Origin: Patescibacteria group bacterium | GTDB taxonomy: Bacteria; Patescibacteriota; Dojkabacteria; JAHIVN01 | Assembly: GCA_043816305.1 (NCBI GenBank) | Contig: JBDRHZ010000022.1 | Location: 1-62,746 of the forward strand | DNA length: 62,746 nt | Reading direction: 5' to 3' | Part shown: piece by piece, positions 1-62,746 of the stretch | Numbering within the stretch: the stretch's first letter is position 1 | Layout: the number at the start of each line of letters is the position of its first letter | Notes under the pieces: generated by a model | What the model was told of the DNA's origin: nothing | Seen by the model: only the letters and a program-made list of their open reading frames with translations | Database searches by the model: none | Translations under genes and position numbers: made by a program

Positions 1-131
1 CGTCTCGAGGTGGTATACGGGAAGATAGGCTTCCAGTTTATCTTATAGAATATATTTGGAGATTTAATAATCGAAAATTGGATATCAATACTAAAGTAAA
101 TAAACTGTTAAATTTGGTGGCTAAATTTTGA
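1..131 (+). CDS. IS1595-family (ISXO2-like) transposase, C-terminal fragment; 5' part lies outside the window
   Basis: Frame 3 reads SRGGIREDRLPVYLIEYIWRFNNRKLDINTKVNKLLNLVAKF* (stop 129-131). The YL.E...RFNNR tail is the recognisable C-terminus of IS1595-type DDE transposases. Confidence 0.6.
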   Translation, partial: SRGGIREDRLPVYLIEYIWRFNNRKLDINTKVNKLLNLVAKF

Positions 132-133
132 CA

Positions 134-541
134 TTACCCAATATAATTTAACTTCTCCTCGAAAAAGTAATCACTTTCAATATACACAGGCCAGTTAGAA
201 CTACGCCATATGTTAAATCCTCCCAGATTATTATTGAAAATTGGAAGGAGATACCTCCGGTTGTCAGTTTTGAGAAGCTGAATAATCTCTTTACTAGTAA
301 AGCTTTTGTAATTTCTTACAAAGTTTATCGTATTTGAACACTGTGCTATGAGATGGATGTGATTTGTCATAAAAACATATCCATACAGCTTTGCTTTTTG
401 CTGCTTTGTATAAAACTTCAAGTTATCAATCAATAAATCAAAATAGGTGTATGAAGTAAAAATATCAACCCAGTGATTTACTGTGAATGTTAGAAAATAG
501 CAACCATCTGTCATGTTTTTAGCTATTCGTGGACTTGGCAT
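134..541 (-). CDS. REP-associated tyrosine transposase (RAYT), IS200/IS605 Y1 HUH family; possibly C-terminally truncated
   Basis: 135 aa with GCYFLTFTV...W..IF, HUH motif MTNHIHLIA and a terminal ...EEKLNYIG that stops inside the usual Y-x-x-x-NP region. Its stop lies 2 nt from the stop of the IS1595 fragment. Confidence 0.7.
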   Translation of the reverse strand: MPSPRIAKNMTDGCYFLTFTVNHWVDIFTSYTYFDLLIDNLKFYTKQQKAKLYGYVFMTNHIHLIAQCSNTINFVRNYKSFTSKEIIQLLKTDNRRYLLPIFNNNLGGFNIWRSSNWPVYIESDYFFEEKLNYIG

Positions 542-642
542 CTCAGAATAAACGAAATCTATGTTAAGATTAGTAATGATAAGCTAGAAATTCAAGAGCT
601 ATTGTATAAATATAATAACAATAGAAATGGCTAGTTCAATCT

Positions 643-790
643 GGGAGATTGAACCAGCTACATCTAGGGGATTGAACCAGCTATAGAGCAAAATCTTGCG
701 AAAGGATAAAGGAGTCCGAAATCTGCGTAAGGACGAATGAACGCAAGATTCTGCGTAAGAACGAACAGTAGCAGCAGATTCGATCACACT
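643..790. repeat. Degenerate tandem repeats beside the RAYT gene
   Basis: GGGAGATTGAACCAGCTA (643-660) and GGGGATTGAACCAGCTA (667-683). Then TCTGCGTAAGGACGAA (722-737) and TCTGCGTAAGAACGAA (750-765) with a 28-nt period. ATCTTGCG/CGCAAGAT inverted arms are also present. Confidence 0.6.
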
Positions 791-881
791 GATCGATCCA
801 TATCCATCTTGCATTCTCTATACAAAGAATATATATTTATTATACAAGGAGATATAGAACTGTTATATTCGATGATATATT

Positions 882-2099
882 ATGCTGCCCTATAACTTTT
901 TAGGTTTTAAATTAAAATCCCCTATTTGGGTAGCCTCCCAGTGCCCTATGAATCCCCATACTCAAGAAAAGCATGTGGAACTGTTCGAAAACTATGTGAA
1001 AAATGGTGCTGCGTTGGTGAAAACTCAGATGATATCAAATATAAAGCAGAGGAATGGAAATCCCTTTCACCGTGTACGAATGGCGTATTTCGAGAATGAG
1101 GGCAAACCTATAGGCTTTTGCAATCTTGGGCGAATAGAAGAAAGCATGGCGTATCTGGATGAAGGACTGTCATTGATTCATAAATTAAAAAGCCTTCAAG
1201 TTCCAGTGACTGCAAATATAGCTGTGCACAGCAGACAATTTTATAATGCAAAGATATGGGCTACTCTTGCCAAAAGGATTGTGGCCGGAGGTGCGGATAT
1301 TATTGAAATCAACTTATCCTGTCCAAATCTCCGTGCAAATTTAAAAATCCCGGGACAGGATTATGGCTTGACTGTAGACATTGTCCGGGAGATAAAGCGT
1401 ACAGTAGATCATATCCCGATTATCGTGAAGTTTACTCCGGATATGAACCTATCCCGGCTAGATAGATTTACAAGAGGTGTCATAAATGCCGGTGCTGACG
1501 GGATAACTGTGGTCAATTCGCCTGCAGCTATCGCTCCTCCGGATATCTACCATCAGGGCAGGCCTAAGTTTCAAGGAGTAAGCGGCTATACTTATACAGC
1601 AGTACATGGACCGATCAACATCTATCTGGCATATCGTTTTGTCACTAGAATTTACCAGATCATGAAGGAAATGAAAAAAAAGATTGAACTTACGGCAACA
1701 GGAGGAATAAATAAACCTGAGCAGATAGTGGAGCTTATGATGCTTGGTGCCTCAACTGTTGAGTTGAGCTCTGCAATTCTGCTGCAGGGTTACGGCTTTA
1801 TAGAGAAATGTAATAATTTTCTTGACAAATTTATGGAAAAACAAGGTTATACAAGCTATGCAAGCATGAGAGGATTAAGTCATAAATATATAATTGGGCA
1901 CTTGAAAGTGAGATATAGGGAGGTCAAAGCACGGATTAATTATAGAAAATGTACAAATTGCGGAGCATGTACAAGGTCGCTTTGCCTAGCCTGGAAAAAG
2001 GTTGGAGATAAAGTTTTGGTTGATTATGAAAAATGCTCAGGATGCGGATTCTGTAAGCTGGTGTGTCCGGTCGGGGCAAGAATTGTTGAAGAGGTCTAA
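882..2099 (+). CDS. Dihydroorotate/dihydropyrimidine dehydrogenase-family TIM-barrel protein with C-terminal 2x[4Fe-4S] ferredoxin domain (PreA-like)
   Basis: 405 aa with a DHOD-like core (IEINLSCPN, IIVKFTPD, GADGITVVNS, TATGGI). The C-terminus carries CTNCGACTRSLC and CSGCGFCKLVCP clusters. Size and architecture resemble PreA. Confidence 0.7.
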   Translation: MLPYNFLGFKLKSPIWVASQCPMNPHTQEKHVELFENYVKNGAALVKTQMISNIKQRNGNPFHRVRMAYFENEGKPIGFCNLGRIEESMAYLDEGLSLIHKLKSLQVPVTANIAVHSRQFYNAKIWATLAKRIVAGGADIIEINLSCPNLRANLKIPGQDYGLTVDIVREIKRTVDHIPIIVKFTPDMNLSRLDRFTRGVINAGADGITVVNSPAAIAPPDIYHQGRPKFQGVSGYTYTAVHGPINIYLAYRFVTRIYQIMKEMKKKIELTATGGINKPEQIVELMMLGASTVELSSAILLQGYGFIEKCNNFLDKFMEKQGYTSYASMRGLSHKYIIGHLKVRYREVKARINYRKCTNCGACTRSLCLAWKKVGDKVLVDYEKCSGCGFCKLVCPVGARIVEEV

Positions 2100-2101
2100 A
2101 T

Positions 2102-5047
2102 TTATGTGATATCTTTAGCCACGACTTTCTTTAGCCATTGCCCGGTATAACTTTGAGGGACTTTTACTATTTCCCCGGGTGTTCCAACAGCGATTATCTC
2201 TCCGCCCTTATCACCACCTTCTGGCCCAAGGTCGATAATCCAATCAGCAGTTTTGATGACATCTAGATTGTGTTCTATGACGATCACTGTATTGCCCTTT
2301 AAAACAAGTGAATGAAGTACTACTAAAAGATTTTCAATGTCATAGAAGTGGAGGCCTGTTGTAGGCTCATCTAGTATATATACAGTTTTTCCAGTTCCTC
2401 TTTTGGACAGCTCTGAGGCAAGTTTTACTCTCTGAGCTTCTCCGCCGGATAGGGTTGTGGCGCTTTGGCCAAGCTTTATATAGCTGAGTCCAACGTCATT
2501 CAATGTTTGAAACTTATTGTATATCTGTGGGATCTTATTGAAGAACTCAAGCGCTTGTTCGACTGTCATACCCAGGACCTCTGATATATTCTTGCCGTTG
2601 TAATCAACCTGGAGAGTTTCCCTATTGTATCGTTTTCTTTTGCATACCTCGCAGGGAACATAGACGTCAGGAAGGAACTGCATTTCGATTTTTATAAGTC
2701 CATCACCCTGGCAATTCTCGCATCTTCCTCGTTTGACATTGAAGCTGAATCTGCCTGGAGTATATCCCCGCTCTTTTGACTCCCTTGTTTTTGAAAAAAG
2801 TTCACGGATAGGAGTAAAAACTCCGGTATAGGTAGCGGGATTTGATCTTGGCGTTCGGCCTATCGGAGACTGATCGATATTTACTACCTTATCAACATAC
2901 TGAAGTCCTGATATAGAATCAAACTTCCCTGGCTTGACATTCGAGTTGTAAATTTCTGATGCGAGTGCCGGATAGAGAGTTTCGTTTAGAAGCGATGATT
3001 TCCCACTTCCCGAAACTCCTGTTAAGCATATAAATTTTCCCAGAGGAAAAGAAGCGTTTATACCTTTCAGGTTCCGGTGTTTAACATTCCACAGCTTTAG
3101 GCTTAATCCTTCTTGATTCCGGCTGTTTCCTTCGCTCCCATTATTTTTACTCACTTTGCTCGCTTTTCTCCGAATCTCAGATTTTGATATCTTCTTTTTG
3201 CCGGATAAGTAGGCTCCCGTTATAGATTTTGCATTCTTCTTGATGTCGTCGGGTTTACCTGTGGAAATGATTTTTCCACCATGTTCCCCTGCCTTGGGGC
3301 CGATATCGATCACATAATCAGACTGTTCGATTGTCGTTTGATCATGTTCGACGACAAGAACTGTATTACCGAGTTTTTTCAGATTCTTTAATGTATCAAT
3401 CAATTTCTGGTTATCTCTTTGATGAAGCCCAATCGAAGGCTCGTCCAATACATAAAGAACTCCGGACAACCCTGTTCCGATCTGGCTGGCAAGTCTAATT
3501 CTTTGTGCCTCACCACCAGAAAGCGTTCTAGCTGTTCTATTCAAGCTCAGATAATCAAGTCCGACTGCTATAAGAAAATTGAGACGAGTAGTGATTTCTT
3601 TTAAGACCTGTTTGACTATCATCTTCTCATTACTTGTCAGATCGTCTTTATCTTTTGAGTTTTTGTAAGCACTCGTTATCCAGGCAATAGCTTCCTTGAT
3701 AGAAAGTCTAGTAATGTCAATAATATTGTTGTTTCGGATAGTAACGGCAAGAGCCTCAGGCCGCAGCCTTTTCCCCCTGCAAACTTCACACGGGAGTTCT
3801 CTCATATATTTATCAATTTCCCGGCGGATATAATCAGACTCGGTTTCTTTGTACCTTCTCTCAAGATTGGGGATGACGCCTTCAAACCTAGCGTTATAGT
3901 ATCCGGCTTCTCTTCCTCCAGTCCCGACGTACTTTACCTTGAAGCGTTTATTACTGCTGCCATACAGTATTATCTTTAGATGCTCAGGTTTAAGCTGGCC
4001 GAGCGGTGTTCTTACTGAGAATCCGAAATACTCCGCTACAGCTGTTACCAAACGCATATGCCAGCTGTCTGCATTATCGGCCATTCTGCTCCAGGGGTAG
4101 ATGCCTCCCTCAGATATAGTCAGGTTTGGGTTGTACACAAGATCAGGGTCTGCCTGCTTGATGGTACCTAGGCCATCACAGCTTGGGCATGCACCGTACG
4201 GAGAATTGAATGAGAAAGTATGTGGTTCTATCTCTTCAAATGAAATGTCGCATTTGGGACAGGAAAACTTTTCTGAATAAAGCCTCTCTTTGTTATCTTC
4301 AGGTAAGAATGCAATCAGTTCTCCTTCTCCAAGATTCAAAGCAGCCTCAACAGAATCAGTCAATCTTTTCTGAAAGTCCTGATCTTTTTGAGAATCAGTT
4401 TTAACTATAAGTCTATCAATGACAATTTCAATATTATGTATCTTGTATCTATCAAGTTTGATTTCTTCCTCAAAGTTTCTAACTGTTCCATCAACTCTTG
4501 CTCTGACATAGCCTTTTGAAAGAAACTGTTGGAAAAGTTCATCGTAGCTTCCTTTTCGTTTCTTTACGACCGGTGCTAAAAGCATAAATTTACCTATATG
4601 TTTGTTTATCGAATCGACAATATCCTGTACAGTCTGGGCTTTTACACGCCTGCCACATTTCGGACAGTGTGGGTGACCGGCACGGGCAAAAAGCAGTCTC
4701 AGGTAATCATAAATTTCAGTAACCGTTCCTACTGTAGAACGCGGATTGTGACTAGCTGATTTCTGATCGATCGATATAGCAGGAGAAAGTCCCTCGATGA
4801 GATCGACATCTGGCTTTTGCATCATTCCCAGAAATTGGCGTGCATAGGACGAGAGCGACTCAACATAGCGTCTCTGACCCTCAGCATATATCGTATCAAA
4901 TGCTAGCGAAGATTTCCCTGACCCCGAAAGCCCAGTTATAACAACAAATTTGTTCTTTGGGATTTTGACATTTATATTCTTTAGATTGTTTTCACGAGCT
5001 CCTTTTACGATGATATACCTCTGCCCGTCTTGTGTGTTCGAATTCAT
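2102..5047 (-). CDS. uvrA: Excinuclease ABC subunit A
   Basis: 981 aa with two ABC ATPase modules ([32 protein letters not shown] x2). Zinc-finger Cys pairs are present (CPKCGRR, CPKCD...[14 protein letters not shown]...CEVC). Confidence 0.97.
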
Positions 5048-5119
5048 GTTCGATTATTTTTAAAGAAAAGCTAACATGTATTATAACACATAATTTTTTA
5101 ACTTAAACAGCAAATAGAT

Positions 5120-5335
5120 GGTATCAGGTAGCAGGGAATCGCTGTTCAGTAGCCGGGGATTGCTTTCCGTTGACCGTAGACCTTAATCCGTAATCAGTAA
5201 TCCACTAATTGAAATGGCAAGTTCTTCGATGTAAATGTTTATATATCGGTCGGTTGTTGGCGTATAGGCTATTCTGCTAGTCGGCTCTTCTGCTCATAGG
5301 CCAATTAGCTCATTCGCCTATAAACTCTTTTGCCA
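5120..5335. repeat. Degenerate 7-nt-phased tracts in the uvrA/5387 divergent spacer
   Basis: ggtatca ggtagca gggaatc gctgttc agtagcc ggggatt gctttcc gttgacc gtagacc ttaatcc gtaatca gtaatcc, then ggctatt ctgctag tcggctc ttctgct cataggc caattag ctcattc gcctata. Confidence 0.6.
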
Positions 5336-5386
5336 TTATTTTAATTTTAAAGTATTATTTAAGTACATTAGCTATTAATAACTGCC

Positions 5387-6532
5387 ATGGAAATTCAATC
5401 CACAAATAGGCCAGCGAATCCACAGAAATACACCTCATTTTCATCAACTAGATCGAGGGTGAGTCCTGATGGGACAAAAAAGACTTTTTCCCCCACACTG
5501 ATCATAGTGATATTCTCACTAGTTTTAATTTCCCTTGGAGCCTTTTTCATTCTTGTATCCAAAAGTAAGGATGAAACACCGGCTGCTGAAACAACAACTA
5601 CTACTACTGTGAGCACTGACTCGGGAAAAGAAACAGAAACTGATCCAGCTGAAGTTGAGGAGACGGCAGAAACAATCGACACTAGTGAAAAAGAAGATGA
5701 CGGGTCCGCAGAAGATGGAGCATCAAGTGAGGATTTTTCCGAAAGTGATCAACAAGTTGGAAGTAAAGACGTCACAGAGGTCAAGATAATTTCCCTTGAA
5801 CACAAGGCCTATGACGGATTTTTGAGAATAATATTCGAATTGGATTCTGAGGAATCCCCTTTAGTAACCTCATCTCTGAGTACTGCTTCGAGCCTTATAT
5901 CGTTGAAATTCAAAGGGATCCATGGTGATAATTCTGGTATAAGTACGGGCAATGGACTGGATCTAAAAGGATCTGTAGTTTCAACTATCTTTCATGAAGT
6001 TACAAGCGAAGAAAATACTTCGCGTTATTCTATAGGCGTCAAACAGGAAACTGGATTTTATCTTCATACGCTTTCTTCACCGACTAGAGTTGTTCTAGAT
6101 ATTCAAGAACAAGATGTCGAGAACGGAGACTCAGAAGAATTTGAGTTTTCGCAAGGAGCTCAGAGTTTCAGTGGTAATGCGAATGGAAATGTTATCACTA
6201 TCAGCGGGCTGAGTTATTCAAATCAGGGAAGCGTTTTTAGAATAATATTCCGTCTTGGAACCATAGGAACGGGGTCTATTCCAGCCGCATCCGCTGAAAT
6301 AGTCGATTTCGAAGGAGGAAAAGCGATTAAGCTTATCATGTCAAATATGTCTTCAGACTGGGCAGCTCAAGGCAATTATAATGAGGATTACACAGATAGT
6401 GCTGTTACTGGCATGAAGGGAAGTTTTTCTTCCAATACATCAACTTACTATATTGGAATTAACGGCAGCAGAGACTATAAATTGTACTACCGTTCTGCTC
6501 CAGCACAGCTGATAGTTGATGTAAAGAGATAG
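5387..6532 (+). CDS. Membrane-anchored protein with acidic Thr/Glu/Asp linker and two internally repeated beta-rich modules (AMIN-like)
   Basis: One TM segment (LIIVIFSLVLISLGAFFILV). Internal duplication: GFLRIIFELDS...PTRVVLDIQ and SVFRIIFRLGT...PAQLIVDVKR. Confidence 0.4.
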   Translation: MEIQSTNRPANPQKYTSFSSTRSRVSPDGTKKTFSPTLIIVIFSLVLISLGAFFILVSKSKDETPAAETTTTTTVSTDSGKETETDPAEVEETAETIDTSEKEDDGSAEDGASSEDFSESDQQVGSKDVTEVKIISLEHKAYDGFLRIIFELDSEESPLVTSSLSTASSLISLKFKGIHGDNSGISTGNGLDLKGSVVSTIFHEVTSEENTSRYSIGVKQETGFYLHTLSSPTRVVLDIQEQDVENGDSEEFEFSQGAQSFSGNANGNVITISGLSYSNQGSVFRIIFRLGTIGTGSIPAASAEIVDFEGGKAIKLIMSNMSSDWAAQGNYNEDYTDSAVTGMKGSFSSNTSTYYIGINGSRDYKLYYRSAPAQLIVDVKR

Positions 6533-6540
6533 AAGGATTA

Positions 6541-6610
6541 GTAGACAGTAGACAGTAGACAGTAGACAGATAGATCTTTGATAGTGGGCTGGTAGACATT
6601 TGATTTATCA
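6541..6610. repeat. Heptamer tandem repeat (GTAGACA)x4 decaying into a 7-nt-phased tract
   Basis: Perfect GTAGACA x4 at 6541-6568, followed by gatagat ctttgat agtgggc tggtaga catttga tttatca. Confidence 0.9.
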
Positions 6611-6650
6611 AATACAGCAATCTTTTGATTAAATTATTAGTTGAGTATTT

Positions 6651-6812
6651 ATGAATCCTGCAATTCCTCTTATGATCGCTATCTTGCTTCTTGTTGCACT
6701 TATATTTTCAATTGTTAAAAAGGTAAAAAAAACTTATCATTATAATTATTGTACTTTGGAACTTCTCCACTATAAGAGAAACTTTACTAGATATATTTTT
6801 CCCGGATCATGA
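6651..6812 (+). CDS. Possible small membrane peptide (53 aa)
   Basis: MNPAIPLMIAILLLVALIFSIVKKVKK... has one hydrophobic helix. Its N-terminus parallels the neighbouring 47-aa peptide. It is below the ORF-track cutoff. Confidence 0.2.
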   Translation: MNPAIPLMIAILLLVALIFSIVKKVKKTYHYNYCTLELLHYKRNFTRYIFPGS

Positions 6813-6879
6813 ACATTTATACATATAAAAGTAAATTAATAACTAATAACTAATAACTTTACTCTTTAAATGAAACATT

Positions 6880-7023
6880 ATGAGTACTCCAGTTCTTGTA
6901 GTAATTATTGTGTTAGCGGCTATTCTAATGGCGTTATCGCTAATTGGGAAGATACGAAAGCTGTTAGCTTGTGGAATAGTGTTAGCTATCGCAGGCTTGA
7001 TAGCATATTTTATGCTAAAATAA
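6880..7023 (+). CDS. Possible small two-helix membrane peptide (47 aa)
   Basis: MSTPVLVVIIVLAAILMALSLIGKIRKLLACGIVLAIAGLIAYFMLK* has two hydrophobic helices around a basic loop. Confidence 0.3.
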   Translation: MSTPVLVVIIVLAAILMALSLIGKIRKLLACGIVLAIAGLIAYFMLK

Positions 7024-7029
7024 CTTTGA

Positions 7030-8223
7030 TTACTTGATAATCTTATTCTCTATCTTTATTCTCAATATTCTCTTCACACTCTCATCTATTCTCTCTTCAC
7101 TGATTGTTCCGTCGTTTACAGCCTTTTCAAGCTGTTGTATAAACGCAACCTGATTATCATATGTATCGACTATCATAATCATGTCATTTCCGGCATTTAT
7201 AGCATCTACTACTTTATCTGGATATTTATCCAGAGCCTGCATGTGAATGTCGTCAGTAAGGATGATGCCGTCAAACTTGAGAAAGTTTCTAAGCAGTTCA
7301 TTGATAAATTTTCCAGAAAGGCTTGCCGGGTATTTTTTGTCAATTTTGGGATATAGAGCATGTCCTGTCATGATGATTTGCACATCATTGTTGATAGCTT
7401 CTTTGAACGGGACTATCTCTTCGATAAGTAATGTATCCTTGTCTACGTCAATTTGAGGAAGAGCTAGGTGCGAATCAGTTGTTGTCCTGCCTATACCCGG
7501 GAAGTGTTTTGCTGTTGCAATGACTCCATTTTTCTCATGTGCCTTGATGATTTCGACCCCTAACTGGGTAACTTGAGCTGGTGTCGAGCCCAACGTTCTA
7601 TTTGCCATGATACTGCCCGGCTCAAATGATATGTCTAGTACAGGCGCAAGGTTTACGTTGATATTAAATTGTTTTAAAGCGAGCGCATGACTTTCTCCGG
7701 TAGAGTAAGCGAAATCCTCCCGGTTTACTATTCCTATATGTGGCTGTGAGATATATCTGGCGTTATCCCAAGGTATGCGTCCAACTATTCCACCCTCCTG
7801 ATCTGTTGCAATAAGAAGTTTCGTATCGCTATTCTTTTGTAAGCTTTTTACATAATCGGTTAACTGGGTCTGTGTTGAGATATTCTGGCTCATAAGTACG
7901 ATTCCCCCTATGCGGTATTCTTCTATAAGCGATTTCGTATCATCATCATAGTATGAAGTCGGGAGCGACAGCATAAATAACTGACCTATCTTAGCTTTAG
8001 GGTCCAGCCTTGAGAATTCGATAAAGACCAGTGCATCCATTCTATAATTGTCGTAGCTTGCGACAGCATTCTCTAGATTTACTTTCTTCAGTTTCACTAG
8101 GGAGCCAGGCTTTGACAAGTCGGTCACATAGATGAGAATGAGCAGGTAGATTAGTGAGAAAATCGCAAGTACAATTACTTTTAATTTTGTCTTTTTCTTC
8201 TTTATCTTGATTTCTGTATGCAT
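7030..8223 (-). CDS. nagZ: Glycoside hydrolase family 3 beta-N-acetylhexosaminidase (NagZ-like), membrane anchored
   Basis: 397 aa with GH3 motifs DQEGG.V.R, KHFPGIGRTTTDSH and ILTDD. An N-terminal TM anchor is present. Confidence 0.8.
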   Translation of the reverse strand: MHTEIKIKKKKTKLKVIVLAIFSLIYLLILIYVTDLSKPGSLVKLKKVNLENAVASYDNYRMDALVFIEFSRLDPKAKIGQLFMLSLPTSYYDDDTKSLIEEYRIGGIVLMSQNISTQTQLTDYVKSLQKNSDTKLLIATDQEGGIVGRIPWDNARYISQPHIGIVNREDFAYSTGESHALALKQFNINVNLAPVLDISFEPGSIMANRTLGSTPAQVTQLGVEIIKAHEKNGVIATAKHFPGIGRTTTDSHLALPQIDVDKDTLLIEEIVPFKEAINNDVQIIMTGHALYPKIDKKYPASLSGKFINELLRNFLKFDGIILTDDIHMQALDKYPDKVVDAINAGNDMIMIVDTYDNQVAFIQQLEKAVNDGTISEERIDESVKRILRIKIENKIIK

Positions 8224-8418
8224 AGTTTAATTCTATTTACTTCTTATGAATAATGCAAACTTTAGGCCGATGAGCTTATGAGTTAGTGAACTGGTGAACA
8301 AATAAACATTCATGCCTATCTGAATACTGACAACTGATTCCCCGTCTGTAAACTTGACATATCAAAAATATATCTCTAAAATATATGATATAGATATAAT
8401 ATATCCGTCCGCTTCCTA

Positions 8419-9219
8419 ATGACTGTTAAATGGAAAGGCCCCAATGGAGAAGTAGATGAAGATTCAAACGAGAATCTGGTAAAGCTGCTTTTCCACGAGA
8501 AACTCAAAAGTCACTTTAGCAAAGAAGAACTCAATAATGTAAGCTATCTAGCCCTATCTGGTTTGGACTTTTTGAGAGAACTTTATTCCAGCAGGAAGCT
8601 TAGTTCCAGATACCACAATCTCGGTCATAACTACGTTACTACGATTACTTCAATAAAGACTTTCATTGGTGCACTAAGTCTAGGTAAAGCTGTGGATGAG
8701 AAGGATTTAATTTCCTTGATTATCGCAGCATTATTTCATGATAGTGGATATCTTCTTAATTATAAGGCCGGAGTGAAAAGAGAAATTAGGGACCATAATC
8801 TAAACAGTATCTTATTTACTGAGATTTTTCTTGCAGGGCAAAGGGTCGAGGACGAAATATGTGACAAAGTGCTTCATCTCATTAAGTATACAGATTATTC
8901 TGAGTGTGATGATTTTAAGAATGAGATAAAACATGATTTTCTCGGCCAAGTGCTTATAGGAGCTGATCTTTTGCAAGTGACCGATAAACGGTACTTTGTG
9001 AACAGAAATTTTTTGGAAGAATATCTTTATAAGAATGAATCAGAGACTGATGAGGCCATGGAGAGACGGTTCTTCAAGTTTGTGCAGGAACTGACCTCAA
9101 ATATGTGGAATTATCTGGATGCATATTACAAAACAGCTAAGACAAACCCATACCGAACCGGCTGGCAGAGATTTGTTAAAGCTTTCCAAATGATCTGCGG
9201 TGAGAAAGACTTGAAATAG
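8419..9219 (+). CDS. HD-domain (metal-dependent phosphohydrolase-like) protein
   Basis: H...HD signature: YHNLGHNYV ... AALFHDSGY. Confidence 0.5.
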   Translation: MTVKWKGPNGEVDEDSNENLVKLLFHEKLKSHFSKEELNNVSYLALSGLDFLRELYSSRKLSSRYHNLGHNYVTTITSIKTFIGALSLGKAVDEKDLISLIIAALFHDSGYLLNYKAGVKREIRDHNLNSILFTEIFLAGQRVEDEICDKVLHLIKYTDYSECDDFKNEIKHDFLGQVLIGADLLQVTDKRYFVNRNFLEEYLYKNESETDEAMERRFFKFVQELTSNMWNYLDAYYKTAKTNPYRTGWQRFVKAFQMICGEKDLK

Positions 9220-9289
9220 CAGGAATTACTGGTTTGTTTGATTTCCATCAATATTCTATAATATTCCCATAAATTTTTATTCAATTCTG

Positions 9290-10132
9290 ATGAGTCATAC
9301 TTTCACAGCTGAACCTGTAAAAAATGATATTGATAAAGGTTCTAAACCAAAAATCAGCAAAAATCTTGTAGTAATAGTGATTGTAATATTGTTCTTATGT
9401 TGTATCGCTGGTGCCCTGGGAGCAGCTGGAACTTATATTTATCTGAAAAACAAAGACAAAGATGTTACAGATAACGTGAATGCCGATACCTCTGGAAGTG
9501 AAGACCAAGATGATATAACTGCAGATCAGAGCGATGATACCGAGGACGGTTCAAATGAAGATATTGGTGATGACGGGATCTCTGATGACTCAAGTGATGA
9601 CAGCCAAGGAGCTCAGGATGATGGAAATGATGATGGTCTTCAATTAGTTCAGCAGCCGGAAGCATCAGAAGTTTTTGATACTATGGGTGGCGTAAAGAGC
9701 TACATTCTGACTGCATCTTTGGATGAGGAAGGGAGTATATATGCTCAGTTTCAGGCACCAGACAGAGAGTATGTAAGACAAACTGTAGGAACGGAGGTAG
9801 TGGAAGAAATCGCTATCAGCGATGATATTTACATCAGAGAAGATGGCGGTACCTGGGAGAAGGGAGAGGATTCCAACTTGACTGGTTTTCATCAAGATTT
9901 AATAGATGAAAACTTTTGGACGAGTGACTTTGAAATAAAAAAGAAAGGTACATCTGACGGCTACTGGTACTACACGGCATCCAGCGATGATAGTAGCTCT
10001 TTCAAATTGTATGCGCACAAAGATACAAAGTACATTTATAAGTTAGAGATGTTTTCCGGCAGTTACTCTCTCGGCGAACTAGTATTCAAGGACTATAATA
10101 GCGATAAAATCAATATTAAAAAGCCGATTTAG
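9290..10132 (+). CDS. Membrane-anchored protein with highly acidic linker, function unknown
   Basis: TM segment VVIVIVILFLCCIAGALGAAGTYIYL followed by an Asp/Ser/Glu-rich stretch. No recognisable domain. Confidence 0.5.
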   Translation: MSHTFTAEPVKNDIDKGSKPKISKNLVVIVIVILFLCCIAGALGAAGTYIYLKNKDKDVTDNVNADTSGSEDQDDITADQSDDTEDGSNEDIGDDGISDDSSDDSQGAQDDGNDDGLQLVQQPEASEVFDTMGGVKSYILTASLDEEGSIYAQFQAPDREYVRQTVGTEVVEEIAISDDIYIREDGGTWEKGEDSNLTGFHQDLIDENFWTSDFEIKKKGTSDGYWYYTASSDDSSSFKLYAHKDTKYIYKLEMFSGSYSLGELVFKDYNSDKINIKKPI

Positions 10133-10317
10133 TAGATAAGTTTCCTTTTGTCGCATTTGGTCTGGGGTTGCTTTAAGTTTGTATACTGACAATATTCTTT
10201 CTCATCATAAGTTTTGATATCTATCGACAAATTCCCCTACTTTTTTTGCAACAAATTTCCTTTTACTGCATAATACTAGTATAGAGTGATGAATTGTATA
10301 AATTAGGTTTGTTATCT

Positions 10318-10905
10318 ATGGATAAATCAAGTGAAAAGGCTTTGGTGGAAAAGGCGAAAAAGGATAGTCAGTCTTTTGGGATTTTGTACGACTATTATTA
10401 CAACCGAATCTTTAATTATATTCTGCGAAGATGTGTAAATGTACATATTGCTCAGGATATTACCTCAAATACATTTCTCAACGCACTTAAGGGTTTAAAA
10501 TCCTTCAAATGGAAAGACGATCTGGGTTTTTCGCCGTGGCTTTATAGGATAGCCACTAACTGTATCAATGAATACTTCCGAAAGAACAAAAAGTATGTGT
10601 CAGTAGCACCGGATGATTTTGACGTATTTCTGAAACAAGATGTTCCGGCATCTGAGTATGAGGAGGTAGAAAGAGAATTGGATGATAAAAAGGAGTTTCG
10701 TCACATTCAAGCGCAAATATCAAAGCTAGATGATAAATACCAGGAGATAATCCACTTGAAATTCTTTGAATTAAAGTCATATGAGGAAATAAGCTACATT
10801 TTGGGTGTGAAAGAAGGAACTTTGCGATCACATCTTTCTAGAGCGTTAGCAGAGTTGAAGAGAGTACTTAGTGCAACAAATATTTCTTTGGAACATTATA
10901 AGTAG
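10318..10905 (+). CDS. ECF-type RNA polymerase sigma-70 factor
   Basis: Region 2 (FGILYDYYYNRIFNYILRR, SPWLYRIATNCINEYFRK) and region 4 HTH (SYEEISYILGVKEGTLRSHLSRALAELK). The ORF track starts at TTG 10294; ATG 10318 is the more likely start. Confidence 0.85.
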   Translation: MDKSSEKALVEKAKKDSQSFGILYDYYYNRIFNYILRRCVNVHIAQDITSNTFLNALKGLKSFKWKDDLGFSPWLYRIATNCINEYFRKNKKYVSVAPDDFDVFLKQDVPASEYEEVERELDDKKEFRHIQAQISKLDDKYQEIIHLKFFELKSYEEISYILGVKEGTLRSHLSRALAELKRVLSATNISLEHYK

Positions 10906-10907
10906 TA

Positions 10908-12343
10908 TGAACGAATCACAAGATATCGAACAATTATTAAAAAGTGTACGTTTGCCGAATGCAGAAATGCCAACCCATAAGGCAAACCTCAGAAGAGCGC
11001 TTCTATCCCGGGAGATGAAAAGCTCTTCAAAGCTATCTAATTTCTTACATTTTTCAGCGATGAAAAAGCTAGTATTGGTTGGCACTCCCTTATTGACTGT
11101 GTTGTTAGTTGCTCTTTATTTATTTGTTACTGTTACCAAGCCTATGCAAATGACGGCTGATCAGCTGCTTGCTAAAGCGATGGAAAGCTACGAAATGTAT
11201 GAACAGGATGGCAAGTATTACTACCAGAAGGTTGTATATACATATTCTCCTGTGTACTCTGACTTTACAAGAACTTTTGAGCTGGTAAAGAAGCTAGGTA
11301 GTCCGTACAAGATTTATCTTGAGAGAGAAAGGTCAGATACTTATGATCTTGATAATATCTCTTGGATAGCCAAAACATCTGAATCGGGTGAAGTTTTCTA
11401 CTGCAATAACTGTGAAGGAGAAGATGACCGCTTGATGCTGGATACTAGACTTGATGATAACTTAGATGTAACTTATAGATATTATGGTTTTCATTATACT
11501 GATACTCAGATAGCTCAGGTGAATAACAAGTACTTTATGGTTGAGGATGCAGAATTTCTTGATCCTGTTGATGAGGATAGTGTAGATACTGAAGCTGATT
11601 ATGTTAGTGTACTCGAGGATGAGGGCTATACAGAGGTAGAGCTTAGTAAATATGTAGATCTTTTCAAAGATGATTATAGATATTACTTAGCCTTTTACTT
11701 AGATAACTATGAGCGTAGTCTTGAGGCTATGAAGAAGATTATAGCTTCTGACCCATATGGAACCAGTAATACCTATCCGATAGATGAACCGGAATGGGTT
11801 GTCAGACTTGGTACAGAATTCTTCTTAGATACGGAAGGAGATGAGTATACTTTTGATTGTTTCCAAGTATCAACAGAAGAGGGGTACTATGAAGTAAACC
11901 CTGAGGAACTAGAAGATGCAAAGCAATGTTTAGTGAATAATGGATTCAAGAAAATTTCAATAGAAGATGCTGTGAGAATCTATCTGTCTCCTTCATCTGA
12001 ACTTGGTTTGAAGAATGTAGAAGAAAATCCTGATACTGTGGATCTAAAAGCTTTAATAGAAAGACTTGAAAGTTATGAAGATAAAGAATATCTAGGAAAG
12101 ACAGTAATTGATGGAAGAGAGCTCGAAGGTCTTGAAGTTAGAACTAGTCATACAGATCAAGCAAGGTTTGTGACGAGAGTGTACTTTGATGCTGAGACAT
12201 ATAGAATTTATATGATCCAGGGCGAAAGGTATATAAACGGAGCAAAGGTTGATGCTTATGACTATACCGTGAAAGTTTTAGAATCTATAGTGATGGATTC
12301 TGAGCCAGTGATCGAAGGACTTGACGAAAAAGAGTTTATCTAA
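10908..12343 (+). CDS. Putative anti-sigma factor / membrane protein with large acidic extracytoplasmic domain
   Basis: ATG 10908 lies 2 nt after the sigma-factor stop. It has a short cytoplasmic N-terminus, one TM (LVLVGTPLLTVLLVALYLFV) and then an extracellular domain. This is the classic sigma/anti-sigma gene pairing. Confidence 0.55.
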
Positions 12344-12368
12344 AATGTAGTCAAATGGGAGTGTCATC

Positions 12369-12394
12369 GGGGTGAACCACTTGTGGTTCACCCC
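12369..12394. terminator. Bidirectional intrinsic terminator hairpin between convergent genes
   Basis: GGGGTGAACCA-cttg-TGGTTCACCCC has a perfect 11-bp stem and 4-nt loop. T-rich sequence follows on the + strand. Confidence 0.8.
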
Positions 12395-12398
12395 TTCT

Positions 12399-13658
12399 CT
12401 ATTTCGTAACTAGCTTAAACCCCTTACCTTTTAGTGTTTGAATAATCTCCTTTTCGCTATCCCCTATTTTATTCCGAATCTTATGCACTACCCTATCAAT
12501 CGCCCAATCAGAATATTTTTCTTTCCAGTTCTTGCCCCACATGATTTTTGAAAGTCTGTCACGAGCTACAATTCTATTTTTGCTTTTCCATAATTGTTCA
12601 AAAACTTGGTATTCCTGTTTGCTGAAAATCTTTCTTATTGGCATATCGTATAGGAATACCCTTGATCCTTTTACCACAAACTTTTCTTCGTTCTTATTGA
12701 CTTCTCTAAGGAAGTGTTCAAAAAGAGGGGAGAAGAAAGTGAGCTTTCCATCTGTATCTTTGATGATGCCGGTTTTGACAAGGTAATTGGGGAGATCTGC
12801 TTTTTTAAACTTTTTGTTAATTAGTATCTGCATTAAGAGACCTTTTGATCTATCTGATAATGAATTGTATGTGCTGAGTAGCCATATAGAAACAGAGGAA
12901 TTTGATGCTATTGCTTCTGGGGAAGCCTTTTCAAACTTCGAAAGATCTGTATTTGCAAAAGAAAGTATCCCGCGACAAAGGGATGCAAAACCTCCAGATA
13001 GTTCAGCGACTTTTACTTTGACATTTTCAGACAATTTGTAACCGTACCATCGTTCTTCCTTCTCGATGAGAATTTTCATATCTTGAGAACTCCTCATTTC
13101 CAGATAAACATGTTGATTGACTCGAAGTTTAGATAACAAATCCAGAAGCTGATCACCGAGTTCCTCCTTGTAGAAAACTAAGAGAAACTTTACAAAACCA
13201 GCTAACGTGGAGATTGTATAAATGGGTGCAGCTAATTCTTTTTTATTATCAATTAGCAGTTCTGCTGAGTTGAAAACAAAAACTAAGTTCCTATCTCGAT
13301 TTACCTGATCTTCGATTATACTTAAGACTCCGGCCATTGCCTTAATCGATGAAGAAGTTTCACCTTCTGGGAACTTTCTTATTAATTCGTTGTATATGTA
13401 CTTCCACAATTCATCTTCAGTAGTTATGCCTGAGAGCTCAAGACGGATCCAAGTGCTTTCCTCGATTTTGACTTTCAAGTCTTCGTCAAATTCTTCTGCA
13501 AAACGAATGATATACTTTATAAATGAATTTGCTCCAAACTTGGGAATAGTTATTACGGCATTGCTTTCGCCGTTAATAATGGGCTGAAATACCTGATTTG
13601 CGAAGGCCTTCATGTAGTCTTTTGTTGCTGGTAAATCTCGTAGGTTTACATTTGCCAT
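12399..13658 (-). CDS. Transcriptional regulator with C-terminal OmpR/PhoB-type winged-helix DNA-binding domain and a large uncharacterised N-terminal domain
   Basis: The C-terminus QEYQVFEQLWKSKNRIVARDRLSKIMWG...AIDRVVHKIRNKIG...IQTLKGKGFKL matches the trans_reg_C pattern. No receiver domain or Walker A motif was seen. Confidence 0.65.
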   Translation of the reverse strand: MANVNLRDLPATKDYMKAFANQVFQPIINGESNAVITIPKFGANSFIKYIIRFAEEFDEDLKVKIEESTWIRLELSGITTEDELWKYIYNELIRKFPEGETSSSIKAMAGVLSIIEDQVNRDRNLVFVFNSAELLIDNKKELAAPIYTISTLAGFVKFLLVFYKEELGDQLLDLLSKLRVNQHVYLEMRSSQDMKILIEKEERWYGYKLSENVKVKVAELSGGFASLCRGILSFANTDLSKFEKASPEAIASNSSVSIWLLSTYNSLSDRSKGLLMQILINKKFKKADLPNYLVKTGIIKDTDGKLTFFSPLFEHFLREVNKNEEKFVVKGSRVFLYDMPIRKIFSKQEYQVFEQLWKSKNRIVARDRLSKIMWGKNWKEKYSDWAIDRVVHKIRNKIGDSEKEIIQTLKGKGFKLVTK

Positions 13659-13675
13659 AATTTGATTATACTATA

Positions 13676-15376
13676 TTAATGTGGTGTTCTAAAATCATCA
13701 ATAACTCTCTTTGCGATTTCAGCTATTCTTATAGCTACACAGCTGTGTTCTGACAGCATTTGGAATAATAACTGTCTGTCAGTAATGGTTACTTCCGCTC
13801 CCTTTGGATAAGTGTAGGAAGAAGGGTTTTCTCCATAAATATAACCACCTTCAACATTATCGAGCAGCTTTACAGTAATATTTCCTACCGGGATTCCCTC
13901 GACATAAAAGTCGTTTGGAGTATTTCTGAGGTGTATTGGGTGGATTCTTTGTACAAGGGCAAAGGCAAGATCTTTCACTATATCTATTTCCTCTGGGTTG
14001 AGTCCAGGTTGAAATCTTGAGGAGATCCTTGGTCCCCAGCGTTCATCCAAGTTCATATACTCTGTCTGAGTCGGCCAGGCTATAGACTCAACAGCAGCTT
14101 CTATCTCAGCCCTTTCGTATGCACCACATGTAGCAACTAGAATTGCAAGAATTTCTTTGAATGATTGTGGTTTAACTTTTGTGATGATGGCTGCGGCTAA
14201 TTCGAGCGATTGCCTTACATCTTCTTTCCCTAGATATCCCGGATGATTCCCCAAATTTCCAGTTAGATTTTTATCCCATGCGTATTCCATCATAAGAGCA
14301 GGTCTTTGATTACCAATTAGTGCTTCGTTTGTAAAAGGCTCGAAAAAAGGATAATTCAGTAATTCAGGCAACGCTTTCATAGGATCGGCTAGTAGAGCCC
14401 TGACAATATATCGTGCTATTTTCTGTCTATAGTGTCTTTCCTCAGGAATTAATTTCCCTTGAAAAACCAATTCATCAAATTTCTCCCCACCAAGCTGTCT
14501 AGCCCTGCCGATTAATCTGTGAAAAACATCGCTTCTCACGAAGGGGTAGCTTCCGAAAAATTGTCCTATCTCAGCTATTTTAGCAAGACTCCTGTAGAAA
14601 TGTACTCGAATGTAATTGTTCATGCAGTCCAGCATCACGAGTTCATCCTCTGAAGCAGCTGTCTGAATAAGAGTGAGTATTTTGTCTCTTGCAAAAAGAG
14701 TATCGGGATTGTCTTCTCTGATAGTAGGATTTATAAATTCAAGACCCCATAGGTTAGTGACAACAACGTTATCATTAGCAACGGATAGTTCTGCAGCGCA
14801 AGCCTCCTGTTTTACTGTTTGAGCTGCAAGATGCGTGGATAGGTTATTCTCTGTGATTAAATCATGTTCTCCAAGTCTAAATCTAAACTGAGCTTCTCTC
14901 GCGGCACAATCTTTTAGAAATAGAACCTCGCCCATCCTATTTCCATTTATGACTATATCTAAGCGTGGCATATATAAATGAGTTTTCACTATAATCTGAA
15001 CTTCGGATCCAGGCGGAAGTGCAAGCAGCAAGTTTTCTCTTAGAATATGTGCTAATTCATCTGCGTGTTCAACTCCTAAATCAAGGAGAAGGTCAGTATC
15101 TGGTCTCTGTATATCTGTCAAATTTCCCTCTGCATCAAAGAGTTGGACAGGCAGCATTTCCGGATCAACTCGTAGAGCATAGTTAGTGCTTCCCGTAAGA
15201 TAAACTTTTCCAGTAGCCATCCAGCCTGCTTTTGCTTGTCCAAAAGCTATGGAAGTAGCAGCAAGAGTTTTATAAAACTTCTCTTTAAAAAGCAATCTGA
15301 ATCTATGCTCTATATCAGCTGAAAGACTCAGTTTTTGCACGACTTCTTTTCTGGCACCTGGCGTTTCTTGTCCCAT
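13676..15376 (-). CDS. Orphan 566-aa protein, no recognisable domain
   Basis: Long intact ORF 17 nt upstream of the wHTH regulator on the same strand. It looks GC-richer than the flanking genes by eye. Confidence 0.6.
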   Translation of the reverse strand: MGQETPGARKEVVQKLSLSADIEHRFRLLFKEKFYKTLAATSIAFGQAKAGWMATGKVYLTGSTNYALRVDPEMLPVQLFDAEGNLTDIQRPDTDLLLDLGVEHADELAHILRENLLLALPPGSEVQIIVKTHLYMPRLDIVINGNRMGEVLFLKDCAAREAQFRFRLGEHDLITENNLSTHLAAQTVKQEACAAELSVANDNVVVTNLWGLEFINPTIREDNPDTLFARDKILTLIQTAASEDELVMLDCMNNYIRVHFYRSLAKIAEIGQFFGSYPFVRSDVFHRLIGRARQLGGEKFDELVFQGKLIPEERHYRQKIARYIVRALLADPMKALPELLNYPFFEPFTNEALIGNQRPALMMEYAWDKNLTGNLGNHPGYLGKEDVRQSLELAAAIITKVKPQSFKEILAILVATCGAYERAEIEAAVESIAWPTQTEYMNLDERWGPRISSRFQPGLNPEEIDIVKDLAFALVQRIHPIHLRNTPNDFYVEGIPVGNITVKLLDNVEGGYIYGENPSSYTYPKGAEVTITDRQLLFQMLSEHSCVAIRIAEIAKRVIDDFRTPH

Positions 15377-15432
15377 GTCCTACATATTACAATAATCAAA
15401 TCAAACTGTCATCTGATAATTATATTTTAATT

Positions 15433-15452
15433 CCAAAATTTCTCAATTTTGG
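15433..15452. promoter_or_regulatory. Perfect inverted repeat in the divergent promoter region (operator candidate)
   Basis: CCAAAATT-tctc-AATTTTGG lies between divergent genes 13676..15376(-) and 15559..15867(+). Confidence 0.35.
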
Positions 15453-15558
15453 TCAGGATTGATGCTAAAACAGTCAGAATACAGGTATTTCCGTTCAAGC
15501 AAGCGACTTACTACAGGATATATAATCGGGATGTAATTTAATTATTAGCAAAGAGACT

Positions 15559-15867
15559 ATGGAAGCCAAACTGCCAGATCTTCCAGATGAAGTAGCAGAT
15601 CAGTGGAAAATCCTTCATGAAGAGGCAACACAAAGGTACTTAGCTTTAGCTCCAGCTGAAGAGAGAATATGGTTTAATCTTAAGAGGATTGCAGGAGAGA
15701 CATTAGGATTCAAAGAAGTTTTGAGACAGAGAGAGATTAAAGGAGCTCAGCAGGTGGTAAATGATATTAATGCATTGGCAAAAAGTGATCTAAGTCAAGA
15801 AGACGTTGAAAGATTACGTGAACAAGGTCTTGATATCCAGGTTATTCGAAAATTAACCAATAGATAA
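15559..15867 (+). CDS. Orphan 102-aa helical protein
   Basis: Intact ORF and first gene of a same-strand string of five ORFs. Confidence 0.5.
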   Translation: MEAKLPDLPDEVADQWKILHEEATQRYLALAPAEERIWFNLKRIAGETLGFKEVLRQREIKGAQQVVNDINALAKSDLSQEDVERLREQGLDIQVIRKLTNR

Positions 15868-15885
15868 TTTTAGTGGTTATAAATC

Positions 15886-16818
15886 ATGGAAATTACAAGT
15901 CCTTTTGGAGAAAAACCTAAAGAAAGAGCAGTTGATCAAATGCCTAAAGTAGGCGGACCGCTTGAGAGGGGTATTTTCGGAAGAAAAGGTAGAAAAGAAG
16001 AATATCTTAAACCTTATGACAACGAGGACTTTAATCAACTTCTTGACAATTATTCACCCAGAGCTATTGATGAAAAATCAGGAGTGCTGGTTAATGAAGC
16101 GGATATAGAATCTGTTTCAGCTAGTGTTAAACAAGTAGTAAAGGGTGAGGGACTTGTAGTTGAGCAGAGACTTAGTACAGATGGTTCAGCAGTCAATAGA
16201 CCACAGGATCAAATAAGAATAATCGCTGAACTTGGAAGAGCATTGAAGGAATATAACGGAGGTTCTTCAACAGTAAAGTTTCGGATGACCGGGAGTATAC
16301 CTGTCGGCTGGTCAGAGTATACTATTAGTGGTGAAGTTTCAGTAAGTGGAGATGCAAAATATGCTGAAGTACGGTTTGAACCTAAACAAGCTGATAGGTT
16401 TCTAGTAACAGCCGTTCAGACACGAAAGGGGAAAAAGGTTGATCATTCAGTTACACATCTTGTCGAAGCTCCGCAAGGAGAAGCAAGGGCAGCCTTTGAT
16501 GGTTTAATGTTTGATTTAGAAAATACGGGGAACTTTACTTTTAAGCCGCTGGATACATTAGGCACGGTTATCATAAGTTATACTGCTGTCGATAGTGGAC
16601 TTCGGACTAGAGGTGAAGCAAAAATGGAACTGAAATGGAAGGCCCGGGGAGACTGGGCTTTGGTTGGATCCGGAAAAGAGGCTGATCTTACAAAGACAGC
16701 TTATATGAAGAGACAGTTTGAGAATGATGGGGCTGGCTGGATTTTTCAGGAAGCTGGGAGAATACTTGATGCCTGTGGAGCAAAGGAGTTGACGAAAATA
16801 CTTGCATCTGGGAACTAG
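15886..16818 (+). CDS. Orphan 310-aa protein, beta-rich C-terminal half
   Basis: Intact ORF 18 nt after the previous one. No motif recognised. Confidence 0.55.
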   Translation: MEITSPFGEKPKERAVDQMPKVGGPLERGIFGRKGRKEEYLKPYDNEDFNQLLDNYSPRAIDEKSGVLVNEADIESVSASVKQVVKGEGLVVEQRLSTDGSAVNRPQDQIRIIAELGRALKEYNGGSSTVKFRMTGSIPVGWSEYTISGEVSVSGDAKYAEVRFEPKQADRFLVTAVQTRKGKKVDHSVTHLVEAPQGEARAAFDGLMFDLENTGNFTFKPLDTLGTVIISYTAVDSGLRTRGEAKMELKWKARGDWALVGSGKEADLTKTAYMKRQFENDGAGWIFQEAGRILDACGAKELTKILASGN

Positions 16819-16919
16819 CTGCTCATTTACGAAGTCGAGTAAAAAAGATGTGAGTATTCTTTACAACTAGTTCTAAAATGTATACGATGAATAAAATTTA
16901 AACTTAGCTGTTACTTGAA

Positions 16920-17237
16920 ATGCCGGAAACTGTAGAACAATTAACACAAAGCCGTGAGCAGGCAAAACTAGCTGCATCCAAAGCTGTAGAATCGGCTCAC
17001 AAAGGTGTGAATAATGTTCCTATTCTTAGAAGAGTAGCCGATGAAGTTATGAAACATATAGGTGCTGATGAGTTGAATCCTGATTCTAAGACAAAAGCAC
17101 TAAATCCGAAGGTAAAGTCAGCATTGCAGCTTTGTGTGAATGTGCTATATCCTTCAGCCGGTGCTAAGGCAATAGGGTTAGATTTACAGCTGTACTTTCC
17201 AGGCGGCGCGGATGCAGCCAGTACTCCGTTGAGGTAG
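16920..17237 (+). CDS. Orphan 105-aa protein
   Basis: Intact ORF ending in TAG. That TAG is directly followed, in the same frame, by the GTG of the next ORF. Confidence 0.5.
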   Translation: MPETVEQLTQSREQAKLAASKAVESAHKGVNNVPILRRVADEVMKHIGADELNPDSKTKALNPKVKSALQLCVNVLYPSAGAKAIGLDLQLYFPGGADAASTPLR

Positions 17238-17585
17238 GTGTCAACAGAAAATCAAGTCCAGACGCAAGCTAGTATTCAAAGACAGGTCGAGCAATTAATG
17301 GCACAAAATTCGAGTGCTTCAGGGGCAGAAATCCTAGCCAGGGTATTAGTTGGGAATGATGCATTTGATAAAATTGTTCAAGGTGCGGGCAGCTTCTTTA
17401 TTTCAAGAGAAGATTTATCTCCAATACGCTTAGGTAAAGCCTGGGAAGTACCGCTGCCCTCTGCTTCTGGTGGGTCTGAGATAGACGGGGACGGACCACC
17501 CGGCAGTGCTTGGGGCGGTCCCGATCGTCCAGGTGCTGAAGAACCAGATTCAAATGCAGGTGGATTCGGAGCAGGCTGGAAGTAA
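17238..17585 (+). CDS. Orphan 115-aa protein with Gly/Pro-rich C-terminus
   Basis: GTG start directly after the upstream TAG, in the same frame. GAGG lies just upstream. Confidence 0.45.
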   Translation: MSTENQVQTQASIQRQVEQLMAQNSSASGAEILARVLVGNDAFDKIVQGAGSFFISREDLSPIRLGKAWEVPLPSASGGSEIDGDGPPGSAWGGPDRPGAEEPDSNAGGFGAGWK

Positions 17586-17672
17586 TTCTAAAACCTAGAT
17601 TGCAGTTTCAACTTATAAAGCGTTCTTATAACAGGCAATGTAATGTAAATTTTTTATTATAGTGACAAGGTA

Positions 17673-18602
17673 ATGCTCAGAGCCAAACTCACACTAAAAG
17701 TCATCCGTCAAAGTCCAGCTAAGTTTATGTGGGATGAGAGAACTGCAACTGTTTCTTCCGGGGAAGATGTTCAGCTGGACTATGAAAGTTTTACTGTTAA
17801 AAATGTAAAAAAGGATAGTATCGCTCTCGACAGCAATGAATTTTTTGCTGTTGACGACAATGATAAGAGAATGGATCTTCCGATAGAATTGAAACTTGGA
17901 GAAAGTGCTTATATTGTTCATGAAGACAACTCCGTAAAGTATTCTTTGAAAGTGAGTTTTACTGAAATATCAGGTAAAGAATCAAAACAGTCTGCAAATC
18001 TGCAGAGTACAATTTATGAAATATTGAAGATTTTGCATGAGTTCCATCTAATAAAGCAGAAAGTCGATAGAAGCCAGTCTGAAGAAATAGCAGCTGCCCT
18101 AGAATCAGCGAAAGCAGATGGAGATCTCGAAAAACTGGATACTATAAAGTTAAACGAAGATACGAGCCGGTTTTTCTGGGATATCATAGCTGAAAAGTTT
18201 CAGACCGGAATTTATGTTTTTCACGATTGGTGGATGTCTCTTGAGCAATTAGAGGAGATATTGCTTGAGATTGTTGGCAGAAAACTCAAGATTAATTATC
18301 CATCCGGACAGTTGAGTGAAATTGCTTTTGTGGATAAAGATCAAAAGTATGTATATTCTGTTTCATCAAACGCGAAAATTGATCTTTCAAAACGCAGTAG
18401 CAACTTTGTCTGGCTTCAGGTAATGAACAAATTATTCCAGGAACTGGGAGTAGATAAAAGATTTACTGTTTTGTATGATAGTGGTACAGAAGATTTTGGG
18501 GTGTATGCTCTGGTGAGAGAGCCAAAACTGCTTAGGGAAAAACTGAAAGTAGTAATCAAAATCCGATTACCAGAAATGAGAGTAAATGTAAAAAGAATAT
18601 GA
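17673..18602 (+). CDS. Orphan 309-aa protein
   Basis: Intact ORF and last gene of the string. Its composition returns to low GC. Confidence 0.55.
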   Translation: MLRAKLTLKVIRQSPAKFMWDERTATVSSGEDVQLDYESFTVKNVKKDSIALDSNEFFAVDDNDKRMDLPIELKLGESAYIVHEDNSVKYSLKVSFTEISGKESKQSANLQSTIYEILKILHEFHLIKQKVDRSQSEEIAAALESAKADGDLEKLDTIKLNEDTSRFFWDIIAEKFQTGIYVFHDWWMSLEQLEEILLEIVGRKLKINYPSGQLSEIAFVDKDQKYVYSVSSNAKIDLSKRSSNFVWLQVMNKLFQELGVDKRFTVLYDSGTEDFGVYALVREPKLLREKLKVVIKIRLPEMRVNVKRI

Positions 18603-18753
18603 GTTTCTAATGGTTAATTTGGCCAATTACCAGCATGATTTCATCATTTACTTCAAAAGATAAAGACGTAATATCATTCTACTTCGCTAAAGTTGCATAT
18701 GATTTGGGAAAAATCCCCATATTATTTGTTGACGATTTCTTTGAAGAGAAGGG

Positions 18754-20079
18754 TTACGGTCTCAACCTATATATCATTCTCGGAAACGGTATCGTCTCCC
18801 TGATATGCTTCACTCCGCTGACCCAGGAGACAAATCGCTCCAGACCGATGCCGAAACCACTGTGAGGAACGCTGCCGTATTTTCGCAGATCCAGATACCA
18901 CTGATAATCTTTAAGAGGTATCTTGTGCTCTTTCATTTTGGCTAATAAAGCATTATGATCGTCTTCTCTTTGGCTTCCCCCTATCAGTTCACCATAACCT
19001 TCCGGTGCATACATATCATTATTCAGGTATCTAGTTGGATCATCCGGATCGTCTTTCATGTAGAATGGTTTAATTTCCTTCGGATATTTCTCTACGAAAA
19101 ATGGCTTTTTAAATGACTTAGAAAGAAGTGTGTCTTCTTCTGCACCGAGATCGTCTCTATCACCCAATTCTGCTCCCATTTCCTTTACTCTCTTCACCGC
19201 TTCTGAGTGAGGGATAATTGGAAAATTTCCTTCTAGAATAGGCTCAAGCAGGCTGATATCGCGTTCGAGAACTTCAAGTTCGTACTTGTTATTTTCGAGA
19301 GCTTTCTTCACTATAGCTACGGTCAAGCCTTCCTGAATCTTCATATTCTCAGCATGTTCGACAAATGCAGCTTCGGCATCCATCATCCAGAATTCTGTCA
19401 AGTGTCTGCGCGTTTTGCTCTTCTCCGCTCTAAAAGTCGGACCGAAGTCAAAGACCCGGCCATGAGCAAAAATGGCTGCTTCAATATATAGTTGTCCGGA
19501 TTGGGACAGATAAGCTTTGGGTCCATTGCTTTCTCCTTCTTTCCATGCTGGTGTGTAAGGAACCTTAAATAAAGTAGTAGTCCCTTCGCAAGCCGTTGGT
19601 GTAAGGATTGGGGAGTCTATTTTGATAAATCCTTGAGAATTCAAATGCTCATAAATAGCGTTTATTACAGTATTACGTATTTGCTGTATCGCCCACTGCT
19701 TCTGACTTCTCAACCAAAGATGTCTGTTATCAAGTAGAAATTCTGTGCCATGCTCTTTTTTCTGGATGGGATATTCATCAGCTAGCTGGATGATTTGGAT
19801 ACTTATAAGATCCATTTCAAATCCGCTTGGTGCGCGATCATCCTTGCGAGGAGTCCCTGTGATGATTACAGAAGATTCTATTGTTAAAGAGTTGGATAGT
19901 TGAATAGTTTCTTGGCTAACTTTGCTCTCTTCCAATACTGCTTGGATAAACCCTGAGCCATCGCGGATCTGAAGAAAGTGAATTTTCCCCGAGGATCGTT
20001 TATTGAATACCCAGCCTTTTATGGTGATTTTATTATTTGTATCCTTTTGTTTTGATATATCTTTTATAAAAGTTTGCAT
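18754..20079 (-). CDS. asnS: Asparagine--tRNA ligase
   Basis: 441 aa class IIb synthetase with an N-terminal OB fold (GWVFNKRSSGKIHFLQIRDGSG). Motif 2/3 region FRAEKSKTRRHLTEFWM, GGSQRE...YLDLRKYGSVPHSGFGIGLERFV and the ...IPFPR tail are typical of AsnRS. Confidence 0.85.
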   Translation of the reverse strand: MQTFIKDISKQKDTNNKITIKGWVFNKRSSGKIHFLQIRDGSGFIQAVLEESKVSQETIQLSNSLTIESSVIITGTPRKDDRAPSGFEMDLISIQIIQLADEYPIQKKEHGTEFLLDNRHLWLRSQKQWAIQQIRNTVINAIYEHLNSQGFIKIDSPILTPTACEGTTTLFKVPYTPAWKEGESNGPKAYLSQSGQLYIEAAIFAHGRVFDFGPTFRAEKSKTRRHLTEFWMMDAEAAFVEHAENMKIQEGLTVAIVKKALENNKYELEVLERDISLLEPILEGNFPIIPHSEAVKRVKEMGAELGDRDDLGAEEDTLLSKSFKKPFFVEKYPKEIKPFYMKDDPDDPTRYLNNDMYAPEGYGELIGGSQREDDHNALLAKMKEHKIPLKDYQWYLDLRKYGSVPHSGFGIGLERFVSWVSGVKHIRETIPFPRMIYRLRP

Positions 20080-20264
20080 ACTGATATGTTGTAAGAATGT
20101 TAATAGATCTAAAATGCGCTGCTATTTTAGCAATTATTGGAGCGGATGTGAAACATCGTTCGTGTAAAAAACTTTTATCTTAACAGAGGTTACAGTCAGG
20201 ACTTGATTAATCCCGTTCAACGGGAGACCTCAAGTACAGACCAGAGAGGACACAAGTTTGTATT

Positions 20265-20528
20265 TTACTCTACTGGTTTCTTGTACTCCTCATATGCCTT
20301 TGCGGCATCAGGAGCGACAGGTATGAGAAGTTCTAAAACTTTTACTCTGATATCTGCAACTTTAATCAAACCTTCTTCGGCTGAGTCAATTGCCCAGCTT
20401 TCTATCTTCGAAGCGATTTCATTTGCCTGGGCATCGTCTGCTCCGGCACTAATCATACTCTTTATAAGCTTTGAGCGGTCAAAATCTTCCTGTTGACCGT
20501 CTTTTTTCTCGACTTTGAGATCATTCAT
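20265..20528 (-). CDS. Stand-alone ATP-cone domain protein
   Basis: 87 aa: VEKKDGQQEDFDRSKLIKSMISAGADDAQANEIASKIE matches the ATP-cone pattern. Confidence 0.6.
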   Translation of the reverse strand: MNDLKVEKKDGQQEDFDRSKLIKSMISAGADDAQANEIASKIESWAIDSAEEGLIKVADIRVKVLELLIPVAPDAAKAYEEYKKPVE

Positions 20529-20568
20529 ATTTTATTAAAATTAAAAAAATAAATAATAATAATACATA

Positions 20569-21039
20569 TTAAACTTTTATCCAGGAATTTACAAATCCCT
20601 CTGCTTTGTCAATTTTATAACTTTTTGGTATATGAACAAATGCCAGTTTGGTATTTTGATTTTGTGAATGTAGGATATGCGAGATAAGGTAAGCGCTTCT
20701 ATTGCATGGGCCGTTGGAGGGTTTATCAGATATATAGATTTTATTATTAAGAATAGGTAACTCCCAAGTTGCTTTATAATATCTAGGGGCGGTTGCAATT
20801 ATTTCATTCTTTCCATACTTGTTCATAAACCTTTCTTCTATACGAATTCTTTTAGAATTTTTTCTGTAATCTCCCAAACCTAATATGTATTCAAAATGAT
20901 GCTTTTCAATATATTTTACAAGACGGTCAGCACTGTTTTTCCCCCGCAGGTAGTACTTTGAGACCTCTGGGTAAGTTAGCTTGTTCGAAAGTCTAAATGT
21001 GAGATTGCGATAGTTGAAAAAGGTATAAATCAAGTTCAT
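20569..21039 (-). CDS. Pyroglutamyl-peptidase (C15)-like protein, short form
   Basis: Candidate Glu-Cys-His triad context: IRIEERFMN, SNGPCNRSAYLI, AFVHIP. ATGA overlap with the stop of the upstream P-type ATPase gene. Confidence 0.4.
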   Translation of the reverse strand: MNLIYTFFNYRNLTFRLSNKLTYPEVSKYYLRGKNSADRLVKYIEKHHFEYILGLGDYRKNSKRIRIEERFMNKYGKNEIIATAPRYYKATWELPILNNKIYISDKPSNGPCNRSAYLISHILHSQNQNTKLAFVHIPKSYKIDKAEGFVNSWIKV

Positions 21040-23459
21040 TTCTTCGAATTTCCAACTCTAAAGTGTTTTATGGTCTCAACGATCAGTGTTGCGATGATGC
21101 CTGTTCCTAGAATAAAGCCCCAATACTTCAATTCAAGAGGCTTTGTTCCTAGTATCGAATTGAGCGGGCTTGTATAAACTGCGAGAAGTATCAGGATGAA
21201 TCCGTAGATTACAGCAAGATTTAAGTACTTGTTCCGGAAGAGATTCCTTGTTCTAAAAAGAGATAATTTCAGATCTTTGAATGCGAATATATAAATTAGG
21301 CTGACAACACCAAGAGTGGAAAATGCAAGTGTTCTAGCTAAATCCAGGTCATTTGTATTTATATAGGTTATCCGGAAGATGAGAAGTCCAGCTACTCCGA
21401 CGAGTAAGCTGACTGAGAATATCAAGAATTTAACTGAACTATCTAAGATTTTATCTCTAATTATATTTCGAGGTTTTTCTTTCAGGAGATCTCTTTGCGA
21501 TGACTCAAAACCAAGTACAATGTCCGGAGGCCCATCGCAGATCAGGTGTATCCATAAAATTTGTACGATGGTTAGAGGGATCGGAAGGTCAAGCAGCATA
21601 GATCCAAAAATGAGAATCATCTCGGCAAAAGAATTTGAAAGGACATAGCCGATCACCTTTTTGATGTTTTCAAAGATAAGCCTGCCTTCCTCGACTGCCG
21701 CAACTATTGTTTTGAAATTATTATCAAGCAGAATTAGATCCCCAGCCTCTTTCGCTACATCTGTAGAATCTCCCATTACAACCCCGATATCGGCCTTTTT
21801 CAGAGCCTGGGCGTCATTTACTCCATCTCCTGTCATAGCGACAACCTTTCCGATTTTCTGAAGAGCCTGTACTATTCTCAATTTATGATGCGGAGTCACC
21901 CTTGTAAATAGAACGATATTGTCAATCATAGAAAGCAGCTCTTTACCAGACAGTTTCTCTAAGTCTTTCCCCTCAAGGACGTCCTTCTTATCCAATGAAA
22001 ACCCCAGGTTGTATGCGACTTTTTCTGCTGTTTTGCGGTAATCACCAGTGATAATTTTCACTTCGATTCCTGCTCCCTGAGCCTTCTTTATGACTCCTTG
22101 AGCCTCTTCTCTAAGCGGATCCTTTACTCCGACAAGGCCAAGCCAAGTAAAATCCCGCTTTTCTTTCAAGTTCCCTTCTTCTTTTGATGCGACACCGAGA
22201 ATTCTCAGGCCCTCATCGGCCCACTCTTCTATCTTTCTCAGAATTTTTACTTCTTCCGTCTTATTGAGACTACAGAAACCAACGAGAATCTCGGGTGCTC
22301 CTACGATAAATGCTACTTCTTTATTATTGATTTTGTTTATGGAAAATGTATGTTTTCTGGAACTATCAAATGGTTCATCATAAATTTTTTCATTGCCGTT
22401 GATTAATTGTCTGCTTTTATGATTTCCGTTTTTGCTAGCATATTCCCAAAGCGCAAGTTCTAGATTCGTTTTTTGTTCATTGTTTAGAAGAATTCCCATC
22501 AGTGCTTTGTTGGGATCTGAAAATTCCCCTTTTACTACCTGCATAATGCCCTGCGTGAGTGTGCCAGTTTTGTCGAGACAGATAACTGAAGTCGCTCCTA
22601 ACGTTTCAACAGATAGCAGCTGTTTGACTAAGCCTTTTCTTTTTAGAATTCTTTTTATCCCGATAGAAAGAATTATTGTTACAGCGATAGGGAGCCCTTC
22701 CGGGATTGCTGCGATCGAAAGGATGACAGATATCCGAAGCATCTTTAAGACTTCCTCTCCATGGAAAAATCCTGCGATGAATATCAGCATGCAGATGACG
22801 ATTACAATGACGCTGAGTGATCTAGCAAATTTCTCGAGCGAAAGCTGTAGCGGGGTTTTCTCATCTTTAATTTCTGAAAGACTCTTCCCGATCTTTCCGA
22901 TCTCAGTTCCCAAACCGGTTTTCGTGACCTTCATTATCCCTTTACCAGAAATTACTGTCGTTCCCATGAAGAGCCTATCATCGATTTTTTTAGATATAGC
23001 TTCTTCTTCACCTGTGAGCATAGCCTCTTTGACGAGAAGGTTCGTCCCAACGATGAGAATCCCATCTGCAGGTATTCTGTCTCCGATACCGAGAACTATG
23101 ATGTCATCCGGAACGATATTCTCCACACCTATCAGTTTTCTCACACCTTCACGGATAGAGAGAGCCTTTGGACGAATAATGTTCTTCAGAGCAGACAGGG
23201 TTTTCTGAGCACTATACTCCTGGAAATACCCCATACATATATTCAGAAATATTACGCTGGAGATGAGAGTTGCGTCGAAGAATTCTCTAAAGAAAAGTGA
23301 TACGAGCAAAACGAATATCAGAATGTAGATAAGCGGACTTTTAAACTGTTGGAGAAGTATGGTGAGCTTAGCAGCTTTTTCTTTTTCAGGTAGAATATTT
23401 TGGCCAAATTCCAGGCGTTTCTCTAAGACTTCTTTATAAGTGAGGCCAGTTAGTTTCAT
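21036..23459 (-). CDS. Cation-transporting P-type ATPase (P2-type, Ca2+/Mg2+-like)
   Basis: 807 aa with TGEE, phosphorylation motif CLDKTGTLTQG, KGAPE-like GAPEIL, MTGDGVNDAQALKKADIGV and about 10 TM segments. Confidence 0.9.
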   Translation of the reverse strand: MKLTGLTYKEVLEKRLEFGQNILPEKEKAAKLTILLQQFKSPLIYILIFVLLVSLFFREFFDATLISSVIFLNICMGYFQEYSAQKTLSALKNIIRPKALSIREGVRKLIGVENIVPDDIIVLGIGDRIPADGILIVGTNLLVKEAMLTGEEEAISKKIDDRLFMGTTVISGKGIMKVTKTGLGTEIGKIGKSLSEIKDEKTPLQLSLEKFARSLSVIVIVICMLIFIAGFFHGEEVLKMLRISVILSIAAIPEGLPIAVTIILSIGIKRILKRKGLVKQLLSVETLGATSVICLDKTGTLTQGIMQVVKGEFSDPNKALMGILLNNEQKTNLELALWEYASKNGNHKSRQLINGNEKIYDEPFDSSRKHTFSINKINNKEVAFIVGAPEILVGFCSLNKTEEVKILRKIEEWADEGLRILGVASKEEGNLKEKRDFTWLGLVGVKDPLREEAQGVIKKAQGAGIEVKIITGDYRKTAEKVAYNLGFSLDKKDVLEGKDLEKLSGKELLSMIDNIVLFTRVTPHHKLRIVQALQKIGKVVAMTGDGVNDAQALKKADIGVVMGDSTDVAKEAGDLILLDNNFKTIVAAVEEGRLIFENIKKVIGYVLSNSFAEMILIFGSMLLDLPIPLTIVQILWIHLICDGPPDIVLGFESSQRDLLKEKPRNIIRDKILDSSVKFLIFSVSLLVGVAGLLIFRITYINTNDLDLARTLAFSTLGVVSLIYIFAFKDLKLSLFRTRNLFRNKYLNLAVIYGFILILLAVYTSPLNSILGTKPLELKYWGFILGTGIIATLIVETIKHFRVGNSKK

Positions 23460-23467
23460 CGTATAAA

Positions 23468-24208
23468 CTATATATGTACAAACTCTTTAAGAGTAAACAT
23501 TATCACAATTCCTATGATAAAAATAATGAAGTGCAAGAGGTTCTTTTTTAGACTGACTTCTTTCTTCATTTCAGGAAGCAGGTCAGATGCTGCTATATAG
23601 ATAAATCCCCCAGCTGCAATCGGGAGAAAGTATGGTGTGATATCGTTTACTTGTTGACCTATGCTGTAGCCTACTATACCTCCTAGGATCACAACTGCAG
23701 CAACCAGAAAGTTTAATAGAACCGCTTTTTTTTGCTTAAACCCAGCATAGAGAAGTACTCCGAAGTCACTTATCTCCTGAGGGATTTCATGAAGAGCAAT
23801 TGCTATTGTCGTTACAATACCTAACTCAACACTTACTAGAAATGAAGATGCTATTATCAGCCCGTCTATGAAGTTGTGAATTCCGTCACCGATAAGATTC
23901 AGATAACCGAAATGGTGCTTTTCGCATGGCTCGTCGTGGCAGTGATGCCAGTGCAGAAGCTTCTCTATTAGAAAGAAAAGTGAAAATGAAGTCAGAACTA
24001 AGAGTGAAGCTTTTAAGGGTTCAAGTTTTTCATAGGCTTCAGGGATAAGATGTAGAAATGCACCTCCAAGCATAGTTCCTGCAGAAAGTGAGACAAGTAA
24101 GAGAAGGCTTCTTTGCAGAATTTTCTTATTCACAGAAATGGTGAAAATCCCTATGAGAGAGCCAAGAGTTATCAAAAATGTTGAGCTGAGAATATAGAAA
24201 ATTGTCAT
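23468..24208 (-). CDS. ZIP-family divalent metal transporter
   Basis: 246 aa polytopic protein with HNFIDGL and HEIPQEISDFGVL signatures and a His/Cys-rich loop (HWHHCHDEPCEKHH). Confidence 0.85.
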   Translation of the reverse strand: MTIFYILSSTFLITLGSLIGIFTISVNKKILQRSLLLLVSLSAGTMLGGAFLHLIPEAYEKLEPLKASLLVLTSFSLFFLIEKLLHWHHCHDEPCEKHHFGYLNLIGDGIHNFIDGLIIASSFLVSVELGIVTTIAIALHEIPQEISDFGVLLYAGFKQKKAVLLNFLVAAVVILGGIVGYSIGQQVNDITPYFLPIAAGGFIYIAASDLLPEMKKEVSLKKNLLHFIIFIIGIVIMFTLKEFVHI

Positions 24209-24296
24209 GTTTTACTAAAATTTCAGATTATCTTATCATGATTCTGTCGGGCTGCCTATTAGTTAGGATATGTTATATGAGAACAATTCTATTAAC

Positions 24297-25544
24297 TTAA
24301 GGCTCTAAAGACATTTCTCCAAGCAGAAGCATTGTTCTGTAAGTAGAAATGCAAGCTCCGTCGACATTGACTCCGGTAACATTTTTTATTTGTTCAGCTA
24401 TATCATCCAGGCTGACGCCCTGCACTGTAGCTTTGAGTACGATTTGTTCCATAAAGGTCAAAGGAGTTCTTGGTCGATTCATAAATCTGTAAAATTTATG
24501 AATGGCCTCAACTTCTCTTGGAATTATTGTTGCCCTTGTTCTTGCTTCCCATGAAGCGAGTAATCTGTAGAATTCTGGAGCGTTTCTTGCCTTAAGAATT
24601 GTTTCTATTTCCCATGCCATTTCTTCGTCTTGTATGTAAACCGGTGCATATTGTGGGTATGTAGAATAATCGTGAAAAAGTTTAAGCAGAGTTCTACTCC
24701 AGCAACCAAGCATATATTCTTTTTGATAAGGCGATCCGGTGAGAATTGTTTGTAGAACGAACTCAGCTCTCATAGACATATATAGTTGTCTATGAAGAGT
24801 TGGATGAATGTCGAGTTGTTTTGCGGCTTTATCAACAAGACCGAGAGTCGTGTATGCTGATCCATGGACTCTTCTTGTCCTTGACCTTATCAATACAGCT
24901 GTAATGTCACGAAAGAGACTTGTTTTATGTGGAGGAGTAACCTCTCCATGAAGCATCAGCTTTCCAAGCACTCCCAGTAAGAGTCTTGCACCTGTATCTC
25001 TGCCAGCCAGTATCCAGTATCGGGTTAGATAATCGACAACGATATCTAATGATGAATCTCGATTTATTAATAATTCATCAAATCTATGTCCCATTGCCTC
25101 AAGCAGTCTGATATGTGGAATCTGGGGTTCTACGCTTTGGTGAGCTGGATAAATTGACTCTGGAGTTATAGGCGAGAGTGGGCCAAGCATGTGAGAGAAT
25201 GCATCAGAGAGAAAAAAGCATCTTTGGGACACGATGTCCTGTATGATGATTCCAGCCGCCCTTCCTGCTATAGGTACAAAGGGCCAAGTAAGTACTTGAA
25301 TTGCTGCTCCAAATTTCATTTGAATAGGCAATGATGCTATGTCGATGCTCTCTGCTTTTAACGCGCCATAAATTGGCCAAACTGGTATATTGTCAGTGAA
25401 GTCTACTATTCTTTCTGAAGGACTCAGAACACCTCTTGTACCAGGTTTAAACTCTTTAGGGAATCTCATTTTGACTTCTGGAGCTTCAGATTTTCTAGAT
25501 CTTAAACCCCGACGTGAAATTTGTATGTATTCTAACTCTGCCAT
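24297..25544 (-). CDS. Orphan 415-aa protein, possible C-terminal LuxR/GerE-like HTH
   Basis: The C-terminus LTFMEQIVLKATVQGVSLDDIAEQIKNVTGVNVDGACISTYRTMLLLG loosely follows the GerE HTH pattern. The rest is unrecognisable. Confidence 0.5.
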   Translation of the reverse strand: MAELEYIQISRRGLRSRKSEAPEVKMRFPKEFKPGTRGVLSPSERIVDFTDNIPVWPIYGALKAESIDIASLPIQMKFGAAIQVLTWPFVPIAGRAAGIIIQDIVSQRCFFLSDAFSHMLGPLSPITPESIYPAHQSVEPQIPHIRLLEAMGHRFDELLINRDSSLDIVVDYLTRYWILAGRDTGARLLLGVLGKLMLHGEVTPPHKTSLFRDITAVLIRSRTRRVHGSAYTTLGLVDKAAKQLDIHPTLHRQLYMSMRAEFVLQTILTGSPYQKEYMLGCWSRTLLKLFHDYSTYPQYAPVYIQDEEMAWEIETILKARNAPEFYRLLASWEARTRATIIPREVEAIHKFYRFMNRPRTPLTFMEQIVLKATVQGVSLDDIAEQIKNVTGVNVDGACISTYRTMLLLGEMSLEP

Positions 25545-25754
25545 ATTTCCATGAGACTATGGGATATTATATTATAGTTAAAATTAGAATAAAATAGATT
25601 CAGATTTTAAATGAAACGTGTTTAAGAAAGATGATTATTGATTTGAGTAGTTTGGTTATTGACACTTCATTGCAGCCTGCTGTTATAGGATCTTTTTTGA
25701 GATGGTGTTGCGACTTTGATATAATCTTCTCGGATAATTAAGTATTCTTGATAT

Positions 25755-26744
25755 ATGTTTACCCATATAGATGAGAGTTTAATGTTTTCTAATCGGAAAT
25801 TTGAAGAAATTCAAAGCTTCGGAAACTGTACTACTGGGAGAGAAAGGCTGAGTAGAGTCTTTCTGCAGGGAGTTGATCCGGAGCGAGCCGATTTTTTAGC
25901 GGCCAATCTTTGTCATAGAAGCGAATTATGGGCATTTACAGGTTCTCCTTCTACACAAATAATGAACATGCTAGGTAGTTTAGGCTTTTTAAATCCCCTC
26001 CCCTTTGAATTTAGTGTTTACAGAATGACAGCTGAGTTGAGGACAGCAGTATTTGAGGAATTGTTCCAAATCATTGAGAGACATAACGAACTTTTACAAC
26101 AAGTACAACCAATAGAATTACAGCTTCCACAAAAGGCAGATTTTGGTCTGAGGATGGAATATACTTCTTCCAGTTGGGGCGGGATCGGCGCTATTCGTTT
26201 TTATATGAAAGATACCCAAACAGAAGATTGGATTCCGGTTTATATTCTTAGGGGAAATCCTCACGCAGATGTCTTTGATGTTATCTGTATTCAGAGCTGG
26301 ATCTCTGAACTTGAACCTTCTATCAAGTATCTGACTCTAGGAAAAAGCAGTATTCTTGGTAATATTTACGGAAGATTAAATATTCCTATTAAACAAACAG
26401 TTAAGTCTTCTTCACGACTACAGCGTAGGTTTGTACGCAATATAAATGCAGGCAGACGGGATCTTTCAGAGGTAGATATAGAGGATGCAGTACTAATATT
26501 GGGAATAGCATATCTGGCAAAGTTTGACTTTCATAAATTTAGAGGTTTATCTCAAGAGATTCGAACATGTTTAGATGATCCAGAGATAATTGCAATGTAC
26601 TCGGTTGATTATAAGCGGCTTTTTGGCCGTTGGTTTCAACCAGTTGCTGATCAACAATATCCTTGGGCACAAAGCATAGAAGCAGACTCTCTGGTTCAGG
26701 AAATTCCAGATCGATTGTTGGAACTGTTCAAGATGTTTCGGTGA
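25755..26744 (+). CDS. Orphan 329-aa protein
   Basis: Intact ORF divergent from 24297..25544. No motif recognised. Confidence 0.5.
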   Translation: MFTHIDESLMFSNRKFEEIQSFGNCTTGRERLSRVFLQGVDPERADFLAANLCHRSELWAFTGSPSTQIMNMLGSLGFLNPLPFEFSVYRMTAELRTAVFEELFQIIERHNELLQQVQPIELQLPQKADFGLRMEYTSSSWGGIGAIRFYMKDTQTEDWIPVYILRGNPHADVFDVICIQSWISELEPSIKYLTLGKSSILGNIYGRLNIPIKQTVKSSSRLQRRFVRNINAGRRDLSEVDIEDAVLILGIAYLAKFDFHKFRGLSQEIRTCLDDPEIIAMYSVDYKRLFGRWFQPVADQQYPWAQSIEADSLVQEIPDRLLELFKMFR

Positions 26745-26831
26745 TATGCCTCCGACTTCTCTGTCTGTTGGTAAGCATTATAAAAAGGTGCTACCATATT
26801 TCCTGGTTAAATTTTAGTATTTATTCAAAAC

Positions 26832-27047
26832 ATGAAAAAATTCAAAAAAATCGCTGAGGAAGAGATGAGTGCTTTTGAGCAGTTTGTGCAGAATCTTGAG
26901 TATCCGATCTCAAAGGAAGATCTTATGACACAGGCAGAGAAAGGTGAGCTGGAAGAATATATCGTGGAACTTCTGTCTCAACTTGATAATGGAGTTTATA
27001 ATGATCCTGATATGCTGTCAGAAGCTATAGGAGTGTTGAATGAGTAG
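26832..27047 (+). CDS. Small acidic protein, DUF2795-like
   Basis: LEYPISKEDLMTQAEKGELEEYIVELLSQL...Y..P resembles the DUF2795 pattern (YPA.K..L...A...GA...V...L..LP...Y..P). Confidence 0.4.
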   Translation: MKKFKKIAEEEMSAFEQFVQNLEYPISKEDLMTQAEKGELEEYIVELLSQLDNGVYNDPDMLSEAIGVLNE

Positions 27048-27052
27048 ACCTA

Positions 27053-28303
27053 TTATTGTATGTTGTTTCCAGCAACCCAGCCTGAGCTCCATGCCCACTG
27101 AAGATTGAATCCGCCGCTCTGTCCGTCTATGTCGATGACTTCGCCACAAAAATACAGCCCTGGTGTAGTTTTTGATTCCATAGTTTTTGAGTCGATTTCC
27201 TTCGTGCTAACACCGCCTGCAGTGAATTGTGCGATTTCCCAGCCAAGGACATCAGTGACCAGTAACCGGTAATCAGTGACTAACTTGATTATTTTATGGA
27301 TTGTTGCGTTTGAGGTCTGCTTGCTTTTTTCTTCCGGATTTATATTTTCATTTTTGAGAATGGTAGGAAGTACCTTTTTTGGAAGCATGCCGGTAAACTG
27401 GTTTCCTATTCCTCTGTCAGGGTGAGAAGAGATCCTCTCTTTCAGAAGTTTATAAAGCTGTTCCTCCGTGTATTCGGGAAAGAGGTTTAAAGAACAGGTT
27501 ATTTTTGCGGATTTATTTTCTTGCAGAATTTTTGAGACTTCTCTGCTTGATTCAAGTACCGCTGGCGCAGACAAGCCCAAATGTGTAAAGAGAACTTCAT
27601 CGGTAACTTCGGAAACCTTTTTATCGTTGAGGTATATTCTCAGAACAGCATCTATCTTTATGCCTTGAAGCTTATTGCATACAGGGTTTTGAATCCGAAA
27701 TGGCACTGAAGCAGGGAATGGATTAACGATCTTATGCCCAAGCTGCTCGGCAAATCTGTGGCCATCCCCAGTTGATCCGGTTCGCGGAAAGCTTTTGCCT
27801 CCAGTAGCTATTATGACTTTTTCGAAATAATGTTTTTTGTTCTGGTAAGTGACTATTTCAAAATGTGTTTTACTGTTATCTGTTAATTGTTTACTATAAT
27901 CTATTCTCTTTATCTTCTGGTTGTAAAAGATCTCAACTTCCAATCTGTCCAATTCTTCCTCTAGAACGTCTATTACCGATTGGGCTTGATTGCTTCTTGG
28001 AAAAAGCCGTCCTCGGTCCTCCTCTATCAATACTAAACCCAAGTCTTTGAAAAACTGGATTGTGTCCAGATTTGAATGCTGGGCAAGTACAGAGGCTGTG
28101 AACTTTGGGGTGGTGCCTTTGTAGTTTTGCCAGGTAACGTTTGTGTTTGTGATATTGCAACGTCCGTTTCCTGTTAAAAGTATCTTTTTCCCAAGCTTAT
28201 CGTTTTTTTCGAAAATGGTTACAGAATTTTCTTTCCTTGCTGCTGCTATGGCAGCCATCATGCCGGAAGCTCCTCCCCCGATTATTGCTACTTTGGTTGA
28301 CAT
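27053..28303 (-). CDS. NAD(P)/FAD-dependent oxidoreductase, HI0933/BaiN-like flavoprotein family
   Basis: VAIIGGGASGMMAAIAAA dinucleotide fold, LLTGNGRCNITN, ATGGKSFPRTGSTGDG and C-terminal GLYFCGEVIDIDGQSGGFNLQWAWSSG. Confidence 0.85.
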   Translation of the reverse strand: MSTKVAIIGGGASGMMAAIAAARKENSVTIFEKNDKLGKKILLTGNGRCNITNTNVTWQNYKGTTPKFTASVLAQHSNLDTIQFFKDLGLVLIEEDRGRLFPRSNQAQSVIDVLEEELDRLEVEIFYNQKIKRIDYSKQLTDNSKTHFEIVTYQNKKHYFEKVIIATGGKSFPRTGSTGDGHRFAEQLGHKIVNPFPASVPFRIQNPVCNKLQGIKIDAVLRIYLNDKKVSEVTDEVLFTHLGLSAPAVLESSREVSKILQENKSAKITCSLNLFPEYTEEQLYKLLKERISSHPDRGIGNQFTGMLPKKVLPTILKNENINPEEKSKQTSNATIHKIIKLVTDYRLLVTDVLGWEIAQFTAGGVSTKEIDSKTMESKTTPGLYFCGEVIDIDGQSGGFNLQWAWSSGWVAGNNIQ

Positions 28304-28466
28304 AGATTTGGGAAACTAATTAAGATGGGTAAAGTATATAGTAAAGAACAGACTACGTACAGGAGTTGATAAATAATCAGTATTTATAGTTAAGTTTAAA
28401 TTGAGTTTGTTCTTGATGAAAAGGTAGAACGAAATCCAAATTATTTGGAAGATTAATATTAAGGAA

Positions 28467-28796
28467 CTATACAGGTACTATTTCTCTTATGTGCATTTCT
28501 GTTGTCTCGGTGACGATAAAGGACTCTGATGTTCTAGTATTAGTAACTAATCGTCCTTGAACAGTATTGTTCTGGAGTCCTTCAGCCTGAATAGCCGGAC
28601 CCACAAGGAGGACATCCTCATTGTAAATGCGATCTTGACTAGGTGTAAATATGATTTTATAAACCGTATCTGGATTTCCAGAAACTCGGGGTACTGGTAT
28701 AGAACCGGTTTCTGGTCCAAGGATTAAAATAACAGGTGAACCCTCGTATAAGGCAAGCTGTTTATGAATAGGTGCTTTTTCAGAAAATTCAGTCAT
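28467..28796 (-). CDS. Orphan 109-aa protein
   Basis: Isolated intact ORF with no motif. Confidence 0.4.
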   Translation of the reverse strand: MTEFSEKAPIHKQLALYEGSPVILILGPETGSIPVPRVSGNPDTVYKIIFTPSQDRIYNEDVLLVGPAIQAEGLQNNTVQGRLVTNTRTSESFIVTETTEMHIREIVPV

Positions 28797-28996
28797 TTAA
28801 AGTAGATTTAAATTATATGTCGATTATATCACATAAATTTGCTATGGGTCGAGCGTATAATAAAGTTGAAAAAAGATAAGTAGAAAACAGATTATAGAGA
28901 ATTGGTAAGGCCTAAATAGAAAAGATAAAGTATCACGATCAACAAAGAGGACATTGTAAATGGCTTTTAGCTTACCGCTGATTGCTGAAAGCTTAT

Positions 28997-30298
28997 TTAC
29001 AGAAAATTCACATGACAATAAATCGAAATCTTTCCTGTCTGGCAGTTCACATCTTCACATACCTTTATACAAGGATTAATTGGGCCGGTACAGCCTACCG
29101 AACACCAGCTATTGCTGCAAGAAGGAGTTTCTTCAAAGTAGTATCCTTTATGTGAAGCTTTGACATATTTGCTCGGGCCAGCGATCAGATCGAGTGCTTG
29201 ATGATACCAAGTGTATCCACGAGACGAATAAAACGGATTATCATAGGGATAGCGGATTGCACCTGAGCCGCTGCAAATTCCCCAGTTGAACTGTTCATAC
29301 GGAAGATACGAGCAGGGATTCACCCAGTTGTCGCGTCCGATTGCGAAGCCAAAGTGAGTATGAGGACCGGTCGAACAGCCATTATTTCCTTCAGTTGCTA
29401 TAACTTGTCCCTTTACTACATAGCCTTTTGGTTTTGTGGCACTGTTTACTATCTGCTGTAGTATATAATCAAGTTCGGCTTCTTTCTTCTTTTCAGCATC
29501 GCTTAGATTCGCATATTGATCGCCATAATAAGCAGCCGCTACCTGGGAGTCCTGGAGCATCTGACTTTTCTGTGAAGCCTGGGAAGCGAGCTGTTCCTTG
29601 TCTTTCTCGAGCAACTCTTTTTGTTTTGTTATCTGCTCGGCAAGTTTTTCTACTTCAAGCTTATCATCTTCCAGTTTTTGTTTTTCCTCCTCAAGTACGG
29701 TTTTCTGCGTTATCAAATTCGCAAGAGCATTTTGATCATAAGCTCCCAGGGCTGTGTGATACTGTATCTGGCTTAGGAAGTCTTCGCTTTTATCTGCTGT
29801 CAGGAGTTTATCTATCAGAGTATTTGTCTTTTCATCTATATAGATGGTTGAAATGATATCATTTGCAACTAGCTGGAGTTCAGTTACATCTCCTTCGATA
29901 CCTTCCATCAGAAGTCTCGCCTCTGTGATTTCTTCTTCGAGAATTTTTATTTCGGTTTCCATTTTCTTGATATCGATTTCTTTTTCTTTGATATCTAGTT
30001 TTAACTCAGCGATACTATTCTCAAGAACATAGATCTGCGAAGCGAGTGAATTTTGAAGCTGCTTTTCTGCGGATATCTTAGAATCAAGATCAATCTTTTG
30101 TTGCTTTATCTCTGCCAGTTCTTTCTCGAGCTGTTCCAGCTGATCATACAAGTCATCATTTGTGGCATTTACTCCCCCAAAGCTTGAGAAAACAAACCCC
30201 AGGATGGGAATGAGTGCGAGAATAACAAGAAAGCTGAATATAGTTGTTAGCTGTTTCAAATTGTTTGTTTTCATAGGACTTATAATATTATAAAGCAA
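28997..30298 (-). CDS. Coiled-coil murein hydrolase of the M23/LytM family (EnvC/PcsB-like FtsEX partner); motif order appears permuted
   Basis: Signal anchor, about 230 aa of heptad-rich coiled coil, then GQVIATEGNNGCSTGPHTHFGF (HxH end of M23) followed downstream by YHQALDLIAG (HxxxD) and a Cys-rich tail. It lies directly downstream of ftsE-ftsX. Confidence 0.75.
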   Translation of the reverse strand: MLYNIISPMKTNNLKQLTTIFSFLVILALIPILGFVFSSFGGVNATNDDLYDQLEQLEKELAEIKQQKIDLDSKISAEKQLQNSLASQIYVLENSIAELKLDIKEKEIDIKKMETEIKILEEEITEARLLMEGIEGDVTELQLVANDIISTIYIDEKTNTLIDKLLTADKSEDFLSQIQYHTALGAYDQNALANLITQKTVLEEEKQKLEDDKLEVEKLAEQITKQKELLEKDKEQLASQASQKSQMLQDSQVAAAYYGDQYANLSDAEKKKEAELDYILQQIVNSATKPKGYVVKGQVIATEGNNGCSTGPHTHFGFAIGRDNWVNPCSYLPYEQFNWGICSGSGAIRYPYDNPFYSSRGYTWYHQALDLIAGPSKYVKASHKGYYFEETPSCSNSWCSVGCTGPINPCIKVCEDVNCQTGKISIYCHVNFL

Positions 30299-30322
30299 AT
30301 GTTATCCTTTGAAAATAGCTTA

Positions 30323-31240
30323 TTAAAGTCGTCGAAATACTGCGATTAGACTGTTCAGGCTGCCGATAAATGCACCAACTAAGATCTCTATGCCAAACCA
30401 GATCAATATAAGCTGGGGTGTGATTGCCGGCCAATCAAGGTCTGAAAAGAAATTTGAGATGAATCCCAGTGTGGCAGATTGATCTTTTACCAGATAAAAT
30501 ATTGTTCCTAGGCTGAAGATGATAAGGGAGGAAAAGAATGCGCCTGCTATCCCATAGATAGTTCCCTGTACTATGAAAGGGGCCCTTATATACCACTTTC
30601 CGCCGCCGACAAGCTGCATGATGGATAGTTCGTCTTTTCTGGATATGATGCCCATTTCAACTGTTATGAGTGAGACCAAAAATATTACTATTACCAAAAA
30701 TGTGAAAAGTACCCCGCCAATGATTTTGACCCAGGTGAGCAAGTCCTTCAAGAGATTTGTTGTGTCTTCGTTATATCCTATCTTATAGATAAGTGCTTTG
30801 TCCTTATCAATCGCTTCAAGCTTTGAATTGAGCTCTGGAACGAACTCTATCTTCTTTGCTCTTATCGCAAGACTTGCAGGAAGTGCTTCTGGGGTTATAG
30901 CTCCAAGAATCAGCGGGTTTTCACTATGCCGTCGTCTCAGGAATTCTGCTGCTTCTTCCTGGGTTGTATAAGTGATATAAGCAGTCTTCCCTGAGCCCTC
31001 GAGCTCATTCTTGATTTCTAGGATAGTAGTTTCGTCTACATCTGTATTGAAAAATACTTCAAGATGCTCGCGCGTTTCTACATAATTCATAAATTTAATT
31101 GCAGCGAAGGCAAAAAGACAAAAAGAGGTGAAAACGAGAAATACAAGTGTCATAACAGCTGAAGAGCTAAGTGTCGTTGACCTGTTTCTTGCAAGATCCT
31201 TGAAAGTCGTATTTAGAATGCGTTTTATTTTCGGAAGCAT
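30323..31240 (-). CDS. ftsX: Cell division ABC transporter permease FtsX
   Basis: 305 aa with 4 TM segments and a large first extracellular loop. It lies downstream of ftsE. Confidence 0.85.
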   Translation of the reverse strand: MLPKIKRILNTTFKDLARNRSTTLSSSAVMTLVFLVFTSFCLFAFAAIKFMNYVETREHLEVFFNTDVDETTILEIKNELEGSGKTAYITYTTQEEAAEFLRRRHSENPLILGAITPEALPASLAIRAKKIEFVPELNSKLEAIDKDKALIYKIGYNEDTTNLLKDLLTWVKIIGGVLFTFLVIVIFLVSLITVEMGIISRKDELSIMQLVGGGKWYIRAPFIVQGTIYGIAGAFFSSLIIFSLGTIFYLVKDQSATLGFISNFFSDLDWPAITPQLILIWFGIEILVGAFIGSLNSLIAVFRRL

Positions 31241-31299
31241 ATTACTAATTATAAATTTGAAACTTTTGATTCTATAAATACAAACATATGATACAAGAT

Positions 31300-32343
31300 T
31301 TAGGCATTCTTTTCCAGTGCTTTTTTGATAGCCTTGATCTCCTTAAATGCAACGCCTTTGCTTTTAAGCAATTTATCCTTTGTCAGCTGCTTCAATTTTT
31401 GTACAGAAGAAATTCCCTTAAGTACAAGCTTTTCCTCAAGTGTCGGTGATAATCTCAGCTTGTGAAGATCAACCACATCGGACCCTTTTCTCTTCTGTTT
31501 CTTTTTCATTTTTTTAGGAGCACTTGGAGCTGATGACTGTTTGGTTGAAAAGGAAATTTCAAATTCTTTTTCCTCGATTTTCTTCTTCTTCTTTTTCTTT
31601 TTAATAGGTTTAGGCCGCAGCTTCTCAAGTTTCTTGGTTTGGGATACTGAAGGTGTTGTTATAGGAATTGTGGGACCTGTTTCTTTTGTGCTGTCAGATA
31701 TGATTCGTCCCTGATCGAGTTTGACTACTCTCTTGCCCATCTTTTCCACAAACTCGCTTCCATGGGTTGCCATGATAATCGTAGTTCCCCACTCATTTAT
31801 TTTTTGCAAAAGATTCACTATCTCCCAGCTGGATTTTGGGTCTAGGTTCCCAGTCGGTTCATCAGCTATCAGAACTTTTGGATTGTTTGCTATGGCTCTT
31901 GCTATAGCTATCTTCTGCTTCTCTCCTCCCGAGATCTCATTTGGGAAAGCATCTGCCCGGTCAGCAAGATCTACAAGTTCAAGAACATAGTTTACCGTCT
32001 CCTGTGTATCCTCCTGGCTCTTACCTGATACCTCAAGAGCAAAAGCGATATTCTCGTAAAGATTTTTGTGGGGAAGAAGCTTGAAGTCCTGAAAAACAAC
32101 TCCTATTTCTCTTCTCAGTTTGGAGACTTGAGTTTCTTTCAGTTTGGTAATTTCAGTGTCATAAAAGTATATGTTTCCTTGGGAGGGATTTTCTTCACGA
32201 ATCAGAAGCTTGATCAGAGTAGTCTTCCCACTTCCAGATGCTCCTATCAAGAAAGTGAACTCCTGTTCGGCTATTTCGAGGTTTATATCCTTCAGGGCCT
32301 CTCTTCCGTTATAGACTTTTGAAATATTAATAAATTCAATCAT
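31300..32343 (-). CDS. ftsE: Cell division ATP-binding protein FtsE with about 125-aa C-terminal extension
   Basis: Walker A GASGSGKTT, signature ISGGEKQK and Walker B LIADEPTGNLD. These are followed by a Pro/Thr/Ser plus KKKKKKKK linker and a helical tail. Confidence 0.9.
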   Translation of the reverse strand: MIEFINISKVYNGREALKDINLEIAEQEFTFLIGASGSGKTTLIKLLIREENPSQGNIYFYDTEITKLKETQVSKLRREIGVVFQDFKLLPHKNLYENIAFALEVSGKSQEDTQETVNYVLELVDLADRADAFPNEISGGEKQKIAIARAIANNPKVLIADEPTGNLDPKSSWEIVNLLQKINEWGTTIIMATHGSEFVEKMGKRVVKLDQGRIISDSTKETGPTIPITTPSVSQTKKLEKLRPKPIKKKKKKKKIEEKEFEISFSTKQSSAPSAPKKMKKKQKRKGSDVVDLHKLRLSPTLEEKLVLKGISSVQKLKQLTKDKLLKSKGVAFKEIKAIKKALEKNA

Positions 32344-32516
32344 GGTTTCACTAATTGGTTAGAACAAACTTCGGTGTATAGTTTACTGTAGTTGGGGATA
32401 GATTTCAACTGGGGTGAGTTTACTTTAGTCATGAATTCTTTTGTTTTGGGAAGTATTTTCATATAATAGTAGGATCGTAAAGGTTTATTAGATAAAGTCA
32501 ATTTAACATTTAAGTT

Positions 32517-33050
32517 ATGAGTAGAAGAGTAAAACGAAAATCAGAAAAGATATACGCTTTTATTGATAGCCAGAACCTGAACCTCGGAACAAGTAAAAGT
32601 ATTTATAAGAAACGTAAACTGATATATAAGGGATGGAGGCTGGACTATAGGAAATTTTTAACATATCTCTCTGATAAATTTCGAGTAGATAAAGCCCTTC
32701 TTTTTATCGGCTTTATTCCTAGCAATAAGAAACTGTATTCTTCGTTGAAGAGATGGGGATATGAAATCGTTTATAAACCTACCGTTAAAGATGGTTATGG
32801 AAAACCAAAAGGAAATGTTGATGCAGAGCTAGTATTACATTCGGCCAGACTTGAATATGATAATTATGATAAAGCTGTTATCGTTTCAGGTGATGGTGAT
32901 TTCCACTGTTTGCATAAATTTCTTAAGGAAATGCATAAATTAAAAGCGATCATAATTCCAAATAAGTTCTCTGAATCGAGTCTGCTTAAAGAATTCCAGA
33001 ATCTTAAGGTCTTTCTCTATAGGGAAAAGAGTAAACTTGAATTGAGATAA
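32517..33050 (+). CDS. NYN-domain (LabA/PIN-like) protein
   Basis: YAFIDSQNLNLG, NVDAELVL and IVSGDGDFHCL are the conserved acidic motifs of NYN nucleases. Confidence 0.7.
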   Translation: MSRRVKRKSEKIYAFIDSQNLNLGTSKSIYKKRKLIYKGWRLDYRKFLTYLSDKFRVDKALLFIGFIPSNKKLYSSLKRWGYEIVYKPTVKDGYGKPKGNVDAELVLHSARLEYDNYDKAVIVSGDGDFHCLHKFLKEMHKLKAIIIPNKFSESSLLKEFQNLKVFLYREKSKLELR

Positions 33051-33179
33051 AATCGGGAGGCGTCACTCAGTATCACGTAGATACAGGGTCGTATTCTCCC
33101 TCATGATTGAATATATTATATACAATCTGAATAAAGGATGCAAAGAATAAAAACATTAATATCGTTACATCTATGCCAA

Positions 33180-33640
33180 CTCATATAATTCCGTTTCCTT
33201 CAATTCTTGCCATATTTCGAAATATTGTATCAATTCGCTGGACTAGATTAGGAATTGCTGAACTAGGTCGCCATTCAATCAACTCAGGACAGGGGAGACA
33301 TGTTCCAGTATAGGGCGATCGCTGTAGCAAAAAGAGTTACTTTGTTCTATACCATGTTGAGCTAAAGGCTCTTCCCGGGATATAGTTGTAGTCCTCTTCG
33401 TACTGATGTAGATCTCTCTCAAATATAGACTTGAGCTCTCTATTCTTTAACACTGGAAACAAGATTATTCTTCAGCCGGAACAAGTATCATACCTGCTTC
33501 GTAAATTAATCAGAAATTTGCCTATAGCAAATTAGATATAATTTCACACATTGCTCCAATCATTTACCCAAAACCTCCAAAGTTCTCTTCGTGACAATCT
33601 AAATTCTTGCAAACCAATTTTCTTGCCATGTCTATAGGTC
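33180..33640 (-). pseudogene. Possible decayed gene remnant in a 690-bp ORF-free gap
   Basis: Minus-strand fragments in different frames read like protein: ...FPVLKNRELKSIFERDLHQYEEDYNYIPGRAFSSTWYRTK* and ...EWRPSSAIPNLVQRIDTIFRNMARIEGNGII*. No intact ORF of 60 aa or more occurs on either strand. Confidence 0.25.
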
Positions 33641-33740
33641 CTACCTATAATGATCGCAGGATCCTCTCTAAGTCATCCCGCTCAGCGGGAATTCTGCCCC
33701 AAACAAGATCTGCCCGAACTTTATATTTTATTGTATTGTC

Positions 33741-34322
33741 ATGGCTGCAAAAGAAGAAGGAAGTCAGTCGCTAGGTCCGTCACTCATACTTGGGCTTATA
33801 GGAGCTGTGTTTGTTTTATTACTCTTAGGCGCCGGTATCTGGGGAGTAAGCAAGATCGTCAGTAAAATCCGGGAGAACAGAGAAGACACAAAGGAAGAAC
33901 AGGTAGCAGAAGAAGATAAGACATCTGATACAGAGACTACAGATACAAAGGAAGATACTGACAAGAAAGACTCGACTGATGAGGAAAACGGCGACAAAAC
34001 CGATGATGAGAACGGAGACATTAACGGTGATGGCGTAACCGATGAGGAGGATAAGACTGATGAGGCTGCAGAAGCATCAGAAAACGCTTCAGCAGCAATT
34101 GCGGGTATGTGGGTAGCGAACGATTATAAGAAAGGAGATATCAAGGGAGACACATACAAGGTTGTCTGGGAAGATACCTTGTGGGAGATCGCAGAAGCAA
34201 GATATGGAAGCGGATTTGAGTGGGTGAAGATACTGGATGCAAATAGCGATCAGATAGGCTTTCTTCCAAATGGAAGTCAAGCTTTGATATTTCCCGGACA
34301 AGTGTTGAATCTACCCAAATAA
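33741..34322 (+). CDS. Membrane-anchored LysM-domain protein with acidic linker
   Basis: TM segment LILGLIGAVFVLLLLGAGIWGV and an Asp/Glu/Thr/Lys linker. The C-terminal LysM reads YKVVWEDTLWEIAEARYG....W..I...N......P..I.PGQVLNLP. Confidence 0.75.
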   Translation: MAAKEEGSQSLGPSLILGLIGAVFVLLLLGAGIWGVSKIVSKIRENREDTKEEQVAEEDKTSDTETTDTKEDTDKKDSTDEENGDKTDDENGDINGDGVTDEEDKTDEAAEASENASAAIAGMWVANDYKKGDIKGDTYKVVWEDTLWEIAEARYGSGFEWVKILDANSDQIGFLPNGSQALIFPGQVLNLPK

Positions 34323-34471
34323 TAGTCCTCAACCGACAAGTGCTAGTGTAGGGAACCAGTTAGAGAGGTAAAAATTATCCAAATCTGTAGACAGTAGAGT
34401 TTGCAGATAAAAAATCTATGTAGGAGCTGCAAGCGATCTCACGTGAAATTGACTTGCAGCCCGGATATCCA

Positions 34472-34508
34472 GAAAAGAGGCTTTTATCTTAAGTAACAGC
34501 CTCTTTTC
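34472..34508. terminator. Bidirectional terminator hairpin between convergent genes
   Basis: GAAAAGAGGC-(17 nt)-GCCTCTTTTC has perfect 10-bp arms. A second hairpin GCTGCAAG...CTTGCAGC lies at 34426-34460. Confidence 0.6.
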
Positions 34509-34654
34509 TCATGAGTATCAAGTAGCATAAAGCAAATAGCGGACAGAAGATAGTGGCTGGTTCAAAGCCTGCCTACGGCATACAGGTGGTAGCTAAGCTT
34601 CTTGGTTGATGTACAGTTAACTCTTTGAATTCGTATACAAAACATTTCAACGAT

Positions 34655-35728
34655 CTAGTCCCGATTATTATCCTTCCTATATTTCAAATAATGAGTAAGC
34701 GATATCTGGAATATCGCAACTATAGGTACAGCGAGCAACGCCCCCCACAATCCCATTATCTTGGATGCGCCTAAGATTGCGATCAGTGTGAGCATGGGGT
34801 TTATACCAACCACTTTCTGCATAAGCTTAGGAACGATCAAGTAATTCTCAAATAGCTGTATAAGGACGAACCATACTGTAACAAATAATATTTTCCAGAG
34901 GGGAAAATGCGATCCTATCGACACGGTGAGTGCAAAGATAAGTGAAATGGTAGGCCCAATGCCAGGGACTGCTTCAAGCAGAGCTGCGCTGATCCCAAGC
35001 GGGATAGAAAAATCTGCGCCGATGAGTTCCAGCCCGAACCAGGCGAGAACACCAACCATAGTCATAAGCAGTACCTGTGCTCGAAGCCAAGCTCCAAGAT
35101 TTTTCTCTAGGGCATTGATAAAATTTAAAACACGCTTCTGATGTTTCCCTGGAAGTAGGCTTAAGATTTTTTGTTTAGAAGGCTCTTTAAACTGTATGAA
35201 GTATATAGAAAGAACAAATACTGAAATGACGTTTATCAACCCTCCAAATATTGAGCCAACTATACCAAAAGCCTGCTTGACGCCTGTAAAAAAGTAATCA
35301 GAAAGACTAGAGATCTGGAAATTTTGAAGGAAACTCTGCTTTAGGTTTTCAAATATCTGATCCCAATTAAATTTGTCTCTTACAAATGGTATTTTCTCGA
35401 TCAGCCAATCTGCAAAATTGGTAATTATCGTTGGGAATTCTTGTATGAAAATTTCCATTTGTGTCACGATTGGCTTATAGCTCAGAAGCAAAAGTACAAC
35501 GAGAGTTGAAAACGATAAAAAGTAGATTAGTGAAATAGATAATCCCCTAGGCATTTTCTTTACATGGAGGTAGTCAATAACAGGACTCAACATTGCCGAG
35601 ACTGAGAAAGCGATAAAGATAACGAATATGATTTCTGTGAGCTGGATGAAAAGCCAAGCGACTCCGGCAAGAACAAAAGCCTTGATGATGGTCTTTGTTG
35701 TAATCTCGATCTTGTATGATTTGTTCAT
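34655..35728 (-). CDS. AI-2E family transporter (PerM/UPF0118)
   Basis: 357 aa polytopic protein with the conserved ...LLEAVPGIGPTIS... region typical of AI-2E permeases. Confidence 0.8.
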   Translation of the reverse strand: MNKSYKIEITTKTIIKAFVLAGVAWLFIQLTEIIFVIFIAFSVSAMLSPVIDYLHVKKMPRGLSISLIYFLSFSTLVVLLLLSYKPIVTQMEIFIQEFPTIITNFADWLIEKIPFVRDKFNWDQIFENLKQSFLQNFQISSLSDYFFTGVKQAFGIVGSIFGGLINVISVFVLSIYFIQFKEPSKQKILSLLPGKHQKRVLNFINALEKNLGAWLRAQVLLMTMVGVLAWFGLELIGADFSIPLGISAALLEAVPGIGPTISLIFALTVSIGSHFPLWKILFVTVWFVLIQLFENYLIVPKLMQKVVGINPMLTLIAILGASKIMGLWGALLAVPIVAIFQISLTHYLKYRKDNNRD

Positions 35729-35789
35729 TTGGAATAAGTAATTAGGTAACTATGTAATTTAGTAATTAGTAATCGAGTTTCTCAGATAC

Positions 35790-36359
35790 TTAAGCTCCTT
35801 GTAAATTCTCTGTAACAGTTTTATTTAGATTATTTTTTGCTTTTGTGATTTCTTTGTATACATCTCGGAGAAGTATGATAGTAGCAAGGAATGTACAGCA
35901 AAGACTAAGGACACCGGTCCAGGGAAACGCTCTTGCTAGTATCACATTGACAAGGAGCGCCAGCAGCGAAAGCCAAAGAACTATCAGCCACACACTGGCC
36001 TGAAAATATATCTCGAATGAATCTCCCACTAGGTTTAACAAATTGCTGGTTGCAAGTTTGGCTATGGTCTTGGGTGAAATTTTGGCAGAACTAAAGAAAA
36101 CTGCACGTATCAAAATTGCTAGAAAGCCTATGAAAACAAAAAGGAACATGACAATGTTTGAGTAAGAGGTTGCTGTGATCTGCTGATCCAGCGTCGGATA
36201 TACTACTTTTACTGAGAAGAAATTATTAGGGTCATTTAATATACCCCAGTCGAGTTTGAAGACCGTATTTGCAAACCAAAGCCCTGCAACTTTCCCGCAA
36301 ATCATCACTGCTGCTGGTATAAGCGCAGTATCTATTAACTTGGTAAGAGATTTCGACAT
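35790..36359 (-). CDS. Integral membrane protein, function unknown
   Basis: 189 aa with 4-5 hydrophobic helices. Confidence 0.5.
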   Translation of the reverse strand: MSKSLTKLIDTALIPAAVMICGKVAGLWFANTVFKLDWGILNDPNNFFSVKVVYPTLDQQITATSYSNIVMFLFVFIGFLAILIRAVFFSSAKISPKTIAKLATSNLLNLVGDSFEIYFQASVWLIVLWLSLLALLVNVILARAFPWTGVLSLCCTFLATIILLRDVYKEITKAKNNLNKTVTENLQGA

Positions 36360-36412
36360 GTCAATTTTTGATTACTTAAATCTATTATAACGAGAATGGC
36401 AGAGAAAGCAAA

Positions 36413-36552
36413 GTCGTAAACCGTAGACTGTAAGCCGTAATCCGTAACCCATAGGCTGTAGGTACAATCGAATATTTGAATAACTGTATACGGGATCACA
36501 GAATACGGATAAAGGAATACAGACTAAGGCTTACGGATTACAGCTTACGATC
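36413..36552. repeat. Long degenerate 7-nt-phased tract (CGTAANC type) running into the umuC stop
   Basis: tcgtaaa ccgtaga ctgtaag ccgtaat ccgtaac ccatagg ctgtagg ... acagaat acggata aaggaat acagact aaggctt acggatt acagctt acgatca. The last units encode the UmuC C-terminal residues. Confidence 0.7.
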
Positions 36553-37835
36553 AACAGTTCTCCCCAATCTGTTGTATATCTTTTTGACACTCTCGTTCGC
36601 TGATACAGCCACGGTTTCCTGATCCCTTCGCTGAGCAATTTTACCTGTCCCCTGCCCCATTTCCTGTTTATGGCGTCGATTGTATTCATCAGAGTTTTTG
36701 CTTTCCCATTAGATTTATCTGATTTGAAGATACTTGTCTGTTTTTGTACTTCCGGCTCGATCCCGGATAAGAGAACACCTGATTGCTTGTAGCGGTAGCC
36801 TTTCTTGAATATGTTCCGCAGAGCAAGCAGTGCATATTTGGTAAGGAGAATTGTGCTGGAGGTCGCTTTAGGAAGTCTGATGTGGTAAGAGTTTGAATAA
36901 TATCCGCCTTTAAATCTGTTCGTTCTGACAAAGACGATCACGATATTTGCCAGAGAATTTTGATTTCTGAGTTTCTCTGAAGCTGTAGCAGTAAAGGAAG
37001 CAATCGCTTCCTCTAGGTCCTGGTAATCTGTCACTTCGCCTCCGAAAGTTCTTGTGGTGCTGATTCCTTTTTGCGGTTGTGGATTGGTATCGAGATCGAA
37101 GCATCTTTCACCGCGCAACTCCAGAACGCATCTTTCTCCAAGCACGGTCATTTTCTTTCTCATGTATTTGCTATCGGCGTGTTTGAGATTTTTTGCGGTA
37201 TAAATCCCTATAGCCTCTAGTTTCTTTGAATACTGTCTTCCCACTCCCCAGATATCTCTTACAGGAATTCTTTCTAAATAATCATCTACTTCCTTATCTA
37301 AAAGTCTTGTGAAGTCTAAAACACCGTTAAGCGATGGATCTTTTTTTGCGATCTCATTTGCCGCTTTTGTAAGCGTCTTGGTCGAGGCGATTCCTATAGA
37401 AACCGGTAGTCCTGTCCACCTTAGAATTGTCTGGCGGATTTTTTGAGAATATGCCTGGTAATCAGATATGTGCAGATTTGAGAATGATAAGAATGCTTCA
37501 TCTATAGAATAGATCTCAATTTCGGGAGTAAATTTTCTTAGAGTTTTCATGACTCTAGCTGACAAATCTGCATAGAGAGGAAAATTTGCCGAAAAAACCT
37601 GGATATTATGCTTTCTTACAAGATCTCTGCATTTGAAAGCAGGCTCAGCCATTTTGACGCCCAGTGCCTTTACTTCATTTGATCTGGCGATGACACAGCC
37701 GTCGTTGTTAGAAAGGACCATGATTGGAATATTATTTAGTTCCGGAGCAAAAACTCTCTCGCATGAAACGTAGAAATTATTGCAGTCGAGAAGAGCATAT
37801 ATCTGTGAGGTATTGGTTGAGCTATTGTTGTTCAC
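36531..37835 (-). CDS. umuC: Y-family translesion DNA polymerase V catalytic subunit UmuC
   Basis: N-terminus YALLDCNNFYVSCERVFAPELNNIPIMVLSNNDGCVIARSNEVKALGVKM is the UmuC signature. umuD lies upstream on the same strand. Confidence 0.9.
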   Translation of the reverse strand: MNNNSSTNTSQIYALLDCNNFYVSCERVFAPELNNIPIMVLSNNDGCVIARSNEVKALGVKMAEPAFKCRDLVRKHNIQVFSANFPLYADLSARVMKTLRKFTPEIEIYSIDEAFLSFSNLHISDYQAYSQKIRQTILRWTGLPVSIGIASTKTLTKAANEIAKKDPSLNGVLDFTRLLDKEVDDYLERIPVRDIWGVGRQYSKKLEAIGIYTAKNLKHADSKYMRKKMTVLGERCVLELRGERCFDLDTNPQPQKGISTTRTFGGEVTDYQDLEEAIASFTATASEKLRNQNSLANIVIVFVRTNRFKGGYYSNSYHIRLPKATSSTILLTKYALLALRNIFKKGYRYKQSGVLLSGIEPEVQKQTSIFKSDKSNGKAKTLMNTIDAINRKWGRGQVKLLSEGIRKPWLYQRTRVSKRYTTDWGELLIVSCNP

Positions 37836-37877
37836 TGTTAGACTGACTTTTTTATGATTTGTGAGTGCCTTCAGCGG

Positions 37878-38237
37878 TCAGCATTCAGCTCTCAGCTTTT
37901 TTATAAACTTTGCCAGCATTTTCTTTACTTCTTGTATGTTTCGAGTTGATTTCAAATAATCATTCTCGTTCAAGTATCCGAGTTGATTTGACAAGAGCAG
38001 AAGATACTCAGTTTCACTTGCTGATCCCATAGAAATCTGAAGAAACCGGGCTAAGTCCTTATCAGTAGATCTTCCGCAGCCCTCTGAGATATTTATTGGA
38101 ACAGAACTGGAGGCTCTCCTTAACTGATTTGTTAGTCCGTAAAGTTCTTCTTTAGGAAAATTCGTTGTTATTGTATAAACTTCGAGTGTGAGCTTATGAG
38201 ATTTTTCCCAAACCTTTAAGTCTCTAAAGTTTTTCAT
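37878..38237 (-). CDS. Four-helix-bundle protein (23S rRNA intervening-sequence / Avd-like family)
   Basis: 119 aa: FRDLKVWEKSHKLTLEVY..T..FPKEELYGLTNQLRRASSSVPINISEG..R.....F..F..IS.GSASE is the family pattern. It is inserted between umuD and umuC. Confidence 0.85.
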   Translation of the reverse strand: MKNFRDLKVWEKSHKLTLEVYTITTNFPKEELYGLTNQLRRASSSVPINISEGCGRSTDKDLARFLQISMGSASETEYLLLLSNQLGYLNENDYLKSTRNIQEVKKMLAKFIKKLRAEC

Positions 38238-38265
38238 ACAGACTTAGATAAAATATAAAGTAGTG

Positions 38266-38712
38266 TTAGATTCTACCAGTAGTGAGCAGATCGCTGACAG
38301 CTGTAAGCTGATTCCTGACTGCTGACAGCCTCTTTATAACAAACGTCACTACCCCCCAAACCTGAAAGTCCATTTCTTCAGTGATCCTGATCGGCTTGAA
38401 ACTGCTGTTTTCTGGGATTAGAAATACTTGTTTCTGGCTGATGCGGATTCTCTTTACAGTAAATTCTCCATCTATAAATCCGATGATGATATTTCCGCTA
38501 CGGGCTTCGAGTGCGCGGTCTACGATCAGAAGATCTCCGTCAGATATGCCGCCATTCTGCATAGAAACTCCCTTTGCTCTAACGAAAAATGTAGCTGCTG
38601 GGTGCTTGATCAGATATTCGTTTAGGTCCAGTTTTCTCTCGCTGAAATCATCTGCAGGGCTGGGAAATCCAGCGGATACAGTTGCTTCTGATAGGATTAT
38701 TCTAGCTGTCAT
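38266..38712 (-). CDS. umuD: UmuD / LexA-like S24 self-cleaving peptidase
   Basis: VSAGFPSPADD, GVSMQNGGISDGDLLIVDR (Ser nucleophile) and TVKR (Lys). The C-terminal about 20 aa are encoded by a CTGACAG-type heptamer tract. Confidence 0.85.
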   Translation of the reverse strand: MTARIILSEATVSAGFPSPADDFSERKLDLNEYLIKHPAATFFVRAKGVSMQNGGISDGDLLIVDRALEARSGNIIIGFIDGEFTVKRIRISQKQVFLIPENSSFKPIRITEEMDFQVWGVVTFVIKRLSAVRNQLTAVSDLLTTGRI

Positions 38713-38892
38713 TTATATAGAACAAGATATAGAACAGCCGATTGTACACTGAAGAAAAAAGTTTTGCAAAGATTTGAGAAGTTTTGAAATCTTTTAAGAC
38801 GCAGTGTAGATGTTAAGTGTCATTGGGAAATGGAAGTAATGAGGAACCTGTGAAGCAAATGATCGGGAAATTAAAAGTGTCTTGCCAGAATA

Positions 38893-39174
38893 TTACTTCT
38901 TCTTTGAATCCTTTTTGGACTTGTTGATATGAACAGCAAGTCTGGATTTGTACCTAGAAGCGGTATTTTTGTGGATCAGGTTTGTTTTTGCTGCTTTATC
39001 GATCTTTTTAGTAGCTTCAGAATATTTTTTCAAAGCTTTTTCTGTTTCACCTTTATCTGCTAATGTTCTGACATCTTTTATCAATTTCCTCATCTCTCTT
39101 CTCTGAGCCAGATTTTTGAGAGTTTTTGTTTTTGTCTGCCGAATAGCTTTTTTTGCTGATTTGATATTTGCCAT
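38893..39174 (-). CDS. rpsT: 30S ribosomal protein S20
   Basis: MANIKSAKKAIRQTKTKTLKN...; basic, 93 aa. Confidence 0.9.
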   Translation of the reverse strand: MANIKSAKKAIRQTKTKTLKNLAQRREMRKLIKDVRTLADKGETEKALKKYSEATKKIDKAAKTNLIHKNTASRYKSRLAVHINKSKKDSKKK

Positions 39175-39330
39175 AAACGAATCAAAGTAACTTATTAATT
39201 AAAACATTATTTATCGAAAATTACTATATCACAAGAAATTGTTTATTTCCAGCTAACTGAAGAGTGATTTTAGCAGATAAAAGTGATTACAGCAACAGGA
39301 TTCCAGGTAAGAACTTGATCGATCAAATTC

Positions 39331-40890
39331 CTATTTAAGAAGCTTTTTAATATTTTCTACAGTCTTCCTATTTTTAACGACCGACTGAAGTTCGTCTAGC
39401 TTTGCTTTTCGAATGTTCTCTGCCGAACCAAAGGCTTTCAGAAGCTTTCTCCTTACAACTTTTCCTATCCCAGGTATTTCATCAAGTACAGATTTTACCT
39501 GCTTTTTACTTCTGAGAATTCTATGATATTTGATGGCGAAACGGTGCGCTTCGTCGCGTATTCTCTGTACTAGAAAGAATTCTTTTGACCCGCGGGGGAG
39601 TTTGATGCTTCTAAAATTTCTATTCTCAAATTTAAATAGCATCTCTTCTTTCTTGGCTAATCCTACAACTGGAATTTCGATTTCCTGCTTTTTAAAGATT
39701 TGAAGTACAGATGAGAGCTGTCCCTTTCCTCCGTCAACGATTACTAAGTCTGGATACGTATTAAAGCTCTTATCAGATTTCTTGCCTCCAGAAGGTTTGA
39801 ATCTTCTTTCAAATACTTCTTTTAACATTGCAAAATCATCAGGCCCCGTTTTTGTTTTTATCTTAAATTTTCTGTAGCTTGCTTTGTCAGGTTTTCCATC
39901 AACAAATACTACCATAGATCCTGTAGCAGATTTGCCCGAGATATTTGATATGTCGTAGCACTCAATTCTGAAGCCTTTTTTAAAAGTATAATCATCTCTG
40001 CCAGAGGCAGATCCGCTCTGGGCGGAAATTTTCAATTTTTCAATTAAGTTTTTTACTGCTTCTGCTTGAGACAGCTTTTTGTTTTCATTAAATACAAATT
40101 CGTCCATGTCTTTTTCTATCTCCATTCTTTGGGCGATGTACTTCAGATCTTCAAGTTTATTTCTGATGATCGCTGCGTTTTCAAACTTCTTTCTTTCGGC
40201 ACAATTTTTCATCTCTTTTTCCAATGTTTCTATGATTTTAAACTTTCTATTTCTGAAATAATGCTTGATGTTGTTTACATTCTTTCTGTATGTTTGTTTA
40301 GAAATATCGCCCGTGCAGGGTGCATCACAAAGGTTGAGATGAAAGTAGAGGCAGGGTTTTTTGTCTGAGCTGTAGAATTTAAGTTTTCCGTCATTGCCTC
40401 TTATGAACCTGATTTCACGGTTGCATGATCTGTATGGGAAGATTTTCCGGAGCTGTTTGAGTGCTCTTTGGATAGGTCTTCTATCGGCATATGGTCCGAA
40501 GTAGTCGGCAGATTTTATTTTCTTGTCACGAACCAGGTAGATTCGTGGGAAGTCCTCTCTTTTCGAAATCATTAGCCAGGAATAATTCTTATCGTCTTTC
40601 ATCATTCTATTGTACTTTGGCTGATATTTCTTTATCAGATTTGTTTCAAGAATTAAAGCCTCAAGTTCGCTGTCTGTTGTTATAAATTCTACATCCTTTA
40701 CTTGGGCTATCATAAGCGCAATCTTAGGATCTAGCTGTTTGAAGTTTGAAAAGTAAGAATTCACCCGGTTTTTTATATTTACAGCTTTTCCGATGTACAG
40801 GATCTTAGCTTTCTTGTTTCTGTAAATATAGCATCCAGGAGATTTTGGAGCCGTTTTGATTTTGTTGAGTAGGGTTTCTGGGAACTGCAT
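39331..40890 (-). CDS. uvrC: Excinuclease ABC subunit C
   Basis: GIY-YIG (GCYIYRNKKAKILYIGKAVNIKNRVNSYF), UVR domain (FENAAIIRNKLEDLKY), endonuclease domain (RIECYDISN) and C-terminal HhH (IPGIGKVVRRKLLKAFGS). Confidence 0.92.
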   Translation of the reverse strand: MQFPETLLNKIKTAPKSPGCYIYRNKKAKILYIGKAVNIKNRVNSYFSNFKQLDPKIALMIAQVKDVEFITTDSELEALILETNLIKKYQPKYNRMMKDDKNYSWLMISKREDFPRIYLVRDKKIKSADYFGPYADRRPIQRALKQLRKIFPYRSCNREIRFIRGNDGKLKFYSSDKKPCLYFHLNLCDAPCTGDISKQTYRKNVNNIKHYFRNRKFKIIETLEKEMKNCAERKKFENAAIIRNKLEDLKYIAQRMEIEKDMDEFVFNENKKLSQAEAVKNLIEKLKISAQSGSASGRDDYTFKKGFRIECYDISNISGKSATGSMVVFVDGKPDKASYRKFKIKTKTGPDDFAMLKEVFERRFKPSGGKKSDKSFNTYPDLVIVDGGKGQLSSVLQIFKKQEIEIPVVGLAKKEEMLFKFENRNFRSIKLPRGSKEFFLVQRIRDEAHRFAIKYHRILRSKKQVKSVLDEIPGIGKVVRRKLLKAFGSAENIRKAKLDELQSVVKNRKTVENIKKLLK

Positions 40891-41040
40891 GAGGGAATTA
40901 TAGCAGTAATTGGGAAGAAGTGTATAGCGAGATGATTAGATGAATATAGCTAATCAAGCGACTAGGGATACTGGATACTGACTACACAAGCTGTCGAATA
41001 TTCGGAATGTAGAGTGTAAAGTGCAAAATGTAAGACTATT

Positions 41041-41110
41041 ATGTTAATTAAATTGATCAAGGTGATTGAAATGATCGAGCTGATCAAGACGATCTAATCG
41101 ATTAATGATA
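41041..41110. repeat. 9-nt-phased degenerate tract rich in GATC
   Basis: aaattgatc aaggtgatt gaaatgatc gagctgatc aagacgatc taatcgatt. GATC occurs at 41055, 41073, 41082 and 41091 (spacings 18, 9, 9). Confidence 0.7.
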
Positions 41111-41184
41111 ACAGTAGTTTTGAAATTAAGGCTTGCTGTTTGGGAATTACCCTGTCTTTAGTTTACGGATTACAGTATTCTTTC

Positions 41185-41388
41185 CTATACTTCACTATCC
41201 AGCGCCCTCCTGTATGTTCCGACTTCTTTGTTGTAGATATAGATTCTTTGGCACTTGCAGATGACCTTGTCTTCTCTTTGGTTCAACGGAAACCTGTCTT
41301 TGACCCTTTTCAGGGAAATTGTACAGCCGGGACAAATGCCTTTTTGCAAGAGAATTTTCTGTAGAGGAGAAATTAGTTTTTTGAGCAT
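41185..41388 (-). CDS. Small Cys-containing protein (possible zinc ribbon)
   Basis: 67 aa with CPGC ... CKC pairs. Confidence 0.35.
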   Translation of the reverse strand: MLKKLISPLQKILLQKGICPGCTISLKRVKDRFPLNQREDKVICKCQRIYIYNKEVGTYRRALDSEV

Positions 41389-41890
41389 ATATTTACGAAA
41401 CTTTATATTGTAGACAGATTATAGCATATTTTTGAGTTTGGTAGCGATACAATGTAATTGCTTAAATGAAAATAAAATTAGGTGTGCTTACCCCCAAACC
41501 ACCTTTCCTTACTTTTTACACAAAAAGTAAGCAAAAGTGCTGGGGTGCTTCAGTTTGCTGGCGGATTACATCTAAGGAATAGCTTACAAACCCAAATGAA
41601 TCACCCCCAGACCCCGTAAGGAACAATCCTGATACAGAAAAATTACATTTGATCCAAAATTTCAATTTTTGTAATATTGTGCATTTAGGAATATACTTAA
41701 GTGAGGCCCTAAGGCTCACAAGCTCTCCGGCCCATAAGTCCAAAGAGTTTGTTAAATTTCCGAAAAATAACTATCATTGAGTACTAAGTCTAAATTTCTT
41801 AGTGTGCTGTTTATTTACATTTATTCGTTTAATATAATCAGGAACACTAAATTTGTCTTTTGATTTGAGTTTAGATATTAAACAGCAATA

Positions 41891-42997
41891 ATGGAAATCA
41901 ATGATGTAATCCAAATATTAATATTATCAGCGCTCATCAGTCTGCTAATTTCCTTCCCTATCATTTACTTTCTGTATAAGCTCAAGATTGTTCGGCTTAT
42001 CGATAAAGATTTCACTTCAATTATTGAAAGCAGAAGGCTGAAGGTAGGAACGCCTCTCATGGGAGGGCTGATCGTTGTTATTGCAGTTCTAGTTGTAAAC
42101 TTTTTCTTGAATTTAAATGGAACGACAAAAGTTCCTTTAGTTGTGTTCTGCATATCAGCCATGCTTGGGGCCTTTGACGATGTCTTGAATATTTATGGGC
42201 GCGAGCGTTCTGTCCGGAGTATAACTAGGACTATCCGATTGGCAAGAATCCATGCAAGTCCCATTATGAGAATTTTCTATGTGGTGACTTTACCCTGGGC
42301 AGCTTTCCGCTGGGTATTTTACTTATTAGGCTCGAATCCAGGAAAAGGAATACAGTCTCATGAGAAAATCATTGTGCAAATACTTGCTGGAGCGATTGTC
42401 GGCTGGTGGATTTACTTTGCAACAGGGTGGCACAGTCCAGGTGAGTTCTGGATTCCTGGGGCTGGTTCTATAAATTTAGGTGTTCTCATAATTCCATTTA
42501 TCATATTTGTAGTAGTTGCTACAGCGAACGCTGTAAATATAACCGATGGGATGGACGGGCTTTCTGCAGGACTATTGCTTTCATCTTTTGTCGGCTTTAT
42601 GATTGTTTCATTAATTCTCGGAAATGTTCCTATCGCGCTGTTATGTGCTTCCCTCATAGGCTCTTTAGCAATTTATCTGTACTTCAACATTCCTCCTGCG
42701 AGATTTCAAATGGGCGATGTAGGATCTCTGGCCTTAGGAGCTTTACTTGCCGTTATAGCTTTTGCCCTAGATCGGTTTCTACTTCTTCCTATATTTGGAT
42801 TTTTCTTCTTCGCTGAAATAGCATCAGTTGTTGTGCAGGGAATGGCTCGGAGATTCCTAGGTCGTAGGCTATTAAAAATGTCCCCTATTCACCATCACTT
42901 GGAAATAATCGGCTGGTCTGAACCCAAAATTGTCATGAGGTTTTGGATTCTTTCGGTTTTCCTTATTGTGATAGGAGTTTGGGTTAGTCAATATTGA
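41891..42997 (+). CDS. mraY: Phospho-N-acetylmuramoyl-pentapeptide transferase
   Basis: 368 aa polytopic protein with GTPLMGG, DDVLNI, NAVNITDGMDGL and PIHHHLE motifs. Confidence 0.92.
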   Translation: MEINDVIQILILSALISLLISFPIIYFLYKLKIVRLIDKDFTSIIESRRLKVGTPLMGGLIVVIAVLVVNFFLNLNGTTKVPLVVFCISAMLGAFDDVLNIYGRERSVRSITRTIRLARIHASPIMRIFYVVTLPWAAFRWVFYLLGSNPGKGIQSHEKIIVQILAGAIVGWWIYFATGWHSPGEFWIPGAGSINLGVLIIPFIIFVVVATANAVNITDGMDGLSAGLLLSSFVGFMIVSLILGNVPIALLCASLIGSLAIYLYFNIPPARFQMGDVGSLALGALLAVIAFALDRFLLLPIFGFFFFAEIASVVVQGMARRFLGRRLLKMSPIHHHLEIIGWSEPKIVMRFWILSVFLIVIGVWVSQY

Positions 42998-43075
42998 TAG
43001 GTAACCGATAGCGGATAACTGGATACCAGATACCAGATACCAGATACCAGATACATTCCTTCCTCATTGTCTCTT
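42996..43075. repeat. Heptamer tandem repeat (GATACCA)x4 within a 7-nt-phased tract
   Basis: Perfect GATACCA x4 at 43022-43049. It is flanked by gtaaccg atagcgg ataactg and gatacat tccttcc tcattgt. Confidence 0.9.
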
Positions 43076-43121
43076 CCATAAACTTGTTATAAAATGAATT
43101 CTAACTTAGTGAAAATCTCAC

Positions 43122-43868
43122 ATGGCTCAAAACTGGCAGAAAGATGCAAAAAATATGGAGGAAGTTCAGCTGGGAAGTCCTTCTCTCGAATGGACAACCG
43201 GACTGCAACATAGGCTTGAAATGATGCAAAAGTATATTGATTTCAAAGATAGAAGAGTCATGGACGTTGGATGCGGCGTGGGTATGTTCCTTGAGAAATT
43301 CCGAGCGCTGGGAAGTGATGTGTACGGGGTTGACGTGGATGAGAAAAAAACTCGAAACTCAAAACTCATAACTCAAAACGTAGAAGTCGCACCAGCAGAA
43401 GACTTACCGTTTCGAAAAGATTCGTTTGACATGGTGTTTTTTCATGAGGTGATAGAACATGTTGACGATGATAGAAAGTCTATAAATGAAGCATTTAGAG
43501 TGTTGAAACCTAGCGGGAAGTTAGTCCTATTTGCTCCGAACCGCCTGTGGCCGTTTGAAACACATGGAATTTATAAAAAAGGGAAGTACAAATTTGGCAA
43601 TATTCCTCTTGTCACATATTTACCTGACAGCAAGTATAAAAAGCTGATTCCGCATGTGAGAAATTATCGTAAAAAAGAACTGTATGATCTTTTGAAAGGA
43701 AATAGTTATAAAAAAATTGTCTACCGGGGAGTATTTCCTGGGTTTGACAAACTATCGTCAAGAATTCCAGTTTTTGGAAAATTAATCGCTAAAGTATTTC
43801 GAATTCTGGAAAAGACTCCATTGCATAAGTTTGGGATTTCACACTTTTTGGTGGTGGAGAAGCTTTGA
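43122..43868 (+). CDS. Class I SAM-dependent methyltransferase
   Basis: Motif I VMDVGCGVGMF, followed by the FDMVFFHEVIEHV and LKPSGKLVLFAPN motifs. Confidence 0.8.
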   Translation: MAQNWQKDAKNMEEVQLGSPSLEWTTGLQHRLEMMQKYIDFKDRRVMDVGCGVGMFLEKFRALGSDVYGVDVDEKKTRNSKLITQNVEVAPAEDLPFRKDSFDMVFFHEVIEHVDDDRKSINEAFRVLKPSGKLVLFAPNRLWPFETHGIYKKGKYKFGNIPLVTYLPDSKYKKLIPHVRNYRKKELYDLLKGNSYKKIVYRGVFPGFDKLSSRIPVFGKLIAKVFRILEKTPLHKFGISHFLVVEKL

Positions 43869-43985
43869 GAAGATCTAAACGATCAAAAAGATTGAATTGA
43901 TCGAGATGATTAACAGAATCCTGGTGATCTGAATGATCGAAGTGATCGATTTGATTTAAATGATTGAAGTAATCATGGATTGTAC
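43866..43985. repeat. 9-nt-phased degenerate tract rich in GATC
   Basis: GATC occurs at 43872, 43881, 43899, 43926, 43935 and 43944. All spacings are multiples of 9. Units resemble those at 41041-41110. Confidence 0.7.
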
Positions 43986-44023
43986 TACAGACTTATTGTC
44001 ATATTTCTGAACTTTTTCTTCAA

Positions 44024-44452
44024 ATGAGTGATCCGATTCACATAGTAAGTGTTATTATCATTCTAAAGTGCAGAGGGTGTTATTTGCTGGTGCAAAGAAG
44101 CAAGAACGATTCAATTTTCCCTGGTAAATGGCAAAACCTAGGCGGGAAAGTTGAAGTCGGGGAGCGAGTCGAGGAAGCCATTATTCGGGAAGTATATGAA
44201 GAATCAGGGATTAAGCTGGAAAAACGTGGAAAACCAATATTTGTTCAAAGCTATTCATGGGTTAAAGATGAGAAATCTACCAGACGGCTGGGGCTCATCT
44301 TCATGATAAAGTTAAAATACAAGCCAAAAAGAATAACTTTATCTAAAGAGCTTGAAAACTTTGGATGGTTTACTTATGAAGAAGCGAAGAAACTGGATAC
44401 TATTGGACAGAAGTCAGAAACGGGAACTGTGGGACAGCTAAGGCTGGCATAA
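44024..44452 (+). CDS. NUDIX hydrolase
   Basis: Nudix box GGKVEVGERVEEAIIREVYEESG. Confidence 0.85.
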   Translation: MSDPIHIVSVIIILKCRGCYLLVQRSKNDSIFPGKWQNLGGKVEVGERVEEAIIREVYEESGIKLEKRGKPIFVQSYSWVKDEKSTRRLGLIFMIKLKYKPKRITLSKELENFGWFTYEEAKKLDTIGQKSETGTVGQLRLA

Positions 44453-44490
44453 GGAGGCATATACTAGATCCTGACCAGGAACTTGAAAGT

Positions 44491-44958
44491 TTATCTTAAA
44501 GGGGTTTGTTGGTTAAGTTTTCTTCTTTCGGCCATTTGAGATATCCATCTGGCTGTGAAAACTGTTGTAGCTGCACCAAAAATTAGTAATCCTCCATAGA
44601 ATGCAGAAGGACCCCAAATCTTATAACAAAACTCATAAAGATGTCTGTCGGCAAGTTTATCCAGAAAAGGACTGTGCACATTCAGCACATTCATTCCTTG
44701 TACTGTCATACGTTCTGCAATGCTAGGAAAGTTTTTCAGAAAGTGTCCTAATATATTAAGACAGAACCCTGTTGTGATAAGTAATGCATTCTTAGCTTGC
44801 TGTTTCCAGTAAATTCTTTCTGATAGCATTAGTTCAGTGCCTAGTGTAGAGGTTGCAGCATCTCGAGCTGGTCGAGCAGAAACTAGCTGACCGGCTTCTG
44901 GACAGATTCCCCTGTTACTTACTCTAGGAGCTGAAACAACTAATTGTGCGCATTCCAT
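44491..44958 (-). CDS. Orphan protein with hydrophobic segments
   Basis: 155-aa ORF. The true start may be the internal MLSERIYW. No motif. Confidence 0.35.
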   Translation of the reverse strand: MECAQLVVSAPRVSNRGICPEAGQLVSARPARDAATSTLGTELMLSERIYWKQQAKNALLITTGFCLNILGHFLKNFPSIAERMTVQGMNVLNVHSPFLDKLADRHLYEFCYKIWGPSAFYGGLLIFGAATTVFTARWISQMAERRKLNQQTPLR

Positions 44959-45156
44959 TTCAAGCAGTTTAAAAAGTATATCATTAATTATATCACACTA
45001 TAGGATGCATCTACAATTCAATTTGGTTTATTATATCGTTCATAGCAAGTGCCTGTTTGTTATTGTCATTCAAAAGATAATTAAATAAAATAGAAAGGTC
45101 ACTTTTTTAAATATGTTGGTTGTTCTGCCCCTTATCTAATTTTATTTTTTTCAAAG

Positions 45157-45810
45157 ATGCGTATAGCTGTAATTGGCACTCAAAGATCGGGTAAGACAAC
45201 ATTAGTAGAACATTTCCAGAGCTGTGAAGGAATTCATATAGTTCGGGAAGCAGCTCTTGATCTCATATTAGAACTAGGAAGTAATATCGTTTTCGATCCG
45301 AATTTCCAGGATATGCTTTTCGCTGAGCAGACACGAAGAGAGATTGAAGCCGATCGGCTTTTGAGAGAAGGTGCATCATGTGCATGGCTGTGTGATCGCA
45401 CAATAATCGACAACCTAGTTTATATCAGATACTTGAGGAGTATATACACTGGTGAGCAAAGTCCCGAAGAAGTTTATCCTATTCGAGCCGAATGGCTTGA
45501 ATATATAAGAGGGAATCCTTTTGATCTTATCCTGCTATGCGATCCAGGAGATATAGAATTGACAGCTGGAATGAATGTTGCTTGGGAAGGTGATAGTCCA
45601 GGAGCTCGAGAGGGTTTGGAAAGTGAGAGGAGAATTCGAGCAGAGATTCACGGTCTTTATATAGAAGTTCTCCGAGAGTTAGGTCTAGAATATACCCTTT
45701 TATCTGGATCAGTTGAATCGCGAACTGCATATGTAGAAAGATTTATAAGGGCCAGCGAGATAGCAATTGCTAGAGAAGGTGTCAGTTCTCAAGTTGAAAT
45801 TGTGATGTGA
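45157..45810 (+). CDS. P-loop ATPase/kinase (AAA_28 / NadR-kinase-like)
   Basis: N-terminal Walker A MRIAVIGTQRSGKTTL and a later hydrophobic-D (LLCDPGD) Walker B-like strand. Confidence 0.55.
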   Translation: MRIAVIGTQRSGKTTLVEHFQSCEGIHIVREAALDLILELGSNIVFDPNFQDMLFAEQTRREIEADRLLREGASCAWLCDRTIIDNLVYIRYLRSIYTGEQSPEEVYPIRAEWLEYIRGNPFDLILLCDPGDIELTAGMNVAWEGDSPGAREGLESERRIRAEIHGLYIEVLRELGLEYTLLSGSVESRTAYVERFIRASEIAIAREGVSSQVEIVM

Positions 45811-46037
45811 TTTGTTCTTGATGTAGAAATGTTTGTATAATAACCATCAATATAGTGAGAATTAATAAGGTATAGTGAGATAATTAGGATCTAGTACTTT
45901 AGCCTCAATATCCACACCGTGAAATGAAAAACCAGTAATGGTGTTGTAGACACAGGAGAATTTATTGAGAGATGAATACTTTAAGTAAATTATCGTAGGT
46001 ACTCATTTATAATGTTTCTCATTTGAGTGATTCGACA

Positions 46038-46718
46038 TTATATATTTGATAATTTCTTAACAACTTTTCTTTGATATGGGAGGGAATACACTAATAATGT
46101 ACAGATAACTACTAGTCCAAATAAAATGAAACAAGTTAGCGAATTCCCTGTTGAAGGTAATCCGTATATTAATCCAGCATCGATATTGTAAATATCTTGT
46201 TTCGCCGGAAGCGAGATTTCTAGTCTTCCATTTTCATTAAAATCACTATCGACCAAGTTATCACTTGGTACATCTTTACTGGTTAATGAGTAACCTTCAG
46301 GAACTATTATTTCAACAGAATAATTTCCACTCAATAAATCGAAGAAAGTATGTTCTCCATTTTCATTTGTTTGAGTAGTTTGTATAACATTATCACTATT
46401 ATCAAACAACCTAACTTCAACTCCAGATAGGTTGACTTCTCCTTCATCTTTTTTACCATTCTTATTCTGATCAATCCATACTATTCCAGAAATAGATGAA
46501 GTAATTGTCTCATAATTTACATTCATACTCTCGAGAGTTGGTGACGTGCTTGGATTATCAGTATCAAGTTCAATTGCAATACAAAAACTATCATGTGTAG
46601 GATTGCCATACGAAGCAAATTTGAGCGGAGCGAAAATTTGCGAAGTATGGTGCCGAGTACTAGACGAAGTTAAAACTATGCTGAGTAATTTTAAGATACA
46701 TATTGTAAACTTTTTCAC
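46038..46718 (-). CDS. LPXTG-anchored surface protein with SdrD-B/Cna-B-like fold
   Basis: Signal peptide and repeat-type domain GIVWIDQNKNGKKDEGE..LSGVEVRLFD......TTQTNENGEHTF.DL.SGNYSVEI. The C-terminal sorting signal is LPSTG plus a hydrophobic helix plus a basic tail. Confidence 0.8.
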   Translation of the reverse strand: MKKFTICILKLLSIVLTSSSTRHHTSQIFAPLKFASYGNPTHDSFCIAIELDTDNPSTSPTLESMNVNYETITSSISGIVWIDQNKNGKKDEGEVNLSGVEVRLFDNSDNVIQTTQTNENGEHTFFDLLSGNYSVEIIVPEGYSLTSKDVPSDNLVDSDFNENGRLEISLPAKQDIYNIDAGLIYGLPSTGNSLTCFILFGLVVICTLLVYSLPYQRKVVKKLSNI

Positions 46719-46962
46719 ACCAAATCAAGGGCAGAGTAAATTTTGATAATCAGTATAAAAACTTATATAATCAAAACATAACTATGATGTGATTTAAGAT
46801 GGTAAGGAGAAAGCTGACGGATAGAGGGATTGCTACTTTGTAAAAAAGTAGCAGTGGTATTCTACCACAAATTATTATAACTGTCCTCAAAGTTATAACT
46901 TATTCAGGTGGGAGTGGTTCTTATCGTATTAGGATAAGAAAGAACAATCCAAGATTAATATT

Positions 46963-48111
46963 ATGAAGGGATTAAAAGATTTTTCTAGGGAGTTGTGTTT
47001 GATTAATAAATTAGTGCTAAAGATAAGAAAGAATACACCAATAAGTATTGGTTCGTGGAGGAAACCGGCTAATTTACTTATAAAACGTGATTGTTATAAA
47101 GGTAGAAATGTTAGTGTAATAGATTTAACTTTGACTCCGACTGGCTGTGAATGGGCAAAAACTGGTGGGTGTACGATGTGCGGTGAATGGAGTGGATCAA
47201 GATTAGGAAAAAAGGTTGATGCTAAGTATCATATTTCTCAGTTTGCAACTGGTGTGGCTAATATTATTCCTAAAACAGGATCACCATGGCTGCGAATATA
47301 CCAAGAGGGCAGTTTTATGAACAATGCCGAATTTGATAATCTTGCTCAAGCTACTATTCTGCGACTTGCTAGCCTTATTAAGGGCATAGAAAGAGTAACA
47401 ATTGAAGGAAGGGCACAGTATATAAAGGACAAAAAGATAAAAGAACTAAAAGAGGCAATTATACCTCCAGTTGAGTTGGAGGTTGGGATTGGTTTTGAAG
47501 CTCAGGATGAATTAATTAGGATGGTTTGTGTAAATAAAGGATTAGTTAAAAAGCATTTGTATAATGCGGTAAACAGTTTAAGAAAATACGGTGTTAGATC
47601 ACTTGCCTATGTACTACTGAAACCACCCTTTGTATCTGAAAAAGAAGCCATCGATGAGGCTGTTGCAACAATAAAGGAGGCCTTTAGGTTGGGCTTTGAT
47701 AGTGTTAGTCTGGAACCTCTAAGTGTTCATCCCTGGTCACTTGTTGAAGCATTATATCTCAAAGGTTTGTATAAACCTCCCTGGTTATGGTCAATTGTCG
47801 AAGTTATAAATCAAACGGATGGACTTGGGGAAATTCGGATCGGAGGTTGTGAGTATTACCCCCCTCCTGAGGTTGTATCAAGAAATTATCATAAGAATAG
47901 TAATTCCTGTTCAAAGAGAGTCTTAGAAAGTTTAAAAGAGTATAATATCTCTCAAGATATTAACGTTTTTAACAGTTTTACTTGTAAGTGTAGAGCTGAC
48001 TGGGAGAATGGGCTTGAAAGCAAACAAGACTCTTTAAAGACAAGAATAAATAGATACCTTGGAAATCTTTCTATTGATAAGTATATAAGATATAAGCTAG
48101 ATGGAAACTAG
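46963..48111 (+). CDS. Radical-SAM-like (Elp3/TIGR01210-like) protein with atypical Cys cluster
   Basis: Cys motif C-x7-C-x2-C (CEWAKTGGCTMC) precedes a TIM-barrel-like region. Family assignment is from memory of the GGCxMC signature. Confidence 0.5.
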   Translation: MKGLKDFSRELCLINKLVLKIRKNTPISIGSWRKPANLLIKRDCYKGRNVSVIDLTLTPTGCEWAKTGGCTMCGEWSGSRLGKKVDAKYHISQFATGVANIIPKTGSPWLRIYQEGSFMNNAEFDNLAQATILRLASLIKGIERVTIEGRAQYIKDKKIKELKEAIIPPVELEVGIGFEAQDELIRMVCVNKGLVKKHLYNAVNSLRKYGVRSLAYVLLKPPFVSEKEAIDEAVATIKEAFRLGFDSVSLEPLSVHPWSLVEALYLKGLYKPPWLWSIVEVINQTDGLGEIRIGGCEYYPPPEVVSRNYHKNSNSCSKRVLESLKEYNISQDINVFNSFTCKCRADWENGLESKQDSLKTRINRYLGNLSIDKYIRYKLDGN

Positions 48112-48167
48112 TATATACTTAGGGAAACAAGTTCTACTATTTATCTAAATTAGTATAATGATTAGTT

Positions 48168-48962
48168 ATGAACCTATATAGTACCGAATTTGTTATCCTA
48201 GCTGGCGGGTGTGGTACGAGACTGAAGGTAGATCTGCCTAAGCCAGTGGTAAAGTTGGGTGGAAAGCCTATGCTTCTTCATATTCTCGAAATGATTCATA
48301 TGCTAAACCCTTCAGAGGAAATCATCATCTCCTCTTCACTGAGAAATATGAGAGCAATAAAGAGGATGGTAAATATCCCTGTAAAAGCGGTTTTTTGCAG
48401 ACAGATGAAACCATCTGGAACAGCTGATGCAGTTAGAAATGTTCTAAGGAAGATTGAGATAGAAGAAAAAAATGTACTTGTGATTTTAGCAGATCGTCCA
48501 TTAACCAAAGCAGGGACCATTGAAAAACTGATTAAAAAACATATTCAGACTAATAGTATGATAACTATGCTGACTTCGAAAGTACCAAACTATGACGGGT
48601 TCTATAGACAAGTGTATTACGATGGAAGGATTATTAGGGATTCAAAAGGAAATATAGTAGGCAATTTAGAAACAAACGAACTAAGTGATAGAGAAATGAA
48701 TGAGAACATGGAAGTGTATCCTTCGACATATATATATAATAAAGATTGGTTGAAAGAGAATATCGAAAAAATAAAGAAGAATCCAGAGAAAGGAGAGTAT
48801 TATCTAACCCAAATGGTAAATATTGCTCGTAGTCAAGGGGAAAAAGTGAATTCACTAACCATTGATGCAAGTGAGACCCTTGGAGTGAATACGCAGGAAC
48901 AGCTTACTGCAGCTGAAGAAGTCTTAAGGGCTAGAGCTAGATCTGGTGAGGAGCAATTGTAA
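48168..48962 (+). CDS. Sugar-phosphate nucleotidyltransferase (GlmU N-terminal-like)
   Basis: ILAGGCGTRLKVDLPKPVVKLGGKPML signature. About 260 aa with no acetyltransferase LbH domain. Confidence 0.75.
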   Translation: MNLYSTEFVILAGGCGTRLKVDLPKPVVKLGGKPMLLHILEMIHMLNPSEEIIISSSLRNMRAIKRMVNIPVKAVFCRQMKPSGTADAVRNVLRKIEIEEKNVLVILADRPLTKAGTIEKLIKKHIQTNSMITMLTSKVPNYDGFYRQVYYDGRIIRDSKGNIVGNLETNELSDREMNENMEVYPSTYIYNKDWLKENIEKIKKNPEKGEYYLTQMVNIARSQGEKVNSLTIDASETLGVNTQEQLTAAEEVLRARARSGEEQL

Positions 48963-49015
48963 GTATTTTGTATATAGGTACTTTGCTTTTTATAATTTAG
49001 TTATTGTGTTTAGAA

Positions 49016-49987
49016 ATGGGTTATAAGAATTCAATTTTGTTTCTCAATCAGCATAAAAATATAAATGTAAGTATGGCAGGTGGAAAGGGAGCGTCACTCA
49101 GTCAAATGACTCGTGTGGAGATCCCTGTTCCATCAGGGTTTGTTGTTTTAACTGAAGCCTTTAATAAATTTCTTATAGAAGAGAACTTAAGAGAGGAAAT
49201 TAAAAAGCAGCTTTCAATGGTTGATCCGGAATGTATAGAGAGTGTTACGAAGGCAAGTTCAACACTCCGGAATATTATTCACAACAAGCAAGTGTCAAAG
49301 AAATTAAGAGACGAAATTTATGGAGCATATGATAAGTTAGATGCAAAATTTGTCGCGGTAAGATCGAGTGCTACAACAGAAGATAGTAGTACAGCAAGCT
49401 GGGCGGGAGAGTTAGAAACTTTCTTAAATGTAGCAAGGAGTAATGTTATCGATAAGCTTAAGGAGTGTTGGTCATCACTTTTTACGCCACGTGCAATTTT
49501 GTATCGATTTGAAAAGGGTTTGACAAATGATTATGTTGGAGTAGCTGTAGTAGTTCAGGAAATGGTTCAAGCGGAAATCTCAGGTGTTGCTTTTACCACA
49601 CATCCAGTAACAGGGGATAGTGATAAAATACTCATAGAAGCAGGATACGGGCTTGGGGAAGCTATTGTTGGTGGAGCAATTATTCCAGATAACTATATTA
49701 TATCAAAATCAAATTTGGCGATTAAAAATGTATATGTTGGCGAGCAAACGAAAAAATTGGTTAGAGATAAAAGGAAGCAGGATAAATATGGGGGTAATAG
49801 ATGGATCAACCTAGGTGCAAAAGGACTGGAGCAAAAACTATCTAACAGACAAATTATTGAGGCTGCTAAACTGTTCAATAAGATTGAAAATCTTTATAAT
49901 TATCCATGCGATATAGAGTGGGCGATGGAGAATGAAAAACTTTACGTTACACAGAGCAGACCAATTACGACTTTAAAGGCCAGATGA
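49016..49987 (+). CDS. PEP/pyruvate-binding (PPDK_N) ATP-grasp domain protein, stand-alone
   Basis: GGKGASLSQM, VPSGFVV, VAVRSSATTEDSSTASWAGE, VAVVVQEMV and EWA.E...LYVTQSRPIT. It ends right after the nucleotide-binding domain. The ORF track starts at TTG 49004. Confidence 0.85.
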   Translation: MGYKNSILFLNQHKNINVSMAGGKGASLSQMTRVEIPVPSGFVVLTEAFNKFLIEENLREEIKKQLSMVDPECIESVTKASSTLRNIIHNKQVSKKLRDEIYGAYDKLDAKFVAVRSSATTEDSSTASWAGELETFLNVARSNVIDKLKECWSSLFTPRAILYRFEKGLTNDYVGVAVVVQEMVQAEISGVAFTTHPVTGDSDKILIEAGYGLGEAIVGGAIIPDNYIISKSNLAIKNVYVGEQTKKLVRDKRKQDKYGGNRWINLGAKGLEQKLSNRQIIEAAKLFNKIENLYNYPCDIEWAMENEKLYVTQSRPITTLKAR

Positions 49988-50020
49988 GGTATATTTCTAT
50001 AATATTTAACTGAAAGTGAT

Positions 50021-51214
50021 ATGAAGTCCTATCCGGTATCAATAATAATACCTAACTGGAATGGAAAGCATTTTCTTAAACAGAATATGTCCTCTGTCCT
50101 CAACCAGGATTATCCTGTTTATAGTATTTTTCTAGTAGATAATAACTCAAATGATGGATCACGGGATTATATACGTATGATCCAAAAAAAACATCCGACA
50201 AAGATTTCCGTAATAGAAAACAAAACAAACCTTGGATTTACTGGCAGTAATAATATTGCAGTTGAAGAAATTATCACAAATGAGAAGAGTAAATATATAG
50301 TATTTCTAAATAACGATGTAAAAGTGGAAAAAGAATGGCTCTCAAATTTAATTACAGGTTTTACAAAAGAGTCAATAGGTATAGTAACTTCAAAATTGCT
50401 CTACTACTACCCTTATCAGAGAATGACAATATCAGTTGATTTTGAGACGGAAATTAGAGGTATACAAATAGATGATCTTTTGTACCCGGGATTGATATTT
50501 AGTGAGGGGTTCAGGAAAAAAGGTGAACCACTCATGTTACCCCTAAAACTTGAATCGGGTAAAAAGTATTATTTTGCTATCTCATTCAAATCGAAGAAAA
50601 GTTCGACTCAGAAAATCAAAGTAGATTTTGTTGGTGGCCCAATAAGGATAGATTTAGGTAAGGATAGGATAGTATTTAATAAAGCAGGGAATAAAGAAGT
50701 TAAAGTGCAGGGGAAGTATATTATTCAAAATGCAGGGACAAAATTTAATAAAGATAAAAAGCTCTTTGAGGAAAAGAAGATATATGAATTTGATCATGAA
50801 TTAAAATCGCAAATTGTTGATGCGGGTAATGGAGCGGGAATGGCAGTTAGGACGGTTTTGATTAAAAACCTTGGTTCTTTCAAGAAGAAATATTTTGCAT
50901 ATGGAGAAGATACAGAACTTTCCTACCGATTGAAGGTGAACGGTTTTAAGACAAAATTTGTTGCAAACGCAGTAGGATACCACTATCTATCTGGCAGTAG
51001 TGGGAAGAGAATAACTAGTACACAGACATTTTACGGCTCGAGAAATAGGTTATGGTTTATTAGAGAGTACTTTGGTTTCTGGCAATTTGCTTATTACTAT
51101 CTGAGAATGGTAGTACGAACTTTTATTTGGGGGGTGAAGGCGATTTTAGATAAGGAAGCGTATATGTATTTTAAAAGTTATATTAAGGCACTATTGTCAT
51201 CTTTGGGGTTTTAG
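50021..51214 (+). CDS. Family 2 glycosyltransferase
   Basis: VSIIIPNWNG...LNQDYP...FLVDNNSNDGS and FLNNDV motifs. Confidence 0.85.
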   Translation: MKSYPVSIIIPNWNGKHFLKQNMSSVLNQDYPVYSIFLVDNNSNDGSRDYIRMIQKKHPTKISVIENKTNLGFTGSNNIAVEEIITNEKSKYIVFLNNDVKVEKEWLSNLITGFTKESIGIVTSKLLYYYPYQRMTISVDFETEIRGIQIDDLLYPGLIFSEGFRKKGEPLMLPLKLESGKKYYFAISFKSKKSSTQKIKVDFVGGPIRIDLGKDRIVFNKAGNKEVKVQGKYIIQNAGTKFNKDKKLFEEKKIYEFDHELKSQIVDAGNGAGMAVRTVLIKNLGSFKKKYFAYGEDTELSYRLKVNGFKTKFVANAVGYHYLSGSSGKRITSTQTFYGSRNRLWFIREYFGFWQFAYYYLRMVVRTFIWGVKAILDKEAYMYFKSYIKALLSSLGF

Positions 51215-51237
51215 AGTAGTTACTACACTTTATTTTA

Positions 51238-52752
51238 ATGTGTAAACTGGGTTACCGCATGGAAGGTCTCTTCGATTATATTTCTGATCCAACAATTTCC
51301 TATGTTAGGGTAGGCAAACCATACCCTAACTTCTGGGGTGAATCTCACACGCATCCCCATCTTAAATCTTTACATGGAACAAAGGTATCTTACGCGGTGT
51401 ATTTATACTTTAATGGGGATGCGTATTACTTTGTCGATAAAAAGGGCATAGCACGGGTAAAAGAGATAGTTTATAAGAAGTTGCTATTAAAACCAAACCA
51501 TATCTCTCATTGTTTAGAAAAGACAGATTCAGTAATTTCTGAAGGTGAATCTTTTTTTCAGTTTGTACTACCTAACATAAAAAAATATTCAAATGACAAG
51601 ATTGAGCTGATTTCGAAGAAATTCCACAAGCTTCTTCTTCAAATCCAAATGTATGCTGACTCAACATATTACATGTCTGAATCTATCTTAAACGAGAATT
51701 TATTAAAGCGCTTAGAAAGTCATTTCAGTAAGGATTCAGAAAAAATTGGGAAAGTTGTAAAAGTACTTACAGCTTTTGATTCATTGTCTTATCTTGAGAG
51801 AGAAGATTTATCGCTAGCCCAGATTGCTTTGGCTAATGATCAATCTTCTATTATTAACCACATATCCTTATGGAGGCATAAAACCTTTGATTATTGGGGC
51901 CCTGAAACGACAGAAAAAGAATTCTATGATCGACTCAAATCTTTCAGAAAACAGCCTACAAGAACGAGGGCTACTGTAAGTAGATATACAAATGCCAAGA
52001 AAAGCAGACAGAGAATGAAAAAGGGTATTATTAAAAGATATAATCTACCTGGTGATATAGTATTATTGAGTAGGTTAGTATCCCAAGTTGGCTTTTTAAA
52101 TGACACTAAAAAGTATTCTATTACAAGACTTACTTACCTTTTTGACAAATTTCTTGATGAAATTGTAAGGCGTTTTGGTATTGAGAAGGAGTTAATATAT
52201 TATCATTTGCCATTGGAGATTGAGGGGATAGGACGAGGAGATCAACCTGTTTCTGAAAAAGAGCTCAGAGAACGAAGGATGTTATTTGTAATTGTTTTTT
52301 CTGAAGGCAAGGAGATAATGCACACTACTGACAAAGGTAGTCAGATTGCACAAGAATTATTGAAAATTATTGGGACTGATTTAAGACTTGATAGTGCTGA
52401 TGAAGAATCCACAAGTTGCTCCGGCATACCGGCATCCAAGGGAGAATATGAAGGCACTGTAGTTAAAATGTTTTCCCATAAAGATCTCCATAAAGCAAGG
52501 GATGGTATGGTCTTGGTATCTCCCAAAACAACTGTTGACTTTATTTCAGCTTTATATAAAGCAGGGGCAGTAGTAACTGACTATGGTGGTTTGACTTCCC
52601 ACACTGCTATTGTAGCCCGCGAAATGAATATTCCGGGGATTGTAGGAACAAAAACAGCGACAACTGCTTTTTCGGATGGCGATGTAGTGTGTGTTGATGG
52701 GGAGAAGGGAATTGCGAAACTTGTTAAAAAGAGGAGTCACCAAAAACTATAA
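51238..52752 (+). CDS. PEP-utilising-enzyme mobile (swivel phosphohistidine) domain protein with about 380-aa uncharacterised N-terminal domain
   Basis: C-terminus GTVVKM...GMVLVSPKTTVDF...AGAVVTDYGGLTSHTAIVAREMNIPGIVG carries the phosphohistidine signature. Confidence 0.8.
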   Translation: MCKLGYRMEGLFDYISDPTISYVRVGKPYPNFWGESHTHPHLKSLHGTKVSYAVYLYFNGDAYYFVDKKGIARVKEIVYKKLLLKPNHISHCLEKTDSVISEGESFFQFVLPNIKKYSNDKIELISKKFHKLLLQIQMYADSTYYMSESILNENLLKRLESHFSKDSEKIGKVVKVLTAFDSLSYLEREDLSLAQIALANDQSSIINHISLWRHKTFDYWGPETTEKEFYDRLKSFRKQPTRTRATVSRYTNAKKSRQRMKKGIIKRYNLPGDIVLLSRLVSQVGFLNDTKKYSITRLTYLFDKFLDEIVRRFGIEKELIYYHLPLEIEGIGRGDQPVSEKELRERRMLFVIVFSEGKEIMHTTDKGSQIAQELLKIIGTDLRLDSADEESTSCSGIPASKGEYEGTVVKMFSHKDLHKARDGMVLVSPKTTVDFISALYKAGAVVTDYGGLTSHTAIVAREMNIPGIVGTKTATTAFSDGDVVCVDGEKGIAKLVKKRSHQKL

Positions 52753-52822
52753 GTGATGTGACTGTAAATCAAAGAGATAGGTTTAGAAAAGAATTAATGT
52801 ATTAGCTTTTCCGAAAAACGTT

Positions 52823-54286
52823 ATGAATGATTGTGTTTTTGGCTGGCAGGAGAAATCGTCCCTATTAACTATTGAAGCTAATCAAACGGCTCAGATGAAA
52901 GGCATCTCAGATGTTTTTCATGTTGATTTCCAAAATCTTCAATGTTTTTTCTTTAAAGATCAAGCTTATTTCTACTTTGGGAGAGATGATACAGAAAGAT
53001 GGAAAGAAGAAGGCAGGAAGTATCTAGAGAAGACCTATCTTACAAAATTACTGATAGAAACAAAGCAACTACGCACTGCGTTTCGTACTGTTATAAATGA
53101 AATTGAATCAATAAACTTGCAGGGTGCCAGCAATAAAACTCTTCTTGACCTCTTCTTGAAGTATTTTGAAATAGTGGTGGATATAGCTGGTATTTACCAT
53201 GCTTCACAACCAGAAGCATTATTCTTCGTTGACCAGGAGTTAAGGAAACTTTTATCAGGTAAATATACAAAAGAGGAGATGGAAAAACATTTTGTTACTC
53301 TCTCTAGTCCATATGAACTTGATCTTGTACAACGAGAGAAAGTGGAGTGGTTTAAACTACTTAAGGAAGAACCTATTACTGACGAAAAGTATCTTCAACA
53401 CGCTAAAAACTTTGCTGCGTACTTCTTTAATACGTATTCTTTTAAAGAAGCCATTGAGTACCTGAGGGATAAAAAAAATCATACAAATGAATCAGATCTT
53501 GAGGCAGAAATAAAAGAAATTAGACAATATCGTAAAAAAACAAAGAATGAACGGGAAAAGTTATTAAAAGAGCTTCCAACAAAGGTAACATATCTTTCAA
53601 GAGTTTTGCGTAAAGTGAGTGTCGATAGATTTGCACTAAAAGAAGGTTGGCAGGGAGCAGAATTTCTTGCGCTTAATCTGTTTTCAGAGATAGCGAAGAG
53701 AATCAAGATAGACATTAAAGACTTCTTTTACAGCTATGGCAGGAAGGATATAGAGAAGTTTCTTCTAAGTGGCAAAGTTCTCAATGAGAAAGAAGTGAAA
53801 AGAAGGAAAGAGGCACTTTTTATTAAAATAAATAACAAAAATGCTATGCGTCTTGTAGGTGATAAGGCTCTTATCAGAATAAAACGGTTCTTAAGAAGTA
53901 ATATGGCCTCAGGAGATTCTGTCAAAGGTATGGGAGCACAGCAAGGAGTAACAACTGGAAGAGCAAGGATCTTGTTAGTTGAAGATATTTCTTCTTTTGC
54001 CACAGCAGCTAAATGTTTTAAAAAAGGAGAAGTGTTAGTTACAACAATGACTTCTCCAAACATTGTTTCACTCATGAAAAATGCCAGTGGAATTGTCACA
54101 AATGAAGGGGGTATATGCTCCCATGCAGCCATCGTTTCTCGAGAACTAGGAAAACCCTGTGTTGTGGGGACTGGAAATGCAACACAGGTATTTAAGACGG
54201 GGGACTACTTACTAATCGATGCTGGGAAAGGAGAAGTAAAAAAGATAACTAAAGAAGAGTATGAGACGATAAAAAACCTGACCTAA
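52823..54286 (+). CDS. Second PEP-utilising-enzyme mobile-domain protein (paralogous architecture)
   Basis: C-terminus GEVLVTTMTSPNIV...ASGIVTNEGGICSHAAIVSRELGKPCVVG. The N-terminal about 370 aa are uncharacterised. Confidence 0.8.
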   Translation: MNDCVFGWQEKSSLLTIEANQTAQMKGISDVFHVDFQNLQCFFFKDQAYFYFGRDDTERWKEEGRKYLEKTYLTKLLIETKQLRTAFRTVINEIESINLQGASNKTLLDLFLKYFEIVVDIAGIYHASQPEALFFVDQELRKLLSGKYTKEEMEKHFVTLSSPYELDLVQREKVEWFKLLKEEPITDEKYLQHAKNFAAYFFNTYSFKEAIEYLRDKKNHTNESDLEAEIKEIRQYRKKTKNEREKLLKELPTKVTYLSRVLRKVSVDRFALKEGWQGAEFLALNLFSEIAKRIKIDIKDFFYSYGRKDIEKFLLSGKVLNEKEVKRRKEALFIKINNKNAMRLVGDKALIRIKRFLRSNMASGDSVKGMGAQQGVTTGRARILLVEDISSFATAAKCFKKGEVLVTTMTSPNIVSLMKNASGIVTNEGGICSHAAIVSRELGKPCVVGTGNATQVFKTGDYLLIDAGKGEVKKITKEEYETIKNLT

Positions 54287-54417
54287 AAGTGTAGTTCTGG
54301 CTGTTAGTAATTGAATAGCCCACACCTAACACATTTATGATGTTGGTTCTATAAAACTATTACTTAATAGACTTAAAAATTCCCAAATTTCAAACTACGA
54401 ATTACGAAAAACGCAGT

Positions 54418-54520
54418 ATGCAAACAGTCCCGTAAGATTTTGCAACTCGGAGGGTTGGAGAAAGATGTTTGGGGTGCTGAGTTCGTTTGGTGAAAACTTA
54501 GTAAAGCTTAGTGTATAGTG
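54418..54520. repeat. Conserved module copy A (degenerate; micro-ORF only from internal ATG 54465..54518)
   Basis: atgcaaacagtcccgtaagattttgcaactcggagggttggagaaagatgttt... Compared with copy E there is a 2-nt length difference after the first ATG. The 3' end overlaps the stop region of the minus-strand ORF 54498..54869. Confidence 0.75.
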
Positions 54521-54869
54521 CAGAAAGCTGGCTAATGAAAATATCGTAAACCCAACAGAATCCAACAAACACTAAAATAACAAAAATTGGTAAGATAGCA
54601 AAAACTACAGTTTGTTTAATGTAATCTCTTTTTTGAACACCTTTTCTCTTAAGTTTTAAGAATTGGAATATTGCACCAATTGCAAATACCGGAATTGCAG
54701 AGAATATAAATAATAAATATAACCAATCTAAATCATGAGCATCTGGATGCATAGACATTTGACTCATGATTCCACAAGAAACTCCAATCGGAAAAAAGAT
54801 AACTGATATTGCAAGACAAGGGTAGAAACACTTAAAGAAAATGTTTTTATCTACTATCAGTTTTTTCAT
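54498..54869 (-). CDS. Small integral membrane protein (cassette ORF)
   Basis: 123 aa with 3-4 hydrophobic helices. Its 3' end runs into module A. Confidence 0.5.
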   Translation of the reverse strand: MKKLIVDKNIFFKCFYPCLAISVIFFPIGVSCGIMSQMSMHPDAHDLDWLYLLFIFSAIPVFAIGAIFQFLKLKRKGVQKRDYIKQTVVFAILPIFVILVFVGFCWVYDIFISQLSALYTKLY

Positions 54870-55018
54870 TAGTATTAGGAGTTAAAAATAGTAATTATCT
54901 CATTATATTAATAACTGGAAATTAATAAAAGCGAAGTTCCTATATCTTGTGGAGAAGTAATTTGTATCTGAGAAGAAGATGTGTCAACTATGCTGCTATT
55001 ACGGTGTAAAATCAAAGA

Positions 55019-55112
55019 GTGCACAGTCCCGTAAGACTTTGCAACTCGGAGGTGTGGAGGAAGATGTTTGTATTACTGAATGAGTTTTCGTTGAGTGGAG
55101 TATAGTGGATAC
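55019..55112. repeat. Conserved module copy B (micro-ORF 55019..55105 +, GTG start; internal ATG 55064)
   Basis: gtgcacagtcccgtaagactttgcaactcggaggtgtggaggaagatgtttgtattactgaatgagttttcgttgagtggagtatagtggata. The encoded peptide is VHSPVRLCNSEVWRKMFVLLNEFSLSGV*. Confidence 0.85.
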
Positions 55113-55334
55113 CTGTCCGTCGTAGCTTTAGCGAAGACGGACAGTTGCTTGCCCCGTATAGCTGAACGTAGCGAAGCTTGTACGGGGGAACTTTCCTGAA
55201 ATTTAACATTCACTCTACCCTGCTCTACTTGAGTTTTAGCGGTTCCGATCCATCTTCGTTCTTCGACAAGCTCAGAACTTCGATGGACATGTGTCCCGCT
55301 TGCCCCGTATACGAGCATAGCGAGTTGTACGGGG
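55113..55334. repeat. Cluster of REP-like hairpins
   Basis: CTGTCCGTC(55113-21)/GACGGACAG(55136-44). Two copies of GCTTGCCCCGTATA...TTGTACGGGG follow (stems 55152-58/55181-87 and 55303-09/55328-34). Confidence 0.7.
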
Positions 55335-55362
55335 TTTACTCTAAAATCGAAAAACTTAAGAG

Positions 55363-55377
55363 AGTATAGTGGACAGT
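55363..55377. repeat. Left copy of perfect 15-bp direct repeat AGTATAGTGGACAGT
   Basis: Identical to 55947-55961. It shares GTATAGTGGA with the 3' ends of the modules. Confidence 0.9.
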
Positions 55378-55443
55378 CGGAACTTTCAATAGATTTGTGT
55401 TAAGATATCAATATAATTTATATAAATCTATTGGAATCCAATT

Positions 55444-55953
55444 ATGAAAAACGAAGAAAAAACAAGAAAAATTATAAAAGATAACTTATACATGACAATT
55501 TCAGTATCAGACCTTAAGGGTAATCCTTGGATTGCAAACATCTATTTTGCTTGTGATTCCAAGTACACATTTTATTGGTATTCACCGAGAGATTCTATTC
55601 ATTCGAAGTATATAAATAAAAATCCTAATATTGCAATCTCAATATTCGACTCAAGAGCAACAGGAGATGACGTTGATGCAGTGTACATAAAAGCTAAGGC
55701 AGAGATAGTGACTAAAAAGATTGAACTTATCAAAGGCCTTACAATTTATGGGAAGAAAATGCTAAAAACTGGATTTGTAAAGTCAAAATCTCAAGTAGGA
55801 AGATTTATTAAGCAGTATAAAGATTTTCAGGGGATATCTAAAATCCGAATGTATAAAGCAATACCTGTGCAAATCTGGAAACTAGCTCCTTCAGAAATAT
55901 TTAATGATAAATTTATCGACAGCAGATTGGAAGTAGATATAAATGAAGTATAG
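55444..55953 (+). CDS. Pyridoxamine 5'-phosphate oxidase-like FMN-binding split-barrel protein (cassette ORF)
   Basis: 169 aa: LYMTISVSD.KGNPW.ANIYFA.D....FYW.S.....HS..I..NP.IAISIF follows the PNPOx-like pattern. Its stop codon lies inside the right 15-bp repeat. Confidence 0.65.
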   Translation: MKNEEKTRKIIKDNLYMTISVSDLKGNPWIANIYFACDSKYTFYWYSPRDSIHSKYINKNPNIAISIFDSRATGDDVDAVYIKAKAEIVTKKIELIKGLTIYGKKMLKTGFVKSKSQVGRFIKQYKDFQGISKIRMYKAIPVQIWKLAPSEIFNDKFIDSRLEVDINEV

Positions 55954-55961
55954 TGGACAGT
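55947..55961. repeat. Right copy of perfect 15-bp direct repeat AGTATAGTGGACAGT
   Basis: Identical to 55363-55377, 584 bp away. Confidence 0.9.
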
Positions 55962-55992
55962 TGAGAGAATGTATTCTTATAGTGCAAATATC

Positions 55993-56359
55993 TTATGGAA
56001 GACGCTCTATCTTAAAAGTACATATACCTTGAGGTCTTAATGTATAAACTTCAATCCCCCATGTAAATTCTTCTCCTACTGGTTCTAGTCTTTGTACAAA
56101 TTCACCCGTCGGTATATGGTGTAACAACAACAGCACGTGTGACAACTTCAAAAGTTTTACCAGTAGCATCAAAGATTTCACTTACTGAAGAATCTAGATG
56201 CACACCTCTAAAGACATCTTGTTCCGAAGGACCAGCAATACTAAAACCGATTAAAGTAAATTCTCTTTCTAAGGTACCCCTTACAGAAACTATTATATTA
56301 TCTGGTAAACTCTGAATGGTTTCAACTTCCATTCCAACTTCAAGTTTTTCTGATTCCAT
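55993..56359 (-). pseudogene. Probable frameshifted cassette ORF
   Basis: The 85-aa ORF (56102..56359) ends ...VVTPYTDG*. The overlapping frame continues with protein-like EFVQRLEPVGEEFTWGIEVYTLRPQGICTFKIERLP* (to 55993). A single indel near 56100 would join them. Confidence 0.35.
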
Positions 56360-56449
56360 GTTTAATGATTTTCAGAGATAAAAGGAGAGAATTTAGCAGT
56401 AAGCTATTATATCAACCGAATATACAACTTAGCAGGGTGAAAATGGAGC

Positions 56450-56495
56450 ATAGCGGATACTTGTCTGTCGTAGCTTTAGCGGAGACAGAAAGTCA
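56450..56495. repeat. Partial sixth module (3' end plus hairpin only)
   Basis: ggagcatagcggatacttgtctgtcgtagctttagcggagacagaaagt parallels ggagtatagtggatacctgtccgtcgtagctttagcgaagacggacagt at 55097-55146. The stem retains pairing through a C-G to T-A double change. Confidence 0.7.
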
Positions 56496-56531
56496 GAGAT
56501 TTCTCTATCTAAGTTTACGTTTTACATTAAA

Positions 56532-56630
56532 ATGTGCAACAATTCCGTAAGACTTTGCAACTCGAAAGTGTGGAAACAACTGTTTATGTTACTGAATGAG
56601 TTTTCGTTAAAAGGAGTATAGATGATAAAG
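56532..56630. repeat. Conserved module copy C (micro-ORF 56532..56621 +)
   Basis: The encoded peptide is MCNNSVRLCNSKVWKQLFMLLNEFSLKGV*. A 3-nt indel relative to copies B and E keeps the frame. It lies directly 3' of the minus-strand ORF 56643..57203. Confidence 0.85.
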
Positions 56631-56642
56631 TCGGAAAAGATA

Positions 56643-57203
56643 TTAGTATTTACCAATTCGGTACTTCACAGGTAGAATCCTTAGAAATCTAACCATAGAT
56701 AGGTACTTATGGTCTGTTTTGCCATACATGCGAACTAAATACTGCCGCATCTTTTCTTCGGACCACCCGAGCACACTTGGATCTTTATAATCAAACCAAG
56801 GGGAAGTGACATCTAATTTATCTTCCAGTACCTTTGAATTTACTGGAGCTAGCCATACATTCCATTTTCCAGCTCTTTCTTCAGGAGGAGCTTTACTAAT
56901 TGTATCTAAGGGGCTCAAAAAAAACGTCGTACCGGCTACTACTAATGTCCAATCTCCTGCAGTTGAATCAGTAGCAATTAAACCTATTTCATCTATAATA
57001 GGCTGATAGAACCCTCCCCTTGCTCCGTGCGCCACCATAACATATTGTTTTCCTTCTTCCAGAGTTACGCCTGCCTTCTCAGCTAGTTCAACTATGAGTG
57101 GATCGTCCCACATTCTTATTTCTCCACCTTGGCTCCATCTTTGTGCTATATCCTTCAATTCGTTTAGTGTAACTTTGTTAACGAATATCTCCTCTTCTGG
57201 CAT
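56643..57203 (-). CDS. Orphan 186-aa protein (cassette ORF)
   Basis: Intact ORF with no motif. Its stop lies about 12 nt from module C. Confidence 0.5.
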   Translation of the reverse strand: MPEEEIFVNKVTLNELKDIAQRWSQGGEIRMWDDPLIVELAEKAGVTLEEGKQYVMVAHGARGGFYQPIIDEIGLIATDSTAGDWTLVVAGTTFFLSPLDTISKAPPEERAGKWNVWLAPVNSKVLEDKLDVTSPWFDYKDPSVLGWSEEKMRQYLVRMYGKTDHKYLSMVRFLRILPVKYRIGKY

Positions 57204-57403
57204 AAATATCTCGCTAAAGAAAAAAGTTTTAATGGATTATACCAGAAATTGAGAAAGTTCGTATCTAATATGAAAATGAAGCCTAATGAATAGCTGAGTT
57301 GCTAAAATTCTTTTTTTTAAAGAAAATTGTTTGTAGAGCTTCCAGATAATTGAACTAGAACCAATTTAGATATATGATATAAAGGTAAATTTATTAATAT
57401 CGT

Positions 57404-57976
57404 TTGTTTGTTATGACCACAGAAACAAATTCTCCTGATGTAAAGTGGGAAGGTCATGATTTAGTTGTGCAAGGCCCTCCAGGAGCCATAAAAGAAAAAT
57501 TTTATCAACTATTACGTGAACGAGTTAGTATTGTTGACGATAGAGAATTTAAATTGATGTTCCCAGACTTACATATCGCAGCGATTAAGAGCAGGATTGT
57601 AATTGTCGAGGGAAATTCTAAAAAGAGAATCAAAGGAATAGGAATATATGTAAATAAAGATGATTTTGTTTTTGGAGATGATGATTATTCAGATCTAATA
57701 GATATTGTTGTTACACATGAAATTGCAGAACTCTGGTATTTCTCAAAGACAGGTTATTCTCTATCCCCTGCACCTGAAGCTCTAGCAGAAGACCGGTTAA
57801 ATATTGCGCATGAATTAGCGTTAAGAGATGAATATAGAGTTGCATTTGAATTGGGTAAGGCCGAAAGATTACTTGAATTTATGGAGAGACACCATCGGGA
57901 AAAGCATCCTTCAGAATCATCATTAGAGGAAAACAGAAGGACCTATAATCTCGTTAAGAAACGCTGGGAGAATTGA
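57404..57976 (+). CDS. Orphan 190-aa protein (cassette ORF)
   Basis: Intact ORF. It contains VVTHEIAELWYF (HExxE, not a canonical HExxH). Confidence 0.5.
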   Translation: MFVMTTETNSPDVKWEGHDLVVQGPPGAIKEKFYQLLRERVSIVDDREFKLMFPDLHIAAIKSRIVIVEGNSKKRIKGIGIYVNKDDFVFGDDDYSDLIDIVVTHEIAELWYFSKTGYSLSPAPEALAEDRLNIAHELALRDEYRVAFELGKAERLLEFMERHHREKHPSESSLEENRRTYNLVKKRWEN

Positions 57977-57995
57977 TTATGTCATGCTTATAAAA

Positions 57996-58103
57996 ATGCG
58001 CAATCCTGTAAGACTTTGCAACAGTAAGGGGCGGAAAAGTTTGTTTCTTATGTTAAGCTCATTTACTAAACTCGATTCTAGCCTCAAAGCCCAGCAGTCC
58101 TAG
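57996..58103. repeat. Conserved module copy D, most divergent (micro-ORF 57996..58103 +)
   Basis: The encoded peptide is MRNPVRLCNSKGRKSLFLMLSSFTKLDSSLKAQQS*. Its TAG (58101-03) overlaps the TAG of the minus-strand ORF 58100..58588 within CTAG. Confidence 0.75.
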
Positions 58104-58588
58104 TTACTCTGACAAAACATACCGTTTGGGTATGTACTCGCTGGGTATACAGTTGTATTCTCGATTTGATCTGTGCACACAATGATATGTGTTGGGTTGT
58201 AAACATCATCAACCCCTACTCTATACTCTGTTACACCATCTGGGTCGACTGGGATAGTTTGCATGTATCCTGTCGAAATAATTTGATCAAGACTTGTGGC
58301 ATCAATTCCTTCACCAACAATGCTATCAGCAGGCGTTATCTCTGTTACACCAGTTTCTGTTAATCCTAATGCAAGAAAGGGATCTGGCGCCTGAAGACCC
58401 TCCCGTGCTAACCACTTCCCAATAGCTGCATTTATTGCTGCAACATCTTGTGTTCTTCTAGAATTCTTGGCATCTGGTGTTCCTCCTTGGCTACCATAAT
58501 CTAATTCCGGAAAGATGACTTCTTCTATCTTCCAAGAGTACCCCTTGATCCAATCACCTACCTCCTTTAGCTTAAACTCAACATTCAC
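58100..58588 (-). CDS. Orphan ORF, probably the C-terminal part of a TAG-interrupted gene
   Basis: 162 aa starting at GTG with no SD. It is in the same frame as 58613..58888, separated by TAG plus 8 sense codons. Confidence 0.4.
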   Translation of the reverse strand: MNVEFKLKEVGDWIKGYSWKIEEVIFPELDYGSQGGTPDAKNSRRTQDVAAINAAIGKWLAREGLQAPDPFLALGLTETGVTEITPADSIVGEGIDATSLDQIISTGYMQTIPVDPDGVTEYRVGVDDVYNPTHIIVCTDQIENTTVYPASTYPNGMFCQSN

Positions 58589-58612
58589 CTTTGTTATTAG
58601 CAGATCGATTTC

Positions 58613-58888
58613 CTAAACAACAGTGGCCTCGTCTGCATTAATCCTTTCTTCCACAAAAACAGATACAAGATGAGACCTTTCTTCCTGAAGTTCATTAAGA
58701 GTCTGCTCTTCTGAGCTTAATAGGTATTGTGCGTTGTCCGAAGAATTTCCCTCATTGATGTTATCCAGGTATTCTCTAACAACATCCTTAGGTGATGTAT
58801 CAGGGAGATTCAGAACAAATGTTTTTAGCCCAATCAAGCCTCCAACAAAGAGTAGCACAAGAAGTACAACTACTAGTATCTTTTTCAT
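58613..58888 (-). CDS. Orphan ORF with N-terminal membrane anchor, probably the N-terminal part of a TAG-interrupted gene
   Basis: The likely start is MKKILVVVLLVLLFVGGLIGL (ATG at 58888); the ORF track extends to 59017. It ends in TAG at 58613-15. Confidence 0.4.
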   Translation of the reverse strand: MKKILVVVLLVLLFVGGLIGLKTFVLNLPDTSPKDVVREYLDNINEGNSSDNAQYLLSSEEQTLNELQEERSHLVSVFVEERINADEATVV

Positions 58889-59051
58889 GCGATTGAATAT
58901 TGATAGATTAATTTGAGGGAAAATAAGTTCTGATTGTCCTGTTTTTGCGTTCCTCGGTGCATATTGAAGAACTATTAAGTATACGGGAATTTTAACATAT
59001 GGATAAGAATAATGCACTAAAAAGTTGATAATTTCATATAGAAATTAAAAA

Positions 59052-59147
59052 ATGCACAGTCCCGTAAGACTTTGCAACTCGGAGGTGTGGAAGCAGATGT
59101 TTATATTACTGAATGAATTGTCGTAGAGTGAAGCATAGAGGATAAAG
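59052..59147. repeat. Conserved module copy E (micro-ORF 59052..59126 +)
   Basis: The encoded peptide is MHSPVRLCNSEVWKQMFILLNELS*. On the minus strand it reads GCAAAGTCTTACGGGACTGTGC plus TTTTTT. It lies about 30 nt 3' of the minus-strand ORF 59178..59936. Confidence 0.85.
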
Positions 59148-59177
59148 TAGGAGACTATATTTCGAGAGAAGTCTCTC

Positions 59178-59936
59178 TTAATTTAAGTATATTCGAAGAG
59201 GCTTTCCAGGATAAACAAACGTTAATGTAGTTTCATCTAATCTATCATCAGAATACGGTGTATTCAATATAACCGAAAGCTCAGGAGCTCTAATTACACG
59301 ATAGTAAGCTTGAATCAACTGCGCTACGTTTCCTCCTCTAACAAGTAAGGACGTTTCAAGGTCTAATGCAAAGTTAACAATTGTGAGAACCTGTCCGCTT
59401 CCATCATCGTTATGCTCTCCGTAAAAAGGTCTGTTCAAAAACACATGGGTAACAACACTTCTTTTTCCAAAAGGACTCGCCCATCCTTCTCCCAGTCCTA
59501 AGCTTTCAAGTTCTACATTCGATGCAGGACCTAAGGATGTCCTCCCTACTAGTGTTCGAGAGGGACTATATCCGAATATTTTTAATAGGGCTCCAATCTC
59601 CAAATCAGTTAACTGTCCCACTGGACTCCCGTCTGAAATATATGTTAGTAAGCAAACCTCGCCCCTAGGCATTCTGACAGTTAGTGTCGTTGCTGAAGCA
59701 ATATCATAAGCAGTGATTTTTAACATTGAGTGAATTATCATCCTCCTTACCGCATCAGTAGTTCGTTCTAAGTCTTCTGTTAACATAAGATCTAATTTAT
59801 CTGCAGTAGTAACAGTAGGTCTACTTTGGGCAACTGTAGCTACAACTACTCCTGAAGCTAGAACTGCAGTCTCTAAAGTTGAATTTGCAATTCCTAATGT
59901 TTCTTCCGCCTGTACTATCATGCTAGTTTTATTCAA
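59178..59936 (-). CDS. Orphan 252-aa protein (cassette ORF nearest the tRNA)
   Basis: Intact ORF with no motif. Confidence 0.5.
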   Translation of the reverse strand: MNKTSMIVQAEETLGIANSTLETAVLASGVVVATVAQSRPTVTTADKLDLMLTEDLERTTDAVRRMIIHSMLKITAYDIASATTLTVRMPRGEVCLLTYISDGSPVGQLTDLEIGALLKIFGYSPSRTLVGRTSLGPASNVELESLGLGEGWASPFGKRSVVTHVFLNRPFYGEHNDDGSGQVLTIVNFALDLETSLLVRGGNVAQLIQAYYRVIRAPELSVILNTPYSDDRLDETTLTFVYPGKPLRIYLN

Positions 59937-60058
59937 AATATTGTGGGGAGTTTCGTTACATTATATCAGTTCTTTTTGTACAAACTTCAAGATGGTGTAC
60001 AGGTTGTATACAGAGTCGAAAATACCTTAGCCGAAGGTTAACATCTCATGTTAAAAAA

Positions 60059-60131
60059 TGCCGAGGGCCAGACTTGAACTGGCGACACTGCGATTTTCAG
60101 TCGCATGCTCTACCAACTGAGCTACCTCGGC
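60059..60131 (-). tRNA. tRNA-Phe (anticodon GAA)
   Basis: The minus strand reads GCCGAGG-TA-GCTCAGTTGGTAGAGC-A-TGCGA-CTGAAAA-TCGCA-GTGTC-GCCAG-TTCAAGT-CTGGC-CCTCGGC-A. The full cloverleaf folds by hand. CCA is not encoded and a T-run follows. Confidence 0.95.
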
Positions 60132-60178
60132 CTTACAAAGATCCTGCATTTTTAACGATGCTATTATTCTAGCTCTAC

Positions 60179-60203
60179 TCCCGCTTCGACAGACTCAGCG
60201 GGA
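60179..60203. repeat. REP-like hairpin TCCCGCT...CAGCGGGA (related copy at 33676-33690)
   Basis: tcccgcttcgacagactcagcggga compared with tcccgctcagcggga. More hairpins (CTAGCC/GGCTAG, TCCGCC/GGCGGA) lie at 60267-60297. Confidence 0.5.
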
Positions 60204-60439
60204 TTAATTCGACTATGAATTTTACTTCACTTCGTTTGTAAAATCCAAGATCTCATTGAGCAACTGCTAGCCAGAGGCTAGTCCGCCTTTGGCGGAAGCT
60301 GCCTCGGCTAAGATCATTTACCAATTGTTCAATGTACACGTATTACTTGTAAAAAGCAATGTCTGAGGCAGATTATACACCGGTTTGATTATTTATTGCA
60401 ATTTTGAAGTAGGTTTAAATATGCTAGAATCTTGACATA

Positions 60440-60712
60440 ATGAAATATAGGAATTTGCTTGGTGTTTTCTTCAAAGACAAAAACGGAAAAGTTGTGATTG
60501 GCCAGTTTCCAAATATCTCCCTTATTGGCGGGTTTGTGTTTATGGTTTTAACTCAAATCAAAACTTCGGAGCAAATCCACAGTGTTTTTAGTTTCATGAG
60601 CTCTGCATTTTTGTTCACTTGGAGTTATCTTGAACTCACACAAGGAGTTAATTATTTTAGAAGAATGCTGGGTGTAGCAGGGTTGACCCTAGTGATTTTG
60701 AATAATGTGTGA
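60440..60712 (+). CDS. Small membrane protein
   Basis: 90 aa with 3 hydrophobic segments. Confidence 0.45.
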   Translation: MKYRNLLGVFFKDKNGKVVIGQFPNISLIGGFVFMVLTQIKTSEQIHSVFSFMSSAFLFTWSYLELTQGVNYFRRMLGVAGLTLVILNNV

Positions 60713-60749
60713 TTCTTCTGGATAGGAATAAATTTAAAATCCGTTATTG

Positions 60750-62423
60750 CTAGACGAAAACAGGCAGGATCATAGGCTCTCTCTCAATAGTTTTGTAAAT
60801 GTATTTTCCGAGATCTCTGACTAAATTTTCACGCAACTCACTTAAGCTCAACGGTTTATTACCCTTGCCCTTCTCCCACCATTTTTTATGGGTATCTCTT
60901 GCAAGATTCTCCAGATTTTTCATTAGCTGCTTAGAGGCTTTCATATATACGAAACCTCTTGATTCAAACCTAATCTTGCCTATTAACTGCAGAGTTTTGT
61001 TGTGCAGATTCATGATTATGCAGACCATGCCGTAGTTGGCAAGCTGTTCTCTATCCTTTAAAACTATTTCACCAATGTCTCCAACTCCAAGGCCGTCGAT
61101 CAGGATGGGCTTTGCATCGATTCTTTTTCCCTTTGTCCAGCCGTTTGGAACTCTATTCCAGAACTGTCCGTCCTGAGTAAGAAAAATTCTGTCTTTGCTC
61201 ATACCCCACTCAACAAAGTTCTTCTCATTGAGATATCGTTTAGTCATACTGCCGTGGATCGGTATCACAAACTTTGGCTGTATCAGGTCGTACATCATTT
61301 TCATATCAATCTTCATACCATGACCGCTTTCATAAACTTCCATCATATTGCTTTTTACAAGATCTGCGCCTTCTGTGATCAGCCTATCTGTCATATTTTC
61401 TATCTGCAGAATATTTCCCGGTATATCAGATGAGGACATGATGACAAGGTCATTTTTCTTGATCTTGATGTACTTATGCTCTCTCAGCGAGATTCTGTTC
61501 AGTGCAGAATAACGTTCTCCCTGGCTCCCAGTACACAGAATTAGTACCTGCTTATCACTATATTGACTCAGCTTTGATTCGGGCTGCAGCAAGTCCTTTG
61601 GGATATTTACATAGCCAAGATTTTTGGCAATTCTGAGCGAGGTGTTGAGACTGCGGCCTGAGACAAAAACTTTCTTATTATACTTTTTGGCGATTTGTAT
61701 CAGTGAATAAAGTCTAGAAACCAGGCTGGCAAAAGCGGTTACAATTACCCGCCCGTTCGCATTTTTGACTATGGCATCTAGAGTGGTTCCAACTTTTTTT
61801 GCCGAAATCGTCTTTCCTTCTTCCTCGGAATTTGTGCTTTCCATCATAGCCAGATCGACTTTTCCTTGAAGAAGTTCTAGTGACTTGTAGTCTGTTTCAG
61901 GTTCATTTTCTGGCTCGGTGTCTATCTTATAGTCTCCGGAAAAAAAGACATTTCCATTGGGTGTGTCTATGAATATGGAGAACGCATTTGGTATGCTGTG
62001 TGTTACACCAATAAATTTTATGCGCATTTCCCCAAAGCTCTTTATAGTATTTCTCTGAACATTTTCAAATTTCACTGATTTCTCTAAGCCAAAATCCTTC
62101 AGTCTTTCTCTTATCAAGCTGTTTGCAAATGTCCCCGCATAAATTGGCGGGAAACCAAGCTCCTTCAGGACATAAGCAAGTCCTCCTGTATGATCCAGAT
62201 GGCCATGTGTGATCAGGATTGCCTGTATTTTATTCTTATTTCTTTTTAGGTAAGCGTAGTTGGGGATCAAGTAGTCGATCCCGTACATCTGCTCTTCGGG
62301 AAATTCGAAGCCGAAGTCGACTATTACTATTTTATCGTTGTACTCAATAAATGAACAGTTGCGGCCAATACCGCTTGTTCCGGATAATGTACAGACAGAT
62401 AGAGATTTTTTGTTGTTTTGCAT
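60750..62423 (-). CDS. rnj: Ribonuclease J (metallo-beta-lactamase / beta-CASP)
   Basis: 557 aa with ILITHGHLDHTGG, the beta-CASP region and the C-terminal domain. Size and motifs are typical of RNase J. Confidence 0.88.
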   Translation of the reverse strand: MQNNKKSLSVCTLSGTSGIGRNCSFIEYNDKIVIVDFGFEFPEEQMYGIDYLIPNYAYLKRNKNKIQAILITHGHLDHTGGLAYVLKELGFPPIYAGTFANSLIRERLKDFGLEKSVKFENVQRNTIKSFGEMRIKFIGVTHSIPNAFSIFIDTPNGNVFFSGDYKIDTEPENEPETDYKSLELLQGKVDLAMMESTNSEEEGKTISAKKVGTTLDAIVKNANGRVIVTAFASLVSRLYSLIQIAKKYNKKVFVSGRSLNTSLRIAKNLGYVNIPKDLLQPESKLSQYSDKQVLILCTGSQGERYSALNRISLREHKYIKIKKNDLVIMSSSDIPGNILQIENMTDRLITEGADLVKSNMMEVYESGHGMKIDMKMMYDLIQPKFVIPIHGSMTKRYLNEKNFVEWGMSKDRIFLTQDGQFWNRVPNGWTKGKRIDAKPILIDGLGVGDIGEIVLKDREQLANYGMVCIIMNLHNKTLQLIGKIRFESRGFVYMKASKQLMKNLENLARDTHKKWWEKGKGNKPLSLSELRENLVRDLGKYIYKTIEREPMILPVFV

Positions 62424-62616
62424 ATTTTGTATAGGTTTCTAGTCTGCCCATTATACAGAGTTTTTGTGATGGGGAGAAGTAATTAAGGAAAAGGCTTTAG
62501 CACATATTAAATTGCAGGAGCTCTATGGCTTCAGATAAAATAATTGACCTCTTTAAATTTATTTAGGGTCTAGACAACTTTAGGATGATATAATCTATCT
62601 TAAATGATACTAGACA

Positions 62617-62746
62617 ATGAAAAACAAGTATTTAAACAAGGCACACATTTCAGAACGAAAATTTAGAGAAATTTTAAGGTTTTTCACTGAAGATGAAACT
62701 GCAAGTAAGACTGCAAAATATTCTGGAATTAGTAGAAATTCAATCA
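62617..62746 (+). CDS. IS1595-family transposase, N-terminal fragment (continues beyond window)
   Basis: MKNKYLNKAHISERKFREILRFFTEDETASKTAKYSGISRNSI... is the HTH-type N-terminus typical of IS1595/ISXO2-like transposases. Confidence 0.6.
   Translation, partial: MKNKYLNKAHISERKFREILRFFTEDETASKTAKYSGISRNSI

Follow-up and report, generated by a model that had tools for sequence, protein, structure and literature searches.

Which process places a series of unrelated small genes downstream of a tRNA gene and sets each apart from the next by a copy of one ~100-bp repeat? We met this arrangement at a tRNA-Phe gene in a 62,746-nt stretch of DNA (the window), where the interval from the PEP-utilizer genes to the tRNA gene holds five co-oriented modules of ~100 nt (A–E) and one remnant. 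The host is a Dojkabacteria-like CPR bacterium with a tiny genome. Here, we found that the modules contain a core that recurs in related genomes, including beside a tmRNA gene, and the locus therefore looks like a pile-up of site-specifically inserted cassettes. The reading that we favour, with a confidence evenly divided between acceptance and doubt, is that small cassettes without an integrase accreted in tandem at the ends of t(m)RNA genes; the modules would be att-type repeats with a displaced flank. Coordinates below are those of the window, and features lie on the minus strand unless stated otherwise.

A repeat search of the window returned the five modules where the initial annotation had placed them, as same-strand direct repeats starting at 54416, 55015, 56531, 57992 and 59048 (start-to-start spacings of 599, 1516, 1461 and 1056), with nhmmer E-values of 1e-21 to 5e-28. 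The 17-mer CCGTAAGACTTTGCAAC was matched five times at ≤3 mismatches, with 0.12 matches expected and 0/100 shuffles reaching five, and at this threshold it occurs nowhere else in the 62.7-kb window. Each module consists of a ~27-nt core and an extension of ~75 nt that is found only in this array; indeed, an HMM of the 100-nt module matched nothing beyond the window when run on 326 kb of related loci. The two most similar modules are B and E (88–93% identical over 100 nt), and divergence follows no gradient with distance from the tRNA gene, module D, the second from it, being the most diverged.

Read on the minus strand, the core is AGTTCCGACTTTGTCCACTATRCTCCA, the sole part of the module in common with other genomes. 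It is present in four other metagenomic arrays, and a core HMM gave 23 matches at E ≤ 0.05 in loci L010, L014, L022 and L026 and in the window. No locus mixes core orientations (7/7, 5/5, 5/5, 3/3 and 3/3 on one strand), for which the chance probability is ~2^-18. Genes reversed relative to the cores are the PNPOx-like gene of the window, a 246-aa and a 240-aa gene in L026 and a 125-aa gene in L010; in seven cases the core starts −1 to 25 nt from the end of an upstream same-strand ORF. Since this non-coding 27-nt sequence is ~85–90% identical between lineages in which homologous proteins reach just 56–62% identity, we suggest that it has a sequence-specific reader and is not maintained by mere homology. 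An obvious dyad symmetry, which core sites of tyrosine or serine recombinases usually show, is lacking, and this speaks against our reading.

What do the repeats separate? In most cassettes there are one or two near-orphan genes, which bring a promoter of their own, and extended −10-like boxes (TGnTATAAT) follow several cores at 18–31 nt. The intervening ORFs had been described as mutually unrelated, several of them as orphans, which agrees with our searches: Pfam gave PNPOx and weak EamA and DUF4878 matches alone, and two ORFs searched against 5.8 billion proteins had two remote homologs each. Modules A, C, D and E lie, as noted before, at the 3′ side of minus-strand ORFs, at or just past their stops.

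The most distal copy, module A (54418–54530; nhmmer E 5e-24), has a weak core (54513–54530; core HMM E 16) that overlaps the end of a 123-aa ORF and is followed by the ~75-nt extension. Module B (55019–55112; E 5e-28) combines its extension with a core at 55096–55111, which doubles as the right-hand core (coreR) of an ORF-less structured segment (55112–55359). Such segments of ~200–290 nt take the place of an ORF in some cassettes. The one in the window has a conserved scaffold and variable GC-rich hairpins (MFE −99.6, z −3.8), holds the loop motif GAGCTTGTCGA at 55263–55273, and is 83–88% identical to four copies in L026 (HMM E 6e-79). It is opened by coreL (55360–55384, AGTTCCGACTGTCCACTATACTCTC; E 1.7e-5). 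Next comes the reversed PNPOx-like cassette (55385–55943, plus strand), with its own upstream region and an ORF at 55444–55953 (PF01243, E 4.5e-7); it has cores on both sides, the second (55944–55963; core HMM E 0.025) lying over the PNPOx stop codon, and the 12-mer GTATAGTGGAYA from the module 3′ end also flanks this gene at 55364 and 55948. The 85-aa ORF of the following cassette (55993–56359) is possibly frameshifted, with a second overlapping frame at 55993–56181, and has a promoter-like box, TGATATAAT, after the remnant (56443–56493). The remnant, first described as a 3′-only piece of the module, is real and 86% identical to 55096–55145, but is better understood as a core (56443–56459), equal to the last ~16 nt of the module, plus the GC-rich hairpin with which the structured block after copy B begins.

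Towards the tRNA gene, module C (56532–56636) has a core at 56613–56636 (E 2e-4) that begins 6 nt past the stop of a 186-aa ORF, followed by its extension. This ORF (56643–57203) and a divergent 190-aa ORF (57404–57976, plus strand), neither with a family assignment, form a two-gene cassette (56643–57976) with no core between the pair. Module D (57996–58103; nhmmer E 1e-21) remains recognisable by its extension, and the core HMM detected no core in it. A cassette at 58100–59017 contains a 134-aa and a 162-aa ORF in different frames, either two genes or one broken gene. Module E (59052–59152; E 2e-27) has its extension and a core (59129–59152; E 1.6e-3) that begins 25 nt past the stop of an ORF of 252 aa (247 aa as called), whose cassette (59178–59990), with its own promoter and 5′ region, is nearest the tRNA. 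L009 and L010 have homologues of this cassette in different surroundings, and the homology of the gene and its 5′ region ends at the core in all three (window ~59161, L009 ~1037, L010 ~3391). The small-gene cassette array proposed in the initial annotation is thereby borne out: the repeats act as cassette boundaries, 23/23 cores agree in strand within their locus, genes of either orientation are bracketed, and one gene is found in three neighbourhoods with homology stopping at the core.

The tRNA-Phe(GAA) gene (60059–60131) shares its strand with all cores and turns its 3′ end towards the array, which begins 28 nt past that end; a possible degenerate core (ATTTTCGACTCTGTATAC..TACACCAT, 59996–60030) lies here, seen by eye and below the HMM threshold. 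Fragments of tRNA-Phe are not repeated in the window array, so that the canonical tDNA-fragment direct-repeat signature is missing here. In L026, a same-strand tmRNA gene (RF00023, 119 bits, E 7e-47) precedes the start of the array by ~0.9 kb, the cores lie directly 3′ of ssrA, and three further copies of the ssrA 3′-terminal 18-mer (18/18, 17/18 and 17/18) are interleaved with them. The ssrA terminator hairpin with ~100 nt of flank is repeated twice at 90–92% identity, each time with a core where the tmRNA 3′ end would stand; homology sets in within ..CTCCAT. The core itself ends in a tmRNA/tRNA-Ala-like ...TCCA, and its left half matches the ssrA 18-mer at 11/18 positions (consensus, counted by hand) or 13/18 (the L026-9762 variant; 13/16 in the BLAST alignment); the cores resemble the ssrA 3′ end (11–13/18) and are not copies of it. 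In a MAFFT alignment, the window modules and the ssrA 3′-end units fall into register: the core is aligned to the tmRNA 3′ end and the invariant GCAAAGTC.TT to the 3′ arm of the ssrA terminator hairpin. Judged by this alignment, the window modules share the layout of the ssrA 3′ end followed by its terminator arm.

We propose that cassettes of 0.1–1.5 kb were accreted by site-specific recombination just downstream of the tRNA-Phe 3′ end. Each ~100-nt module would then be an attachment-site-type direct repeat, built from a core conserved across related lineages and an array-specific flank, whose ~75 nt resemble the terminator region behind the tmRNA gene. We infer that the array was made by recombination rather than by duplication, with a crossover in or near CTCCAT, and the kind of enzyme acting on the cores is likewise deduced. 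The window had been noted to hold no recombinase gene, and indeed a domain search of its ORFs found no recombinase, transposase or HUH domain even at E ≤ 0.1; neither a recombinase nor an integrase was present in the annotated parts of L010 and L026, the ORFs of L022 and L014 having been judged by eye. The recombinase would work in trans, encoded outside the array, which would make the cassettes non-autonomous ('cis-mobilizable') or fixed relics. No population polymorphism was seen, independent assemblies being 100% identical to the window. This counts against our reading, as do the lack of repeated tRNA-Phe fragments, the incomplete likeness of the cores to the ssrA 3′ end, the missing recombinase and the absence of a divergence gradient among the modules.

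Is such an organisation without precedent? The earlier statement that no described class matches proved too strong in view of the Dehalococcoides ssrA islands (PMC3146451) and the Islander principle, in which an island restores the tDNA, tandem arrays are described and tmRNA is the most enriched island target (PMC4383910). The window array resembles Islander-type islands in lying 3′ of a tDNA, with repeats on the tDNA strand, and in its tandem arrangement, which is possible there too, but such calls (PMC4383910) need a cognate tDNA fragment and an integrase per island, and the array has neither. Dehalococcoides provides the closest precedent with its tandem ssrA islands, which have 20-bp direct repeats with ~85 bp of extra conservation around each, include members without integration genes (McMurdie et al. 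2011) and are connected through CcrB to SCC-type systems (PMC3146451). In both cases the host has a streamlined genome, and several islands line up behind a small-RNA gene, bounded by co-oriented direct repeats akin to the 3′ end of this gene; also shared are the conservation around the repeats, 'cis-mobilizable' members (accretion) and strain-specific cargo, and L026 even has literal ssrA 3′-end 18-mer repeats. However, those islands measure ~10–30 kb, and the size of the present cassettes (0.1–2.5 kb over the arrays), far below that of typical genomic islands, counts against our reading. Further differences are that no DsiB/CcrB-type or other recombinase was found in any array here, that the window array adjoins tRNA-Phe without repeating pieces of that gene, that a second, commoner repeat (the core) is interleaved with true ssrA fragments, and that ORF-less structured cassettes occur. 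In staphylococci, composite SCC islands arise by serial insertion at one chromosomal site, rlmH (orfX), with short direct att repeats between elements and recombinase-less 'pseudo-SCC' mobilised in trans. Serial insertion, att-type direct repeats and recombinase-less members are common ground; SCC elements instead insert at a protein-coding gene, into its 3′ end, span kilobases and include at least one member with Ccr recombinases.

Could the repeats rather punctuate gene expression? The module (elsewhere the core and flank) would then be a conserved 3′-end/terminator and upstream-promoter element, and genes would be shuffled, lost and duplicated by homologous recombination between repeats with no dedicated recombinase. 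We regard this as improbable, though deserving serious attention: minus-strand modules come after ORFs, can form a hairpin and are followed by T-rich sequence, −10-like boxes lie past several cores, the identity of B and E is enough for RecA-dependent exchange, and no recombinase was found. The model resembles the promoter-stem-loop (PeSL) 'mobile regulatory cassettes' in the hyperplastic regions of T4-type phages, where conserved regulatory repeats of ~50–100 nt, each a stem-loop and a promoter, lie between unrelated orphan ORFs and shuffling via recombination between the repeats has been proposed. Conserved short repeats separating orphan ORFs are seen in both, but PeSL cassettes belong to phage genomes, have all genes co-oriented with the repeats and have no t(m)RNA gene link, whereas here repeat orientation is independent of gene orientation: it tracks the array, and reversed genes are bracketed by array-oriented cores. 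The terminator-like hairpin reported earlier is formable in most copies (83% of cells paired), but its stem shows no compensatory substitutions, copy C has a degraded version, and no terminator is called in the modules by a simple scan. Moreover, core conservation implies a sequence-specific reader, and the ssrA 3′-end direct repeats of L026 would be left unexplained. Quite unlikely, in our judgement, is a core-targeting non-autonomous transposon (MITE/PATE-like), served e.g. by an IS200/IS605-type HUH or an RNA-guided IS110-type enzyme, with the structured segment and modules as insertions and the duplicated cores as target duplications. The ORF-less segment is indeed multi-copy (at least nine copies in the window, L026, L010 and L009) and hairpin-rich, always lying between two complete cores with a common ~12-nt block, TCCACTATRCTC; it holds three of the five perfect GC-rich hairpins in the whole 62-kb window, where these are otherwise rare, hairpins of differing stems around a conserved 11-nt loop recur in these arrays only, and co-orientation would fit single-strand transposition. 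Yet each flanking core is a full 27-nt site, and the two differ at 2–3 positions, so that they are not exact short target duplications, gene-bearing cassettes have like boundaries without transposon ends, none of the loci revealed a transposase, and Rfam gave no match to HEARO/omega RNAs, group II introns or other mobile RNAs.

The initial annotation had likened the locus to a super-integron. In a true integron, the modules would be attC sites recombining as folded single strands, with an IntI-like integrase elsewhere (CALIN), a reading that we consider highly improbable and largely refuted here. The array shares with sedentary chromosomal integrons and CALINs small, mostly single-ORF cassettes in which an ORF is followed by a ~60–140-nt repeat, repeats that are homogeneous per array (here ~100 nt), orphan genes as cargo and now and then a reversed or ORF-less cassette, and CALINs without a nearby integrase exist; in some copies the left half of the core even has a short inverted counterpart in the invariant 17-mer (GACTTTG/CAAAGTC). 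However, the downstream inverted partner is non-significant for most cores and modules fold no better than shuffled sequences on either strand (z-scores near 0), bar copy A on the plus strand, which agrees with the earlier remark that the repeat is no imperfect palindrome. We found no RYYYAAC/GTTRRRY pair, no R''/R' consensus and, on searching, no intI. Moreover, what lineages conserve in the core is its sequence, while in attC sites it is the structure and not the sequence, and cassettes with their own promoters and the t(m)RNA-end association are further differences from integron arrays. Hardly any credence is due to the proposal that the modules encode small plus-strand proteins of 24–39 aa (E: MHSPVRLCNSEVWKQMFILLNELS) or a minus-strand anti-Shine-Dalgarno sRNA, paired convergently with each variable gene. 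An in-frame ATG/GTG with an open frame exists in 4/5 copies, the indels measure +3 and +15 nt, copy D has a Ser TCG -> AGT exchange, and GGAGGTG stands on the plus strand, with an ATG 9 nt later and its complement on the minus strand. Substitutions, however, show no enrichment at the third position of codons (67/46/67), and the majority change the encoded residue (B versus E: five nucleotide and four amino acid changes), copy A is frameshifted after its ATG, the antisense frame is open to the same extent, there is no conserved fold, and other genomes conserve the core and not the putative ORF.

Accretion at t(m)RNA gene ends, our preferred reading, concerns the 3′ side of the tRNA-Phe gene. 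On its 5′ side lies another, strongly structured region (60132–60330; z −5.5), which contains the loop motif GAGTCTGTCGA at 60186–60196 and is related to the unit behind ssrA in L026.

The locus is real, non-random and unusual. A repeat search of the window returned five co-oriented copies of a 55-nt family at 54416, 55015, 56531, 57992 and 59048, together with a 103-nt family that takes in modules A, B, C and E. Likewise, the 17-mer CCGTAAGACTTTGCAAC matched five times at ≤3 mismatches (0.12 expected) and nowhere else in the window, and an HMM built from the five module copies scored those copies at E 1e-21 to 5e-28. The five modules delineated in the initial annotation, ~100-nt repeats between the PEP-utilizer genes and tRNA-Phe, are thus confirmed, and the ORFs between them are indeed mutually unrelated, with Pfam significance reached only by the PNPOx-like domain. 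Two of these ORFs were searched and have two remote homologs each among 5.8 billion proteins. Module divergence follows no gradient along the array. The remnant at 56444–56493 is 86% identical to 55096–55145 and consists of the end of module B and the first hairpin of the block that follows it. In addition, the 12-nt module end GTATAGTGGAYA (plus strand) recurs without mismatch at 55364 and 55948, two copies that flank the PNPOx gene and had previously been missed.

The RNase J encoded beside the locus shares 87% aa identity with its counterpart in a Candidatus Dojkabacteria MAG, and synteny with this relative stops directly after this gene. Neither module nor core was found in this nearest relative as identified via RNase J; a short match to its contig L005 lies inside an unrelated gene and is attributed to chance. 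Two contigs assembled independently from the window's own population (ENA ERZ27247128) match the window at 100% identity; this population is held in samples ENA ERZ27247128/SRR6514274 and JGI 3300014656. The two contigs end 13 nt apart inside the PNPOx ORF (window 55545–55559), and since this break is not at a repeat, lower coverage or variation between strains within the reversed PNPOx cassette may be the cause.

Is the repeat a feature of this locus only? The 100-nt module is private to the window array; its core of ~27 nt is found in other arrays too. An exact-pattern scan with a 24-nt degenerate module pattern gave 0 matches in GTDB genomes and 0 in JGI metagenomes, and the module HMM found no match outside the window in 326 kb of related loci. 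On L010, one of the contigs bearing homologs of window cassette proteins, each small ORF ends at the repeat AGTTCCAACTTTGTCCACTATGCT, which is the reverse complement of the window module 3′ end plus a few extra bases. A metagenome scan with the core led to further arrays on L022, L014 and a 30-kb contig, of which 18.7 kb constitute L026. L026 and the window's own contigs come from the same source samples, so that L026 may belong to the same genome. A core HMM detected 23 sites at E ≤ 0.05 in 101 kb, with the consensus AgTTCCgACttTGTCCACTATgCTCca, and the strand of the cores is uniform inside each locus (7/7, 5/5, 5/5, 3/3 and 3/3). The window cores, all on the minus strand, are at 55111, 55384, 55963, 56459, 56636 and 59152, plus a weak candidate at 54530; in module D the core HMM detected none, which we read as loss. 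In viral contigs, the core pattern had 0 matches, and whatever the 17-mer and segment patterns matched there is put down to chance.

The cores behave as cassette boundaries. In seven cases the distance between the end of the upstream same-strand ORF and the core start is −1 to 25 nt. The sequence after a core is cassette-specific, often a TGnTATAAT box followed by the next ORF. The cores keep the orientation of the array even around reversed genes, such as the PNPOx gene of the window, two genes of L026 (246 and 240 aa) and one of L010 (125 aa). The 252-aa gene next to tRNA-Phe (59178–59936, minus) occurs also in L009 and L010 with different neighbours, and the homology shared by all three begins ~60–70 nt before the start codon, extends to the core that closely follows the stop, and fades beyond it. 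Its protein family (P0004–P0006, P0008–P0013) has 7 representatives among 1.84 billion and carries the invariant motifs GLGEGWxxPF and SLLVRGG. The 252-aa protein was considered as a hidden recombinase and rejected, having no Pfam, NCBIfam, PHROGs, PADLOC or PDB sequence match; its AlphaFold model is poor (pLDDT 42). Across lineages, the 27-nt noncoding core is conserved whereas shared cassette proteins are only 56–62% identical, which calls for a sequence-specific reader. One such reader would be a recombinase that needs its site to stay matched to a conserved t(m)RNA-like end. Read from its sequence, the core lacks both dyad symmetry and TTATG-type arms, and a dif/Xer-like site was rejected on these grounds. 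On L022 (1232–9392), a core within a longer repeat (..GAATTCTTGAAGAAAGTTCCGACAATGTCCACTATGCTCCACC) stands ahead of each of three large genes: two that encode paralogous giant surface proteins (881 and 963 aa), near-identical at both termini, and one that is 2-hydroxyacid-dehydrogenase-like. Cores therefore punctuate large genes too.

The link to tmRNA is most direct in L026. Rfam places a 475-nt tmRNA gene at 14309–14783 on the minus strand, that of the cores, ~0.9 kb upstream of the first core. Its 3′-terminal 18-mer GATTCCCACCGTCTCCAT recurs downstream as direct repeats at 14132–14149, 11839–11856 and 9561–9578 (18/18, 17/18 and 17/18). Such recurrence of the ssrA 3′ end is classically the mark of elements that have integrated into ssrA. 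With the first repeat only ~160 nt past the tmRNA, a 'mini-island' of 177 nt remains, which comprises the terminator hairpin plus a structured piece. Two more copies of this ssrA hairpin with ~100 nt of flank occur in L026 (90–92% identical); there, a core (GTATCCACTATGCTCCAT) takes the position of the tmRNA 3′ end, and homology starts inside ..CTCCAT. A MAFFT alignment brought the five window modules into register with these ssrA 3′-end units, the core aligning to the tmRNA 3′ end and the module's invariant GCAAAGTC.TT to the 3′ arm of the ssrA terminator hairpin. Compared with the ssrA 18-mer, the core's left half agrees at 11/18 positions in the consensus and 13/18 in one variant, which is a likeness only. 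By inspection, both core halves end in ...TCCA, which we take to be the acceptor end typical of tmRNA and tRNA-Ala.

In the window, tRNA-Phe(GAA) at 60059–60131 (minus) is the sole Rfam and ARAGORN match, and the array starts 28 nt past its 3′ end on the same strand; a degenerate core, seen by eye only, may lie at this very point. Measured against the Islander description of genomic islands, an intact t(m)RNA gene faces the island with its 3′ end both in the window (tRNA-Phe) and in L026 (tmRNA). Displaced fragments of the same tDNA are present for ssrA in L026 (3 copies, 17–18/18), and no tRNA-Phe 3′ fragments were found as repeats in the window island. An integrase gene is found in none of the islands of the window, L010 and L026. 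The absence of a recombinase gene from the window, already stated in the initial annotation, holds for recombinase, transposase and HUH domains in every ORF even at E ≤ 0.1, and the gene tables of L010 and L026 contain no Phage_integrase or other recombinase domains. Cores bound every cassette and no recombinase was found, a combination of att-type repeats at both ends with no integration functions that characterizes cis-mobilizable elements. For excision, integration or presence/absence polymorphism at the repeats, the available assemblies were of one population and identical, and the finding of one cassette in three contexts lends indirect support. At L026 1400–1627, ~6.6 kb past the distal end of the core array, lies a 75-aa ORF with a GIY-YIG domain, surrounded by small accessory-type genes (TrmB, acetyltransferase, APH, CYTH) and no cores.

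Not all cassettes carry genes. Between module B and 55364 lies an ORF-less block of 250 nt, overlooked in the initial annotation, which is itself a cassette. It runs from a core through a conserved scaffold with variable GC hairpins to the next core, holds 3 of the 5 perfect GC-rich hairpins of the window and folds well (MFE −99.6, z −3.8). Four to five copies of this structured segment are found in L026, two in L010 and a partial one in L009. A degraded tmRNA was rejected, as similarity is confined to the core and ARAGORN finds nothing. A hairpin with the conserved 11-nt loop GAG(C/T)(T/C)TGTCGA on differing stems (GTTCT/AGAAC, CCCGCT/AGCGGG, ATCAT/ATGAT, CCC/GGG) occurs at window 55263–55273 and 60186–60196 (minus), L009 1064, L010 3430 and 3977 and L026 9614; exact copies exist only within these arrays and always on the cassette strand. 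Rfam 15 yielded no covariance-model match for module, core or structured segment, nothing besides tRNA-Phe at E ≤ 5 in the window island, and at E ≤ 1 only the tmRNA in L026, save weak sub-threshold microRNA-model matches that fall on the ssrA terminator hairpin and its two copies. Directly 5′ of tRNA-Phe, a structured region without Rfam match (60132–60330, minus; MFE −70.5, z −5.5) has in common with the ssrA-flank unit repeated in L026 the invariant 10-mer GCTCAATGAG and a covarying hairpin (CCGCC/GGCGG vs CTGCC/GGCAG). This region is a candidate for an undescribed ncRNA or for an element resembling an att arm.

The earlier idea of a cassette array is thus right in part; its best frame is island/cassette accretion at t(m)RNA genes and not integrons. 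In this leading model, small circular cassettes would insert serially and site-specifically at t(m)RNA gene ends and existing cores, following the logic of tDNA-targeted islands (PMC4383910). Each junction would keep an att-type core and, in the window array, also ~75 nt of flank descended from a tmRNA-type 3′ flank or terminator. Here, we infer recombination rather than duplication as the builder of the array, as well as the crossover position and the enzyme. We give this model about an even chance, a level set by the absence of a tRNA-Phe fragment, a recombinase, polymorphism among the identical assemblies, a divergence gradient and dyad symmetry. A more far-reaching version is tentative and possible at best: an undescribed gene-cassette capture system in Dojkabacteria-like CPR, whose putative trans-acting recombinase would target an asymmetric core of ~27 nt that either descends from the tmRNA acceptor end or imitates it, and would stack sub-kilobase promoter-bearing cassettes, some of them ORF-less and structured RNA-like, at tRNA/tmRNA 3′ ends. 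It would represent an integron-like platform evolved independently of IntI/attC in minimal-genome bacteria.

The likeness to super-integrons did not survive closer analysis, with the attC palindrome, the R″/R′ boxes and IntI all absent. As noted in the initial annotation, the repeat is not an imperfect palindrome: z-scores of the module folds range from −0.5 to +1.7 on the minus strand, and on the plus strand copy A alone stands out (z −2.3). For 27 of 29 cores, no significant inverted partner lay downstream, by which an attC-like palindrome is rejected statistically. Against the boxes RYYYAAC (R″) and GTTRRRY (R′), TTCCGAC/TTCCAAC and GTTGCAA are partial matches that are not mutually complementary. 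An IntI-type tyrosine recombinase with attI was not found adjacent to the array, although it is not required for CALINs. A true integron is therefore very improbable. The modules could alternatively serve as regulatory punctuation, shuffled by homologous recombination, which would fit the hairpin, the T-rich tails and the nearby promoters. However, the hairpin, with 83% of cells paired, shows 0 pairs changed on both sides (5 copies only) and was not called by the terminator scan, and reading the module as a sigma-70 promoter or terminator found no support beyond chance. Moreover, this explanation accounts neither for a core orientation independent of gene orientation, nor for sequence conservation across lineages, nor for the ssrA repeats, and we regard it as rather unlikely. 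Less probable still is a non-autonomous transposon that targets cores: it would agree with the multi-copy structured segment, but the cores flanking that segment are complete and non-identical and the gene cassettes do not fit. Finally, start codons, in-frame indels and a Ser codon switch would suit a small-protein family encoded on the plus strand, with a minus-strand anti-SD sRNA as a variant. Yet only the core is conserved elsewhere, and the differences by codon position (67/46/67, most non-synonymous) are not coding-like, so that we consider this reading highly doubtful.

Among known systems, the leading model is especially close to the tandem ssrA islands of Dehalococcoides, which have 20-bp direct repeats with ~85 bp of extra conservation around each and include members without integration genes, interpreted as cis-mobilizable or accreted (PMC3146451). 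Unlike described islands, the arrays consist of very small cassettes, some of them ORF-less and structured, possess a second, more abundant core repeat, reside in CPR bacterial hosts and have yielded no recombinase. CPR/Patescibacteria have very small genomes and are thought to be poor in mobile elements, and little is understood of how they gain and replace accessory genes. Compact repeat-bounded arrays at tRNA/tmRNA ends in several related lineages would constitute a concrete mechanism of gene flux, and would yield with the 27-nt core a new site-specific recombination site and a lead to its enzyme. In practical terms, the core motif also flags where these MAGs are hypervariable and where their assemblies break. 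If the arrays were only fixed relics, they would modestly extend the known island traffic at t(m)RNA genes.

Outside the array, the window is ordinary chromosome, encoding UvrA, UvrC, FtsEX, a Y-family polymerase, an S24 peptidase and a class II aminoacyl-tRNA synthetase. Gene order is unusual at 49004–54286, where a stand-alone PPDK_N-domain ORF (327 aa) and a family-2 glycosyltransferase are followed by two tandem ORFs of ~490–500 aa, in which a C-terminal PEP-utilizers mobile domain is the only recognised domain. At 36531–38712, the Y-family DNA polymerase (IMS domains and DUF4113) near the S24 LexA/UmuD-like peptidase looks like an SOS/mutagenesis-type pair in a CPR genome. At 10294–12343, a 490-aa ORF without family assignment is overlapped at its start by a 203-aa ECF-type sigma-70 family gene, of which it may be the anti-sigma partner.
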